A DNA stretch of 64,000 nt from an uncultured Phycisphaerales bacterium (GCA_963755915.1 CAVWLP010000002.1:544001-608000); one strand, 5' to 3'. Shown: positions 1 through 64,000, counted from the first letter of the stretch. Numbers and translations: made by a program. The notes: generated from the sequence alone by a model not told the origin.

Positions 1-1608
1 CTGGGCCATCAGGGCGTCGGCGTAGTGGACGCGGGCTTCGGCGTAGCCGGGGTCGAGGGAGAGGGCTTGTTGGTACCAGGCGATGGCGTCGTCGATTTTG
101 TTTTCGCGCATGAGGAGCATTCCCATGCTGTTCATGGCGATCGTGAACTGGGGGGCGAGATGAAGGGCCTGTGCGAATTCTGATTGGGCGGCGGGGAGAT
201 CGTTGTCGTATTCTTTGACGATGCCCCACTTCAAATGGGCCAAGGGTTGATCGGGGGCTAGCTGGTATAGACGGGAATAATCGGCGCGGGATTCGGCTCG
301 ATCAGCATCGCGCTGGGAGCGGGGAAGATCGGGGCGGTTGGAGAGGGCGGCGTATTCGTCGCCGAGGTTGCCCCAGGCCATCCAGCTTGTGGGGTTGCGC
401 TGGGTGACATCGGTCCAGAGGACGAGTTGGTTCTGGTAGAGGTAGCCCTGTCGCCAGGTGAGCGTGATCAGGGCGGCGAGGATGAGCGCGCAACCCAGAG
501 GGCGGAGGCGGCGGATGGCGATGGCGGCGAGGACTATAAGGCCGATGCTGGCGTGGTATTGGAAATGGTCGGCGACGAAGGAATAGCGCATGGGGTAGAG
601 GTTGATGAAGCCGAGGGCGGGGAGGAGTGTGCCGGCGAAGAAGAGGACGGCGACGAGGGGGCCGCGGGTGATGCGATTTCGGAGAAGGTAGAGCGCGGCG
701 ATCACGGCGAGGGCGCTTAGGGGGAAGAGAATCAGCCAGGGGCGCTGGTGGAAATTCATTTCGAGCCAGCGGGGGTAGATGAAGATCAACGGGTGGGGCC
801 ACGCGAGCTTTGCGGCGTAGAACCAGAGTGCGCGGCCAGCAATGAGGCAGCGATCGAGCTTTGTGAAGTTCCATTCGGGGCCGGTTGCGCCGACGTGGGC
901 GGCTTCGATGTGGGACGTGACGTAAGCCATCACGGCGCCGAGGGCGAAGAAGGGGATGAGCCGAAGGATGTCGCGAAGTTTTATGCGGCCGTTCTTCCAG
1001 TAGAGGACCAGGAGGATGGCGGCGGGGAGGGAACAGGTGACGGATTTGCTGAGGAGGGCGGCGATGAAGAGTAGTAGCGCGATTAAGTAATCCAAAGCGC
1101 GGGAGCGACTGCGGAAATTCAAATAGGCGTGAAAGGAGAGGAGATAGAAGACGAGCGAGAGGACATTTTTTCGCTCGGTGGGCCAGGCGACGGATTCAAC
1201 CTGCACAGGGTGAAGTGCGAAGATAGCGGCGGCGAGCCAGGGGGCGGGGACGTTGAGGCGGGCGAGGGCACGCCAGAGGAGGACGGAGGCGAGGGCGTGC
1301 AGGAGGATGTTGTCGAGATGGAATAGGAAAGGGTGTAGGCCGGAGAGGTGGTATTCGAGCCAGAAAGTTGTGTGGACGAGGGGGTAATACTGCGGGAGGG
1401 CTGAGGGGTGGATCCAGATGGCGAGGAGTCCGGGCCAGGTGCGGAGGAGGGGATTGCCGGTGATGTACTGGGGGTCATCCCAGATGAAGCCGGCGGTGCG
1501 CAGGACGGGGATATAGGCGATGAGGACGAGGAAGAAGATCGCGGCCGCACGCACGAGATCAGGGGGGGAATCGCCGGGGGTCCAACGTGCGGTGCGGGCG
1601 AGGGTCAT
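1..1608 (-). CDS. TMTC-like membrane glycosyltransferase with C-terminal TPR repeats (runs off the left edge)
   Basis: Manual translation from ATG 1608 gives LIAYIPVLRTAGFIWDDPQYITGNP (WDD motif). The same frame near the edge gives LWTDVTQRNPTSWMAWGNLG and TPR-like AIAWYQQALSLDPGYAEARVHYA. Not in the ORF track, presumably because it has no stop in the window. Confidence 0.8.
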   Translation of the reverse strand, partial: MTLARTARWTPGDSPPDLVRAAAIFFLVLIAYIPVLRTAGFIWDDPQYITGNPLLRTWPGLLAIWIHPSALPQYYPLVHTTFWLEYHLSGLHPFLFHLDNILLHALASVLLWRALARLNVPAPWLAAAIFALHPVQVESVAWPTERKNVLSLVFYLLSFHAYLNFRSRSRALDYLIALLLFIAALLSKSVTCSLPAAILLVLYWKNGRIKLRDILRLIPFFALGAVMAYVTSHIEAAHVGATGPEWNFTKLDRCLIAGRALWFYAAKLAWPHPLIFIYPRWLEMNFHQRPWLILFPLSALAVIAALYLLRNRITRGPLVAVLFFAGTLLPALGFINLYPMRYSFVADHFQYHASIGLIVLAAIAIRRLRPLGCALILAALITLTWRQGYLYQNQLVLWTDVTQRNPTSWMAWGNLGDEYAALSNRPDLPRSQRDADRAESRADYSRLYQLAPDQPLAHLKWGIVKEYDNDLPAAQSEFAQALHLAPQFTIAMNSMGMLLMRENKIDDAIAWYQQALSLDPGYAEARVHYADALMAQ

Positions 1609-1695
1609 TTGAGGGAACTAATATCGCATGAACCCTCGCCCGCTAGTAGAGGTAGAGACGGTCAGAATGTCGCCACTGGACAATTATGTGGGCAT

Positions 1696-1911
1696 TTATG
1701 CCGTGTGGACGAAGGCAAAAATGACGCTGATGACGGCCAGGACGAGGAAGACCCAGAGGAGGGTCTGGCCGATGCCGGCGCTGAGGCCGGCCATTCCGCG
1801 TGCGCCAAGGGCGTAGGCGAGAATAGCGATGATGAAAAAGACCACCGCGAGGGATACCAGCCCCATCGGGAAGACCTGGGCGAGAGTGCCAATTGAGAGT
1901 ATGGTCAGCAT
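1696..1911 (-). CDS. DUF1328/YtjA-like small membrane protein
   Basis: AVVFFIIAILAYALGARGMAGLSAGIGQTLLWVFLVLAVIS pattern; AAGGAG RBS upstream. Confidence 0.8.
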   Translation of the reverse strand: MLTILSIGTLAQVFPMGLVSLAVVFFIIAILAYALGARGMAGLSAGIGQTLLWVFLVLAVISVIFAFVHTA

Positions 1912-2015
1912 AACTTCTCCTTGTTGAGGAACGTTGGAAGGAGATATGCAATGGGCGTGCCGCGCTGCGCGAGAGAGTGGAGATGTAGAAAGTAGAAAGA
2001 GGGGAAGGGGAAAAA

Positions 2016-2750
2016 CTACCTCTGTATTGTGGGCCAGAGGGCGGCGGTGCAGAGCTTGTGACCGATGCGGTCGAGGATTTCGACGCTGCGTACCTGGCGG
2101 AAGCCGGCGAGAACTTCCCTTGTGGCGAGGAGGGTTTCAAAGAGCTCGAGATCTTTGTCGAGGACGTCGCGGGATTCGTTGAAGACGATGAGGAGGAGTG
2201 CGGCTTCGAAGATGCGCGGTTCGGCGTCCATTTTTTGGAGGTCGGCGACGACGGCGTTGCGCCATTGGGAGCCGTAGCCGTGGTGGCGGACGCCGCCCTC
2301 GCGAAACTGGTAGGCGATTTTTACTTCGAGCCAAAGGGCTTCTTCGGGCGTGGCGAGATTTGTCGGATCGAAGAGCGTGGGGGGAGCGGAGTCGAGGCGA
2401 AGGGGGCGGCCCAGGGGAGTCAGGACCATGTCGCAGCGCTGGCGGTGGGAGAGTTTTTTGCCGATCGTGGAGGGGTAGTGGATTTCGCGAGCGACCTGGT
2501 AATGCGTGGCGAGGCGCTCGGCGAGGAGGGATTGGAGCTGGCGCTCGTCGCGGACGTCGAGGCCGTAGACGGCCTGTTCGAGGCGGAGCTCGCTTTCGGC
2601 GGTTAAGAGAATTTTGTGGAGGCGGTCGATGAGATCGAGGAGATCCCAGCGCGGATGGCGGAGGGGCTCAGAAGAAGATTCGACAGGTGATAATGGAGAT
2701 GAGTAATCCAAGTGCGGTTCCGGCAAGCACATCGCTGGGCCAGTGGGCAT
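2016..2750 (-). CDS. hypothetical protein, possible PD-(D/E)XK-fold (start uncertain)
   Basis: ERQLQSLLAERL...VAREIHYP...RCDMVL...LWLEVK resembles the E..D..ExK nuclease signature. Confidence 0.55.
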   Translation of the reverse strand: MPTGPAMCLPEPHLDYSSPLSPVESSSEPLRHPRWDLLDLIDRLHKILLTAESELRLEQAVYGLDVRDERQLQSLLAERLATHYQVAREIHYPSTIGKKLSHRQRCDMVLTPLGRPLRLDSAPPTLFDPTNLATPEEALWLEVKIAYQFREGGVRHHGYGSQWRNAVVADLQKMDAEPRIFEAALLLIVFNESRDVLDKDLELFETLLATREVLAGFRQVRSVEILDRIGHKLCTAALWPTIQR

Positions 2751-3306
2751 CCATGATATAGCGAAGGACGGCGCAAAGGATGGCCAATCCCCAGAAAGTT
2801 GGGGCGCCGGCGGGATAAGCGGCGGCGAGGATGCCGGCGTAGGCCATGGCGCCGGCGCTATGGCTGGAGGGAAAACTTTCGCGATAGTTGGCGTGTCGGA
2901 AGGAGGGTCCGAGCCATTTGCCGGCGTGCTCGCTGCGCGGGCGGGCGCGGCCGAGGAGGCGTTTGGTAACGGTGGCGATAATCGTCGTGCCTATCACGGA
3001 CGTCCAGAGCGCTTCGCAGATTCGAAAGCCGTGGGCCTTGTCGATCTGCCAAATGAGAAGCGCGGTGATGAAGGTGCAGACGAGCTGGCCGTATTGGGCG
3101 ACGAAACGGGATTCCCGTTTGACGTCGCCCTTGAAGGAGAGGGTAAGGGTAGTCCGCAGACCGGTGCGTTCCAGGAACATCATGCCTGCGCTGGCGAGGG
3201 AGAGGGTCACGACGATGAGGATCGGGAGCATTTGTGAGGGGAAAAGTACGGGGTGAATGGGGTTAGGTAAAGGGGCTGGGGATTTGGCGTTCGACGTTTG
3301 GGCCAT
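2668..3306 (-). CDS. PAP2-family membrane phosphatase (start probably internal, MLPILIVV)
   Basis: KRLLGRARP, SFPSSH and RYIMDAHWPSDVLAG are the three PAP2 motifs. Confidence 0.88.
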   Translation of the reverse strand: MAQTSNAKSPAPLPNPIHPVLFPSQMLPILIVVTLSLASAGMMFLERTGLRTTLTLSFKGDVKRESRFVAQYGQLVCTFITALLIWQIDKAHGFRICEALWTSVIGTTIIATVTKRLLGRARPRSEHAGKWLGPSFRHANYRESFPSSHSAGAMAYAGILAAAYPAGAPTFWGLAILCAVLRYIMDAHWPSDVLAGTALGLLISIITCRIFF

Positions 3307-3321
3307 TACCTTTTGCGGGCA

Positions 3322-4974
3322 ATGGCGCGGTCGGTGCGGTTTTGGAAAATCTTTGGCTTAATTCTGATTGGGGCGGGGTTGATCTATTTTGCGGGGGCGC
3401 AGCGGGTGCCGCTGTGGGATCGGGATGAGCCCTGGTATGCGCAGTGTTCGCGGGAGATGCTTCAGAGCGGGGACTGGGTGGTGCCGAGATTTTTAGGGGA
3501 ATGGCGGGCGGAAAAGCCGCCGATGATTTACTGGTGCCAGGCGGCGGTGATGGCGGTGGCGGGGGATACCGGGGAGGCGGCACGATTTCCCTCGACGGTG
3601 GCGGTGCTTTTGACGGCGCTGCTGCTTGGGGTGGTGGTTCGGAAATTTACCGGGGATTTGCGGGCGATCTGGACAGTGGTGATTTTCTGCACGTGTGGGC
3701 TGGTCGTGGCGGGGGCGAAATTCTGCATCACGGATGGGGTGCTGCTGTTTTTTATTTTCGTGGGACAGGCGGCGATGGCGGTGATGTATTGGGCGGCCAG
3801 AGCCGGCAGGCGTGGGCCGGGGTGGGCGGCGCCGGTGTTTTGGATTGCGCTGGGGGTGGGGGGAATTACCAAGGGGCCGCAGGCGCTGGGGATGTATGCT
3901 TTTACGCTGGCGATTTTGCTGGTGCTGGAGGGGAAGAATTGGAAGAGGGGATTTCGGTGGTGGCGGGAGTTTAAGCCGGTGATCGGGTTGCCGATTCTGG
4001 CGATTGTGGTTTTGCCGTGGCTGGTGATGGTGCACGAGCGGGCGCCGGAGTTCATTTCGACGCTGTTTTTGAAGGCGAAGCTGCATGCGTCGCAGAGCAT
4101 GGAGGGGCATGGGAAGCCGCCGGGGTATCACACGATTTTGATCTTCGGGACGTTTTATCCGTGGAGTCTGCTGCTGCCGACGATGGTGGTGACGGCGTGG
4201 AAGCATCGGCGGACGCCGATGATTAGGTTTGCGATCGCGTCGGTGGCGGGGCCGTGGCTGATGATGGAGCTGGTGTATACGAAGTTGCCGTTTTATGTGC
4301 TGCCGGCGTTTCCGGGGCTGGCGTTTTTGACGGCGGACGCCGTTGTCCGATGCATTCGGAATAAGGGGCGGGATCTGCGCAATGGCGGGTTTGTTGCGAT
4401 GCTGACGGTGTGGGCGCTGGCGACGGTAGGGCTGGGGATTGTGCCATGGGTGTCGCTGGCGGCGGTGAAGGCGGATCAGCTTCCGATTCAGCAGTTTGTG
4501 GTTTTTGGGGTGGCGGCGGTGGTTTATGCGGGGGTGGTATTTTTGCGATTTTTACAGGGGAACGTGATGCGGGCGGCGGTGGCGATGGCGGGGGGAATGG
4601 GGATCATGATGCTGTTTCTTTATACGGCCCTGTTTCCGAGGATGAGCTTTCTGCATCTTTCGCAGCGGCTGGCGGAAGATTTGACGCAGTTGGGGGCTTA
4701 TGGGGCGGACGTACATGTGGCGATGATCGGATATGACGAGCCGAGTTTGGCGTTTTATCAGGGGGGAGGGGCGAGGAAGTATGATGTTTACTATCTGGAG
4801 ATTATGCCTCGCAGCCAGTGGCCGAAGTGGCTGGTGATTGCAGATGATGAGGGTGACTGGGGACAGTTATCGGAGCGATTGCGAGGCGAGCTGGAGCTTC
4901 GCGAGGTGGAAACGGGGCTGGATTATTCGCGTGGGGGGAAGATGGTGCGGGTGCTGATTCTGGAGAGTCGATAA
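3322..4974 (+). CDS. ArnT/PMT-family (GT-C) membrane glycosyltransferase
   Basis: LWDRDEPWYAQCSREM, EKPPMIYW, TKGP, TKLPFYVLP; many TM segments. Confidence 0.88.
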   Translation: MARSVRFWKIFGLILIGAGLIYFAGAQRVPLWDRDEPWYAQCSREMLQSGDWVVPRFLGEWRAEKPPMIYWCQAAVMAVAGDTGEAARFPSTVAVLLTALLLGVVVRKFTGDLRAIWTVVIFCTCGLVVAGAKFCITDGVLLFFIFVGQAAMAVMYWAARAGRRGPGWAAPVFWIALGVGGITKGPQALGMYAFTLAILLVLEGKNWKRGFRWWREFKPVIGLPILAIVVLPWLVMVHERAPEFISTLFLKAKLHASQSMEGHGKPPGYHTILIFGTFYPWSLLLPTMVVTAWKHRRTPMIRFAIASVAGPWLMMELVYTKLPFYVLPAFPGLAFLTADAVVRCIRNKGRDLRNGGFVAMLTVWALATVGLGIVPWVSLAAVKADQLPIQQFVVFGVAAVVYAGVVFLRFLQGNVMRAAVAMAGGMGIMMLFLYTALFPRMSFLHLSQRLAEDLTQLGAYGADVHVAMIGYDEPSLAFYQGGGARKYDVYYLEIMPRSQWPKWLVIADDEGDWGQLSERLRGELELREVETGLDYSRGGKMVRVLILESR

Positions 4975-5051
4975 GGGGCGAATTAGCAGAGATTAAGGGA
5001 ATGGTTAGGGGGGTCGCGACGAATATAAAGATCGTTATACTTGCGATTGAA

Positions 5052-6152
5052 ATGAGCGAGCCGCGGAAAATTCTCGTGGTGCAGCCGAGCTGGGTGGGGG
5101 ATGCGGTGATGGCGACGCCGGCGCTTCGGGCGATTCGCGAGCAATTTCCTCAGGCGCATATCGCGTACATGATGAAGCGGTATGTGAAGCCGATTTATAC
5201 GGGGCTGCCGTGGGCGGATCAGTTGATTACCTACCGGTCGGGGAAGACGGAAAAGAAGGCGGGGAAGGGGCTGTTTGATCTGGCGAGAAGGTTGCGCGGG
5301 GCGAAGTTTGATCTGGCGATTATTCTGCCGAACTCTTTTCAGACGGCGCTGATCTGCAAGATGGCCAATATTCCCCGGGTGGTGGGGTATGACCGGGACG
5401 GGCGGGGATTTTTGCTGTCGGACAAGCTGCTGCCGCGGAAGGAAAAGGGGAAATTTGTTCCGACGCCGATTTTAAAGACATATTTGGGGCTGGCGCATTA
5501 TCTGGGGAGCCAGGGGCGGGACCTTTCGATGAAGCTGTTTGTGACGGAGTCAGAGAAGCGGGAAGCCAGCGCGGTTTTGGAATCGGCGGGGTTGGCGGGG
5601 GATTTGGAACGGCCGGCGGCAGCGGGGAAGGCGCCGCTGATATTTATGAATCCGGGGGCGCAGTTTGGGTCGGCGAAATGCTGGCTGCCGGAATATTTCG
5701 CGGCATTGTCGGACCGGCTGATCGAGGAGCTGGGGGCGACGGTTTTGCTGAGCGGGGCACCGCGGGAGAGGCGGATCGTGGAGACGATCTATCGGCTGAT
5801 GAAGCATGCGCCGGTGGATCTGCTGGCGAAGGGGTCGACGCTGGGATCGCTGAAGGAGATCGTGCGACGGTGCGATTTGATGATTACGAATGATACGGGC
5901 CCGCGGCATATTGCTGCGGCGTTTGATGTGCCGGTGATTACGCTCTTTGGGCCGACGCATCCGGAGTGGACGGAAATTTATTTCCCGAAGGAGCGGAAGC
6001 TGGCGGTGAAGGTTTTCTGCGGGCCGTGCCAGAAGAAGACTTGTCCGCTGGATCATCGGTGCATGACAAGGCTGACGCCGGAGATGGTGTTTGAGGCGGC
6101 GGTGGGGATGTTGGGGCAGAAGGGGGCAGCGCCGGCGGTGCCGGTCGTTTAG
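5052..6152 (+). CDS. waaF: lipopolysaccharide heptosyltransferase II (GT9)
   Basis: PSWVGDAVMATP, NPGAQFGSAKCW, ITNDTGPRHIAAAF, LFGPT. Confidence 0.88.
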   Translation: MSEPRKILVVQPSWVGDAVMATPALRAIREQFPQAHIAYMMKRYVKPIYTGLPWADQLITYRSGKTEKKAGKGLFDLARRLRGAKFDLAIILPNSFQTALICKMANIPRVVGYDRDGRGFLLSDKLLPRKEKGKFVPTPILKTYLGLAHYLGSQGRDLSMKLFVTESEKREASAVLESAGLAGDLERPAAAGKAPLIFMNPGAQFGSAKCWLPEYFAALSDRLIEELGATVLLSGAPRERRIVETIYRLMKHAPVDLLAKGSTLGSLKEIVRRCDLMITNDTGPRHIAAAFDVPVITLFGPTHPEWTEIYFPKERKLAVKVFCGPCQKKTCPLDHRCMTRLTPEMVFEAAVGMLGQKGAAPAVPVV

Positions 6153-6160
6153 CGAGAAAT

Positions 6161-6252
6161 CCGAAACCAGAATCAAACCAGAATGACGAATGACTAAATG
6201 GTTATCATTTGGTCATTCGTCATTTAGATTTGATTCGGGATTCTGGTTTCGG
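6161..6252. repeat. long imperfect intergenic palindrome built from short units
   Basis: CCGAAACCAGAATC...AATGACGAATGACTAAATG-GTTAT-CATTTGGTCATTCGTCATT...GATTCTGGTTTCGG. Confidence 0.75.
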
Positions 6253-6304
6253 GCTTCTGGTTTCGCGCGGTTGCCTTCGCATCAAATGAGTCTAAAATCC
6301 GCGA

Positions 6305-9117
6305 ATGATCTACCGTATAGACGTTCGTGCGCGGAGGGGGCGGGCGATCCGCTGGGGGAATCGATTCGGCAGCAGATTCGGGAGATGGGGAAAAATGTGG
6401 AGTCGGTGCGGACTGCGCGGATTTTTTTGCTGGATACGGATGCGGATCTCGCGGCGGTGCGGCGGATCGCGGAGGAACTGCTGGGGGACCCGGTGGTGGA
6501 ATCGGCTAAGGTTTTTCAGGGTGGGACGAACGGGCAGGCGGGGAGCCGGATTGAAGTGCATCTGAAGCCGGGAGTGATGGACCCGGTGGCGGCGAGCACG
6601 GAAATGGCAGTGCGCGATCTGGGGATCGAAGTGCGGCAGGTGCGGACGGGGCGGGCGTGTTTGATTTCGCCGCAGATGAAAATCGAGGAGCTGCGGGAGA
6701 TCGCGGGACGGGTGCTGGCCAATGGGGTGATTGAGACGGTTTGTTTTGAGCCCTTTGTGCCGAAGGAATTTGAGACGGGGCGGGCGAGCGCGTTTGAGAT
6801 TCGGCGGGTGAGTGTTCGGGAGCTTTCGGAGGCGCAGCTTGCGAAGCTGAGCCGGGAGGGGCATCTATTTCTATCGATAGCGGAGATGAAGGCGATTCAG
6901 GAATATTTTCGTGGCCAGGGGCGGGAGCCTACGGATATTGAGTTGGAGACGCTGGCGCAGACGTGGAGCGAGCACTGCGTACACAAGACGCTGAAGAGCG
7001 GCGTGGATGTGGAAGTGAGGGATGAGAGCGGGAAGCGGGTGGGGAGCCGGAAATATTCGAACCTGATCAAGGAGACGATTTTCGCGAGCACGATGGAGAT
7101 TATGAAACGCGACGGCGGGGAGCCGTTTTGTCTCTCCGTGTTTACGGACAATGCGGGGGTGGTGGCGTTTGATGAGGAGGATGCGATTTGCTTTAAGGCG
7201 GAGACGCATAACCATCCCAGCGCGATTGAGCCGTATGGGGGGAGCGCGACGGGGGCGGGGGGCGTGATTCGGGATGTGCTGGGGACGGGGCTGGCGGCGC
7301 GGCCGGTGGCGAATACGGATGTGTTTTGCGTGGCGTTTGCGGATGGGAAGCGTGGCGCGCTGCCGAAGGGGATCATTCATCCGCGGCGGATTTTGCAGCA
7401 GGTGGTAGCGGGCGTGCGCGATTATGGGAATCGGATGGGGATTCCGACCGTGAACGGGGCGGTTTATTTTGACGAGCGATATTTGGGAAATCCGCTGGTG
7501 TTTTGCGGGTGCGTGGGGCTGATTCCGCGGGATAAGATTCGCAAGGCGGCGAAGAGCGGGGATGCGATTGTGCTATTGGGGGGACGAACGGGGCGGGATG
7601 GGATTCATGGGGCGACTTTTTCCAGCGCGGAATTGACGCATACGCATGCGGACGAGTTTTCGCATGCGGTGCAGATTGGGAATGCGATCACGGAAAAGAA
7701 GATGGCGGATGTGATTTTGGCGGCGCGGGATCGGGGGCTGTTTAATGCGATCACGGATTGCGGGGCGGGTGGGCTTTCTTCGGCCGTGGGGGAGATGGGG
7801 GAGAAGACGGGGGCGGTCGTTGAACTGGAGAAGGTGCCGCTGAAGTATGCGGGGTTGCGGTATGACGAGATCTGGATCAGCGAGGCGCAGGAGCGAATGG
7901 TGCTGGCGGCGGCAGCGGAAAATGTAGACGAACTTTTAGAGATGGCGCGTGAGGAGGATGTTGAGGCGACGGTGATTGGGAGATTTGGGACGGAGAATCA
8001 AGAACTGATTCTGAATTATGGGGGGCGGGAAGTTGGGCGGATGTCGATGGATTTTGTGCATGGGGGGATTCCGATGCCGGTGCGGAAGGCGGTGGTGAGT
8101 TCCCAGGGACATTCCGCCGGTGGGGACACCGGCGGCACTGGGGACGGGAATTTTCGTCTGGAGACGGCGTTGCTGGAGGCGCTGGCGCATCCGAATATTG
8201 CGAGTAAGCATTGGGTGATCCGGCAATACGACCACGAGGTGCAGGGTGGGTCGGTGGTGAAGCCGCTGGTGGGGCCTGGGCAGGTGGGGCCTTCGGATGC
8301 GGCGGTGTTGAGGCCCAAGCTTTCGAGCGGGAAGGGAATAGCACTTGCGTGCGGGATGTGTCCGCAGATTGAAGATGCGTACGAGATGGCGGTGGCGTCG
8401 ATCGACGAGGCGATTCGGAATGTGGTGGCGGTCGGGGCGGATCCGGATCGGGTGGCGATTCTCGATAATTTTTGCTGGCCCAGCGTGGAGGATGAGATCA
8501 CGATGGGGACGCTGGTGCGGGCGTGCGAGGCTTGCCGGGATGCGGCGCTGGCGTTTGGGATTCCGTTCATCAGCGGGAAGGATTCGCTGAATAATCAGTT
8601 CACCAATGGGGAAACCGGCGAAGTGATACGGATTCCGCGGACGCTGCTGATCAGCGCGATCGGGATTCTGGAGGATGTGCGGAAGTGCGTCACGATGGAT
8701 TTTAAGGGGGCGGGGAATCGGGTGATGCTCGTCGCGGCGAAGGATCCGGCGGATTTGACGGCGCTGGGGAAACTGCATCGGGGGATGGCGCGGTTGATTG
8801 GTTCGGGGAAAGTCGCCGCGTGCCATGATGTGAGCGATGGAGGGATCGCGGTGGCGGCGGCGGAGATGTGCATCGGGTCGGGGATGGGATTGGCGGTTAT
8901 GCCGGGAATATTTGCCGGCGAGACGGCGCTGGCGGAGAGTCCTGGGCGGTATATCGTGGAGCTGCGAGGCGGGGATTCGATTTCGGCGGAATTTTCGGAG
9001 GTGGCGAACGTGACTGAACTGGGCGCGGTTCAGGCGGCGCCTGTGCTGGAGTTTGACGGCGTAAAGCTGGGGGTCGATCAATTAACCGCGGCATGGCGCG
9101 GAACACTGGACTGGTGA
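6305..9117 (+). CDS. purL: phosphoribosylformylglycinamidine synthase subunit PurL with N-terminal PurS-like region; frameshift near 6330
   Basis: QTWSEHCVHK, KAETHNHPSAIEPYGG, RDGIHGA, DCGAGGLS, SEAQERM, HDVSDGG. The likely true N-terminus MIYRIDVRA (ATG 6305) is out of frame with EGAGDPLG. Confidence 0.92.
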
Positions 9118-9121
9118 AATT

Positions 9122-9985
9122 ATGAGCGACCGCTTTGTACTGGTGACGGGCAGCAGCACCGGGATCGGCAAGGCATGCGCGATGTATCTGTCCCGCAATG
9201 GGTTCGTGCCGATCGCGGGGGTGAGGCGGGAGGAGGATGCAAAAAAGCTGGAGCTGATCGCGGGCGACAAGGTGCGATGGGTGATCCTCGATGTCACGAG
9301 TTCGGAATCGATCAACGCGGCGGCGAAAAAGATTGAGGAAATCTGCGGGGACGCTGGATTGTGCGGAGTGGTGAACAACGCGGGAATCGGCGTGCATGGG
9401 CCGGTGGAATTTGTTCCGATGGAGGATTGGCGGAAGCAGTTTGACGTGAACGTTTTCGGTCAGGTGATGGTGACGCAGGCGATGCTGCCGCTGGTTCGGA
9501 AATATGTTTCGTCGAATGGATATGGGTCGGGGCGGATTATTTTTATCGGGTCGATCGCCGGGCGGGTGTCGATGCCAATCATGGCGCCTTACTGCGCTTC
9601 GAAGCATGCGATTGCGGCAATCGCGGGCTCACTGCGGATCGAGCTGGCGGGGCAGGGGATTTATGTGAGCCTGATTGAGCCGGGGGCGATTCAGTCGGAG
9701 ATCTGGCGCAAAGGGGAGGAATTTTCGGAGACCATTCCGCCGGATGCGCCGGCGCGGGTGAATTATGGGCCGATGATCGATGCGGTGATCGGAACGTCGC
9801 AGAAGTCGGCGGCGGGGGCGATTCCGGCGGAGGCGGTGGCGAAGGTGGTTGAGCGGTGCCTGACGGCGGAGAAACCACCGAAGCGGAAACTGGTTGGGAA
9901 CGACGCGGTGATGGCGGCGATTGCGAGGCGATTTTTGCCGGAGGGGTGGTTTGAGGGGATGCTTCGGAAGGCGATCAAGGTTTAA
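9122..9985 (+). CDS. short-chain dehydrogenase/reductase
   Basis: TGSSTGIG, NNAG, YCASK. Confidence 0.9.
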   Translation: MSDRFVLVTGSSTGIGKACAMYLSRNGFVPIAGVRREEDAKKLELIAGDKVRWVILDVTSSESINAAAKKIEEICGDAGLCGVVNNAGIGVHGPVEFVPMEDWRKQFDVNVFGQVMVTQAMLPLVRKYVSSNGYGSGRIIFIGSIAGRVSMPIMAPYCASKHAIAAIAGSLRIELAGQGIYVSLIEPGAIQSEIWRKGEEFSETIPPDAPARVNYGPMIDAVIGTSQKSAAGAIPAEAVAKVVERCLTAEKPPKRKLVGNDAVMAAIARRFLPEGWFEGMLRKAIKV

Positions 9986-10083
9986 GTGGTTTTTGCCGGG
10001 GATGCGAGCAGAAATACTTTGAATCGTGGGACTGCGGGCGATAAAATGACGGCCGTAGGGCGGTTGCTTAAGGGAGGCTCAAA

Positions 10084-11550
10084 GTGAAATTTAAATCGGG
10101 CTGGTTGCTGGGTCTGACGGTTGCCGCGATGTTGCTGGCGGGCGATCCTATTGCGCGGGCGGACGCCGGGCACTATGGGTTTCAGGTCGGGCAGGATCGG
10201 GTTTACAAAATCGTAGTCACGCTGGACCTGCCGGATCACTCGCAGACGCACATCGATTATGTTGCGCTGCATCCCCAGTTGATCGATGCGGCCAGCGGGC
10301 AGACTTCTCTGACGTATGACTGGGGCGTGTCGAACAATATCACGAAATATGCGAATACGGGTGTGTCGGGAATGGGGGCGAATCCCGATTGGGTTTTCAA
10401 TTCTTCCTCAAATGGCGACACCACGGGGAAGCTGATCGTGATCGACGCGCAGGGGAAGCTTGTGCGGACGGACATCAAGGAGGAATCTGCGCAGTTGCCG
10501 GGGGAGCAGGGCCCGGCTTGGAGCTTGCCGCTGCAGCCGCTGCCGCCGGCCGGGCAGAGCGCCTGGAGCGAGCAGCGGCCGTTGAGGCTGTACGAAGACG
10601 ATTCTTCCGGTCCGGGGGGCTTTCCGTTTGGTCCGCCGGGATTCGGGGGGCCGAGATTTCCGCATCTTGTGAATCCGTTTGGACCGCCCCCGACGCGGGT
10701 GGAAACGACGGGGACTGAAAACATCAGTTACACCGCTTCGCAGGAGGGAAATCTCCTCACCGTGCAGCGGCATTACGATATGACCGCCCCGGCGGGATCC
10801 ACGGATATGCCCAACCAGCACGTTCACGGGGAGGGACAATATGTTTATGACCCTTCGCTCGGTTGCGTCAGGAGCTTGCAGTGGAACGTCACGATGGACC
10901 TGACTCTGAAAAATGTGAGTGTGTCGGTTCCAATCTCGGTAAACGCGGACCTGGTTTCGGCGGATGATCTGGCGAAATTCAAAGTCATCGCTGACGCCGA
11001 CAAAGCTGAGCAGGCGGAGTTGGACAAGGAACATGCGGCGTTGATCAACGACGAAATTAATCTCCCGCCGGACATGGAGACGACGCAGGCACTGGGCCGC
11101 ACCGACGGCGGCGGCCCGTTCTGCGCGGCCAGCATCAACCACAGTCCGGTGATTGGGTTCCGGATCAAGGTGGATTCATGGGGCGATCACTCGGCGTTCC
11201 CGGTGCTCGATCCGCTCTATTGGAAACCGGTGCCGCAGCCGAATGATCCAAAGACGGTGATCCTAATGGCGAAGGACGGTTATGCGGTTGCGTCGATGAC
11301 CATCAACGCGGGGAACGGAGTGAACGCGCTATGCGTGAGGTTTATGCGGATCGCGGGGGACAAGCTCGATCCGACCGACACCTACGTGAGCCACTGGTTT
11401 GGACATAAAGTGGGGGAAAAGCAAACCAAGCTGGGAGGGGATGGAAGATTCGTTTATGGTATCTACGGCCGAAAGGGATCGAATTACGATTATCTTGGCC
11501 TGGTGATGGCCAGCGGGTCAGATCAGCAGGTGGATGATTCGACGCATTGA
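10084..11550 (+). CDS. exported hypothetical protein, possible C-terminal jacalin-like beta-prism
   Basis: Signal peptide ending ARA, GGAGG RBS; C-terminal GGGPF...GYAV...GIYGRKG...LGLV pattern. Confidence 0.6.
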   Translation: MKFKSGWLLGLTVAAMLLAGDPIARADAGHYGFQVGQDRVYKIVVTLDLPDHSQTHIDYVALHPQLIDAASGQTSLTYDWGVSNNITKYANTGVSGMGANPDWVFNSSSNGDTTGKLIVIDAQGKLVRTDIKEESAQLPGEQGPAWSLPLQPLPPAGQSAWSEQRPLRLYEDDSSGPGGFPFGPPGFGGPRFPHLVNPFGPPPTRVETTGTENISYTASQEGNLLTVQRHYDMTAPAGSTDMPNQHVHGEGQYVYDPSLGCVRSLQWNVTMDLTLKNVSVSVPISVNADLVSADDLAKFKVIADADKAEQAELDKEHAALINDEINLPPDMETTQALGRTDGGGPFCAASINHSPVIGFRIKVDSWGDHSAFPVLDPLYWKPVPQPNDPKTVILMAKDGYAVASMTINAGNGVNALCVRFMRIAGDKLDPTDTYVSHWFGHKVGEKQTKLGGDGRFVYGIYGRKGSNYDYLGLVMASGSDQQVDDSTH

Positions 11551-11697
11551 ATGAACTGAACAGGTCGTGATGGGTGGTGGTCAGTTTGGGCTCCGTGTCG
11601 AAATACGAAATTCCCACGGCAGCGCGGTTCGACTGAGCTCACCGAAGTCCGTGGGCGTTCCGGGAGCGAACTGATTCAGTAGCTCGCAATGAGTTAT

Positions 11698-13962
11698 TCA
11701 GGAATGGCGGGGCTCTACGCCGAGGAGGTTTCGGACGAGGAAATCCTGGCGGCGGCGGTCGCCGTAGGGGCCGTCCTGGCCGTGGTCGGCGTTGGGGATG
11801 ACCAGAAAATCGAAATCCTTGTTGGCCTTTTCCAGGGCGTTGACGACCTGCATTGTGGAGGCGGGATCGACGTTGTGATCGAGCTCGGCGACGATGAGCA
11901 GGAGCTTGCCTTTCATTTTGTAAGCGTTGGTGACGTTGGATTGCTCGGCATATTGGGGGCCGATGGGCCAGCCCATCCAGAGCTCGTTCCACCAGATTTT
12001 GTCCATGCGGTTATCGTGGCAGCCGCAGTCGGCGATGGCGACGGAATAGAAATCGTTGAAGGCTTCGAGTGCGCGGAGGGCGCTTTGTCCGCCGGCGGAG
12101 GTGCCGTAGATACCGACTCGGGTGAGGTCCATATACGGGTATTTTTGGGCGGCGGCTTTGATCCAGAGGATGCGGTCGGGAAAGCCGGCGTCGCCGAGGT
12201 TTTTCCAGCAGACATCGTGGAAGGCGTGGGAGCGGTTGTTGGTGCCCATGCCGTCGATTTTCACGACGATGAACCCGAGCTCGGCGATGGCCTGCTCTGG
12301 ATGGAATCGCGAAAAGGCCTTGGGGACGAAGGAATCCTGCGGGCCGGCGTAAATGTCTTCGACGACGGGATACTTGATGGAAGGGTCGAAATTGGTTGGG
12401 CGGAAAATCACGCCAAAGATGTCGGTCTTTCCGTCGCGGGCCTTGGCGACGAAGCGCTGCGGAATTTTCCAGCCGGTTTTCAGGAGCTCGGTCCACTGGG
12501 CGCGCTCGAGGGGGCAGAGGAGTTTGCCGTCGGAAACGCGGCGCAGTTCGTTGACGGGGGGCATGTCGACGCGGGACCAGGTGTCGATGATGAAACGGTG
12601 ATCGGGGGAATATTCAATCGAGTGGGTGCCGTCGCCGTCGGTGAGGTTGACCAGGCCGGTGCCGTCGAAGTTGATGCGGCAATATTGAATGTAATAGGGG
12701 TCTTGATCGGGAAAGATTCCACCGGCGTGGAACCAGATCTGGCGATTTTTTTCGTCGACGGAATCGACGCCGCGCACGACCCACTGGCCGCGGGTGATCT
12801 GGTTTTTGACCTGGCCGGTGTGGGCGTCGTAGAGATAAAGATGGTTCCAGCCGTCGCGTTCTGACATCCAGATCATTTCGCCGGTGGCGGGGAAATAGCG
12901 GTAGAAGAGGTGGGAGTCGTAATCGATGAAGGTTTTGCTCTGTTCGTCAATGACGGCGGAGGCGGCGCCGGTGTGGGCGTCGACGGCGATAACGCGGAGG
13001 ACCTGGTGGCCGCGCTGGTTGTAGACGAAGGTGAAGCGGGAGGAATCGGGGTCCCAATTAAAACCGTCGACGGACCAGGGATTGGGGAAGAGGTCGCCCG
13101 TGACGTGGATTTCGCTGTGGGTGGGGATGTCGAAGAGATGCGGCTTTGTAAGGGGGATTTGATCGCCGGGCTTGAGGTATTCGTACCAGAGAAGGCGGGG
13201 CTGCAATTGGTCGGGGGGAGAGGATTGGATGAGATAGACCTTGCGATGGTCGCCGTCGTGGGTCCAGAGGGCGAGGAGTTTTGTGGAGTCTGGGGACCAG
13301 AGGAAATCACCGGTATAGCCGTCGCCGGGTTTACCGGCCTGAGAGAGGATGATGCGGTCGTGATTTTTCAGGGAGCGGAGGACGACGTTGCCACCCACGA
13401 TGACGGCCTCCCACTGGCCGTCGGGGGAATCGGGGTTGAAATCGGTCTCCAACTCCGCGGGCATATCTTCGGGTTGCAACTGGCGCTGGGTGGTGGAACG
13501 AAGCGATGTGGGAGAGGTGTTGGAAACAGGGGAGAGGGTTTTTGCGGTGCGGTCGTAGCTCCAGAGTTTTCCCTCTGCCATGAAGCGGACGGATCGATCG
13601 GAATCGGTGAAGGCGATGGGGTCGGGATCGACGTCAGCGGCGGCGAATTTCATTCCGGTGGCCTGGGAGAGCCGAAGGGCCAAATCGGTAGGGTCGAAGG
13701 CGAGCTGGCGCGTGCCGGCAGCGGCATTGACGACATAATATTCGTGCTCGCCGGAGGAGGTGGCGATGCGATACCAAAACTGGTTGTTCTGGTCGAACCA
13801 ATGAGGCTGAACACGGAAGCGGAAGACCTTGTTGCGGGTGAGGTCGGCGAGATGATCGGCGCGCTGGTAGTCCTGGAGCGAACCGCCGGCGAGGGCGGAG
13901 CTGACGAAGAGAAAGAGGATCAGCGCGATCAACTTCACGGAGTGAAGGGTTCGATGGTGCAT
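11698..13962 (-). CDS. S9B dipeptidyl-peptidase IV family serine peptidase
   Basis: Signal peptide; DPP IV N-terminal domain (SERDGWNHLY); GIYGTSAGG nucleophile, DHNVD, and ADHG. Confidence 0.92.
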   Translation of the reverse strand: MHHRTLHSVKLIALILFLFVSSALAGGSLQDYQRADHLADLTRNKVFRFRVQPHWFDQNNQFWYRIATSSGEHEYYVVNAAAGTRQLAFDPTDLALRLSQATGMKFAAADVDPDPIAFTDSDRSVRFMAEGKLWSYDRTAKTLSPVSNTSPTSLRSTTQRQLQPEDMPAELETDFNPDSPDGQWEAVIVGGNVVLRSLKNHDRIILSQAGKPGDGYTGDFLWSPDSTKLLALWTHDGDHRKVYLIQSSPPDQLQPRLLWYEYLKPGDQIPLTKPHLFDIPTHSEIHVTGDLFPNPWSVDGFNWDPDSSRFTFVYNQRGHQVLRVIAVDAHTGAASAVIDEQSKTFIDYDSHLFYRYFPATGEMIWMSERDGWNHLYLYDAHTGQVKNQITRGQWVVRGVDSVDEKNRQIWFHAGGIFPDQDPYYIQYCRINFDGTGLVNLTDGDGTHSIEYSPDHRFIIDTWSRVDMPPVNELRRVSDGKLLCPLERAQWTELLKTGWKIPQRFVAKARDGKTDIFGVIFRPTNFDPSIKYPVVEDIYAGPQDSFVPKAFSRFHPEQAIAELGFIVVKIDGMGTNNRSHAFHDVCWKNLGDAGFPDRILWIKAAAQKYPYMDLTRVGIYGTSAGGQSALRALEAFNDFYSVAIADCGCHDNRMDKIWWNELWMGWPIGPQYAEQSNVTNAYKMKGKLLLIVAELDHNVDPASTMQVVNALEKANKDFDFLVIPNADHGQDGPYGDRRRQDFLVRNLLGVEPRHS

Positions 13963-14287
13963 AGGAGGCAGCCTTGTTTGGAGAGGGCAATCGCGTTTGG
14001 ACTGATTGCGGATAGTGAATGAGGTTTTGGGGAGGGCATGTCCGAAGATGTCCGAAAGTGCCCGGGATTTGAGCGCGAGTTATTTTTTCCCTGAGCTGGG
14101 TTTGGTGAGCCGGGGAAGATTGCAGCGGAATATGTGTCGAAGATAAGGTGCATCTATATACAGGTCCAAAAGGTGTACGTTTTGTACCTATTTTCGGGAA
14201 ATCGGCGGATTTTTTTGAAAATTTTTTGGGAGCGCATGCAGAGGGGCGGCGAGGGGGATCGCGTGGGGCATGAAATTTTTCTCACTG

Positions 14288-14334
14288 CCCTCACCCCGCC
14301 CTCTCCCGGAGTACCGGGCGAGGGGGTAAGAGGG
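14288..14334. repeat. CCCTCACCCC...CTCTCCC...GAGGG REP-like palindrome
   Basis: CCCTCACCCCGCCCTCTCCCGGAGTACCGGGCGAGGGGGTAAGAGGG can fold into a hairpin; this is a widespread intergenic repeat type. Confidence 0.65.
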
Positions 14335-14908
14335 AAGCGGCGGTGGCGGCGATGCAAGGGGGGTAGGATAGCGACTGCGGTGTGGGCGGGTGGCGGGAAG
14401 GACCCAAAAACAAAGCAGTCTACAAAAGATGTGTCGCCTTGTGGAAAGATGCTTTTGGGGGTTGATTGTGGGCGAAGCTAAAGAAACCTGATCTGGCTGG
14501 CAGAAGCGGTCTCAGGAGCGTGGTCGCACAATGTTGCGATTTGGGAGATTTTCTATAGTGCAAGGGGGAGAGGCCGAGGCGATCGGCAACGGACTTTTCT
14601 GTCGCATTTCATTCCATCGATGTCGCGTCCGTAGAAGCAACAATCTGAAAAAATAGCGCAGATTATCGTTGAACTCGGATGGGGCGGATTTAAATTAACC
14701 CTTGTCGCGTCGGGGTTTGCGATCTCCGGCGCGGGTGGACCGTTTGTATCTCCACCAGGAGGCGGAGCGAGTTTCGACCCATCACGGTTGCGATTCGCAT
14801 GATGTGCCGCTTCTGGGGTTTTTCGAGGGTCCAAACGGGTTTTCGCGGGAGCAATTTGCAGGAGCGAGATCAGAAGGATTTTCGCGCATGTTACAGGAGG
14901 GTTTTGCG

Positions 14909-15784
14909 ATGAAGAGAAATCAATTGTTGTGTGGCAGCGTGCTCGCCGGCGTTGCGGCGGTTTTTGTGCCGATGCGGGCGGCTCATGCAGCATTGTACGG
15001 AAACTTCGTGGGGCCAAATCTTACGTACACGAACGTGACGGAAAACGATTCGGAGCTATCGGGCAACCCGCCGGTGGAATCGATTCCGGCGCAGGCGCTT
15101 TTCGGGCCGCCGGTTCTTTCGCCGTCGAACAGCGACAACCTTTCGTTCAACGATATGTCATTCGCGGCGGAAGCCGCGGATGGGGGGCTTGAATATCAGA
15201 ATGGCGAGTTGACGTTTGGGGTGGTGCCTTCTTCGCCGGGGAAAGCGCTGACCGCGCTCTCCTTCACAGAAGGGGGTCAGTGGACGATCGAGGGACCCGC
15301 GGGCGACGCGGTTTCATTTGATTCGCTGGTTTTCGACAATCTGCTGATTACGGGGGTGAACGGGACGCCGCTGGCGACGCCGATCGTGGTAGCGCCCGAC
15401 TACGGGGCACCCTCGTTCCAGCAGCTTGACGGCCCGCCTCCACTGGTCACTTTCACGCCCGGTGCTGGTAATCTGACGATTACTTCCGCGGGCGGGACGG
15501 GAATCGCGGTGGGTACTTGGAACATTACCGCCAGCTTCGATCTGCAGGCGGCGGTGGGCATTGGGGACGTCGTCACCAGCATTACGGTGGCGCTAGACGA
15601 TGCTTTGCAGGCTACGACGACGGATGTACCTGGCACCACGACTTTCGCGGAAATCGACAAGAAGGAATTCTACGTGAACGGTGGAACGACGCCGTTTCAG
15701 AGCGGTGTTCCGGAGCCGGGAACATTGTCGATTCTCGCGTGCGGTGGGCTGCTGCTGGGCCGCCGGCGGCGGGCATCGCGATAA
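14909..15784 (+). CDS. PEP-CTERM sorting domain surface protein
   Basis: AGGAGG RBS; signal peptide MKRNQLL...AHA; C-terminal VPEPGTLSILACGGLLLGRRRR. Confidence 0.9.
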   Translation: MKRNQLLCGSVLAGVAAVFVPMRAAHAALYGNFVGPNLTYTNVTENDSELSGNPPVESIPAQALFGPPVLSPSNSDNLSFNDMSFAAEAADGGLEYQNGELTFGVVPSSPGKALTALSFTEGGQWTIEGPAGDAVSFDSLVFDNLLITGVNGTPLATPIVVAPDYGAPSFQQLDGPPPLVTFTPGAGNLTITSAGGTGIAVGTWNITASFDLQAAVGIGDVVTSITVALDDALQATTTDVPGTTTFAEIDKKEFYVNGGTTPFQSGVPEPGTLSILACGGLLLGRRRRASR

Positions 15785-15966
15785 TCTCCGCGAATTTGGG
15801 TGGTGGGTCAGTTTGGGCTATGTGTCCAATGCGAAATCCCCACGGCGGCGCCGTGGGCGTTCCCGGGACGGAACTAATCCAATACCGGATTTGTCAGTTT
15901 TCATAAAGATTGCAGCCATCGAATTCGATTGGAAAATCGGGGGTTTGCGCTTATCCTGCCGGGCTC

Positions 15967-16732
15967 ATGGGCGCGGCGGACTTTAAGCTGGATGGATTGA
16001 CGGCGCTGGTTAGCGGATGCAGCAAGGGCATCGGCAGGGAGCTGGCGGTTGGGCTGGCGCAGGCGGGGGCGGATATCGTGGGGGTGAGTTCAACACTTGC
16101 GGAATCGGGCAGCGAAGTTGAACGGGAAGTGCGAGCGACGGGGCGGAAATTCAGGGGGTATTCCTGCGATTTCAGCAAGAGGAAATCACTTTACGAATTC
16201 ATCGAGAAGATTCGTCGCGATGGGCATCGGATTGATATTCTGATCAACAACGCGGGGATCATCCGGCGGAAGCCGGCGGCGGAGTATCCGGATGAGTTCT
16301 GGGACGAAGTGATGGAGGTGAACCTGGACTCGCAGTTTGTGCTGAGCCGGGAGATCGGGCGGGAAATGATCGCACGGGGATGGGGACGGATCGTTTTCAT
16401 GGCATCGGTGCTGACGTTTCAGGGGGGAGTAAACGTGGCGGGTTATGCGGCGAGCAAAGGGGCGATCGGATCGCTGGTGAAGGCGCTGGCGAACGAATGG
16501 GCAGGCAAAGGCGTGAACGTGAACGCGATTGCGCCGGGGTATATCGCGACGGACAACACGGCGCCGCTGCGCGGATGAGAATCGCAGCCGGGCAATCCTG
16601 GAGCGGATTCCGGCCGGGCGATGGGGCAAGCCGGAGGACCTGGTCGGGCCGGCGGTGTTTTTGTGCAGCCCGGCGGGTGCGTATGTACACGGTACAATTC
16701 TGACGGTGGATGGCGGGTGGATGGGTCGATAA
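15967..16732 (+). CDS. kduD: 2-dehydro-3-deoxy-D-gluconate 5-dehydrogenase; frameshift near 16572
   Basis: [27 protein letters not shown], then in another frame [13 protein letters not shown]...VDGGWMGR; next to kduI. Confidence 0.88.
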
Positions 16733-16759
16733 ACCGCCAAGCGAAGCGAGGAGCAACCA

Positions 16760-18100
16760 GTGACATCATCGAATACTGCGGAGCTGCCGGCCCAAGAGCG
16801 TCATTCGCCTCATGGGCATGCTCGGTGGAAGATCTGCGCCATCCTTTTTGGCGCAATCGTGCTGATCTACATTCACCGCAACGTCGTTTCGGTTTTGAAC
16901 GGCGACACGTTCGCCCGGGTGTATGGATGGAACAGCATTACCTTCGGAAATATCGGGATGGCGTTCACGGCGGGGTACGCAATCGGCCTGGTGGGGGCGG
17001 GCCGATTTCTCGACCGGGTCGGGGTTCGGCGCGGATTTCTGGTTGCAGCCGTCATCTGGACGGTCGTGGCGATGGGTCACGGCCTGGTGTCGAAGCTGCC
17101 GGCGGGGTCGGCGCTGTCGGGATTCCTGGTAGCACGATTCGTTTTGGGGATTTTTGAAGGAGCTTTTTTCCCGGCGTCGATCCGCTCGGTGGCGGAATGG
17201 TTTCCGAAAAGCGAACGAGCATTTGCCACGGGCGTGTTCAATGCGGGAAGTGCACTGGGCGCACTGCTTTCACCGCTGGTGGTGCCGTATATCGCCGCGG
17301 CGTGGGGATGGCCGGCAGCGTTTTACCTGGCGGGCGGGCTGGGAATCATTTGGGTGGTCATCTGGATCGCGTTTTACCGTGCGCCCGAGGAATATCCGAG
17401 CCTGACGGGCGAGGAATTGGATTACATCCGCAGCGACCAGGAGCCGCGCGTTAAAGGGCTGCCGTGGAAGAAGATCATCGGATATCGGCAGACGTGGGCG
17501 TTTGCGCTGGGAAAATTCGTGACCGATCCGATCTGGTGGTTCTACATTTTCTGGCTGCCGCTGTTTTTGAACAGTCATTTCAAAGTCGACCTGAAGCACT
17601 TCGGCCCCCCGCTGGTGATCGTTTACCTGATGGCCGATGGAGGCAGCGTGGCTGGCGGGTGGCTTTCGTCGCACTTTCTGCGGCGCGGGTGGAGTGTGAA
17701 CGCGGGAAGAAAGACGGCGATGCTGATTTGCGCGGTGTGCGTGGTGCCGGTGCTATTCGTGGCCAGCATTCACAATATGTGGATCGCGATCGTGCTGATC
17801 GGCCTGGCGGCGGCGGCGCACCAGGGGTGGTCGGCAAATCTGTTTACGCTGGCCTCCGACATGGCACCGAAGGCGGCTGTCAGCTCGGTGGTGGGACTGG
17901 GCGGAATGGCGGGCGCCATTGGGGGAGTGCTCTATCAGCAGTTTGTCGGGCAGGTGGTGAATCGCACGCACGCGTACGTCATTCCGTTTGCGGTTGCGGG
18001 GCTGGCGTATGTGTCGGTGCTCATTATCATTCACCTGATGCTGCCTCGATTGGAACCGATGCAGTTGGCTGAGTCGGACCTTTCTTCGGCCGGCACATGA
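16760..18100 (+). CDS. exuT: hexuronate MFS transporter (ExuT-like)
   Basis: AEWFPKSERAFATGVFNAG, TDPIWWFYIFWLP, AAHQGWSANLFT. Confidence 0.8.
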   Translation: MTSSNTAELPAQERHSPHGHARWKICAILFGAIVLIYIHRNVVSVLNGDTFARVYGWNSITFGNIGMAFTAGYAIGLVGAGRFLDRVGVRRGFLVAAVIWTVVAMGHGLVSKLPAGSALSGFLVARFVLGIFEGAFFPASIRSVAEWFPKSERAFATGVFNAGSALGALLSPLVVPYIAAAWGWPAAFYLAGGLGIIWVVIWIAFYRAPEEYPSLTGEELDYIRSDQEPRVKGLPWKKIIGYRQTWAFALGKFVTDPIWWFYIFWLPLFLNSHFKVDLKHFGPPLVIVYLMADGGSVAGGWLSSHFLRRGWSVNAGRKTAMLICAVCVVPVLFVASIHNMWIAIVLIGLAAAAHQGWSANLFTLASDMAPKAAVSSVVGLGGMAGAIGGVLYQQFVGQVVNRTHAYVIPFAVAGLAYVSVLIIIHLMLPRLEPMQLAESDLSSAGT

Positions 18101-18116
18101 AAGTCGGGGCATTGGT

Positions 18117-18950
18117 ATGAAAACTCGAAATGTCGCCGATCAGGAGCGCTATCAGCGGATGACCACGCAGGAGCTGCGGGAATCGTTCCTGGTGGAGAGC
18201 CTGTTTCAGCCGGACGTGGTGGAACTGGTTTATACAGATGTGGATCGGGCGGTGATCGGGTCGGTGGTGCCGACAGAATCGAAAATTGCGCTGGGGACGA
18301 GCAAGGCACAGCTCGCGGCGGAATATTTCGCGGAGCGGAGGGAAGTCGGGATCATCAACACGGGGTCGCCGGGGGCGGTTGTCGTGGATGGGAAGACGTT
18401 CGCGATGGACAACTGCGACGGGCTTTACATCGGGCGCGGGAGCAAGCGGATCGAATTCGAAAGTGGAAAGGCGCAGGACCCCGCGAAATTTTTTCTGATG
18501 AGCTATCCCGCTCACACGAGCTATCCGACGACCCACGCGAAGCGGGCACAGGCGGAGACCGTGAACCTGGGCTCACTGAAAGACGCGAATCAGCGAACGA
18601 TTTATAAATATATTCATCCGAAGGGAATCGCGAGTTGCCAGCTTGTGATGGGCTTTACGCAATTGAAGGAGGGAAGCATCTGGAACACGATGCCGCCGCA
18701 TACGCATTCGCGGAGGACGGAGGTTTATCTTTATTTCAACCTGGATGCGTCGGCGCGGGTGTTTCATATGATGGGGACGCCGCACGAAACGCGGCATTTG
18801 GTGGTGAAGAGCGGGCAGGCGGTGATCTCGCCGAGCTGGTCCATACATGCAGGGGCGGGGACGCAGAATTACAGTTTCGTATGGGCGATGGGCGGGGAGA
18901 ATCAGGCGTTTGAGGATATGGATCAGGTGGCGGTCGGGGAGCTGAAATAA
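18117..18950 (+). CDS. kduI: 5-dehydro-4-deoxy-D-glucuronate isomerase
   Basis: WNTMPPHTHSRRTEVYLYF, SPSWSIHAGAGT, WAMGGENQ. Confidence 0.95.
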   Translation: MKTRNVADQERYQRMTTQELRESFLVESLFQPDVVELVYTDVDRAVIGSVVPTESKIALGTSKAQLAAEYFAERREVGIINTGSPGAVVVDGKTFAMDNCDGLYIGRGSKRIEFESGKAQDPAKFFLMSYPAHTSYPTTHAKRAQAETVNLGSLKDANQRTIYKYIHPKGIASCQLVMGFTQLKEGSIWNTMPPHTHSRRTEVYLYFNLDASARVFHMMGTPHETRHLVVKSGQAVISPSWSIHAGAGTQNYSFVWAMGGENQAFEDMDQVAVGELK

Positions 18951-18956
18951 GTGAAA

Positions 18957-19000
18957 AACTCGGCAGGCAGGACTCGAACCTGCAACCAGCCGGTTAACAG
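18957..19000 (-). repeat. att site: 3' half of tRNA-Asn(GTT), copy 1 (not an intact tRNA)
   Basis: Minus strand reads CTGTTAACCGGCTGGTTGCAGGTTCGAGTCCTGCCTGCCGAGTT: anticodon loop, T arm and acceptor 3' strand, with no D arm. Identical 44-mer at 32140-32183. Confidence 0.9.
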
Positions 19001-19580
19001 GCTCGGTCTGGGCGACGCCGGAAAGCCTGAAAAACCAAGGATTTTCAAGCATTTTACCCTTCTGAAACCCAAATGCAATCGCATTTAAAAATACGCATTC
19101 CTACTTAAAAAACGTCAGTATTTCGAACTGGCTTCCGTAAATACGGAGGCCATATCGACCGGCCATCTAAGACGAAGCAACGTTGTTTTGGGTGTAGGTG
19201 ATCCCTGCGACACAAATGACTTTAATTTCGTTTTTGAACTTCCGCTGCTGATGGACACCGTGTCCGGCCACCCCCTGCTGCGTTTCTCCGCTAAATTTCC
19301 GCTCTTTTTGCGCAATGATACTAAAGCGGTTCCGATTGCCATCAGCGGTCGTCACTTTCCTGTTTTTGTCGTTCCATTTTCACCGCCCTACTGGGCAAAG
19401 GAGATTCAGCGCGAACGTTGAAGACCTGACTTAGCTATTGGACTCGTAGGGCCCGATCGACCGCCTAACCGTGTCATCGGGCCATTTCTATCTCGCCTCC
19501 GCACGTGCGGGGGCGGCTTTGTTTTCACAACAAGGCCGTCCCCCCACGGGGACGGTCCCCACCAAGAAAGGACCCTCCCA

Positions 19581-20048
19581 ATGAGTGCTGTTTTATCCAC
19601 ACCTGCCTCCTGGCAGGCAGGATTTGTTGCTGTGCTGCCGGCAATTGAAAACCATGCCCGAATTCGATTCCGATATCTGCGACCCGAGCGTCGCCAAGAG
19701 GCCATTCAGGAGGCGATCGCATCGGCCTGCTGCTCGTATCGCCGGTTGGCGGCCCAAGGGATGTTGCACCGCGCCACGGCCAGCACATTGGCAAAGTTCG
19801 CCATTCGGGCAGTTCGCGGAAGTCGCCATGTCGGGGGAACCCAGGAGAAGCTCAATGATGTGCTCTCCCCCGTCGCCCAGCGCCACCACGGCTTCCAGGA
19901 CGTGACCCATCGAGCCAGATCGTCCAGCACCAAAGGCGAAGGCTGGCTTGCTGAGGCGATTCCCCACCCGATCCGAGAGGAACGGGTGCCGACGGGACCG
20001 CATCCGACCAGCCGAAAGTTGAAGCCACGGCAAGCGAACATCGTCTAA
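19581..20048 (+). pseudogene. probably truncated sigma-factor-like DNA-binding protein of planctomycete mobile elements
   Basis: LPAIENHARIRF...RQEAIQEAIASAC...LAKFAIRAVR resembles sigma region 2; the sequence after about 19900 looks unrelated. Confidence 0.4.
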
Positions 20049-20183
20049 CCGCTGGGCGTGGCGCTCCTGCTCACGCCGGGGCGCAGCCATCATTCCGCGC
20101 AGGGGCGGGCGACCGAGGATATCACGGGTTATTTGAATCGAACGATGAAGATGATTAACCACCTAATTCCGAAGGACCCGATC

Positions 20184-20312
20184 GTGGCATCAAACACAAA
20201 CTCTGTTCATCACCGCCAGCAGGAAAGCCTCTATCATGCGCTCGGGCCATTGATCGCCGACGCGCTGGCGCAGCCCGACGTAGTGGAGATCATGGCCAAT
20301 CCCGACGGCAAA
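20184..20312 (+). pseudogene. trbB: 5' fragment of TrbB/VirB11 ATPase
   Basis: [30 protein letters not shown] matches [30 protein letters not shown] of the intact trbB at 56690. Confidence 0.85.
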
Positions 20313-20365
20313 GCGCGCGATCGATTAACGTTGCGAGTCGGGCTCGGTATGATATCTTTTCTGCC

Positions 20366-21202
20366 ATGACGACGAATTCGGAAGTGCCGAAGTCTCTGGA
20401 AACGCCAAGGCAGAATGCACGAAGTTTCGTACTGCACGAGGCCAACCTCGCTCAACTTCGCAAATTGCAGCCTAATCTGGCAGTATTGCCTTGGGGCGCA
20501 ACCGAGGCACACAATTATCATCTTCCTCACGGAACGGACGTGATAGAGGCAACGTGGGTGGCGGAAGTTGCGGCGGAACGCGCCAACGCCAACGGAGCCC
20601 GATGCGTATTGCTGCCCTGCGTCCCGTTCGGCAACAACAACGCACAATTGAATCAAGTGTCAACAATCACCATGAAGTCGGCGACACAACAAGCGGTGTT
20701 GTTCGATATTGCTGACAGTCTGGCGCGACAGGGCATTGATCGTCTGGCGATCGTGAACTTCCACGGAGGGAATGAATTCAAGTCAATGATTCGCGACGTA
20801 ATGCTCACTGTGCCAATCTTTATCGCTCAAATCGATGCGTATTCGGTAGCACCAAATGCTCTGCAACTGCTGAATGAACCTGGCGATCATGCGGGAGAAT
20901 TTGAAACGAGCTTGATGTTGTACCTGGTTCCACATTGGGTGGCGCCGCTTGAAACTGCCGGCAACGGCGAAACCACGCCCAGCAAACTTCCGGCGGTGAG
21001 CGGCACACCGGGAGTGTGGGCTCCGCGCTACTGGCCAGAATTGACAAAAGATACCGGCGTTGGAAATCCTAAGGCTGCCACAGCCGAAAAAGGAAGTCAC
21101 ATATTTCAAATGATCGTGGAGGCCATTGTGCCTGTCTTGGTGCAGCTATCCGCCGCAAAGAGAGGCGATTTTCCGTTCGTTATTCCTTCCGACGCCGGAT
21201 GA
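20366..21202 (+). CDS. creatininase/creatinine amidohydrolase family protein
   Basis: LPWGATEAHNYHLPHGTD, NFHGGN, DHAGEFETS, GVGNPKAATAEKG. Confidence 0.9.
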   Translation: MTTNSEVPKSLETPRQNARSFVLHEANLAQLRKLQPNLAVLPWGATEAHNYHLPHGTDVIEATWVAEVAAERANANGARCVLLPCVPFGNNNAQLNQVSTITMKSATQQAVLFDIADSLARQGIDRLAIVNFHGGNEFKSMIRDVMLTVPIFIAQIDAYSVAPNALQLLNEPGDHAGEFETSLMLYLVPHWVAPLETAGNGETTPSKLPAVSGTPGVWAPRYWPELTKDTGVGNPKAATAEKGSHIFQMIVEAIVPVLVQLSAAKRGDFPFVIPSDAG

Positions 21203-21258
21203 TCTTTGGGGCGAATCGTCGCCCGCAGATTGAAACGCATTTTGTCAATTGTGGCGCT

Positions 21259-23034
21259 TCACAATTGTTCTCCGGCACGGAGGACGTTTAACGAAAGCAC
21301 AAGCGTCACTAGCGCGCCTTCAGCCCAGATTTCGTTTGGGTGAGATTTGCCAATCTCCCTTCTGAGGAATTGGTTCACACTTTCAAGCGTAAGTTTTGGA
21401 AGATCATCCGACGACAGGAACTTATCGAACTCGTCTTTATCAAATTTGTCCTTATCGAAGTCGAACTCGCCATGGTGCTCAGCCTTCCGTGCGCCGGCAA
21501 TTACTTCGTCTGCGCTGCAATCATCAACTGAGACATAAAAGCATAGAGGAACGCTGAGGTTGGGCATATATGCGCAGGGGCCAAGGAACCGGATGGCTTT
21601 AATTTGTTTTAAGAGATCTCTTCGACCCTCGGTCGCTTCCGGAAAGACTTCTCTTCGAAGGCCGCGCCGCACCGCCGCATCAAGATCTAAACTATAATGG
21701 CCATTTTTCCAAGATAGCGCGTTCTTGTATATTCCTTCGCACGCTGATACATATAATTTTCCTCCATCTCCGAAATTCGCCGCGCTTTTCGAGCGACGTC
21801 TAATGATCAGCTTGTCGTCCTTCAGAGTGTGAACGAGAATTAGAGTCGAGATACTGAGATGAATGAACTTCTGAAAGCGAGGGAAATAATCACGGAGCTC
21901 GATGCCCCGCAGGAACTTTTTTAATTCGCCGCGTACCTCTCTTGAACAGAGCGCGATAACTCTATACGTAAAGTAATCGGTTAGATGCAGCACCAATCTT
22001 ATTGACTCGCGTCCGTCAGGTAGCCGATCCCACTCCATGCCCGCTAGTGCGAGCAGAATTCCGTTAAACTTAAAACCGTTCCCACCCGGAAGGTTGAATT
22101 GCGTTCGAAGAAACTCCTCAATTGCAAGAAGCCTGCACTTCTCGAAACAGGGATTTCCTTTCAGCCATGTAAAGACCTCAAGACGATCGGCGGAATCTGG
22201 CAAAACGTCGCCGCCTTCCGGATCCAAGAACTTGGTCAGATTCGGTTCTTCTTTTACCTCTTTTATTTTGCCTAGGCATGCATTCGGACTTCGGCCAAGT
22301 TGTTTACTGATGGCAATTATTTCATCTTCCGGCGGTATGGCCAGGCGAAATAGGCGAATTGGCGGTTCGGCGGCGTATTCGGCGCTTCCGCCCAAGATGG
22401 AATCACCGGCCCCATTTGGCTCATCGATCGTCACGTTAATCTCGCCGGGGCCTACCGGTCGGTTCAAAGCGTGAAATGAGACTTCCGATAACTGCCTTTT
22501 GACCCATTCAAAATCGCCATTGCTGTCGTCTAACGTGGAATCAATCGTTGTGATAGCTATTGGCAGTTTAATCCCAAACTTGTCTGCCAACTTCGAAACT
22601 ACCTGCTCCGGCCCGACATCGTCCTTACTGCTTACGCTCAGCTTCACGTCGCTCAGCTTTGATGTGATTTCGATCCCCTCTTTTTGCTTCCCCGTATGAA
22701 ACTTTAACCCTTCATCGAGTGCGCTAAAAATCCTCGCAATCGGTCCACGGCTGTACCGTTTGCGCAAATATATGACCTTCGTCACGATGTTGCTGTGCTC
22801 GTTTGTTCGGTAGTCTTTCGCGAGCACCTCATAGCCCACAGCGCCTCCCCCCAAATAGAGCAAGTATACCACTAGCGCGAGGGCGTGAATCCCTTCGACT
22901 TCGCAGTCAACCACGGAGACGGGTGTCCTCCCGGTACTTGTGCAGTCGATTGTTATTTCGGTGCATCGATAAGACAACACCCCTTCATTTTCGATTTCCT
23001 CAAACCGGAAAGTGGCCGACCAGGATTTGTCCAT
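21259..23034 (-). CDS. putative winged-helix plus NUDT22-like Nudix-fold protein (candidate sensor/regulator)
   Basis: C-terminal half FNG...LTDYFTY...TLKDDKLIIRRRS...VSACEG...AVRRGLRREV is a degenerate Nudix box. N-terminal ALVVYLLYLGGGAVGYEVLAKDY...IVTKVIYLRK is wHTH-like. ATG 23034 lies 6 nt after TATAAT. Confidence 0.55.
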   Translation of the reverse strand: MDKSWSATFRFEEIENEGVLSYRCTEITIDCTSTGRTPVSVVDCEVEGIHALALVVYLLYLGGGAVGYEVLAKDYRTNEHSNIVTKVIYLRKRYSRGPIARIFSALDEGLKFHTGKQKEGIEITSKLSDVKLSVSSKDDVGPEQVVSKLADKFGIKLPIAITTIDSTLDDSNGDFEWVKRQLSEVSFHALNRPVGPGEINVTIDEPNGAGDSILGGSAEYAAEPPIRLFRLAIPPEDEIIAISKQLGRSPNACLGKIKEVKEEPNLTKFLDPEGGDVLPDSADRLEVFTWLKGNPCFEKCRLLAIEEFLRTQFNLPGGNGFKFNGILLALAGMEWDRLPDGRESIRLVLHLTDYFTYRVIALCSREVRGELKKFLRGIELRDYFPRFQKFIHLSISTLILVHTLKDDKLIIRRRSKSAANFGDGGKLYVSACEGIYKNALSWKNGHYSLDLDAAVRRGLRREVFPEATEGRRDLLKQIKAIRFLGPCAYMPNLSVPLCFYVSVDDCSADEVIAGARKAEHHGEFDFDKDKFDKDEFDKFLSSDDLPKLTLESVNQFLRREIGKSHPNEIWAEGALVTLVLSLNVLRAGEQL

Positions 23035-23040
23035 GCGGTC

Positions 23041-23183
23041 ATTATATCCGCTGCACGAAGCCGTTATAGGGGCCGCGTCGCGCACCAAGAATCTGATTTA
23101 GGCGCACCCCGTCCTTTCAAAGCGCGCACCAAATCGCCAGGCAAGCGCAAATTTTCCGCTCGTTGGCTCTAGCGGCGGTGCGC
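23041..23183. promoter_or_regulatory. divergent promoter region: minus-strand TATAAT (23041-23046) and GCGCACC heptamer array
   Basis: GCGCACC starts at 23080, 23102 and 23124; GCGCAAA at 23145; inverted copy GGTGCGC at 23177-23183. Confidence 0.65.
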
Positions 23184-23238
23184 TTCGCAGGATTCAATGG
23201 CGCGAAGTTTGCACTGGTTCGCACATACTAAGGACGCC

Positions 23239-24162
23239 ATGGACACGATCACTAAACAATGTTCTGATGGAAATGACACCGACCGAATTTCGACGCTCGA
23301 CTTACATCTTACGGGTGGATGTCAGTACGTGTGCAAGTATTGCTGGGGGGAAGAGGATACTTCGCCACCAATGACCCGCGCCGTCTTTGATGCTTGCCTC
23401 GATTTTGCTGAACGCGTTCGAGCGGTCACAATCGAGTATTGCGGTGGAGAACCAACTCTGTCGCCACACTTTCGGGAATTCGTTATCTCTGCGCGTCGTC
23501 GCGGATTCCGGCTCATCCTGCGTACCAACGGACTCAAACTGCCCGCGTATCTAGATCTTGTCGCTGAACATTTCGATTGGGTCGGTGTTTCCCTAGACGG
23601 CATGCCGGAGATTAATTCCCAAATGCGGCCAAGCCGCCGCCCCATGTCCGCAGAAGAGAAATTTCAGATTCCGATAGAAAGCATTTGGCGACTACATCAC
23701 GTCAACCCTCGCGTCAAAATCATGCTCGCCAGCATTGCGACCTCGCAGAACTTTTTTGATCTTCCGAATCTGCAGGCGTATGTTCAGGATACGGGTCTGC
23801 CGATCACCAAGTGGAAGGTATATGAGTTCATGCGCGATTATTTCCGATCCGCTCAAAATCATCAAGATTTTGCCATGTTGCCGGCCGATTTTGCTGCTCT
23901 CCGTCGTACGCTGCAAGTACAACACAACGGCGACTACCAGCTAATCATGCAGGGCACCGACACCATTGGAGCTGGAAGCAACTGTCTGCTTGTATATCAC
24001 GATGGAGCAGTAAGGAATGGCGGCTTGCATTTCGGCTATATCGGCCGTGATCCCTCCGCAGACATCGCCGCTCGTTTATTTGCTGGCCATGGCGTTGATT
24101 TTATCCAAGGAAACAAAAGCACAACTTACGAATTGACATACAACGGGAAGCAGATCGTATGA
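23239..24162 (+). CDS. radical SAM enzyme, viperin/RSAD2-like motif pattern
   Basis: LHLTGGCQYVCKYCW (CxxxCxxC), GGEPTL, RTNG, DWVGVSLDG, KWKVYEF; no Cys-rich SPASM domain; AAGGA RBS before ATG 23239. Confidence 0.85.
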   Translation: MDTITKQCSDGNDTDRISTLDLHLTGGCQYVCKYCWGEEDTSPPMTRAVFDACLDFAERVRAVTIEYCGGEPTLSPHFREFVISARRRGFRLILRTNGLKLPAYLDLVAEHFDWVGVSLDGMPEINSQMRPSRRPMSAEEKFQIPIESIWRLHHVNPRVKIMLASIATSQNFFDLPNLQAYVQDTGLPITKWKVYEFMRDYFRSAQNHQDFAMLPADFAALRRTLQVQHNGDYQLIMQGTDTIGAGSNCLLVYHDGAVRNGGLHFGYIGRDPSADIAARLFAGHGVDFIQGNKSTTYELTYNGKQIV

Positions 24163-24893
24163 CAAACCAAAGACTTGTCATCGGCGTTTTAACGTTTGAA
24201 AGGCCGGATCTTCTAGCGAAGACATTAGCAGATTTTTATCGATGGCTAGCACCGCAGCTCGGCAAATTGACAATGATGATATATGATAACGGAAGCCGGC
24301 CCGAAATAGAGACTGCCAACCGCAATATCGCCAGAAAACATGGCGCTTGGTTCATCACCAGTGGTATTTCCGTTCCAGAGACGGCCGACGCAGCGGAACG
24401 TGACCAACGTATTTCCGCTGGGCATTGTTTCTTGACGCAACAGATGATGACCATTCCCGGTGATGCATATATGCTGTTGGAGGACGACTGGGGATGTAGC
24501 GGGTCGGCCCCCATTCAGCCGTTACTTGGTTTTCTAGGGCAAAATCTTCAATTCGGTCAAATTCGGTTGCGCAAGTACCGATACGACGGCACGCTGACAG
24601 GAGGTTCTCGGCACAACTTTGTGACCGGTGCGCCAATCATGTGGGAAAGAGATCACCCCGTTCAAGGCGCGCTCCTCCGGGCTGGGAATTTGCACTGGAC
24701 GAATAACCCGTCGCTTTTCTTACGCCATGCTTTGGACATTGTTGCGAAAGGCTATCGCACCGAACTGGACTGCATGCGGGCATTCGCAGCCAAGTTTCCA
24801 CAGAACCTGCAGCTTGTGCCGGGCATATTTCATCATACAGGCCCATGGCGCAGCAGGCCCGATCTCGTTGAGATTGGAGTGCTGAAAATCTGA
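24159..24893 (+). CDS. GT-A fold (GT2-like) glycosyltransferase
   Basis: VLTFERPDLL, IYDNGS, LLEDDW; ATGA overlap with the radical SAM stop. Confidence 0.7.
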   Translation: MTNQRLVIGVLTFERPDLLAKTLADFYRWLAPQLGKLTMMIYDNGSRPEIETANRNIARKHGAWFITSGISVPETADAAERDQRISAGHCFLTQQMMTIPGDAYMLLEDDWGCSGSAPIQPLLGFLGQNLQFGQIRLRKYRYDGTLTGGSRHNFVTGAPIMWERDHPVQGALLRAGNLHWTNNPSLFLRHALDIVAKGYRTELDCMRAFAAKFPQNLQLVPGIFHHTGPWRSRPDLVEIGVLKI

Positions 24894-24903
24894 GAGTTTT
24901 GAG

Positions 24904-25554
24904 ATGAACTGGTTTTTTCACCGACTTGACGATGTGGGACTTGCTGCACGGGGGCCATTGTCGCTGTATAACGAGTTGGCGGCGAATCAGCTGCCATGCA
25001 TTCTTGCCGTGATTCCCGCCGAGCTAAGTCCAACCCTGGCGGCGCTCATTCGACACTGGCCGAATGCGATTGTTTATCAACATGGAAACGATCATGTAAA
25101 TCGCGCCAGTTCCGGATGGTGGGATGAATTTCCCGCGAGCGCGCAGCCACAATTGGTGGCCAAGGCCCTAGCAGGCGGCCGAGAACGTTTGGAACATCTC
25201 CTAGATCGCCGTATATGCGGATACGTTCCACCCTTCAATCACACTGCGAATTCCACACTATTGATTCTGAAAGACCTGGGATTTACGGTCCTATCTGGCC
25301 AGCGTAATCATAAAATGGCCAGCCCACTACGGCAATGGCCAATCGATATTGACATCATGGCTACTTATGGATCGCCACCGAAACTGAAAACTCCTACACA
25401 AATCGAGTCGGAGCTCGCTTGTTGTCCGGGCATGTGCGGAATTATGTATCATCTAAACGTGCTTGATCCAGTCCAACAAGCGCAAGTCCGTAACCTTTTG
25501 TTGGGACTCTCGACCGTTACTGCTCTGCCTTGGCAAAAAGGATGTACTCCATGA
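24904..25554 (+). CDS. NodB/polysaccharide deacetylase-like protein (DUF2334-like)
   Basis: RLDD, LAVIP, QHGNDH, YVPPFN, IMYH. Confidence 0.8.
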   Translation: MNWFFHRLDDVGLAARGPLSLYNELAANQLPCILAVIPAELSPTLAALIRHWPNAIVYQHGNDHVNRASSGWWDEFPASAQPQLVAKALAGGRERLEHLLDRRICGYVPPFNHTANSTLLILKDLGFTVLSGQRNHKMASPLRQWPIDIDIMATYGSPPKLKTPTQIESELACCPGMCGIMYHLNVLDPVQQAQVRNLLLGLSTVTALPWQKGCTP

Positions 25555-26291
25555 TCTATCCTTGGCAAGATTCCGTTCACCTCCAATTCCTCGGACTCCC
25601 AACACGGCGCATAAGCCTGGAAGTACTCGACCAGGAACACTACGACGATCAGGATTCCCCGGAGAAACGCTGCTTCAATGGGAGATGGGATAACTGGCAA
25701 GGAGTCACTGTAAAGTATCAAGCAAAGTCCGAGAGATGTGCAATTATTGGCTCGCGGGGCAAGACAGTCTGGTACGTTCCTGCACTAACTCCTCGATCGG
25801 CGGACAGTTTGGGGATTCCGATCGGGCATGCTCTAAAGATCCTAAAGTATCCGTTATCTGCTCGACCAAAACATGAAGTACAACGATTAAAGTACGAATT
25901 GCTGATCCAGCAAACATTAAACAAGTGTGGGCTAGCGCCACGGGTGTACAACGTCCTCGTGATTCGTAACGATGTGGACAACCGTGTGATGTGGTTTGAT
26001 CACTCGTACGAACATCCTGCAGGTTCGTTATATTTAGCAACCGAAGTTGAGCATGTGTCGGCCGATCGTTTCCCGACCAACCAGATCCACCTCGGTGATA
26101 AATGGGACTTCTCTGGAACCCTCGTGGATGGTCTGGTTGCCCGCTGCTGCGCAGTAGGGATTGCGCCTTACGATTTGGTCCTGGGCAACCTCACATACTC
26201 CAAAGGGGACGTCAAAGTTCTCGATTTTCATAGGTGGCAATTCATGCGACCTCCCTGGATCGGCGGGCGGCTGTTGCGCGAGGTGAAATAG
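25551..26291 (+). CDS. protein-kinase-like fold phosphotransferase (small-molecule or sugar kinase-like)
   Basis: ALKILK, E in helix C, GLAPRVY, YDLVLGNL (D...N catalytic loop), VKVLDF; ATGA overlap with the upstream stop. Confidence 0.6.
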   Translation: MIYPWQDSVHLQFLGLPTRRISLEVLDQEHYDDQDSPEKRCFNGRWDNWQGVTVKYQAKSERCAIIGSRGKTVWYVPALTPRSADSLGIPIGHALKILKYPLSARPKHEVQRLKYELLIQQTLNKCGLAPRVYNVLVIRNDVDNRVMWFDHSYEHPAGSLYLATEVEHVSADRFPTNQIHLGDKWDFSGTLVDGLVARCCAVGIAPYDLVLGNLTYSKGDVKVLDFHRWQFMRPPWIGGRLLREVK

Positions 26292-26292
26292 C

Positions 26293-27674
26293 ATGTTGCT
26301 GCGCATTATCTTTATTATCGCTATCGTATTGTGGCTCCTTGCAAGTATGAAACGATGGGCTCAGTTACGAGCCAGCTTTGCGTGGATATGCCGAGGAGCC
26401 GACTGGGAGGCGAAATCTCCAGTCTGCGAATACCCGAACATTTTGATTCTAATACCGATGTTAAATGAACAGAGTATCGCTGAAGATACAGTCAAACATT
26501 TTGCAAGGCTAAGATATCCCTCGAATCGACTGCGCATTGCATTTGTTACCACGCCGCGCGAACGGAACCATAGAATCCACGGCGAACTAGACACACATGC
26601 CGTCGTCAAACGCGCAATTACCAACCTGGGCGAAATTCGACACGCTATAGACGTTATTGATTGCTCAGGTGCCGATTGCTGCAAAGGCGACCAATTGAAT
26701 GAGGCAATTGCAAAGTTTCGTAATGAGATCGGTCATGGATGGCCCCGAGAATCCACATTCATAGGAATCTACGATGCCGATTCGCGGCCCGACCTTGGCA
26801 CACTTGAATTCCTTGCTTGGCGATTTAGCGAAGCACGGCGCCAAAAGCACCGAGACCCGGTAGCATTTCAGCAGATGGTATCGTTCTTTGCGAATTATGG
26901 AAGTATTCCAGGGGGGATTCGTGGTTGGCTGTTACGTGCGCGCCCTTGGCAGAATTTGGACTTTGCTCTGACCCGCGAAATACCTGGATTTTGGCACCAG
27001 CACTCTTCGAACGAGGGGGAATGGTTCTGGCGATCTTGGCTCCACCACTTACTAGGTCACGGCGAGTTCATACGTTGGGACACGCTTGACGAAATAGGTG
27101 GGTTTCAGCCGCCAAGTTGTGATACTTCGCTGGGTTACACCCTGGCCTACCTCGGGATTAGCGTAAATACTATTCCGTTGTTCGATTGCGGTCAAACACC
27201 TACTAAGTTTTGTGCACTGCTTCAGCAAAATACCACTTGGTACCGTGGTGTGTGTCTATTCTGGCGGGACTGGCGTTTTGCGCGTTCTGTAGGCAGTGTT
27301 TCACTAACGAGAGCTGTCGTGATGATTCTCAAGAGAATATACAACAGTTTATCTTGGTCCGTGTTCCCAGCAATAATGACGATTATTCCTATAATCGCAT
27401 TCCTCACCGAGCAATACGCTGTTTTGTTTTTTTGGTGCGTTGGCCTCTGCTTTTACATCGCACCGGCTGCCCGCGAGATGGTCTTTGCGCCAGAAATGGC
27501 CTTGGTGAGGCAGATAAGTGTGTGAGGAGAGAATCAATATGGAGCTGTGCGGGCACGTTATGCGCCTACCCGTTGTTGACGGTTTTGCTTATGTCTGGTC
27601 CGTCTCTGCATTACTACCGACTGGCGGCAAGATATCTTGGGATCGACATATCGTATGAGAAAACTGAGCGATAA
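26293..27674 (+). CDS. membrane-bound GT2 glycosyltransferase; frameshift near 27480-27520
   Basis: N-terminal TM, LIPMLNE, KGDQLN, YDADSRP, GHGEFIR, QQNTTW (QxxRW-like), TM segments; the shifted frame ends YEKTER. Confidence 0.8.
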
Positions 27675-28098
27675 GCATGAATGGGCCCGCTGTTCGGACT
27701 ATTCCGCCTCAGGATGGATGGGGCCGAAGTATTCAGTAACCTCCGTCCGCGTCGAAAATCCAAGCGGCTTCCGAAAGGGCATTTTTGCTCGTGAGTTGTC
27801 TGAACGAATTCGGGTGTGATACTTCATTGGGGTATCAGCCCAGAGGTTCAGTGTTTTCCTGTACACAAAACTGTACACACTTTTTTGGAAAACATGGCAA
27901 ACAAGGCTATCATGGGGCATACGGCTCAGGGTCGTAAACCCTGGGGATGTCAGCAATTTCCGATATCGTCAGCACTTGCGGTTTTTGTCAGGCATCACTT
28001 AAATCACGCCACGTAACATCACTTCAAATGCCGCCATTTTGGAGAGGCGCAGATTCGGTCCGTAAGCTTCCCGGCTGCTCGCCGGTGGGAGCTTGCGG

Positions 28099-29751
28099 AT
28101 GTCGAATCGGCTCACAATGGCGGAACATCAGACAATCTTGGGACTTGCGCGACTGAACTGGTCGTATCGCCGGATCGCCGCGGAACTGGGCATCGACCGG
28201 GAGACGGTCTCTCGTCACATTAAATCCGCGGTGATCGAACCACCCGGTGCAGGTCCGCCGGATCCAGATGCCGCCATTCTGATTGCCGGGTCCGAGGTCA
28301 GATCGGAGGCAAATGCCACCATTCCGATGACCGGGTCAATGCACGGCGAGGCGGAATCTGTCGGTTCAAATGCCGCCATTTCGATTACCGGGTTTTCCGG
28401 CCGTCACAGCCAGTGCGAGCCATGGCGCGCCGTCATCCTTCAGGGTCTTGAGCAAGGCCTGACGGCCAAGCGTATCTGGCAGGACTTGGCTGCCGATCAT
28501 GGCTTCGACGGTCCTTACCAACCGGTCCAGCGATTTGTCCAGCGGCTCAACCGTGCCGGAACCAACGGATTGCCCTATCGGCGAATGGAATGCGCCCCCG
28601 GCGCCGAGGCCCAGGTGGACTTCGGCAAGGGCGCGCCCCTCGTCACACCCGACGGCAAACGAACCCGTCCCCACCTGTTCCGCATCGTGCTGAGCTGCTC
28701 GCGCAAAGCCTACAGCGAAGTGACGCCCCGGCAGACCACCGAGCAGTTCATCCGCTGCATCGAAAACGCCTTCATTCACTTCGGCGGTGTTCCCAGAACT
28801 CTGGTGATCGACAATCTCAAAGCGGCCGTCACCCATGCCGACTGGTACGATCCCGATCTGAATCCCAAGATTCAGGAGTTCGCGCGTCACTACGGCACCG
28901 TCATTTTGCCGACGCGCCCAAGGACGCCACGGCACAAGGGAAAGATCGAACGCGGCGTCGGATACGCCCAGGGGAATGCTCTCAAGGCCCGAACCTTCAA
29001 GAGCCTTTCCGAGCAGAACCAATTCCTGGCCGAATGGGAATCGACCATCGCCGACACGCGCATTCATGGCACCACGCGCAAGCAGGTGGCGAGGATGTTC
29101 GCGGAAGTGGAGAAGCCGGCGCTATTGCCTCTTCCGCCGGGACGGTTCCCCTGTTTTCAGGAAGCCCAGCGGATCGTCAACCGTGATGGCCACGTGGAGG
29201 TGGCCAAGGCGTATTACTCGGCGCCGCCGGAGTTCCTCGGCCGGACCATCTGGGCGCGCTGGGACGGGCACGTCGTCCGGCTCTTTGATTCTCAGCTTCG
29301 GCAGGTTGCCATCCACGTTCAGCACGAGCCGGGACGCTTCGCCACCGATGATCGTCACATCGTTCCCGAGAAGCGCGGCGGGATCGAACGCGGCGCGGCC
29401 TGGTGGATGAACAAGGCCAGCGCCATCGGTCCCCACGCCGGCCAATGGGCTGAAAATGTCCTGAATTGCCGGGGGATTCACGCCTTGCGCGTGGTGATGG
29501 GGCTGGTCAGTCTCACGCATCGCCATCCCGCCAAAATGATCGAACAGGCCTGTCAGGTGGCTCAAGGGCACGGCACCCATCGGCTGCGCGACATCCGCAA
29601 TCTGCTGAAACGATCGGAATCCGCCGCGCAACAGCAACAGTTCGAGTTCGTCGCCGAGCATCCCCTGATCCGGTCGCTTTCGGATTACTCCCAACTGGTC
29701 CATGACGCTTTCGATAACACCCCCGTGGAGGCAAAGCCTCCACTTTTTTGA
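28099..29751 (+). CDS. istA: IS21 DDE transposase
   Basis: N-terminal HTH, PGAEAQVDFG, FGGVPRTLVIDNLK, KGKIERGV. Confidence 0.95.
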   Translation: MSNRLTMAEHQTILGLARLNWSYRRIAAELGIDRETVSRHIKSAVIEPPGAGPPDPDAAILIAGSEVRSEANATIPMTGSMHGEAESVGSNAAISITGFSGRHSQCEPWRAVILQGLEQGLTAKRIWQDLAADHGFDGPYQPVQRFVQRLNRAGTNGLPYRRMECAPGAEAQVDFGKGAPLVTPDGKRTRPHLFRIVLSCSRKAYSEVTPRQTTEQFIRCIENAFIHFGGVPRTLVIDNLKAAVTHADWYDPDLNPKIQEFARHYGTVILPTRPRTPRHKGKIERGVGYAQGNALKARTFKSLSEQNQFLAEWESTIADTRIHGTTRKQVARMFAEVEKPALLPLPPGRFPCFQEAQRIVNRDGHVEVAKAYYSAPPEFLGRTIWARWDGHVVRLFDSQLRQVAIHVQHEPGRFATDDRHIVPEKRGGIERGAAWWMNKASAIGPHAGQWAENVLNCRGIHALRVVMGLVSLTHRHPAKMIEQACQVAQGHGTHRLRDIRNLLKRSESAAQQQQFEFVAEHPLIRSLSDYSQLVHDAFDNTPVEAKPPLF

Positions 29752-29761
29752 AAGGAGATTT

Positions 29762-30673
29762 ATGAACGAATCGTTACGAACCGCCCTGACCCGCCTTCGG
29801 CTTTCGGGCTTGGCCTCCACCTTGGACGTGCGCTTGCAGGAAGCCGCCGGCCATCAGCTTTCCCACGGCGAGTTTTTGGAACTGGTGCTTCAGGATGAAT
29901 TGCTCATTCGCAATGAACGCCTGATCGCCCGGCGCGTCAAGATCGCGGGCTTTCGGGAACTCAAGACCCTCGACGAGTTCGACTTTTCCTTCAACTCGTC
30001 GGTCAAACGCAAGCAGATCTTCGAGCTGGCAACCGGCCGGTTCATCCGCGAGGCGCGGGATGTCTTGCTGATCGGGCCGCCGGGTCTGGGAAAAAGTCAC
30101 ATCGCCCAGGCACTGGGATACCAAGCCATCAAGAACGGATCGGTCGTGCTTTACCGCTCGATCTTCGACGTGGTGCGCGACTTCCTGCACGATGAGGCCC
30201 TCAACCAGCAGGACAAAATCATGGAGCGGTATCTCCGGCCCGATCTGCTCATCATCGACGATATGGGCATGAAGCAATTGCCCAAACGCTCCGGCGAATA
30301 TCTCTTCGAGATCATCATGCGGCGTTACCAGGTTCGCTCCACCATGATGACCAGCAACCGGCCGCTCGAAGACTGGGGCAAATTGATCGGCGACGTACCG
30401 GCCGCCACGGCAATCCTCGATCGCTTCCTGCACAACGCCGAGGTGATCGCGATCACCGGCAGAAGCTATCGGTTGCGAGACCGTGCCGCGGAGGCGAAGC
30501 CTACCGCTGAAAGCATCGAATCCACCAAACCGCGAGGACGCCGGAGTACCGGCGGCGATGAAGGGCTTTCCCCTCCGGAAGACACCGATGCCAGAAAGCC
30601 ATTGTCTTCTGGCGTGGGGGTTCAGCCTGCCGAAGCGGCCTCGCCGGTAGTCAACAACTCGGCGTCAATTTGA
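29762..30673 (+). CDS. istB: IS21 helper AAA+ ATPase
   Basis: GPPGLGKSH, LLIIDDMG, TSNRP, AILDRFLH, GRSYR. Confidence 0.95.
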   Translation: MNESLRTALTRLRLSGLASTLDVRLQEAAGHQLSHGEFLELVLQDELLIRNERLIARRVKIAGFRELKTLDEFDFSFNSSVKRKQIFELATGRFIREARDVLLIGPPGLGKSHIAQALGYQAIKNGSVVLYRSIFDVVRDFLHDEALNQQDKIMERYLRPDLLIIDDMGMKQLPKRSGEYLFEIIMRRYQVRSTMMTSNRPLEDWGKLIGDVPAATAILDRFLHNAEVIAITGRSYRLRDRAAEAKPTAESIESTKPRGRRSTGGDEGLSPPEDTDARKPLSSGVGVQPAEAASPVVNNSASI

Positions 30674-30774
30674 AATGGGACGGTCGATTGCGATATATCG
30701 GACGTGGTGGCATTTGATCCGATGATCGGTGGTGGCATTTGAAGTGATGACTGACAGGTTTTTGAGCCGATTAC

Positions 30775-30817
30775 GCTCATAACCCGGAGGTCGGAGGTTC
30801 GAATCCTCCCCCCGCTA
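30775..30817 (+). repeat. att-like 3' half of an initiator-type tRNA-Met(CAT) (not an intact tRNA)
   Basis: GCTCATAACCCGGAGGTCGGAGGTTCGAATCCTCCCCCCGCTA; no 5' half even after the IS21 is removed. Confidence 0.85.
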
Positions 30818-30828
30818 TTCCAGATGAC

Positions 30829-30860
30829 AAAGGGACTTGCAGCGATGCGAGTCCCTTTTT
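30829..30860 (+). terminator. intrinsic terminator-like hairpin after the tRNA-Met fragment
   Basis: AAAGGGACTTGC-AGCGAT-GCGAGTCCCTTTTT. Confidence 0.6.
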
Positions 30861-30964
30861 CTTTGGCCAAAAATGGGCCTGCTGCCCCATAAACTGCCCC
30901 ATTCGGCCTGGGAAACATGGTACTCGCCAAGGAGTGTTCAACACTTGTTCCTTGGAGGTGGCCA

Positions 30965-31209
30965 GTGGCCTATTTGTTCAAGCGCGGAAGCGTCTATTAC
31001 GTGAAGTTCTACGTCGCCGGAAAGCAGAAGGAGAAATCCCTCGGTACCGGCGTTTTTCAGATCGCAAAGGAAAAGCAGCGGTTGTTCGAGTCGGCGCGGG
31101 CCAGGGGCGAAAGCCTTCCGATGCCGACGCGCACGCCCATCGCGGACAAGCAATGGTGGCCACGCTGATCTTCGCCGGTCTGCGGCGCGAGGAGTTGTTG
31201 TGGCTCAAG
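30965..31209 (+). pseudogene. tyrosine integrase relic (arm-binding N-terminus joined to box I by internal deletion)
   Basis: GGAGG RBS; YLFKRGSVYYVKFYVAGKQKEKSLGT, then in a shifted frame AMVATLIFAGLRREELLWL. Confidence 0.75.
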
Positions 31210-31410
31210 CTGTTCCAGCTTGCGCAGCGACACGCGAAGCGCACCGGCGAGCAGTCGCCGCTCCGAGCGGTTCACCATGTTCAGCGTGTGATACGTTTGC
31301 ACGTCGCTGAGCGTTTGCAGCGACACGCCGTACAACTCTGCCAGATCCTTCCAGTTTTCCAATCCCACCACTTCCCTGCGATGGTCGAGCCATTGAATAA
31401 GCCTCGACAT
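31205..31410 (-). pseudogene. 5' fragment of an HTH regulator paralogous to 32461-33163
   Basis: MSRLIQWLDHRREVVGLENWKDL versus MSRLIEWLDHRMDVMGIENWKDL. Confidence 0.8.
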
Positions 31411-31457
31411 CGTTTTTCCTTGTTGGAGAAATCATTTCGTCAACGTCAGCACTCCTA

Positions 31458-32020
31458 ACAAGCTCGTCGCGCACCGGACGGACCGGCGGCGATTCGTGGG
31501 CTTCCGATCGTCCGGCTTTTAGACCCTCCACGGCCTGCAGGCCATGATAGACCGTCGGGGAAATCAACTCGTTTCCGACCGCCCAGCGGAATAGATGCTT
31601 GATTCGTCCGATCCGCCGATTGATGCCAGTCCGAGACAATCCCGCATCGATCATATTTTGCCGGACCGCCTTGAGAGCCAGCGGCCCAAAATCCTTCGCC
31701 GGCGTATGGCCGTATAGCCGGCGCAGAGGGCGCATTGCATCGCGGTAGTTGCGAATCTCGTTTGTAGGTGAGCCGTCGACGTGCCGGTAATACGTCTGGG
31801 CGTAATCCCAGAACGCCGCGATCAGTTCGGTGATGGTATGCCCATCAGTTGAAGTTTGTTGCAGACGGCCGTTGGCGAGCCATTCGGCGATGGCCCGGTC
31901 GTAGGCTTTCTTGGCGGTGGCGCTTTGCCATGGACCGAGGTAAACATCACGGCCCATCAGGCGGACGACCGCCTGACCACTGGCCTTGTGGAGAGTCATT
32001 CGTGGAATCGACTGCGACAT
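31458..32020 (-). pseudogene. tyrosine integrase of element 1, catalytic domain deleted
   Basis: HKASGQAVVRL...VYLG...FGPLALKAVR...INRRIGRIKHLFRWAV...PVRPV, then homology stops; starts 120 bp from the att. Confidence 0.85.
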
Positions 32021-32043
32021 GGTGCGACCTCCGAATCGTCCAT

Positions 32044-32066
32044 TTCCTCAGTACAATACTGAGGAA
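32044..32066. promoter_or_regulatory. perfect inverted repeat upstream of the integrase
   Basis: TTCCTCAGTA-CAA-TACTGAGGAA. Confidence 0.5.
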
Positions 32067-32139
32067 TTTTGGAAGATCAGGCCGCACTTCCGCACGCGGG
32101 AAGGTACGCTTAGTGAAGCGTCCGGCGCAACTTATCAAC

Positions 32140-32183
32140 AACTCGGCAGGCAGGACTCGAACCTGCAACCAGCCGGTTAACAG
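32140..32183 (-). repeat. att site: 3' half of tRNA-Asn(GTT), copy 2 (junction between elements 1 and 2)
   Basis: Identical to 18957-19000 over 44 bp. Confidence 0.9.
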
Positions 32184-32460
32184 TTCCCTAAAATCCGGGG
32201 CCGTAAGCCTCATAAGTCAATTGCTGACAGCATTATATCAATCATCAAGTTTTTCGCAATCTATATTAATTAATCCGCTTTTTTCGCGTGGGATCGCGGT
32301 ATTTTGAAGTGATCGCCGGTAATTACCGGCATATCAAACAGCCTCATTGTGCTCAACGCCTAACGGCATCGAAGAACTCACACAGCTTTTCTTTTGTCTT
32401 CGTGGATAGTCGGTTTGCGCAATGCCTAACGCTGCGCGGCGCTGAGCGCAAGAAGATACG

Positions 32461-33163
32461 CTATAAGTGGCCGCCTTCGGCAGGCCATCGTCCAATGATC
32501 TTTCCAATGCGGACGATGTTCACTGGATCTAACTCATGCCGCTGTCCATCCGGCGTTACGACCACTGCTTCGAGCGATGCCAAGTGGAGGTGCCCGAACC
32601 AACCCTGGGTGTCCCATCCATTCCAGCAATAAACGGCCGCTTGACCTCCCCGAAATTCCCATGGTGGAATGTTGTGGAAGACGAGAGATTGCCCTGCGCC
32701 TTCAAATTCCAAAGCGTAAATGTCATAGCCCTTGCCAAAGCGCGGGGAGGCGTCGGCCCCACTCCTCCTGCCAATCCTCATCCGCTTCGGCTTTTCCGTT
32801 CAGCGTGATGCGGCCCAACAGCGGCGTGCCGCGATCCTCCGGCGGAGTCTCTTTCGGCCGCCAGTACGCGGGATCAATATCCTGCCAAGGAAGCGGTCGC
32901 CCGCGAAATCCAGGATCGACGACATGGGCAACCTCGATCCAATCAATGTCTCCCCTGTCCAGACGCTCCAACTTGCCGAGCGACGCGCGGAGCGTTACTG
33001 CAAGCACATAGCGTGCAGAACGATTCAGCGGATCCATAGAATTCTGCTCGCGCATGTCTCGAAGGAGCTCTTGCGACAGGCCCGAGTATTCCGATAGGTC
33101 CTTCCAGTTTTCAATCCCCATCACGTCCATGCGATGGTCGAGCCATTCAATAAGCCTCGACAT
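32461..33163 (-). CDS. HTH regulator with degenerate CI/LexA-like C-terminal domain; frameshift near 32745
   Basis: ORFs 32723-33163 and 32461-32781 join; TPLLGRI...IYALEFEG...VRIGKIIGRW. Confidence 0.6.
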
Positions 33164-33185
33164 CGTTTTCCCTCTTTCGGAACCA

Positions 33186-33863
33186 TCATGTTTTATAGAC
33201 CGTTACGGCCATGCAATGGGCGATGCGCGTTATGTCCCGCCGGTGAACGGTTCGGTCCGGAAACCGCGCACGATCCGGATTAATCTTTCGCAATACCAGA
33301 ACGTCACGGTCGTCATCACTTTCAATCACTCGACTGAAATAACATTCGTCGTTGGTGAACCAGACGATGTAATCTTGGCCGTAGAGGAACTGCTGACCCT
33401 CGACCGATTTGAAAACAGCCATCGCCCTGTTCGGGTACTCAGGCATCATCGAATCGCCATCAATGCGCACGCAGAAATCGCCGAGATTCGGCGGAACTCT
33501 TACGGTGCCTGTTTCGATCCCAAGCCGCTCGCCGCGGATGCCAGCGCTGATACTGTGGAAGCTCGGAATTTCGACAAGCGGATACCCGTCGCCAGCGACA
33601 CCGCTCACCGAGCCCGCGTCGTTTCTCGCTTCGCCGATCCCAATTTTTCGTTTCAGTTCAGCCGGCGACGTATTAAGTGCCGAGGCCATGCGGCGGAAAT
33701 TATCCGTGAACATCGCGTGGGCGCCAGGCCGCATTAACCGGAACGTACCGGACCTTTTCAGGCCGATGGCCTGGGCAAACGCCTCTTTGGACATCAGGCT
33801 TTCGCGCCAAAGTTCAGCCAAGCGCTCGCCGGAAACCTTCACTGTTCGTGTTGCAACCTGCAT
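33186..33863 (-). CDS. XRE-HTH / S24 (CI/LexA-like) repressor
   Basis: MSKEAFAQAIGL HTH; IPSFHSISAG; VRIDGDSMMPEY. Confidence 0.8.
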   Translation of the reverse strand: MQVATRTVKVSGERLAELWRESLMSKEAFAQAIGLKRSGTFRLMRPGAHAMFTDNFRRMASALNTSPAELKRKIGIGEARNDAGSVSGVAGDGYPLVEIPSFHSISAGIRGERLGIETGTVRVPPNLGDFCVRIDGDSMMPEYPNRAMAVFKSVEGQQFLYGQDYIVWFTNDECYFSRVIESDDDRDVLVLRKINPDRARFPDRTVHRRDITRIAHCMAVTVYKT

Positions 33864-33961
33864 CGGAGCAGCAGAATCCTTTCAACATTGCCTCGGCACG
33901 ACCATTGGGACGACCGCGAGGACGATTGATCCAAAATGACTGCAAAGTGGACGGAATTTTC

Positions 33962-33989
33962 TTGACCAAGCCATAGTTGTTAGGATAAT
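33962..33989 (+). promoter_or_regulatory. sigma70-like promoter for DUF2840-traF
   Basis: TTGACC-N16-GATAAT about 40 bp before the GTG start, divergent from the repressor. Confidence 0.45.
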
Positions 33990-34031
33990 GTTCGGTCTCA
34001 AGATTTGCAAGAAAAAAAAGGAAGGTGGCGT

Positions 34032-34502
34032 GTGCATCCGAATCGTCTGACCCGGTTTGTTTCCCGATACAAAACCGGCTCTCTGATCGACTGCCTGTGC
34101 TTCGGCGACCCGGTCAACCATCACGAAGAACCGAATCGGCGCTCTGTGTATCACTTTCGGGCAGGTCAGGTCTTTGGAGTCGTCTGGTGGCGACGATATT
34201 CCGAGGACCGACAACACCGCGCATTAGCAATTGTCGAAACCTTGCCTGTTGGACAGATTGGCCACGTCATGCCGGGTATTGAGCCGAGCGTTGCCGTGCA
34301 TGCGATTGTGGATCAGCACGGACCCGGAGGACAGGAAGGAGCTGTAGACCAACTTCTCGACGTGATTCATGAGCTAAAGCATCGTGGACAAAATCCGGCA
34401 GCGCTTCCGCCGAGCTATTGGACGGAAACTGTCCACCAAATACTGCTTTGCCAAACGCCGTTCGACTCGTTTGCTGATGAAAGCATGGTATGCCCACTTT
34501 GA
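34032..34502 (+). CDS. DUF2840-like protein
   Basis: FRAGQVFGVVWW...MPGIEP...VDQLLDVIHELKHRGQNPAALPPSYW; directly upstream of traF as in Tn4371-type elements. Confidence 0.7.
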   Translation: MHPNRLTRFVSRYKTGSLIDCLCFGDPVNHHEEPNRRSVYHFRAGQVFGVVWWRRYSEDRQHRALAIVETLPVGQIGHVMPGIEPSVAVHAIVDQHGPGGQEGAVDQLLDVIHELKHRGQNPAALPPSYWTETVHQILLCQTPFDSFADESMVCPL

Positions 34503-35038
34503 CGGCTAATCGCCCTCGAAACTCGATGTCCTTTCGCCGGCACCGCATTTTACTTCGGCTGGGTGCTCTCTTGGCCGTCCTAATAACTCTTCCAAAGCTT
34601 ACGGGGAATCGAATTCTCGTAATCAACACATCGCCGAGCGTGGCACTGGGCCTGTATATGCGATCTTCGGCTGAGCCAGCCATCGGACAAATCGTAGATT
34701 TCCGCATTCCACCGGCGGCGCGGCCGTATGTACAAGCGCGCACCGGGTACGATGGCAAAGATTGGTACATTCTCAAGCCGATCGTGGCGGGACCGGGAGA
34801 TCGCCTTGATACGACCGGAGCTTGGTTGACTATCAATGGCCATCGAGTTGCACCAATGCCACCCGCCACAGATAGCGTGGGCCGACCGCTTCCCATTTGG
34901 CGCGCTTGCCGCGCGCTCCGTCCTGACGAATTCTTTGTGTTCTCAAATCGTATTGCCAATAGCTTCGATAGCCGCTGCTATGGCCCCATTGACTGCCATC
35001 AGATTGATTCGGTTCGCATCGCTTTGTTCACTTGGTGA
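34490..35038 (+). CDS. traF: conjugative S26 signal peptidase (pilin maturation)
   Basis: INTSPSVALGLY, LKPIVAGPGD, DSVGRPLP, SFDSRCYGPI. Confidence 0.88.
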   Translation: MPTLTANRPRNSMSFRRHRILLRLGALLAVLITLPKLTGNRILVINTSPSVALGLYMRSSAEPAIGQIVDFRIPPAARPYVQARTGYDGKDWYILKPIVAGPGDRLDTTGAWLTINGHRVAPMPPATDSVGRPLPIWRACRALRPDEFFVFSNRIANSFDSRCYGPIDCHQIDSVRIALFTW

Positions 35039-35434
35039 TGTAATATATTTTCAGCGAAGACGTTCAAACCTCGATCAGGCGAACCACTGGTTAACAATCG
35101 TAATTAAGCCTAGCATTTGAAGACGTTGGGCTTCAGTATGGTTGGTTGAATGATTACAGCATCCAACCCCGGCAACTTTACAATCGCTGCGTGCCAAATC
35201 CAAGACCACGCCGTGCTTCATAGCCGCTCAACTCGCCCAGCAAGATACAGTAGCCATCGTTTCGCCAGATATGAATTCGCCCGTAGGCAATTCAGGTAAA
35301 CCAACAGGAACACTCTCGCGGTATGAAGCGTGACCAGATTCCCACGCCAGCGTTGCAATGTCTTGGAGATTCAGGATGATTGCTCCTCGGTTTTCCCGAC
35401 CATTTATCTGCGCTACCTTCTGGGAGAATCGCAA

Positions 35435-36207
35435 ATGAGCAAAGCTCAACGGGTTTCGGCTTCGGAAGTCGCGGGAGCGGTGCGTCTGGCTTGGGAAGGC
35501 GCCGAGCTGCGAACTGATCCTGTCGCGCAGGGTCGTCGTCTGGTCGACGGCATGGCCAAACTGATTGGCGGGGATATCGGATTCTACAGCGCGGTTGCAG
35601 ATTTCGTTCCGTCTAAAATACCGAGATGGCTGTTTGCTTCCACAGGAAGCGAAATCCCATTGCCGATTTTACAGTATTTCGCTTGCACCGAAAATTCGAT
35701 CCTCGATGATCCGGCAATGGATCTCGGGTGCCGCGCAAAACTCTGCTGTATTGCAAATGCGCGAGCTCCTAGCTGGGCGGAACCTCAAACCGTACGCAAA
35801 AGTTTTGGAGACAATGCGCAGGCATCAGACATCGCGACGCGCTCATTGGCATTTTTCGGAGAAAAGATAAATCCTCCATCACAGCCTTAAGCGTGCACCG
35901 CACAGAGCTAATTCGTGCCCACAATGCACGGGAACGCTCCGTTGTTCACTGGTTTGTGCGGGAAATACAGTATTTATACGAGACGGGCCGGCTTGAGACG
36001 GCGACTGCAGGACCCTTTGACGCTCTTTCGCCCCGGCTTCGGCAGGTGGCGGAAATGCTGCTGACCTCCGCCCCTCAAAAGCAGATCGCGCGGTCGCTGT
36101 TCTTAAGCGAGTCCACCTTGCGCGATTACGTGAAACAGGTATATCGACAGCTTGGGGTGGAAAGCCGCGCCGAAATTATGTCGCGGTTCTCCACAAACAT
36201 TCGCTAA
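35435..36207 (+). CDS. LuxR-type HTH regulator, copy 1 (frameshifted)
   Basis: Paralog of 36244-37020; LSPRLRQVAEMLL...KQIARSLFLSESTLRDYVKQVYRQLGV. Confidence 0.8.
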
Positions 36208-36243
36208 GAATTCCGCTTGCGCCATCGTCAGGGGAAATCGCAA

Positions 36244-37020
36244 ATGGGTAAATCTCAAAGAGTCGATGCGTCGCAAGTTGCTACCGCCATACGTCTAGCC
36301 TGGGAAGCCACCGAGCTGCGATCCGATCCTTCCGGTCAGGGCCGTCATCTCGTTGACGGTCTTGCGAAACTAATCGGCGGCGACATCGGTTTCTATTGTG
36401 CAATAGGCGACTTTGTTCCCAGGAAACTGCCTCGCTGGCTTTTCGCAGCCACCGGCACCGAGGTTCCCACGCCTCTTCTGCAATATTTCGCTCGCCCCGA
36501 AAGTTCCATTCTTGAAGACCCGGTAATGGATTTGGGAAGAGCCTCGACTGGCATAACCGTCTTACATATGCGCCAACTCCTAGCCGGCCTCGATCCAACG
36601 CCGTATCTCAATGCAATCGACATCATGCGCCGCATTGGACATCACGATGCGCTGATTGGAATGTTCCGCCGAAAGGACGCGGCGGCAGTCACCGCCTTGA
36701 GCGTACATCGCACTGATTTGAACCGTCCAAACAGTCCGCGTGAGCGATCGATCGTTGGCTGGCTGACTCGCGAATTGCAATATCTTTACGAAACCGGCCG
36801 TATTGAGATCGCTTCCTCGAAGCCATTCGATCATCTTCCGCCTCGGCTTCGGCAAGTGGCGGAAATGCTGCTGACTTCAGCGCCACAGAAACAAATCGCG
36901 CGGGCGCTCTTCCTGAGCGAATCCACCTTGCGCGATTACGTGAAGCACATCTATCGCCAATTGGGCGTCGAGAGCCGGGCCGAATTGATGGTGCGGTGCT
37001 CTGCCGGCTGTACGAAATAA
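36244..37020 (+). CDS. LuxR-type HTH regulator with N-terminal GAF-like sensor, copy 2
   Basis: C-terminal LPPRLRQV...KQIARALFLSESTLRDYVKHIYRQLGVESRAEL. Confidence 0.85.
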   Translation: MGKSQRVDASQVATAIRLAWEATELRSDPSGQGRHLVDGLAKLIGGDIGFYCAIGDFVPRKLPRWLFAATGTEVPTPLLQYFARPESSILEDPVMDLGRASTGITVLHMRQLLAGLDPTPYLNAIDIMRRIGHHDALIGMFRRKDAAAVTALSVHRTDLNRPNSPRERSIVGWLTRELQYLYETGRIEIASSKPFDHLPPRLRQVAEMLLTSAPQKQIARALFLSESTLRDYVKHIYRQLGVESRAELMVRCSAGCTK

Positions 37021-37419
37021 CCCTCCTTCTCACTTGCGTTCTTTCGTCGCTCAATGCGACCCCCCAATTTGTGGGGGATTGAAACACCCGCTGCTGTTGC
37101 GATAGAAGCACCTTCCGTGTCAACGACCAGGGTCAATTTTGGCGTCCTGCCCGTTCATGCAGTTATTTTGCGGACGCCGATCCCTCGTTTAACATGGTGT
37201 TCAAGCCGGAGCCAAAATTGGCGACGACGACAATTTGAATTGACGCGCGTGCGTCAAGTCGCTGTTTCATCGAAATCCGCCAGCTTTCACGTACAGAAAC
37301 AGTGCCTTGTGCCCGCGCCCCGCAAGGGGCGTCGGCCAGGGTACGTTCTGTACGCCCCCTGGCGGGGGTTCGATGAGCGTCCTTGGTTCGACGCTCTTTT
37401 TCATTTCAGGGGGCCTCTC

Positions 37420-37728
37420 ATGGGCCGTCAACGAAATCCCGTCAGAGACAAAAGTCACAAACTGCCAGTTCTGGATATCGACGAGTGGCATCCGATCATC
37501 CGCTCGCTCGGCCTATCGGGACGCCAGGGGCGAATTGTGGAGCTGATCCTTCAGGGCAAGAGGGACAAACAGATAGCCGCCGAGTTGGAACTGAGTGTTC
37601 ACACGATCCGAACGTATATGAAGAGAATTTTTGACAAGGCAGGAGTTGATGATCGTTTTGAACTGCTTCTACGGATAATGGCAATTCGCAAATCGAACTG
37701 CGGGCAATCGAGGTGTCCCTATAAATAA
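37420..37728 (+). CDS. stand-alone LuxR/GerE HTH protein
   Basis: LSGRQGRIVELILQGKRDKQIAAELELSVHTIRTYMKRIFDK. Confidence 0.8.
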   Translation: MGRQRNPVRDKSHKLPVLDIDEWHPIIRSLGLSGRQGRIVELILQGKRDKQIAAELELSVHTIRTYMKRIFDKAGVDDRFELLLRIMAIRKSNCGQSRCPYK

Positions 37729-37864
37729 TGACACTGGAATAGCGGCTTGTTGGAAAATGCTGCGTTTATAGAATTCCTTGGGCAAACGTGTCGCGAGATT
37801 TTTTAACTCCATGCTGTCGCAAATTACGAACAGGAAGTCGCTTTTGGAAAGGGATGGGGGAAAG

Positions 37865-39529
37865 ATGAAATTATCGAGGTTTTTTGGACTGGCGATTGTG
37901 GTGGCGGCGTGTATGGGGGAGACGCCGCTACGGGCGTTGGTGGATACACGCTAACAACGCTTACGTCATTCAACAACACCAACGGTGCATATCCCTATGG
38001 CGGGCTGACGCTCTCTGGCAACACGCTCTATGGCACAACACTTGAGGGCGGCAACGGCGATGGCAAAGTCTTTTCGGTATCCCTTGCCGGCGGCTCGCCC
38101 ACCGTATTAGCGTCATTCAATGGCGCAAACGGCGCATTCCCCGCTGCGGGCCTGACGCTCTCCGGCAACACGCTCTATGGTACGACGCAAAACGGCGGCA
38201 CCAACAACAATGGCGAAGTCTTTTCGGTTCCCCTTGCCGGCGGTTCGCCTACCGTTTTGGGGTCATTCAACTACACCAACGGCGCGACCCCCGTTGCGGG
38301 TCTGACGCTCTCCGGCAATACGCTCTTTGGTACCACCGCAAACGGTGGTGCCAACGGCGATGGCACAGTCTTTTCGGTGCCCCTTGCCGGCGGATCGCCT
38401 ACCGTTTTGGCATCGTTCAACAACAATAACGGCGCGGCCCCCAATGCGGGCTTGACGCTCTCCGGCAACACGCTCTACGGCACGACCGAAAGCGGCGGCG
38501 CCAACGGCTATGGCGAAGTCTTTTCGGTGCCCCTTGCCGGCGGATCGCCTACCGTTTTGGGGTCATTCAATAACACCAACGGCGCGAACCCCTATGCTGG
38601 CCTGACACTCTCCGGCAATACGCTCTTTGGTACGACCGCAAACGGCGGCCCAACGGCTATGGCGAAGTCTTTTCGCTGCCTCTTGTCGGCGGATCGCCTT
38701 CCGTTTTGGCATCATTCAACAACACCAACGGCGCGGGGCCCGTTGCGGGCCTGACGCTATCCGGCAACACGCTCTATGGCACGACGGATCAGGGCGGCGC
38801 CAACGGCTATGGCGAAGTCTTTTCCGTGCCCCTTGCCGGCGGATCGCCTACCGTTTTGGCGTCGTTCAATTACACCAACGGCGTGAATCCCCCCTATGGC
38901 GGCCTGACGCTCTCCGGCAACACGCTCTATGGTACGACGGTTGGCGGCGGCGCCAACGGATATGGCACCGTCTTCGCCCTTTCGATTAATCCAATCATCT
39001 CACTTACTTCCACTGTCCCCGCCGCGTTCGGCAATTCGCTGGGAACGCTGACCATTACCGGCAATAACGGAAATTACACAACCGCGAGCGAGTCAATTTC
39101 CGCGTCATCCAGCGGCTATGTTCTAACCTCCGCCTGGAACCCGACGACCGACACGGAGATATACGCCTTGAAAATCTCCGACTCTGTCGCGGGCAATCTC
39201 GCTGCCGACTTGGCCGCTTTGGTCTCACAAATCGATGACGGAACCTACAGCGGATTTGCGATCAGCGCTTCCACAACTGATCCGACAATCGGCGACGTTC
39301 TCACCAATATCACTCCCGGCGGATTCAATCTGTTCCTGACCATAACGGACCCCACGTTTACGCAAGTTCTGACTACTTCGGTTTCGATCTGAGCCAATTC
39401 AATGCCAACTCCGACGTGCTGACGGCATCGGCAATCGCGGTCGTGCCGGAGCCGGCATCGCTATTCATTCTGACTCTCGGCGGCCTCGGCCTGCTGGCCC
39501 GTCGGCGACGGCAGATTGTTTGCAATTGA
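37865..39529 (+). CDS. PEP-CTERM surface protein with 7 Gloeo_Verruco (GloVer)-type repeats, copy 1 (3 frameshifts)
   Basis: 150-bp/50-aa repeat PTVLASFN..NGA.P.AGLTLSGNTLYGTT..GG.NG.G.VFSVPLAGGS; ends VPEPASLFILTLGGLGLLARRRR. Confidence 0.85.
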
Positions 39530-39582
39530 GTCCAGCGTGACGTGACGCTTTCACTCCGGCACTGCCGGAAGCAAGATCAATC

Positions 39583-41241
39583 ATGAAACGGCATTCTTTT
39601 CTTTTCGCCTTGCTGGCCGCGGCCTCGGCAACGCCTTCTTTTGCTGGTTCCACGCTTACGACGCTGGCATCGTTTAATGGGGCAAATGGAAACTTTCCGG
39701 TATCCGCCCCCATTCTTTCCGGAAACGCTCTTTATGGCACTACGCAGTTTGGTGGCGTTAATGGTAATGGAGCTGTCTACTCAGTCTCCACTACGGGCGG
39801 AACACCCGATGTGCTCGCCTCGTTTGGCAACAATAGCAGCGGGGGATGGAATCCGGGCGCAATAATACTATCTGGAAATAATTTGTATGGCACGGCCCCG
39901 TATGGTCCAAATGGTGCCGGTGAAGTATTCTCATTGCCCATTGGGGGAGGTACGCCGGCTGTACTCGCGTCCTTTAACGACACGAACGGATATGATCCGG
40001 TTGGACAGTTGTCGATTTCTGGCAACGCCCTATACGGCGCGACTGAATATGGAAGTGCGAATGGTTACGGTACGGTATTCTCTGTTCCCATAGCGGGTGG
40101 CACACCTAGCGTGCTGGCGACGTTCACGGGAACTAACAATAGGAACGATCCGGTAGGCGTCACGCTTTCAGGAAGCACTCTGTACGGGGCAACTTATTAT
40201 GGCGGCGCCAACAGTGATGGTTACTTATTTTCGGCGCCCGTTACCGGAGGTACTCCCGTTGTATTGGCGACGTTCGGCGGGACCAATGGGCGCATCCGAT
40301 GGCCGCGCCGATCGTGGTCGGCAACACACTCTATGGTACCACGTACGGCGGGGTGCAAACGGTGACGGCGAGGTTTACTCGGTTCCTATCTCCGGCGGGA
40401 CGCCTACCGTGTTGGCCTCGTTCATGCCACCACGGGATTCGATCCATTCGCTGGACTCGTTAGCAGGGGAAACATTTTGTACGGCACAACGGCAACTGGC
40501 GGAGCCAACGGATTCGGTACGGCGTTCTCCCTACCTTTAAGCGGAGGAATTCCCAGTACCTTGGCAAGCTTCAATGGCAGCAACGGAAGCTCGCCAGAAT
40601 CTGCTCTGGTCGTCTCGGGCAACGCCATTTACGGCACTACTGCGTCGGGTGGCGCCAACGGCGACGGCACGGTTTTTTCAATCAGCCTCAATTCGATAAT
40701 CTCACTATCCGCGTCCGCCCCAACCACGTTCGGCAACAGCTTGGGAACATTGACTATTACTGGCAACAACGGAAATTACACAACCGCCAGCGATTCATTT
40801 TCCTCGTCGTCGAGCGGCTATGTTCTGACATCAGCCTGGAACCCGACGACCGATACCGAGATATATGGCTTGAAAATCTCCGACTCGGTGGCGGCCAACC
40901 TCAATGCCGACCTGGCCGCGTTGGTCACCCAGATCGATGGTGGAAGCTACAGCGGTTATTCCGTCAGTGCTTCCACTGCTGATCCCGCCTCTGGTGATCT
41001 CACGAACATCACCCCCGGCGGATTCAATTTGTTTCTCACGATCACAGCTCCGACGCTCGGGGCCAGTTCGGACTACTTCGGCTTCGATTTAAGCCCGTTC
41101 AACGCCAATTCTGACGTGCTGACTGCCTCGGCGATCGCGGTCGTGCCCGAACCGGCGTCGTTATCCGTTCTGACCCTCTGCGGCCTCAGACTACTGGCGC
41201 GTCGGCGCCGGCAACCTGTCGGCAACTGCGTCCAAAGATAA
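39583..41241 (+). CDS. GloVer-repeat PEP-CTERM protein, copy 2 (frameshifted at about 40290-40440)
   Basis: Signal peptide, 7 LYGTT-type repeats, VPEPASLSVL...RRRR. Confidence 0.85.
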
Positions 41242-41284
41242 TGTCATGCTTTTAAGCCGGCGCGGCCGGAAGGCGGAATCAATA

Positions 41285-43051
41285 ATGAAACGGCAAGCTT
41301 TTCTTTTTGCGTTATTAGTCGCGGGCGCGGGCACGCCTGTTTTTGCCGGGTACACGCTTACCACGTTGGCGTCGATTAACGGTGGCAGCAATGGCTATGG
41401 CGTCGGCTTGACCCTCTCCGATAGCACCCTTTATGGCACAACGAATAGCGGTGGGGCCAACGGTTATGGCCAAGTCTTTTCGGTGCCGATCACCGGAGGC
41501 ACACCCACAATGCTCGCGTCATTCAGCGGCACCAATGGCGGAGGCCCCTCCGGCAGCCTGACGCTCTCCGGTGGCACCCTGTACGGTACAACGCAGTACG
41601 GCATCGGACCCAACGAGAACGAGTATGGCGAAGTATTTTCGGTGCCCGTTACTGGTGGTACGCCCACCGTACTTGCGTCGTTCAACGGCGGCCCCAACGG
41701 CTCGAGCCCCGCAGCCGGTGTGACCCTCTCTGGGGGCACCCTATACGGCACAACAGCAAACGGCGGGGCCAACGACAACGGCGAAGTGTTTTCGGTGCCT
41801 GTAACAGGTGGTACGCCCACTGTTCTTGCCTCGTTCAATTATGCCACTAACGGCCAAAACCCCCAAGCTGATCTGACGATCTCCGGCAGCACCGTGTATG
41901 GCACAACCGAGGGCAACGGACTGAATTCCTATGGCACAGTGTTTTCGGTGCCAGTTACCGGCGGAACACCCAGCGTGCTCACTTCGTTCAACGGGACGAA
42001 CGGCGCTTACTCCCAAGGCGGCTTACTTCTTTCCGGCAGCACATTGTACGGTACGACGCAATCAGGCGGGGACATTGACTATGGCGAAGTGTTCTCGGTG
42101 CCGGTCAACGGTGGCGGCGCCACTGTGCTCGCGTCGTTCAACGACAGCGACGGCGCGGCCCCCGAAGGCAACCTGATCCTCGCCGGCAACACTCTATACG
42201 GCACAACGCGGAGAGGCGGGACAAACGACGAGGGGGAGGTGTTTTCAGTGCCCGTCACAGGTGGAACGCCCACAGTCCTTTTGTCGTTCAACGGGACCAA
42301 CGGCAGCTATCCCCAAGCCGGCCTAACCCTCTCCGGCAGCACCCTATATGGCACAACCACCGGTGGTGGTGCCAACGGCGATGGCACCGTCTTCGAGCTT
42401 TCGCCTAGTGCTCCTCCATTTTCCCCGCCACAAACGAACAGCGGGACAATCTCATCTGGCGCCAATCAGAGTGTGACAGTCGGCAATGCCTCGACCCCCG
42501 GAACAGTTCAAGCCACCTTCGGCACCACTAGCGGAGGCTCACTCTCCGTAACGAGCGGTGTCGATACCGTGGCCGACCTTGAGAATTCAAACAATTCGTA
42601 TGGCGGCGTGCCAGTTACATTCGCACTTCCGGCCGACGGCTCAGTTGTCCAGATATGGGATCTCAACTACAGCGGAACCTTCGCTGGCCCGGTCCAGCTT
42701 GTCCTAGATTTCGACCCCACGGGCATGACCGCGTCGCAGGAAAACGCTCTCGCAATTTATCATTTCACAGGGGGTCAATGGGTGGACATTGGCGGGGTTC
42801 TCGATCTCAATGCCGACACTATCACGGTTGACACAAATAGCCTATCCCCCTTCGTGCTCGGCGTCCAATCCGTTCCTGAGCCGGCCAGTCTCTCACTGCT
42901 ATCTCTCGGCAGCGGAGCCATGTTGATGTGCCGACGACGGCGGATTACCTCCAAGGTACAATTTATTGACAACCGTCCCACCGGAGTGCCACCGATAGAT
43001 GGCCATCGGCGACGTTGCCTCGAAAATGCCCTTCCAATTTCGCTGGCCTAA
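41285..43051 (+). CDS. GloVer-repeat PEP-CTERM protein, copy 3
   Basis: Signal peptide, 7 repeats, a different spacer domain, VPEPASLSLL...RRRR. Confidence 0.88.
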   Translation: MKRQAFLFALLVAGAGTPVFAGYTLTTLASINGGSNGYGVGLTLSDSTLYGTTNSGGANGYGQVFSVPITGGTPTMLASFSGTNGGGPSGSLTLSGGTLYGTTQYGIGPNENEYGEVFSVPVTGGTPTVLASFNGGPNGSSPAAGVTLSGGTLYGTTANGGANDNGEVFSVPVTGGTPTVLASFNYATNGQNPQADLTISGSTVYGTTEGNGLNSYGTVFSVPVTGGTPSVLTSFNGTNGAYSQGGLLLSGSTLYGTTQSGGDIDYGEVFSVPVNGGGATVLASFNDSDGAAPEGNLILAGNTLYGTTRRGGTNDEGEVFSVPVTGGTPTVLLSFNGTNGSYPQAGLTLSGSTLYGTTTGGGANGDGTVFELSPSAPPFSPPQTNSGTISSGANQSVTVGNASTPGTVQATFGTTSGGSLSVTSGVDTVADLENSNNSYGGVPVTFALPADGSVVQIWDLNYSGTFAGPVQLVLDFDPTGMTASQENALAIYHFTGGQWVDIGGVLDLNADTITVDTNSLSPFVLGVQSVPEPASLSLLSLGSGAMLMCRRRRITSKVQFIDNRPTGVPPIDGHRRRCLENALPISLA

Positions 43052-43078
43052 CAGATTCATCCTACCGTCGAGGCAAAT

Positions 43079-44818
43079 ATGTCCACACTACCGAAGTCGA
43101 TGCTAGTCGGCTTGTCCCTGATTCTGCTCGTCCTCGTTCTTACGCCAAATTCCAAGGCACAAATGGTCTTAGACGGTGAACAGCTATGCAATCCGACCGT
43201 GCCGGAACTGACCGACATTGGACAACGGACTGTCATTTACAAACCCCAGATATTGCAAGGCAATTCAGATCCCGCCGCGGTGCTTTTCTTTACACCGTTC
43301 TTTGTATTTGAGAACAATAAGGATGGCTCTCTCAAGGTCGACGTATTTGAGCCCTCTGCTGAAAACAGGCCGTGGCAAGTGCGGCTGACTCTCCTCGTTT
43401 CACCCGACGATCTCCTATCAAGAATCGCTGCGAGTGTGCGTGCCGCGGCCGCGACGAGTTTGCCGCTCAAACCTTATCAATTTCTTTTGCCCCAAAACTT
43501 GGTTCCGGTCGAATTCACAAGTATCAGCATTGCTGAAGCCAACGGTAATGGCGATCCAGTTTCTACACCGTTATTTGCGAGTTTCACAAGCAATACGATA
43601 ACTGCTGGGCAGCCCCTTGAACTTTTCGCCGATTGTAAGACGGAGGCACAGGCGCGGGATTTGGCGCTGAAATTGAGGGAGAAAAAAGCACTCGCGCATT
43701 TTCGTGTGGACTATAGACTTTTTGCAACAATGACAGTTTCGCAGGCGTCCGTTGATGTTCACTCGATCTCTATAAAGAATACCGACGGCGTGCAAACGCT
43801 GTCCGGTGCCGGCCGCGCGTTCAAAGTGTCCGTAGACCCTGCGAATGGTCTCGCAGAAATCGGAAATAATGACATTATTTCCAGAGACCAGCAAATGAGT
43901 TTCGATGCGCAGGTTCGAAATCAGATCAGAGCCGATTACAAATTCGAAAGGGAGGAGGATAGACAATTTTTGATGGACCAACTGAACACGTTCATGGGTG
44001 AAGCCACTACACAGGCAAACATCAACCTTGAGGATGTGGGCAAAGCGATGAATCAGCTTTCCGCTTACAGTTTTTCTCCGTCCGATTTAAGTCCCGACAA
44101 AATCCAAAATCTCGCAATTGAGGCGAAGAATGCCATGCAGACCGAAGATCAAAGCAAGTTTTCATTTGCTGGTTCGGCATCGGCATCGTTCTGCGGCTTT
44201 GGCGGATCAGCTTCGGCCGGTTTTTCAAGGGACGATCTTAAAAAGCAGATGACGGACAAGGGTTGGACGTTCGGTGACGGCGGAGAAAAATACGTTCCAA
44301 AGTCTCTAAAAGTATATGTCGTCAACAAGAACGCGCTGGAATCCGTAAAGGACATCGATCTGAATGTTAAACAGGTTCAACGAACCCAACCACTCATTCA
44401 TGCCTTTGTTTCATCGGATCGCGGATTTGCACCTGGACAAGATATGGTCACGCTAAAGTCGGATGATCTAGAAGCCATGAAAGCCCAAATCGACACGCTA
44501 ACAAATGATGACGACCAATCAACTAAAGAAATGGTCGGCACGTGGGACATATATTTTGCCCAGTATTCAAGACACGACACTGTCAAGTTCTCTCAAGACG
44601 GAACATTTCTGATGCAAAAATGCACCGACACGAACAGGATGGTGAATCCATTGCACGGCACCTATACCGTCAAGAATGGACTTCTCAGGATCGAAGGAGG
44701 CGAAGACACATACGGTGCGGCATCCTATGTCCTGGACAAGGGCGGCGACCATTTCGCTGGCGTCAATGCGAATGGAACCACAATAGCGGCCGCAAGAACG
44801 AGAGCCGGCGATAACTGA
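43079..44818 (+). CDS. exported hypothetical protein
   Basis: Signal peptide ending SKA; 579-aa intact ORF; no family recognised. Confidence 0.7.
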   Translation: MSTLPKSMLVGLSLILLVLVLTPNSKAQMVLDGEQLCNPTVPELTDIGQRTVIYKPQILQGNSDPAAVLFFTPFFVFENNKDGSLKVDVFEPSAENRPWQVRLTLLVSPDDLLSRIAASVRAAAATSLPLKPYQFLLPQNLVPVEFTSISIAEANGNGDPVSTPLFASFTSNTITAGQPLELFADCKTEAQARDLALKLREKKALAHFRVDYRLFATMTVSQASVDVHSISIKNTDGVQTLSGAGRAFKVSVDPANGLAEIGNNDIISRDQQMSFDAQVRNQIRADYKFEREEDRQFLMDQLNTFMGEATTQANINLEDVGKAMNQLSAYSFSPSDLSPDKIQNLAIEAKNAMQTEDQSKFSFAGSASASFCGFGGSASAGFSRDDLKKQMTDKGWTFGDGGEKYVPKSLKVYVVNKNALESVKDIDLNVKQVQRTQPLIHAFVSSDRGFAPGQDMVTLKSDDLEAMKAQIDTLTNDDDQSTKEMVGTWDIYFAQYSRHDTVKFSQDGTFLMQKCTDTNRMVNPLHGTYTVKNGLLRIEGGEDTYGAASYVLDKGGDHFAGVNANGTTIAAARTRAGDN

Positions 44819-44829
44819 AAATCGAGGGC

Positions 44830-45693
44830 TTATGGCTTTCCTCGTCGCTTTTGTCGACGTTTGTCCGTTCTTGGCTCGCTCGTCACTCCGCGCCAAGGCT
44901 CACCGGACAATCGTTGGATCAGCGTCTTGAGCACAACATCCATCGCGCCATTGGCGTCGTAGTCGATGCCCGATGCCAGCAATGGCGCGATATCGTTGAG
45001 GAAGGCCGCATCCCTTCGCTTTTGGTGCAGATTCTTCTCAAACTGGGCTCGCGAAACAGTATGTTTCTCGTGCTCCATGTATTGCGCGAAGCATGCCACG
45101 AGCCGGTCTGGATTCACCAATTCACGTTCGATGCATAGCCAAAGATCGAAAAGGTCGCGGCCCTTTCGCCGTTGATACAAGGCCCGCAATTTGGTCCCGA
45201 GCAGTTCATCAAGTTCGTAGGTAATGACATCGGCACTGCCAGCGAACCATGGATTCTCTGCCGTGAGTCGGCGATGGCTGTAACCCAGGACCGTGAAATG
45301 TTCCCGCGTGTTGATTTCGATCTTCAGCCTCAGTGGGCGGACTGGCGGCACTTCGGACTCGAATCGATACATCAATGTTACTCCACCCCCAGCCCGTGAC
45401 CGCGTGGGTCGCCCGAGCCACGAATCGAGTTTGCCGCGAATCGCGTCCAGAAGCGGGCCGATGGGAGCAGCTTTGGTCTGAACCAGGTCGATGTCTTCTG
45501 AATATCGAACGGCCGGCTGAATGAACAATTTGTTCAGCGATGTGCCGCCGCGCAGGGCAATGCTGCCGGCGAGTCCCTCTTCCCCAAATAGCTCAATGAC
45601 TGCCCGTGTAAGCGCCAGATCCTGCTCAACCTGCGCATCATCGGCCCAAGGCGCAACCGCGCGCCACGCGGTGATACCAGCTTGAGGAATCAC
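44830..45693 (-). CDS. AbiEii-family nucleotidyltransferase toxin (type IV TA)
   Basis: QVEQDL, RGGTSLNK, RYSEDIDL, TKLRALYQRRKGRDLFD. Confidence 0.92.
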   Translation of the reverse strand: MIPQAGITAWRAVAPWADDAQVEQDLALTRAVIELFGEEGLAGSIALRGGTSLNKLFIQPAVRYSEDIDLVQTKAAPIGPLLDAIRGKLDSWLGRPTRSRAGGGVTLMYRFESEVPPVRPLRLKIEINTREHFTVLGYSHRRLTAENPWFAGSADVITYELDELLGTKLRALYQRRKGRDLFDLWLCIERELVNPDRLVACFAQYMEHEKHTVSRAQFEKNLHQKRRDAAFLNDIAPLLASGIDYDANGAMDVVLKTLIQRLSGEPWRGVTSEPRTDKRRQKRRGKP

Positions 45694-46484
45694 GCTTCAA
45701 CCTCAAGCGGCTCATCAACCAAGACGTGCCATCGTCGATCTTCCTTGACGCCATTCATGATACGGCCAAGTCGTAGCGCCACGGCTCCAGGTGATTGTCG
45801 CTCAATCCATCCGTGAAGAATATTGGCGAGCGGTCGCGCCTTGACATGATCGAGCAGATAGCCAAGCCGCTGCGCGCTGGGTACGTGGCCACTCAAACGT
45901 ATCGCTTCCAAGAGACGCTTCGGATGGATCAGGGGAGCCAGTTCAGCGATGACGGTTGCCACATGATCGAGTTGACCGGCGGCCTTGACGAAGCGTATCA
46001 AGTCCACGGCCGTTATCTCAGGCGTTGATACCCGCACCGACCCCGTTGGGGTCTTGATATTGATGGTGGGCGTCTGCGCCACACTTTTGCTTGCAAAGAA
46101 ACGAATGCGGGCGCGCGCTACCTTTAGGGGTCTGACCGACCTATCCGTGATGACCTGAAACTCCTGGGGCTGCTGATGGGAGGCCCCATGCAGCGCGGCG
46201 GCGCTGAGCAAACCGACGTAATACGGGAGTTTCATCGCACCCATCAGATTGTGGATGAACCACGACGGCGGTGGACCATCGGCGTTCCGATACTCCAACG
46301 GCACGAGTACATAGAAATAATCTTTAACCTTGAGCACCCGACGCCGCTTCACCAGCCTCTGTAGCGCCTTTTTGACGGCCTCCGCTGACAGCCCGCCGCT
46401 GGCAATTGCTTCGGCGCGAAGGAAGGTATAACGGCCGCGGGCCTGCAACGCGTCGATCCAGTTTTCCAGCGTCTTTGCTGCCAT
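45690..46484 (-). CDS. AbiEi-family antitoxin
   Basis: YYVGLLSAAALHGASHQQPQ, VSTPEITAVDL; GTGA-coupled to AbiEii. Confidence 0.9.
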   Translation of the reverse strand: MAAKTLENWIDALQARGRYTFLRAEAIASGGLSAEAVKKALQRLVKRRRVLKVKDYFYVLVPLEYRNADGPPPSWFIHNLMGAMKLPYYVGLLSAAALHGASHQQPQEFQVITDRSVRPLKVARARIRFFASKSVAQTPTINIKTPTGSVRVSTPEITAVDLIRFVKAAGQLDHVATVIAELAPLIHPKRLLEAIRLSGHVPSAQRLGYLLDHVKARPLANILHGWIERQSPGAVALRLGRIMNGVKEDRRWHVLVDEPLEVEA

Positions 46485-46501
46485 TGGTCGTATTCCGATC
46501 C

Positions 46502-46540
46502 GTCTGCATAAAGGGGTAGATAGTGTCCCTTTACGCAGAC
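46502..46540. promoter_or_regulatory. inverted repeat upstream of abiEi, candidate autoregulatory operator
   Basis: GTCTGCATAAAGGG-N11-CCCTTTACGCAGAC (13/14 paired); AbiEi proteins are known to bind inverted repeats in their own promoter. Confidence 0.6.
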
Positions 46541-46976
46541 TCTTCTATCCGGCAATAAAAAATAATCAACTTGCACCACAATTTGTCACTAACTGAAAGT
46601 CTTCGCACTTTCGCTATAGCGCGCAGTCGCGCATTTGAAACACTTCGCAAATGCGAATGCAGAGAGGGCCTCTGGGCCGGCCCTCTCCGCACCTCTCCTG
46701 GCCATGAAATCCGTTGAGTGTGCTGGCGGAAACAATAAGGATGGCGCCGAGAACATGGACTGGAAGGTAGGCCCGCTGTTGTTAATAGGCCGCAAGCGGC
46801 CAGAGGCAGCGGGCCTACGGCATGTCTAGCTCGACTCCGCTATCGAAACGCCACCGGCCGAATACGGCCTTGCCATGCTCGCCTCCTCACCCTGAGTACA
46901 GGGCTGCGGGTCTGCGCGTGGCATGGCGTTCGTCCGCTGCGCTCGCGTTCCCGTCGCCAGCCAGAGAGATCTCATG

Positions 46977-47022
46977 TTTTTGACCTCCCGGCGTGCTTCT
47001 TCCGAAGCCGGGAGGTCAAAAA
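46977..47022. repeat. perfect 16-bp inverted repeat upstream of the DUF932 gene
   Basis: TTTTTGACCTCCCGGC-N14-GCCGGGAGGTCAAAAA. Confidence 0.75.
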
Positions 47023-47089
47023 TATTGCGTGGGCTTTGGGGCCTACGCCTTCCCGGTTTGGAGTTTTCTTCCTTTTCGGGAGGTGCTTT

Positions 47090-48158
47090 GTGGCACACGA
47101 GATCGACCAGACAACGGGACGAGCGGCAGTATTCGTGACCGGCGAGCCTGCTTGGCATCGCTTGGGCACAGTGATCGAACAGGCGACCACCAGCGCCGAG
47201 GCTATCGGCCTCGCCGGGCTGGATTGGCGCGTCGAGCAATGGCCGGTCCGGGCTTTCGACCCGGACAACAACACCAGCAGAGGCGGGAATCCCCGACACG
47301 GTGGCGAATGTCCGCACCGACACCAAGGCGGTTTTGGGCGTGGTTGGGCGGCGCTATCGGGTGTTCCAGAACCGCGAAGCATTCGACTTCATGGATGCTT
47401 TGGTCGGAGATCGGCTCGCCATGTACGAGACGGCGGGCAGTCTCCATGGCGGAAAGCGGGTTTGGATGCTGGCCGGATTCCCAAGGAATACCGGGCAGGA
47501 TCGGACGACCTGATTAAGCCTTACGTCCTCTTGACCAACACGCACGATGGCAGCCAGGCGCTTCGGATGATTCCAACGACCGTGCGCGTGGTTTGTCAGA
47601 ACACGCTCAATCTGGCCATGCGGGAAGCGGGTATGGATGGATTGACCGTTTCCCATCATCCCCGGCTGGAGAGCCGGATTGCCGAGGCCCGCACCAAACT
47701 CGGGATCATCGCGGCCCGGTTCGACCAGTTTGATGAAGAACTTCATGCGATGCTCGCCAAAGACCTGAGCGTGACCGAGGCATCGGGTTACTTCCGGGGG
47801 TTGGCGAGGACCGATGTTCCCGGCGGATCGGATCGGCAGAAGAGGTCACGCGAGAAGGTTTTAGGCCAGATGCTTGCCAACTTCGATAACGAACGGAACA
47901 CGCTCCCCGGCATGAAGCATACGGCGTGGGGCGCGTACAACGCGGTCAGCGAATGGGCCGACCATCAGCGGAACTACCGGGGATTGAACCCGACTGAAAA
48001 GCTCAATCGACGGCTGGATTCAGTTTGGTTTGGCGCGTCCCACCAATTGAAGCAAGCCGCCTACTACGGCGCGTTGGAACTGGCGACCGGTGGCGAAGCC
48101 TCACCCGCGATGGACGAAGGCCCGCGAGGCAGCGGAGGATTTGCTTGGCGTCGTCTAA
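47090..48158 (+). CDS. DUF932/DUF945 family protein (frameshifts near 47285 and 47475; 3' end uncertain)
   Basis: GGAGG RBS; PAWHRLG, AGLDWRVE, QNREAFDF, YETAGSLHGGKRVW, TNTHDGS, TTVRVVCQNTL, TAWGAYNAVSEWADH. Confidence 0.85.
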
Positions 48159-48293
48159 ACCGACCCTTCCCCGAACCTGCCCCGGTTGTGTTTCGCCGGG
48201 GTGGGCTGGGGAGCGGTTGTCACGGTGACGCCGCATTCATCAAGCGGAGGCGAAGCCTACCGCGTGGCCATTTCAATCGAAAGGAGATTCATC

Positions 48294-48755
48294 ATGGCCA
48301 GCTACAACAAAGTGATCCTCATGGGTCATCTTACCCGCGATCCGCAGATCAAATATCTGCCGAGCGGGACGCCAGTGTGCGATATCGGTCTTGCCGTCAA
48401 CCGGGCGTGGAAAGACGCCAGCGGGAACGCGCAAGAGGAAGTCCTGTTTGTCGATTGCAGCGCCTTCGGCAAGCTCGGCGAGAACGTCAACGAGCATTTC
48501 CAGAAGGGACGCCCGATCCACATTGAGGGACGGCTCAAACTGGACCAGTGGGAACAGGACGGTCAGTACCGCAGCAAAATCCGGGTGATCGTCGAGCAGT
48601 TCCGATTCGTGGACCGCAAGACGGAAAGCGCCCGTCCCGCCAAGCGCAACGCGAGGACCAACAAACGCCGCAGCAACGGGAAGAGCGCTGTACCGGCGCA
48701 GGTTCCCGTGGTCCAAGGCGAATTGATTGGCGCTGGCGATGAGATTCCCATTTAG
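48294..48755 (+). CDS. ssb: single-stranded DNA-binding protein
   Basis: MASYNKVILMGHLTRDP...IEGRLKLDQWE; acidic tail DEIPI. Confidence 0.93.
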   Translation: MASYNKVILMGHLTRDPQIKYLPSGTPVCDIGLAVNRAWKDASGNAQEEVLFVDCSAFGKLGENVNEHFQKGRPIHIEGRLKLDQWEQDGQYRSKIRVIVEQFRFVDRKTESARPAKRNARTNKRRSNGKSAVPAQVPVVQGELIGAGDEIPI

Positions 48756-48767
48756 CCGAGGTGTCTC

Positions 48768-49118
48768 ATGCGCGAGCAATTGATCCAGACGGATCGGGTC
48801 TACTCCATACAGCGCACAGCGCAGGGCGTGGTTTGCACTGTCAATGGCAAACCGCTCCCCCTGCGGCTGGACTTGTGGAATCACAGCCCGACCGGATTTG
48901 AGTTCGGCTATGGCGGGTCTGGACCGGCGCAGTTGGCGTTGGCGATTCTCGCCGACTGCTGCGGGGATGAACTGGCGGTGACGTATCACCAAGCGTTCAA
49001 GTGGGCGGTCATCGCCCGCATTCCCGGTCCCGGCGGAAGTCTGACCGAAACGTTTGTGCGCGACGTGTTGGCCGAACTCCAAGCTAAGCGGGAATCGCAG
49101 CAGTACCGCAACAACTGA
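48768..49118 (+). CDS. DUF6166-like protein
   Basis: NHSPTGFEFGYGGSGPAQLALAILAD. Confidence 0.75.
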   Translation: MREQLIQTDRVYSIQRTAQGVVCTVNGKPLPLRLDLWNHSPTGFEFGYGGSGPAQLALAILADCCGDELAVTYHQAFKWAVIARIPGPGGSLTETFVRDVLAELQAKRESQQYRNN

Positions 49119-49131
49119 AACGGAGGCGCAA

Positions 49132-49344
49132 ATGAGTAGGCCCCGTGTCATCAAGAAGTGTGTCGCCAATCGTTATGCCGCTCCATGCGAGCGGATCGTC
49201 GAGTTTGTCGGCAGCGGCGGCAACGGCGGTCTTATCAGTCTGGTCCAACATGAGGACGGACGAATGACCGTGGACGTGTACCGCTATGGCCCTCGCGTTG
49301 AGGTCCGAGTCGGCGAGCCTGACGTATCAGCGAAAGGTAAATAA
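49132..49344 (+). CDS. small hypothetical protein
   Basis: GGAGG RBS; fills the gap in the operon. Confidence 0.6.
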   Translation: MSRPRVIKKCVANRYAAPCERIVEFVGSGGNGGLISLVQHEDGRMTVDVYRYGPRVEVRVGEPDVSAKGK

Positions 49345-49386
49345 GGCATTTAATTCATCCAACTTTACCGAAAGAGAGCGTTTCTT

Positions 49387-51297
49387 ATGAACCGTATCGT
49401 ATCCCAATCTCGTGATGTTCAGATTTCCGTTTCCCTGTCCAAGTTGATTCCGAGCAAGCGGAATCCCCGCCGCGTCAAACCGGAGCGGGACGCCCATCGC
49501 CGCATGGTGGCGTCCATCCGTGCGCACGGACTGCTGGCCCCGCTGGTAATCCGGGCGGACGAAGGAAATGGCGGCAGCTTTAAGATCATCGCGGGCAACC
49601 GCCGTCTGGCGGCGCTGCGCGACGTATACAAGGATTTGTCCCGACCGCCCAAGGTTCCATGCGTCCTACGCTCCGTGGACGACGACACTGCCGACGCTTT
49701 GGCGCTGGCGGAAAACTTCATCCGCGAGCCGATGCACCCGCTGGACGAGGCCGAAGCCTTCGCCAAGTTGGCGCGGGAAGAAGCCAAAGGCGTTGAGGCG
49801 ATTGCCGCCGAGTTCGGCGTCAGTCAGCCCTACGTGCGCCAGCGGATGAAGCTGGCGACTTTGGCCGAGCCGGTGAAGGCGCCGTACCGCCAGGGCGCGA
49901 TCGACACCGCGACCGCCGAGGCGTTCGCGTCGGTTCCACCGGACCGTCAATTGGAAGTCTGGCAGGAAGTGGGTGGAAATCCCCAACATGCGCAGCATGT
50001 CCGTAACGTGATTGCCCATGCGTGGATCGACGCCAAATCCGCCACGTTCGACGTATCGAAGCTGCCGGAAGGAACCGTCAGCCGCGACTTGTTCGCCGAG
50101 CGCGTACTGGTCGAGTGCAAGGCGTTCATGGAGGCGCAGGCCGAGGCGTTGCTTGCGCAGCGCCAAGCGCTGATCGAAGAAGGTTGGGCCGACGTGGTGG
50201 TCGGGCCGCAAGGCGACGTGCAGGATCGGTTGTTCTCAATGGCCGAAGCGCCGCAGGAGTATGATGACCAGACCAAGGCCAAGCTCAAAAAGCTGGCCGA
50301 CAAACGCGGCAAGCTGGAATCGAAGATCGAGGAATTGGACGAGTCGGATCAAGGCGCGTTCGAGGCGATCCAGACCAAATTGGAAGCGCTGGACGACGAG
50401 GAACAAACCTTGACCAAGGACGCCGAAGTTCACTACGCCGAGGCGACCAAGGCCGTCGGCACGACGTTCCTGCTACTTGATCCCGATGGCCGGGTCCGGC
50501 GAGAGTATCGCATCCCGCGTCATCGTCAGAGCGCATCCAGCAACGGCGATGGACGGGCCGGCGACGGCTCGACGGAAGCGCCCAAGCCACCGACTTCGGA
50601 CGACTTGCGCGAAGGCCAGCTTGCGATCACCTTCACCCATCAGGCGCTTGCGGTGCGCGAAGCGCTGTTGGACGACCACGCCCGCCGCAAGCGAGTCTTG
50701 GCGCTGATCCTGCACGAGAAGGTGCGCAGCGAAGCCCTGTCGATTCGGCATGACGCCAACGGCACGACGGTTCATGCCGACAAAGCCGAGGGATTCACGT
50801 CGGCGGCGCTGGTCAAGCTTCGGGAAAAGCGGTCGGAACTGGACCCGCTGCATGACAAGCATTACGTCGAGGATGATGCCGCTTACGACGCCATCAAGGG
50901 TTTGTCCGACAGGAAGCTGGATACCTTGATCGACCTCTTGACGGTCGAATGCGTGACGGCCCACCTGCAACGCAAGACCGCCTTGGTCTGGCGTCTGGCC
51001 GAGGAATTGGGCGTGGAGGTGCGCCGCTACTGGCGTCCCGATGAGTGTTGGTTGTCGGGCTATCAGAAGATTCAGTTGGCCCACCTGATCGGTGAGTTGC
51101 GCGGTCCGGTGTATGCCAAAGCCGCCGAGACGAAGAAGAAATCGGAGCTCGTTTCGGAGCTTGCCAAGCTCTTTGACGATGCCGCCAATGGACGCGTGGA
51201 GGATGCCAAGCTGGCAGCGAAGTTAAACGAATGGCTGCCGTCCAACCTGCGGGAAGAGCCGCAGACTGACGCCAAGGAACAGGCGTCAGCGGCGTAA
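49387..51297 (+). CDS. long ParB/Spo0J-domain protein of conjugative elements
   Basis: SIRAHGLLAPL, IAGNRRLAAL, AENFIREPMHPLDEAEAF, HTH. Confidence 0.9.
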   Translation: MNRIVSQSRDVQISVSLSKLIPSKRNPRRVKPERDAHRRMVASIRAHGLLAPLVIRADEGNGGSFKIIAGNRRLAALRDVYKDLSRPPKVPCVLRSVDDDTADALALAENFIREPMHPLDEAEAFAKLAREEAKGVEAIAAEFGVSQPYVRQRMKLATLAEPVKAPYRQGAIDTATAEAFASVPPDRQLEVWQEVGGNPQHAQHVRNVIAHAWIDAKSATFDVSKLPEGTVSRDLFAERVLVECKAFMEAQAEALLAQRQALIEEGWADVVVGPQGDVQDRLFSMAEAPQEYDDQTKAKLKKLADKRGKLESKIEELDESDQGAFEAIQTKLEALDDEEQTLTKDAEVHYAEATKAVGTTFLLLDPDGRVRREYRIPRHRQSASSNGDGRAGDGSTEAPKPPTSDDLREGQLAITFTHQALAVREALLDDHARRKRVLALILHEKVRSEALSIRHDANGTTVHADKAEGFTSAALVKLREKRSELDPLHDKHYVEDDAAYDAIKGLSDRKLDTLIDLLTVECVTAHLQRKTALVWRLAEELGVEVRRYWRPDECWLSGYQKIQLAHLIGELRGPVYAKAAETKKKSELVSELAKLFDDAANGRVEDAKLAAKLNEWLPSNLREEPQTDAKEQASAA

Positions 51298-51316
51298 TCA
51301 CGCCGTCCAAGGATCG

Positions 51317-51361
51317 AAAAGAGAAGCCGGATCGGGCATCCCTGATCCGGCTTCTTTGTTT
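51317..51361. terminator. bidirectional intrinsic terminator
   Basis: AAAAGAGAAGCCGGATCGGG-CAT-CCCTGATCCGGCTTCTTTGTTT between convergent genes. Confidence 0.7.
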
Positions 51362-51379
51362 GTTGTCCGGCCTTGACGG

Positions 51380-51745
51380 TCATTCCCAAGGATGGGGCGT
51401 GCGCACCACCGGGTAGCGAACGACCTTTGAGAAACATTCGGCGATGGCCCGCCAATGGTCTCCACGCTGCGCAATCCGCAGCCACGTGAATTGCCAGAGG
51501 GCGACTTGAACTGCCACGATGAAGCTCGCTCCGACGGGAATCCAGAAGTAGATCGGGCGGTCGTGCAAGAGGAGTTCGGCGAACGCGATGGCCCAAAGCG
51601 CGACCACGCCAACGACTTCGGCGATGCAGAACAGCACCACGACCAGACGTGCCAGTTGCAGCACGCCAAGCCAGAGCAGGAATTCCAAGCTGTCACCAAT
51701 CCACCGCAACATCGCTCCGTCCTTCTCCTTTGCAGAGCCTTTCAT
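51380..51745 (-). CDS. small membrane protein
   Basis: Two to three hydrophobic segments; AAGGAG before the internal ATG (MLRWIGD). Confidence 0.5.
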   Translation of the reverse strand: MKGSAKEKDGAMLRWIGDSLEFLLWLGVLQLARLVVVLFCIAEVVGVVALWAIAFAELLLHDRPIYFWIPVGASFIVAVQVALWQFTWLRIAQRGDHWRAIAECFSKVVRYPVVRTPHPWE

Positions 51746-51984
51746 CCGTCAGAGCTTCGCTCTTTCAGATGATGAACTACGCATCATTATATCGTTTGTC
51801 GTTCTCATCTTCTCGCAATCTCTTTGATCCTCGACACTTTTTCTCAAATGCCTTTGAGTCCAGCCGGACAGTTTCCTGTCTGGCTGAACTCAAATCTGTC
51901 TGGCCCAACTTGACGTTCGGTATCTGTTTGGTATAATCGGTATAGTGCAATCGAATGGTTTGCATCATAATTTTGGGATTAAGA

Positions 51985-52090
51985 AGGGAAGGCAAGATAA
52001 AAGCGTTAGCCGCTATGTGTGAGTATTCGCAGAGAGCATCAGGACTTACGGAGCGGCCATGGGCAAGTTACCGCCGCTCCAAAGCGGCGA
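51985..52090. other. putative oriT (MOBP-type nick region)
   Basis: Minus strand TTTTATCTTGCC (51991-52002) resembles the YATCCTG nick consensus; hairpin CGCCGCT-CCAA-AGCGGCG; immediately upstream of the relaxase. Confidence 0.5.
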
Positions 52091-52127
52091 TGAGTTTTGT
52101 GGCAATCGTTGCAGTATTGGAGGCATT

Positions 52128-54143
52128 ATGAGTCGGCGTTCAGAACGCAATTCAGCCGGAAAGGTTGAGCCGGATCGCGTCGGCAAGATGCACGCCAGGC
52201 GGCGGGAGCTCAGCGTTCGCGCGCAGCTTGCACGGCGGCTGCGGGGGTTCCGGGGCCGCACCGGGCGCGTTGGCTCGCGGCCTTCCTGGTCAGGCGGCCG
52301 CCGGCTGCAGCGCGTCATCGTCAAGACGCACGTGGCCCGCCACAAGCCAGGCAAGGCGCGGGGCAGCCTGATGCGCCATGCGAGCTACCTGGGCCGAGAC
52401 AGCGCCAGCGCCGACGGCAAGCCCGGCGTCTTTTACGACGCTTCTCGCAGCGATGTAAATGGCAAGGAGGAGGTGGCGGTGTGGGGGCCGGACCGGCACC
52501 ACTTCCGCATCATCATCTCTCCCGAGCGCGGCGCGGACATCCCGGATATGACCGCCTATGTGCGCGAGGTGATGGCACGGGTGGAGAAGGATTTGGCTGT
52601 CAGCCGGCGCCATCGAGGCCAGGCACAAAGCTCCAGTGGATCGCGCATCAACCACCACAACACGGACAATCCCGCATGCGCATGTCGTGCTTCGCGGCAA
52701 GCTCGACGATGGCCGGGACCTGGTGATTCCGCGCACCTATCTGGCGCACGGAATGCGCGGACGAGCCTCGGAAGTGGCCACGGAACTGCTCGGCGAGCGC
52801 ACGGTCGAACAGGCCCAGGAAGCGCGCTTGAAGGAGGTTGAAGCCGAGCGATTCACGTCGCTGGACCGGATGATTGAGCGACATTTGGAGCAAGGGGAAG
52901 GATCGACCTGTCACCCGCCAAGCCGATTGGGTTTGGCGCGGATGATCGGCAATTGGCGCTGGGCCGGCTGCAATTCCTGGAAGGGATCGGGCTGGCGCAG
53001 AAGGACAAGGGAACATGGTGGTCGGTGGACGAGACGTTCGGCCAGTCCTTGCGCGAACTCGGCGCGCGCAACGACATCATCAAGCAGCTTTACAGCCAGC
53101 TCGGGAACGAGGCGGGACGCGTGCAGCGCATGACCGGCGGAGCGGAAGTCTCCGAGCCGGTGGCGGGGATCGTCATTGCCAAGGACAGTGCGGATGAGCT
53201 GGAAGATGATCGGTTCATCGTGCGTCCGGGACGGCGCCGGACAGGCGCACTATGGGCGGGTCCGGGATACGCCAAGCTATCGGGATTTGCACGTCGGATC
53301 GGTTGCCGAACTGGGCGCGGGAACGCAGTGACGCCAGCAAGTGGCCGAGCAGATCGAGGCCGTCGCCGCAGCCAAGGCGCATCTATTCGGCGCAGGCCCA
53401 TGACGGCATATCTGCGCCAGTCCAACCCGGACTCAACCGAACGGGAGATCGCATCGGGCGGTTCGGTCCGCGGACTCCCGGCTGGCATTCGTCGCCGGGT
53501 TCGATGGATCGGGCGTGCGCGCGTTGGAAACCGGGGAGTACGCCATCGACGCCGACTCATTCACGCGGTTCAGCCAGCGCGGAAGCTCGCGCACGGACGT
53601 TCGGGTGATCGCCGAGCACACCTTGAACGGCAAATTGAAGCGCACGCGGTGACATGGCTGGACCGCCAGGCGTTCGGCAATCGGCCCGATGCTCGGACGG
53701 CGGACCATCCGGCGGTGCAGGAAGCCATCGAACAGCGGCAGGAGTGGCTGGTGCGCAACGGTTACGCCCAGCGCCGGGCAGCGACGCGGGCGCAGTTGAA
53801 TTGCATCCCGATGCACTTCAGCAACTCGCGGCTGAGGAACGGGCAGACGTGGCCGGAAGGCTGGCAGGCAAGTACGGTCTGCCGGTGGTGGAACTGCCCC
53901 AGGGCGGCACGGTCTCCGGCGAATACGGCGGCACCGAGCATCTCCATTCCGGCAAGCTGGCGGTGGTCGTCACGGAAGAAGGCGTATTCGTTTCGCCTGT
54001 TTCAAGGACGCCCGAATGTGGATGCTGGCAGTCCGGTTGAACTGCAACGCACGTCAGCCAACGACACCACCATCGAATTGTCGTCCGGCCAATCTATGGG
54101 TCTGGACATGGGTCTTTCGCTGGATGGCCCGGGAGGTGATTGA
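52128..54143 (+). CDS. VirD2-like RlxS relaxase with DUF3363 (multiple frameshifts)
   Basis: QRVIVKTHV, HASYLGRD, DRHHFRIIISPE, INHHNTDNP plus HAHVVLRG (HUH), ERFTSLDR, TWLDR. Confidence 0.88.
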
Positions 54144-56001
54144 TGACCGCTCGAAACATCATCCTCGCGTATTTGATCGTGCTGTTGGGTGGCCTCATCT
54201 TTGCCACACAATGGGTCGCCTATCGGCTGAATTATCATCCGGCCTTGGGCGGATTGCACGTGGCGCGCACGTGATCTATCCGCCGTGGGCCATCTTTACC
54301 TGGGCCCGCGACTTCGGGCCGGACATCCCGCACACTCTCAACGAGGGGTATTCGTTCATCGGCGGCACCTTCATTCTGGCTACTATATTACTGGTGGCAG
54401 GACGCCGGTTTCGCCGCCACATCCCCATCCGCGAGCTCGGCAAGGACCGATGGGCCAGCCAGCGAGACATGAAACGCGCCGGCCTAATGACCGGAAACGG
54501 GACCGTGTTGGGATGTGCGCACAACCGCTATCTCACCTATGACGGGCCGGAGCACCAGCTTGTCTCCGGGGCAAGCCGATCCGGCAAGGGCGTCGGTCAC
54601 GTCATTCCCACACTCTTGAACTGGAACGGAAGCGTACTGGCGTATGACGTGAAGAACGAGTTGTGGGATGTCACCGCGGGCCTGCGCTCCCGGCTCGGTT
54701 ACTGCGCAGTTCTTCAATCCGACGAGGGCTAACAGCGCTCGATTCAACCCCCTATTTGAAATCCGCAAAGGGGATAACGAGATTCGGGATACGCAGAACA
54801 TCGTGGAAATGCTGGTCAATCCCACCGGCGCCAAGCACACGATGGATATTTGGGACCAGCAGGCGAGCCAGTTCCTCGTGGCGCTGATCCTGCACGTGCT
54901 CTATACCGAGCCAGACCACACAAGAATCTGGCGACGGTCCGATCGCGTCTGTTAGATTTTAAGAATACTGCCAAAACGATGATCCGCACTCCGCACCGCT
55001 TCAACCCGCAGACCGGCGCTGCCGAGGTCCATCCCGAAGTCGCCTTGGTGGCCGGAGAGCTGCGCCGCCAGCCTGAAAAGTTCCAAGCCAGCGTGTGCGG
55101 CACGGCAGGCGCATACTTGACGCTGTGGGCGGACAACCTCATCGCCCGCAACACCGCGACCAGCGACTTTCGGCTCAGTGATTTGGTCTGCGCGGATCGC
55201 CCCATGACGCTCTATCTCCAGCCGCCGCCGTCGGACGCCCCGCGATTACGCCCGCTGGTGCGGTTGATGATTAACCAGACGTGTCGGGCGCTGATGGAGC
55301 ATTTGGATCGAGACAGCGCAGGGCGACCGAAGCAGCGCCGGCTCCTTCTGTCGCTGGATGAGTTCCCGACCTTGGGACGCCTGGACTTTTTCACCATGAA
55401 TTTGCGTCAGATGGCCGGCTACGGAATTAAGGCACACCTGATCGTGCAGTCGTTCAACGACATCATCGAGCAGTACGGCGTCAACAACACGATCATGGAC
55501 AACTGCCACATCCTGACTGCTTTCGCCGCGGCTGATACCGTCACCTGTCAGCGCATCAGCCAGATGACGGGCACGGTGACCGAATACCGCGAGAGCTATT
55601 CCCATCCCGCCAGGGGCCTTGGGGCCAGGACCATCAGCCAAAGCGAACAGGTCAGGCCGCTCCTGTCGCCGGGAGACGTGCGGGAATTGCCGGTGGACGA
55701 TCAGCTTATCTTCGTCACCGGCTTTAAGCCGATGCGTACCAAGAAGGCGCGCTACTACACCGACGCCGCATTCATGAAACGGGTTCTGCCGCCGCCGGAT
55801 CAATCGCAGCACATCAATCTGTCCGGCCAAGCGCACATCGAGTGGCTGCGCGAGCGGGCCAAGATGCCGGAGTTGCCGTTGCCACAAGAACAAGATGGCA
55901 GTGGCGACAATCTGCCTTTTGGGCAATCCCGAACTGAGAACATGGACGAAGACAGCGCCGACAACGAAATCTGGCCGGACGGCCACACGACCGACGTGTG
56001 A
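54143..56001 (+). CDS. traG: type IV coupling protein TraG/VirD4 (frameshifted)
   Basis: YPPWAIFTW, SRSGKGVGHVIPTLL, DVKNELW, RFNPL, LDEFPTLGRL, RPLLSPGDV. Confidence 0.92.
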
Positions 56002-56038
56002 AATGATCGACAGGGCAAGAACTTTGTGATGCGCATCT

Positions 56039-56539
56039 ATGTCTATGGCAGAGAATAAGATCAAGTTCACCGTCTGGCTCTCACCCGAAATCCTTCGGGC
56101 CGCTAAGACGCGTGCCACGCTGGAAGGGACTACCGCCTCGGAAGTGCTAGCCGCTGCGGGCAGGACGGTGCTGATCAATTCCGATCAGGAGCATACCGAT
56201 GCGAAGGTCTTGGCGGCGGTGGAGCGCGTGTTCGCGTTGATCCAGCGGATTGACCGGCGGCGATCTTTTGACCAGCAAGTCCTCAAGGAAATGGTGGGGT
56301 TGATGGTGCAGTCGTTTTTCAACCATACGCCAGGCATCCCGGAAAAGGACAAGAAGGCCGCGCTACACAGCGGCAAGGTGCGATTCAACCGCTTTCTTGA
56401 CACGCTGGCGGCCAACCTGCGCGCTGGCCAGTCGATTATGAATGATTTGCCCGTTCCGATTGAGCCAGCAACGCCAGAAATGGCAATGCCGACACCGGAT
56501 TCAACTATGCGCGGCTGCTCCCAGTCCCGGACCGCTTGA
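56039..56539 (+). CDS. CopG/RHH-like protein between traG and trbB (3' end may be frameshifted)
   Basis: KIKFTVWLSPEILRAAK RHH-like start; syntenic position. Confidence 0.6.
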   Translation: MSMAENKIKFTVWLSPEILRAAKTRATLEGTTASEVLAAAGRTVLINSDQEHTDAKVLAAVERVFALIQRIDRRRSFDQQVLKEMVGLMVQSFFNHTPGIPEKDKKAALHSGKVRFNRFLDTLAANLRAGQSIMNDLPVPIEPATPEMAMPTPDSTMRGCSQSRTA

Positions 56540-56689
56540 AACTCCAGAAGCCGAGCCGCCGCCGACAGCCGCCGACCACAATGCGCCCCATGATGAACGA
56601 AAGCGATCAACCGAAACGCGGCAAGAAAAGCCCGCGGCAACCGGCACACGCTCACGATGGAAATTATTCGGATGAGAAGGAATATTAAC

Positions 56690-57679
56690 ATGACCAGCCA
56701 CACAAACGAATCGAAAAACCCGGCAACGTCCGTCCGCCTGCGCCAGACCGAAAGCCTCTATCACGCCTTGGGGCCATTGGTATCGGATGCTCTTGCCCGC
56801 CCGGACGTGGTGGAGGTCATGGCCAATCCCGACGGGAGCCTATGGGTGGATCGCGCCGGAGTCGGGCGCGAAAAGGTGGGCCACATCGAACAGTCCGCTG
56901 CCGAGACGACGATCCGGCTGCTGGCAAGTCACATGGGGGAGACCGTCACGCCCGATCGGCCGGCGGTCGCCGGCGTGTTGCCGAGAAGCGGCGAGCGATT
57001 TCAAGGTCTTCTGCCACCGCTGGCGGAACGGCCCGTCTTTACAATCCGCAAACGCGCTTCAGTTGTATTCACGCTCGGCGAATACGTGGCCAAGGGAATT
57101 TTGTCGGCGGCCGGCGCCGAGATCATTCGCGGTGCCGTCGTAGATCGAAAAAATATCCTCGTCGCCGGCGGCACCGGATCGGGCAAGACCACGCTGGTCA
57201 ACGCGATTCTGGCGGAACCGGCATTTAAGAGCGATCGCATCGTTCTGATTGAGGACACCAAAGAGCTTCAATGTCCAGCCGAGGACAAAGTGGAATTGCT
57301 GACCAAAAATACCGAGCCGCGGGTCACGATGACCGACCTGCTCCGCATGACCCTGCGCCTCAGGCCGGATCGGATCATCATCGGCGAGGTCCGAGGTCCT
57401 GAAGCGCTGGCGATGCTCAAAGCGTGGAATACGGGCCACCCCGGAGGTCTCGCCACGATTCACGCAAATTCGGCCGCCGATGCCCTGCGGCGCATTGAGG
57501 ACCTGGTGGGCGAGGCATCGCAGGTAATTCCCAAGCGTTCTATCGCATCCGCCGTAAATCTCCTGGTGTTCATCGAGCGTACCAGCGCCCAGCCCTGCCG
57601 AACAGTCCGCAACATTGTCGAAGTCCACGGATTTGATGGCAGTGACTACGTACTCCGCGAAGCCAAATCCGAGGGCTGA
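56690..57679 (+). CDS. trbB: P-type conjugative transfer ATPase TrbB/VirB11
   Basis: [39 protein letters not shown]. Confidence 0.95.
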
Positions 57680-57812
57680 GGAGATATTGGTGTCTTATCG
57701 TTGACTGCGGGATTCGGCGATCTTTCGATTATCCGCGTGTTGCGGATACACTCTGAAATTGCGCGATAGGAACTCGAATCGATTCGAATTTTGCTCGCCA
57801 TTGGACTCAAAG

Positions 57813-58977
57813 ATGAGCAAACTGCCAGCCAAGTTTCTGCGCGACTATGTGAACCTGCTCGGCCAGGTGAAGGATCGCATCCGCCAGTGCGCAAACCTGC
57901 GCCGTACTCTCGGCCAACGCGGAGATGATTCACCTGTATTGGGATGTCGGCCGCCTGCTCGCTCAACAACAGACCGCCCAAGGCTGGGGTGCGGGTGTTA
58001 TACGACGCCTTGCGACCGACTTGCGCAACGAACTGCCCGAGGTCAAGGGATTTTCAGAACGGAATCTGAAACTGATGACGCAATTCCACCGCGAATACCC
58101 GCTGTTTTCTGAAATTGGGCAACAGCCTGTTGCCCAATTGCTTGTTGGGAAAGTTTCCGAAAGAACTTCACGCGTCGGCGATACGGACATTCAATTGGTG
58201 CAACGGCTTGTTGCCCAATTGCCTTGGGGTCACAACGTCGTGCTCATGCAGAAGGTCAAATCGCCCGCTACGCGCCTCTGGTACATCCAGCAGACGCTCC
58301 AGAATGGCTGGAGCCGCAGCGTGCTTCATCTGATGATCGAGAGCGAGTACCACCGACGACGAGGCAAAGCGATCACCAACTTTCCCGATCGACTCCCACC
58401 GGCTCAATCCGACCTTGCCACGCAAACGCTCAAAGATCCGTACATCTTCGATTTCCTCACGCTCGAAAAACCATTCCATGAGCGCGAGTTGGAGACCGAG
58501 CTGTTGAAGCATCTTCAAAAGTTCCTCATCGAGCTGGGCCAGGGTTTCGCGTTTGTCGGCAGGCAATATCATGTTGCGGTGGGCGAGGACGATTTCTACA
58601 TCGACTTGCTTTTCTACCATCTCAGGCTGCGCCGTTTCGTCGTGATCGAACTCAAGACCGGCCAGTTCAAGGCCGAACATGCCGGAAAGATGAATTTCTA
58701 CCTCAATGTCGTTGATGATCGGCTTCGGCACACGACCGACCAGCCCTCAATCGGATTGATTCTCTGTCAGTATCGCAACCGCGTTGTCGCCGAGTATGCA
58801 TTGCATGGCATCAAGAAGCCCATTGGTATCTCGCAGTATGAGATTACCCGCGCCTTGCCGAAAGAGTTGCGATCAAGCCTACCGTCAATTGAAGATATCG
58901 AAGCCGAACTAACATCCCCAGCCCCCAGGCAAACTCCAACACAATCGCAAAATAAAAGGAAGCGGGCCAAGCGATGA
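57813..58977 (+). CDS. YhcG/DUF1016 PD-(D/E)XK nuclease-domain protein (frameshift near 57890)
   Basis: LYWDVG, KGFSERNL, LPWGHN, KDPYIFDFL, IDLLFYH, IELK, SSLPSIEDIE. Confidence 0.92.
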
Positions 58978-59007
58978 ACAATGCTTGAGCTGAACGCGGT
59001 GCGATGG

Positions 59008-59301
59008 CTAACCCGCGGTCGCCTCCGCGGTTCGCTGCCTCGAAATCCATGTATGCGCCTCATCCGCAGCTTTTGCGAGAAGCAAAAGGTCATCATGGCC
59101 AAAGCTGCCGCTCTCTTTCCAATTGTTCTCGCCGTCCTTGTATGAGCGACTGAATGTGACGCAATAGAGCGGCCGGCTCGCGTTGCCATTGTCCACCATG
59201 TTGCGCCAGATCGCCGCGCGAACGGCGCCATAACGGATGGTGTGGACGGGACGGTTTGCGGTCTTTTCGGTTTTGGTCACATTGCTGGTTGACTGTGCCA
59301 T
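59008..59301 (-). CDS. small conserved protein, possible PC4-like nucleic-acid-binding fold
   Basis: GGAGG RBS; VRAAIWRN...VTFSRSYKD...WK...F...DL. Confidence 0.6.
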   Translation of the reverse strand: MAQSTSNVTKTEKTANRPVHTIRYGAVRAAIWRNMVDNGNASRPLYCVTFSRSYKDGENNWKESGSFGHDDLLLLAKAADEAHTWISRQRTAEATAG

Positions 59302-59331
59302 ATAGCACCTCCGATGAAAGTGAGTGCGTTC

Positions 59332-59625
59332 TTAGCTCATTGCGGCAGCGAGAGAATCAAGCTCCTCCGCCGTTCCGCACACGATGTGTTCGGAGACTGG
59401 AACGAACTCGGCCACGCCGAATTGTTTAAGGAATCCGATCCGCGGCTCACGCGATAGTCCCCGCTCAGTGGCGATCCGCACGGCTTCGTCGTAGGTCGGT
59501 AACGCCGGCGCGATAGCGTCGTGCGGCCGGATATCCGCCAGGTCCGTAAGGATTGTGACCACTTGAATCGTGGTCGGTGAAGATTGCCGCTTGATTACGG
59601 CAAAGGTTACGGTGGCGGCGATCAT
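59332..59625 (-). CDS. hypothetical protein
   Basis: ATGA-coupled to the DUF2274 gene. Confidence 0.55.
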   Translation of the reverse strand: MIAATVTFAVIKRQSSPTTIQVVTILTDLADIRPHDAIAPALPTYDEAVRIATERGLSREPRIGFLKQFGVAEFVPVSEHIVCGTAEELDSLAAAMS

Positions 59626-59930
59626 GGTTCTTCCTTTGGCGATGGCAATGGCGCCGGCATCGCTGCGGAGGACTGCCGAGAAGTCCGCGACCGTGGCTTG
59701 AGGCCATATTTGGCGACCTGGAACTCGCGGTCGCCGTCCATGAACCGGCGGGCCATTTCGCGGAGCAGATCGGCCTCGGACACATCGGCGCCATACGCCT
59801 GTCTGTAAAATGTCTTGTAGCGTTCCAAGTCCTGTGCCAGTTCATGACCGAGTTCGATCGTCAGCTTCCGAGTGGTGGTCAAATGGAATGCGGGGAGTGC
59901 GATTTCAGGCATGAGTGTCTCCGTCAACAT
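59622..59930 (-). CDS. DUF2274 protein
   Basis: KLTIELGHELAQDLERY...YG...LLREMARRFMDGDREF; follows trbI. Confidence 0.8.
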   Translation of the reverse strand: MLTETLMPEIALPAFHLTTTRKLTIELGHELAQDLERYKTFYRQAYGADVSEADLLREMARRFMDGDREFQVAKYGLKPRSRTSRQSSAAMPAPLPSPKEEP

Positions 59931-61230
59931 CAGGGAACATAGGGTTCCAAGATCATGTCCTTGTTCACGAGGACGCGCAGGGGCCAGCCCGGACGAATCG
60001 TGATCGTCGGCTGCACGTCGAGCTCGCGGTCGATGATTTTCTCGCCGATCCGGTTGGCTTGCTGAGCCACCGAGTCGCCAATCACGTCCTGGCCATTCGT
60101 GGTTGAGCTTTGAGGATTCCGCGAAGGTTTCCGGCGTAGGCGATGGCGGTTGTTAACGCGGTCGATTCCGCTAATTTGTCCAGGTGATAGTCCACCTGAT
60201 CCTCCAAGCCGGCTTGACCTGATTCGTCCGCGCCGGGCATTCCGTCCAAAACAATCGTGTTTCCGTTGGGATAGATGAGCCGCTGCCAAACGACCAGTGC
60301 CCGGTTCTGGCCGTTTGTGACGAGACTCTGGTATTTACCAAGAAGCTTTGATCCTTGAGGGATCAGCAGATAATCGCCGGTGACGGTATCGTAGACGTTC
60401 TCCGTCACTTGGCCGATCACTTCACCAGGCAAGTCCGTGTTGATGCCTGTCACCAGAGCGCCTGGAATGACGCTTCCCGCTTTCAACTCATATTTTGAGA
60501 TCGGATCGAGCAGTGGCTTGGACAGGTAAGGCTCAATTGCTGCGCCCTGAGTCAAAAATGCCTCTTTGTCGGCCTGATGGTTCTGAATCGTTCCACTCGA
60601 TTCGCGCTGCCAGATCCACCAGCATTTAGATCTCCAATCTCATCGCCCACCATTGCCGCGCGGCGAGCATCCGAACCAACCATCGCCAGTGTCGGCATCG
60701 TCGTCGGACCCGCCGTGGTTGCCGTGGATGGCGCCGCGGATTTCGCACCGCCGAACAGAAGGGGCGAGTCCAGAGCCGCTTGCTCTTCCTTCAGTTGCTG
60801 TTCAAGCAGCTTTCGGCGCTGTTCGGCGAGCTCGCGCAGCGCCTGGGCAAAGGCTTGCTCCTGGGGCGTAGGTTCCGCCGGCCGAGTCACCGCCGTTTGG
60901 CCGGTCAAGGCTTCGTAACTGATCCCCTGGCCAGCGTGATTCACGTCGAACGTATAGTCTTTCGGCAAGTCTTTGACGGATTCGATTGGACCCGAGGGAC
61001 GGATCGCGATGTCATCGACAGGTCCATCCTTGCGGGGACCACCGCGGTCCCCAAAACTGAGCATCAGGACCACGAGCCCAAATGCATGCGCCGAAGACGC
61101 CCGCGAGCAACACCGCGCGGCGACTGACTCGCGTCACTGCCGGCGGAATGCCATGAATATCCAGCCGGGGCGGATCGCTATCCGGCGACTGAGGCGCCTG
61201 TCCTATTCCAGAAGTATTAGTGGGATTCAT
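59930..61230 (-). CDS. trbI: TrbI/VirB10 (three frameshifts)
   Basis: AGSVIPGALVTGINTDLPG, LLIPQGSKLLG, GLEDQVDYH, QPTITIRPG. Confidence 0.92.
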
Positions 61231-61243
61231 TGCAAGTCTCCTA

Positions 61244-62248
61244 TCATTCCTGAGTCTCGCCACGCGCAATCGCCACAATGGTCTGTGGGGACCGGCCCAG
61301 GCGCAATTCCGCCTTGTCGAATAGGCGGTCCACGATGTACCAATCACCTTTGACTCGGTAGTTCACGAGTTGTGCATCACCGTCTCTGCCCATGACGAAC
61401 AGCGGCGGCGCTTCCGTGGCCGCCACTTTCGGCGGGAATTGGATATAGGTCTTATTGCCGTCATCAAACGCGCGCAAGGGGCACCATGGCGGCGTTGGGG
61501 TGTGCTTCTGCTTCAGTATCCAGTAATTGAAGTTTGCCTTGGATAGGTTCAACCCCGTGGCCGCGTTTGCTTGCGAGACCGCTTGCCGCTCGGCCACCTG
61601 ATTGCGGATCATCACCACATCGCCGAACGGATAATTCCAGGCGATCATGGTGTGGTAGGTGCCCGAATCAACACTGGTCAGGTCGAGCGTATACATGCGC
61701 TGGTCGGTGGTAAGGAGCAGATTTGTTTGCAGCCCCGCCTTACGCGGCTTGACCAAGAGCAGCGTCTGTGATGTCTCCCCCGAACCGGATTGCACGCTGT
61801 CGACGATCCACCGCACCGTATCACCAGCCGCGGCGGTGAGGAGCTTTTCACCGGGACGCAGAGCGATTGTTGTGACGTAGCCGGGGGAAGTAACGGCCGT
61901 GTAAACGACACCAGGCGCATAGTCGTAATACTGGATGGCATTCAGAAAGCCGTCCGCCGTGGGTTGAACGGTCGCTCCCGATTTAGCTGCCGCTACCGCC
62001 GCCAAGCCGGAGATAGGCTGCTTGCTTGTGCTGCATGCAGCGATGGACCTGAGCTGCGGAGTTGGCACCGGCACCTTGATCTCGACGACCTTCGGCGCCG
62101 CACCGTCAGAATCATCCGGCAACAGCGCCGCCGGTTTTAGCCGCAGGTCCGGCATAACCGGCACCGTCGGTGATTCGCATGAATCGCAACCGGCAAGCGC
62201 CAGAAAGGATATTGAAACGTATAACAACAGTGGTCCTCGGTAACTCAT
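61244..62248 (-). CDS. trbG: TrbG/VirB9
   Basis: IALRPGE, AGDTVRW, FDDGNKTYIQFP, LVNYRV, IVDRLF. Confidence 0.92.
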   Translation of the reverse strand: MSYRGPLLLYVSISFLALAGCDSCESPTVPVMPDLRLKPAALLPDDSDGAAPKVVEIKVPVPTPQLRSIAACSTSKQPISGLAAVAAAKSGATVQPTADGFLNAIQYYDYAPGVVYTAVTSPGYVTTIALRPGEKLLTAAAGDTVRWIVDSVQSGSGETSQTLLLVKPRKAGLQTNLLLTTDQRMYTLDLTSVDSGTYHTMIAWNYPFGDVVMIRNQVAERQAVSQANAATGLNLSKANFNYWILKQKHTPTPPWCPLRAFDDGNKTYIQFPPKVAATEAPPLFVMGRDGDAQLVNYRVKGDWYIVDRLFDKAELRLGRSPQTIVAIARGETQE

Positions 62249-63033
62249 GGCCTTTCTCCATTGTCAGAGTCGTTGGGATCGGAAGCTCCGGTATTGGGGG
62301 CAACGCGCAGACTGTCGTCCCGCACCACCGCTCCCGAAAACTCCCTGCTCCATGTAAAATTCGTGATATAGACGCCGATGGGGTTCTTGAATGTGTCGGA
62401 CTCATCGCGCGGGGGCATCAGCTTCACCTGGAATAGCCCCGTGTATTCCTCGCGCGATCGGCGGATGCCGCTGGAATAGGTCGTCTCCACCCAGCGCACC
62501 TGATACGAGTCGTTGGATTTCTGGAGGATGCTGCTGATTTCCACGGTCCGGGCGACGGCCCCTTCACCGGGGAGGTTCTTGAAGCCACTGTCACTGGCAG
62601 CGTACTCGTTCATCGCCATGACCGCGTGGCCAGCGAGGAATTGGTATGCCTTGGTCCACGCCTGACGTTTCACCACGGGGTCCAAAGGACGTTCCCGAAC
62701 GAGGCGCACGACTTCACCAATGAAGTAGCCGACCTGCGCGGCCTCCGGCCGATACGGCTCGCTCGCCAGTGTGATCCGTCCGGGCATTCCGGCCTTGTCA
62801 ACCTCCACGACGTAAGTGGCCACTTGTTTTTTGACGCCCAGAACCACGGCACCGGTGGTGGAGATCAGGGCGAGAACCATCGCGCCAAAGGCGATGTACG
62901 CCAGTTGCGAGCCTGCACTCGGGCCGAGCCGATCCGCTCATCCCATGCCGCCGCCGCGCAGCTCGTATGGATTTTGGCTGTCCGCCGACGAGGCATTCCT
63001 GCCATAGCTCGTTGAGAAAGTGGGGAAGTTCAT
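62245..63033 (-). CDS. trbF: TrbF/VirB8 (frameshift near the 5' end)
   Basis: NPY..., YVVEVD, DPVV, SYQVRWVE, NPIGVYITNFTWSRE. Confidence 0.88.
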
Positions 63034-63044
63034 GTCAATTACCC

Positions 63045-64000
63045 TCAGGTAGTTTTGGAATCGCCTGTTTGAGTTGGAGGATTCGCTGAACCCGGTGTCC
63101 GACCGGCCGCGCTAGCGACAGTGGTGGTATTGCGGGTTGTGGCGGGAACCATGGATGTACTTGTAGCGCCTCCGGAACCGATCGCGCTGCTGATTCCTCG
63201 GACAACCGTCCGCTCCGTGGCCGCCACCGCCCGCGCCCCCGACACCACCAGTGAAGCCCCTTGCGTGGGTACTGCGGCCGCGGCCCTCGCTGCAAGCACC
63301 GTGGGACGGGATGTGGCGGCGCTAACGCTGGTGTTGTAGGCCACGGCCATCGTGTTGATGGATGTGCCGACACCGAGGGTCGGTCCGCCGATGATCATGT
63401 CGGTCGCCAATCGTGATGCGACCAGCGACAGAACCATCAGGAGTAACGCCGCCAGCGCAATGCAGAAGGCCTGATAGGTCGTGACGGTCTGACCCGCTGG
63501 AACCTGTAGCGATTGGAAGATGTTGTTTCCGACGCCCAGCACAAGGGTCAACACCATCAGCCGAACGCCGGATCCCACGACCCAGCCCAGGGGCCGCTCG
63601 GCGATGAACGCCGTCTTGGCGAGTACCGCGAATGGCACCAGCACGAACGCCGCTAGACTGCCGAATTTGAACGTCAGCAGCGCCACCACGACTTGAATCG
63701 TGATGACACAGAAGGCAGCCATGATCGCGGCTACAGCGATGGCGAGGAATAAAATCTCCGGAAAATTCTTGAAAAACGCCACCGGACCGGTCAGCCGCCC
63801 GATCTGGTCCATGAGCGGCTGCGCCGTGGTGTAACCCAGGTAAGCGATGTTTCCCGGCTGGGAGGTGTAGAAGCCGGCGCCGTCGAATCCGCCCGCCTTG
63901 AGACCCAGATTCATGAAGGACGACGCGAGTTTGTCGGTCAGCGACTGCCAGTTCTGGATAATCCAGGCGAAGAGCCCGATGTAGACGATCTTTCGGGCAA
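63045..64000 (-). CDS. trbL: TrbL/VirB6 (5' part outside the window)
   Basis: PGNIAYLG, FKFGSLAAFVLVPF, TAFIAERPLGWVVGSGVRL, GGPTLG; Ala/Ser/Thr-rich tail. Confidence 0.88.
   Translation of the reverse strand, partial: ARKIVYIGLFAWIIQNWQSLTDKLASSFMNLGLKAGGFDGAGFYTSQPGNIAYLGYTTAQPLMDQIGRLTGPVAFFKNFPEILFLAIAVAAIMAAFCVITIQVVVALLTFKFGSLAAFVLVPFAVLAKTAFIAERPLGWVVGSGVRLMVLTLVLGVGNNIFQSLQVPAGQTVTTYQAFCIALAALLLMVLSLVASRLATDMIIGGPTLGVGTSINTMAVAYNTSVSAATSRPTVLAARAAAAVPTQGASLVVSGARAVAATERTVVRGISSAIGSGGATSTSMVPATTRNTTTVASAAGRTPGSANPPTQTGDSKTT

Follow-up and report, generated by a model that had tools for sequence, protein, structure and literature searches.

A five-gene operon on a tRNA-Asn islet combines a predicted viperin-fold radical SAM enzyme of a separate clade with candidate sugar enzymes

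We found that the window (the whole 64,000-nt stretch of DNA analysed, from an uncultured Phycisphaerales bacterium) carries a 13-kb islet at a tRNA-Asn attachment site, on which five genes are translationally coupled as a single unit. The first gene encodes a radical SAM enzyme to which structural modelling confidently assigns a viperin-type fold and which, judged by its sequence, belongs to a separate rare clade and not to the viperins proper. The likely role of the operon is to build or decorate a sugar compound bound to the membrane, not to act as a known defence system. Our main reading, to which we give a probability of about 0.45, is a horizontally acquired glycoconjugate pathway with a viperin-fold tailoring enzyme, the product of which would be a membrane-bound sugar polymer or glycolipid. 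The features are as follows.

18957..19000, no strand: left 44-nt direct repeat and left islet border, 44/44 identical to the 3′ part of tRNA-Asn
20366..21202, plus strand: creatininase-family amidohydrolase gene (PF02633, E 1.9e-50; PDB 3lub, E 3.3e-50)
21259..23034, minus strand: 591-aa protein, its C-terminal ~360 aa a rare module and its N-terminal ~230 aa without a family match
23035..23196, no strand: divergent intergenic region, with 2 extra bases (GC) after 23144 in soil contigs X1, X3 and X4
23197..24162, plus strand: radical SAM enzyme, 321 aa, predicted viperin-type fold, in a rare clade apart from viperins
24159..24893, plus strand: 244-aa soluble protein matching no family, GT-A-like by motifs only
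24904..25554, plus strand: 216-aa protein distantly like polysaccharide deacetylases (tblastn)
25551..26291, plus strand: kinase-like protein by language-model features, 246 aa (253 aa from a TTG at 25530)
26293..27674, plus strand: membrane family-2 glycosyltransferase (GT2), split by a 1-nt frameshift in this assembly
27986..30756, plus strand: IS21-family element (istA, istB), one of 8 full-length copies of at least 99.86% identity
32140..32183, no strand: second 44-nt direct repeat, an exact copy of the 3′ part of tRNA-Asn

Five tightly packed, co-oriented genes facing a 591-aa gene had been described in the first-pass annotation, and both the arrangement (23197-27674) and its junctions are borne out. 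Plus-strand open frames occupy 23197-24162, 24159-24893, 24904-25554, 25530/25551-26291 and 26293-27525; the divergent minus-strand frame spans 21259-23088 and yields 591 aa when counted from the ATG at 23034, matching database copy P0003. The first two genes of the operon overlap by 4 nt (24159-24162), a 10-nt gap precedes the third at 24904, the ATG at 25551 overlaps the stop at 25552-25554, and 1 nt separates the fourth gene from the fifth at 26293. No promoter-like site above chance was found in the intergenic region 23035..23196. The creatininase-family gene is also inside the islet, its 3′ end facing that of the 591-aa gene, and is only a candidate member of the operon. GC content per kb is 0.49-0.53 between 21 and 28 kb, compared with 0.55-0.61 in the flanks and 0.591 for the whole contig, in agreement with the claim that the cassette is poorer in GC than the core (49-53% versus about 59%).

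The placement in a tRNA-Asn island also holds, with the amendment that the tRNA gene is outside the window: no tRNA gene was found within the 64,000 nt, and tRNA-Asn is located 23.8 kb beyond the window end, at window-equivalent positions 87770-87843. The 44-nt repeats at 18957-19000 and 32140-32183 put the cassette in a 13-kb islet of its own, in tandem with a 55-kb conjugative element. The second repeat serves as the right border of the islet and as the left border of that element, which runs to tRNA-Asn and encodes ParB, DUF932, TraG and VirB2/3/4/6/8/9/11 beyond 32183. The earlier statement that all mobility genes had decayed stands for the integrase beside tRNA-Asn, which is left as two fragments, and for several type IV secretion frames of the neighbouring element, which are short; it fails for the full-length IS21 element, which begins 311 nt past the glycosyltransferase gene. 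No integrase was found in the 13-kb islet itself.

The terminal gene was correctly read as a GT2, scoring 30.6 bits with Pfam PF13632 against a gathering cut-off of 27. In an alignment of this protein with six homologues, D161-A162-D163 is invariant in 7/7 rows, as are the columns of a Q...W-Y-x-G motif, and hydrophobic segments are found at the N-terminus (residues 1-19) and, several of them, at the C-terminus (353-434). The six homologues, of 437-501 aa, finish in ...YQKTER, while the window protein reaches ...SYEKTER only in the other frame, ending at 27674. Both soil-metagenome contigs that cover the site (X1 and X2) have an extra G after 27490, which restores a single 460-aa frame; five of the six homologues align with it over the full length (for P0156, residues 1-470 against 3-460 here). 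The frameshift reported earlier is thus present in this assembly, and, because X1 and X2 carry the extra G, it is confined to this assembly or strain; in soil the operon occurs naturally as an intact allele. The broken gene, the lack of an integrase, the IS21 insertion and the fact that the combination was not found twice would suit cargo that is inert or decaying, a set of foreign genes brought together by chance, without joint function and heading to loss. We hold this to be very improbable, since all five genes either overlap at start and stop or are spaced by 1-10 nt, which speaks for a coupled unit, all other frames are open, and soil contigs of at least 99% identity cover the cassette (X1 in 30/30 depth bins, X3 in 29/30) with the GT2 intact.

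The structure predicted for the radical SAM enzyme (pLDDT 91.8; the database copy begins at M15 and has 307 aa) was compared with known chains by VIA-align. The top ten chains were all viperins, with Z scores of 26.1-27.8, rmsd of 2.2-2.5 Å and 246-269 aligned residues covering residues 28-314 of the model; SkfB was the next-best fold at Z 23.9. The viperin partial barrel and C-terminal extension are both present in the model, and a partial (βα)6 barrel closed by such an extension is described as a viperin feature (10.1101/2023.09.13.557418). The window enzyme and viperins are similar in size, at about 290 aa, and they share the CxxxCxxC and GGEP motifs, here C42, C46 and C49 with G83-G84-E85-P86, invariant in all 15 members of the window enzyme's clade, as well as a W-K motif common to nearly all relatives. 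The earlier description of this enzyme as viperin-like is therefore sound as to fold; it does not extend to family membership, the NCBIfam viperin model NF038283 giving 69.1 bits against a cut-off of 180 (E 3.4e-19). That cut-off was passed by 4 of the 68 relatives scanned, and E 1e-30 with the viperin model was reached by none of the 14 other clade members.

An unrooted FastTree phylogeny, a quick method applied to 111 rows after leaving out 4 fragments shorter than 240 aa, placed the 15 clade members on one side of a branch with support 92 and grouped them with 5 sister rows at 99; the four cut-off-passing sequences fell in another group of 12. Five alignment columns appear to separate the two sets, a signature derived from our own alignment and not from a paper. 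The core viperin clade has N35, H37, S135, G144 and Y263 in 7/7 rows. In contrast, the window's clade has D35, G135, R144 and C263 in 15/15 rows and a variable residue at 37, where H occurs only in the window's protein; it also has an invariant N-K-x-x-T-Y near the C-terminus. We know of no substrate for any member of this clade. The other members are often solitary genes, and the window enzyme differs from viperins in leading an operon of candidate sugar enzymes.

Among the remaining operon proteins, the 216-aa protein has a real but distant likeness to polysaccharide deacetylases, as judged from its alignments. In tblastn searches 18 plasmid records gave matches, the best at E 2e-7, and at least 80% of the query is spanned in 10 of the 18; annotated polysaccharide deacetylases aligned over 83-88% of its length. 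The Pfam NodB-type model PF01522 gave only 11.5 bits (gathering cut-off 23.1, E 0.31), so the deacetylase proposal is weakly supported overall. The plasmid matches are fused to or lie beside glycosyltransferases, and in Rhizobium the match comes after a GT4 gene. Assignment of the fourth protein as a kinase likewise has weak support. The Atlas clusters nearest its 253-aa form carry APH, Kdo, RIO1 and Pkinase domains (score 0.95-0.97), all 10 of the 10 best family-bearing matches belonging to one clan, but no match was obtained in Pfam at E 10 or in NCBIfam, PADLOC or PDB sequences. D-L-x-x-G-N and L-D-F stretches are visible in this protein and are, we assume, kinase-type motifs. The 244-aa protein had also been called a glycosyltransferase, for which we obtained no support: comparison by hhalign with 15 PF00535 domains from the same genome aligned residues 6-51 in the expected register at 2.2% probability (E 0.022, against 0.1-0.2 for three control proteins), and no Pfam, NCBIfam or PADLOC match was found.

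Enzymes of these classes act on small acceptors in aminoglycoside and nucleoside-antibiotic pathways, and the operon might be a small gene cluster that makes a soluble secondary metabolite of glycoside or nucleoside type, a small acceptor being glycosylated, de-N-acetylated, deoxygenated by the radical SAM enzyme and phosphorylated. The same enzyme classes would serve for this, APH is among the families that the kinase-like protein resembles, the blasticidin enzyme BlsE resembles the radical SAM enzyme in fold (Z 21.9) and weakly in PDB sequence search (E 8e-4), and the operon is rare and patchy in the manner of natural-product clusters. We nonetheless consider such a product doubtful. The last gene encodes a synthase-type GT2 that is integral to the membrane, the islet has no scaffold-forming enzyme, aminotransferase, resistance gene or transporter, and profile and PDB sequence searches found no likeness to any characterised biosynthetic cluster.

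The divergent 591-aa protein was proposed to be a Nudix-fold regulator, and this could not be sustained. It had no Pfam match at E 10, hhalign against six Nudix domains from the same genome gave a probability of 0.1, and no DNA-binding domain was found in it; its structure prediction, at pLDDT 33, is too low to use and hence uninformative. Two relatives join its C-terminal module to different enzymes. P0004, 33% identical over residues 175-586, has an N-terminal PF01048 domain (PNP_UDP_1, nucleoside phosphorylase), and a second relative (L082), 30% identical over residues 232-579, has an N-terminal PF02585 domain (PIG-L GlcNAc-deacetylase) and lies beside a WbqC-family gene. The nearest Atlas clusters consist of hypothetical proteins of 290-330 aa, and 7 of 30 matches fall in clusters with PF00293 in 15% of members. 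At the one locus of a 591-aa relative examined, the neighbours differ from those of the operon.

Such swaps of N-terminal enzyme domains, one of them PNP_UDP_1, are common in defence proteins, and they bear on a chemical anti-phage role, in which the viperin-fold enzyme would make a toxic or chain-terminating nucleotide in the manner of prokaryotic viperins (nucleotide dehydratases that form 3′-deoxy-3′,4′-didehydro, or ddh, nucleotides and protect against phage), the other enzymes would activate, conjugate, detoxify or export it, and the 591-aa protein would sense infection or degrade nucleotides. Of the named families, viperins come closest to the radical SAM enzyme by profile (NF038283; PADLOC pVip, a weak match at 8.7e-20), by plasmid annotation and by fold, its relatives are solitary like most prokaryotic viperins, and the mobile cassette adjoins a conjugative element with AbiE and two PADLOC candidate genes. 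We find this role unlikely, given the sub-threshold viperin score, the failure of all 14 other clade members to reach E 1e-30 and the separation from the cut-off-passing sequences, with D and a variable residue in place of N and H. When seven frames were scanned with PADLOC-DB 2.0, the radical SAM enzyme alone matched, and the other six gave nothing at E 0.1; the closest known defence gene is 17 kb from the cassette, in the neighbouring element, and no match identifies the kinase-like protein as a nucleotide kinase. No operon protein scored above the cut-off of any NCBIfam model except the PF13632-type result given above, which is from Pfam, and the earlier view that the combination is not a named system was confirmed.

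The five genes have almost no relatives in the databases searched, where their combination did not turn up a second time. Co-occurrence elsewhere had been set as the test of a conserved system, and the loci of radical SAM and 591-aa relatives that were read lean against one: at 2/2 genome loci the radical SAM relatives are solitary, with housekeeping genes around them, in the tiny genomes of a Patescibacteria and a Micrarchaeia member, in which no GT2 relative was found. It follows that the reaction of the enzyme does not need these partners.

NodC/NodB, PgaC/PgaB and IcaA/IcaB are pairs of a membrane GT2 synthase and a cytoplasmic or periplasmic deacetylase, and here too a membrane GT2, with D-x-D and Q...W kept, is encoded together with a deacetylase-like protein. 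The PgaC/IcaA model gives the GT2 15.4 bits against a cut-off of 422, the 216-aa protein is below its Pfam cut-off, and such pairs have no counterpart of the radical SAM, kinase-like or 244-aa genes. In the glycoconjugate pathway that we prefer, the GT2 would act at the membrane and transfer a sugar of hexosamine type, which the 216-aa enzyme would deacetylate in the cytoplasm; the kinase-like protein may phosphorylate the sugar or its carrier, and the 244-aa protein may add a further sugar. The radical SAM enzyme would abstract hydrogen and so alter a precursor, either a nucleotide or a nucleotide-sugar, dehydration as in viperin being the simplest guess, and the 591-aa protein could be an accessory enzyme or ligand-binding partner for a nucleotide or hexosamine metabolite, judged only from the domains fused in two relatives. 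In its favour are the coupled layout of the genes, the Pfam score, invariant motifs and hydrophobic segments of the GT2, the glycan-gene surroundings of distant GT2 relatives on plasmids, the deacetylase matches of the 216-aa protein beside or fused to glycosyltransferases, the kinase-type Atlas clusters, the viperin-like model of the radical SAM enzyme, the PIG-L fusion of the 591-aa module in L082 and the intact soil allele. Several points count against this scheme: the roles of the 244-, 253- and 591-aa proteins come from motifs, language-model features or fusions and not from significant alignments, the gene combination was not found twice, the radical SAM relatives stand alone, and the islet has no precursor-synthesis, priming-transferase, flippase, polymerase or exporter gene.

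In a bolder version, which we judge distinctly improbable, viperin chemistry has been recruited for biosynthesis: a new clade of viperin-fold radical SAM enzymes would dehydrate a nucleotide or nucleotide-sugar, and the operon would couple the product to a sugar and fix it on a membrane carrier; the resulting envelope-bound or exported ddh-type glycoconjugate would block phage or act as a signal or antibiotic, with the 591-aa module as a nucleotide-handling partner.

A comparable set of genes, which speaks for the glycoconjugate scheme, lies on a Candidatus Manganitrophus plasmid (CP114557.1, locus L093), where a radical SAM gene, two APH-family kinase genes, several glycosyltransferase genes and a 216-aa-like domain are co-oriented. 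That domain, fused to a glycosyltransferase, is the only part detectably homologous to the operon (E 2e-12 in a pairwise search); the radical SAM protein has no detectable similarity to the window enzyme, which also counts against the glycoconjugate scheme. The cluster, annotated and not characterised, is exopolysaccharide-like and includes export genes of the ABC and alginate types as well as one for a histidine phosphatase. Distant relatives of the GT2 occur on two cyanobacterial plasmids, among glycosyltransferases, a carbamoyltransferase, a pyruvyl transferase, an ABC-2 exporter and a sulfotransferase.

The six open frames proposed for positions 21259–27674 by the first-pass annotation were recovered with exactly the same layout:

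21259–23034 (from ATG; frame open to 23088), minus strand, 591-aa protein
23197–24162, plus strand, radical SAM enzyme, 321 aa
24159–24893, plus strand, 244-aa protein
24904–25554, plus strand, 216-aa protein
25551–26291 (from ATG; TTG at 25530), plus strand, 253-aa protein (246 or 253 aa)
26293–27525, plus strand, GT2, 410 aa as assembled

Along the plus strand, successive operon genes overlap by 4 nt, lie 10 nt apart, overlap by 4 nt and lie 1 nt apart, in that order. The cassette has a GC content per kb of 0.49–0.53, versus 0.55–0.61 in both flanks and 0.591 for the contig, and no paralogue of any of the six proteins occurs in the genome.

The GT2 gene is frameshifted in this assembly, as had been noticed from the sequence alone. 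Six homologues (31–38% identity, 437–501 aa) share the C-terminal end ...YQKTER, and while the frame in the window stops at 27525, the corresponding ...SYEKTER is found only in a second frame that reaches 27674. Part of this DNA is present in five soil-metagenome runs from two studies; the four examined (X1–X4) belong to one study. Both soil contigs that span the site (X1, X2) carry one extra G behind 27490, which restores a 460-aa frame whose residues 3–460 align to 1–470 of the homologue P0156; GT2 is therefore intact in nature, and the break seen here reflects either faulty assembly or variation between strains. At ≥99% identity, soil contigs cover 30/30 depth bins of the cassette in X1 and 29/30 in X3. 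Three of them have an extra GC behind 23144, in an intergenic position, and two base differences from the cassette were seen besides the insertions. Promoter and terminator scans gave chance-level results, and no RNA runs were among the listed sequencing runs with cassette DNA. With an intact GT2 allele in soil, we consider it very unlikely that the operon is inert cargo.

The radical SAM enzyme matches PF04055 in Pfam, and its best models in NCBIfam (69.1 bits against a cut-off of 180) and PADLOC (pVip, 8.7e-20) are those of viperin, at scores far below family level. An AlphaFold2 model built from 115 rows has a pLDDT of 91.8. Foldseek placed viperin 5vsl first, with similar E-values for other radical SAM enzymes; the ten best VIA-align entries are all viperins or viperin-like (Z 26.1–27.8, rmsd 2.2–2.5 Å, 246–269 residues aligned, model residues 28–314), followed by SkfB at Z 23.9. 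On the predicted model, VIA-align sets viperins apart from other radical SAM enzymes, unlike the Foldseek E-values. A definition of the viperin fold is given in 10.1101/2023.09.13.557418.

HMMER searches over 1.84 billion representatives returned 2792 proteins at E ≤1e-3, 95 at 1e-10 and 15 at 1e-30. The 15 representatives in the last group, which form a small clade, align over their full length to the radical SAM enzyme at 33–51% identity. Common to these fifteen are C42/C46/C49, GGEP, R144, N185, W206-K207, R217, C263 and a C-terminal N-K-x-x-T-Y. When the 68 closest relatives were scanned, 4 passed the viperin cut-off; the other 14 clade members all stayed short of E 1e-30 to the viperin model. 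In a FastTree phylogeny of 111 rows the clade occupies one side of a branch with support 92, its sisters are five longer proteins (99), and the sequences that pass the viperin cut-off are placed elsewhere. Core viperin rows have N35, H37, S135, G144 and Y263, whereas the clade has D35, G135, R144 and C263. Thus the enzyme shares its scaffold with viperin but differs in family-model score, tree position and signature residues, and we conclude that it has the viperin scaffold without being a viperin by membership.

Among genomes scanned, clade members were found in two MAGs, one of Patescibacteria (L002) and one of Micrarchaeia (L008), both smaller than 1 Mb. Their genes are surrounded by housekeeping genes: a solute-binding protein, DksA, an M23 peptidase and thioredoxin at one locus, and TruD, thiouracil desulfurase, Nop and a tRNA synthetase at the other. 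No relatives of the other five cassette proteins occur at these two loci or were found in 81 loci overall, and no GT2 relative occurs anywhere in the two genomes. A solitary enzyme retained in genomes of this size must be useful by itself. The sources label members of the cluster only as 'radical SAM protein'. When the clade profile was run over 401 Patescibacteria genomes, a family-level score was seen only in the centre genome (2.8e-112); ten further partial matches (1e-28 to 1e-41) were read as other viperin-like enzymes.

Pointers to a sugar-related function come from the relatives of GT2 and of the 216-aa protein. Distant relatives of GT2 on two cyanobacterial plasmids lie among glycan genes. 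In tblastn, 18 plasmid records contain annotated polysaccharide deacetylases that match the 216-aa protein; in Rhizobium a gene of this type follows a GT4 gene, and on a Candidatus Manganitrophus plasmid the domain is fused to a glycosyltransferase. The cluster on that plasmid (L093; CP114557.1, 23716–36951) encodes a radical SAM protein, two APH-family kinases, a histidine phosphatase and three glycosyltransferases, together with an ABC transporter and alginate-type export and lyase genes. From its annotation it would be a modified-polysaccharide cluster. Homology to the window is detectable only in the deacetylase-like part.

The 253-aa protein is kinase-like by Atlas features only; it would fit sugar or lipid-sugar kinases, and others too. 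The 244-aa protein, for which databases gave no hit, aligned to GT2 domains with an hhalign probability of 2.2%, weakly and in the right register, and contains D-N-G-S and E-D-D stretches that we take to be of GT-A type; the alignment and motifs weakly suggest a GT-A domain. A search of 400 more genomes from the phylum gave five matches to it (E 0.003–0.009, three with internal stops), which were read as noise; none of those genomes is listed in the same family as the source organism, and the nearest shown have only the class in common with it. Plasmid tblastn with the 244-aa, 253-aa and 591-aa proteins gave no match, and PDB sequence searches with GT2 and the 244-aa, 216-aa, 253-aa and 591-aa proteins returned nothing at E <0.1.

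GT2 and the deacetylase-like protein have kin that point towards clusters for sugar polymers or glycolipids; our preferred reading is therefore an acquired pathway for a glycoconjugate, with tailoring by the viperin-fold enzyme, at a probability of 0.45. The main weaknesses of this reading are that no second instance of the gene combination was found, that the islet has no export or precursor genes, and that other members of the radical SAM clade stand alone; the operon is one instance so far. GT2 has hydrophobic segments at both ends; the four other operon proteins are soluble, although the 216-aa protein has a single stretch of weak hydrophobicity. A soluble secondary metabolite is an unlikely product. 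Nucleotide kinases are reported beside 12% of bacterial viperins in 10.1101/2023.09.13.557418. Viral-contig scans revealed no relative of the GT2 or 591-aa families, and a literature search, full-text and in part limited to titles and the beginnings of abstracts, found no defence cassette of radical SAM enzyme, glycosyltransferase and kinase. We regard nucleotide-based defence as quite unlikely, and no result identifies the operon as a defence system. Full-text searches likewise yielded nothing joining viperin-like enzymes with glycosyltransferases. Models for PNAG genes, Nod genes and the hopanoid side-chain genes HpnH/I/J/K were not near cut-off among the matches listed.

If the radical SAM clade does act on a nucleotide or nucleotide-sugar, viperin-type chemistry would extend beyond antiviral chain terminators, with a hint of a novel sugar building block of deoxy or dehydro type. 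With a natural intact allele in soil and six proteins that have very few or no detected relatives, the operon lends itself to expression and metabolomics as a compact target.

The divergent 591-aa protein had been described as a Nudix-fold regulator, a description that the analysis did not support. It has no match in Pfam, NCBIfam or PADLOC. The 5.8-billion-protein search, for which the queries were the radical SAM enzyme, the 591-aa protein and GT2, yielded a single relative of the 591-aa protein, P0004 (33% identity over residues 175–586), with a PNP_UDP_1 phosphorylase domain at its N-terminus. A metagenome scan added one more, at locus L082 (30% over residues 232–579), which begins with a PIG-L de-N-acetylase domain and is followed by a WbqC-family gene. 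The relatives thus share a C-terminal module (about 360 aa) joined to different N-terminal parts. In Atlas feature space the nearest clusters to this module are hypothetical proteins of 290–330 aa, and 7 of its 30 hits fall in clusters with PF00293 in 15% of members. Comparison of the family with six Nudix domains by hhalign gave a probability of 0.1, and an AlphaFold2 model from a 3-row alignment was unusable (pLDDT 33). An OmpR-type winged helix at the N-terminus was rejected: the hhalign probability against five PF00486 domains from the same genome was 0.2, not above that of controls. 'Regulator' is unsupported because no DNA-binding domain was found in the protein; 'Nudix-like' is kept as a lead. 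At L082:5319–8161 the PIG-L/module and WbqC genes have a complete RF3 gene on one side and, on the other, a further C-terminal piece of RF3 beside transposase pieces; they look like an inserted two-gene module.

ARAGORN detected no tRNA within the window; the tRNA-Asn lies at the window-equivalent positions 87770–87843, minus strand. Exact 44-nt copies of its 3′ part at 18957–19000 and 32140–32183 indicate two elements in tandem at this gene:

19001–32139, first element: 13-kb islet with a creatininase-family gene, the six cassette genes and an IS21 element
Second element: 55-kb conjugative element with ParB, DUF932, DUF3363, TraG and VirB2/3/4/6/8/9/11 genes

The mobility genes of the island had been thought to have all decayed. 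This is borne out by the integrase adjoining the tRNA-Asn, of which two fragments are left, and by several transfer frames that cover only part of their profiles; no integrase match lies inside the 13-kb islet. It does not extend to the IS21-family element at 27986–30756, because contig 2 contains 8 full-length copies of it, this one included, at ≥99.86% identity (contig 3 has a partial one), and its activity looks recent. Over 44–64 kb of the window, soil contigs from X1–X4 are patchy and many are only 95–99% identical; the islet may be present in those soils without the conjugative element, or depth may be too low to tell. A base at 54708 is absent from one soil contig, and its omission leaves two coupling-protein frames unjoined.

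PADLOC scanning of 31 island frames identified AbiEii/AbiEi and two candidates (PDC-S01, PDC-S02) in the conjugative element, with no match for the other 27. A YhcG/PDDEXK nuclease (PDC-S02, E 1e-136) and a DUF4143 ATPase (PDC-S01, E 2.5e-161) sit amid transfer genes (window 57925–58977; L083:6111–7379, a locus that itself carries transfer genes). Beside the AbiEii/AbiEi pair, two adjacent large genes (601 and 579 aa; 41246–44818) lie in a further patch of low GC (0.50); neither has a Pfam or PADLOC match, and they may be another cargo module. The conjugative element also contains three successive LuxR-family (GerE) regulator genes at 35893–37728. At L083:7438–15325, three large co-oriented genes (773, 1330 and 532 aa) have no Pfam or PADLOC match and adjoin a 1146-aa frame with both ShlB and TPS domains. 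A further locus, L084, encodes at 1924–2301 a DUF1580 domain, of a family known from Planctomycetes. The assembly is 81% complete and 8% contaminated, though it comprises just 3 contigs. At the other end of the window, the GC skew over positions 1–10000 is +0.30 to +0.43 per kb, well in excess of that elsewhere in the window (about 0 after 19 kb); the PMT-family, GT9, PurL-like and SDR genes of this stretch all have plus-strand orientation.
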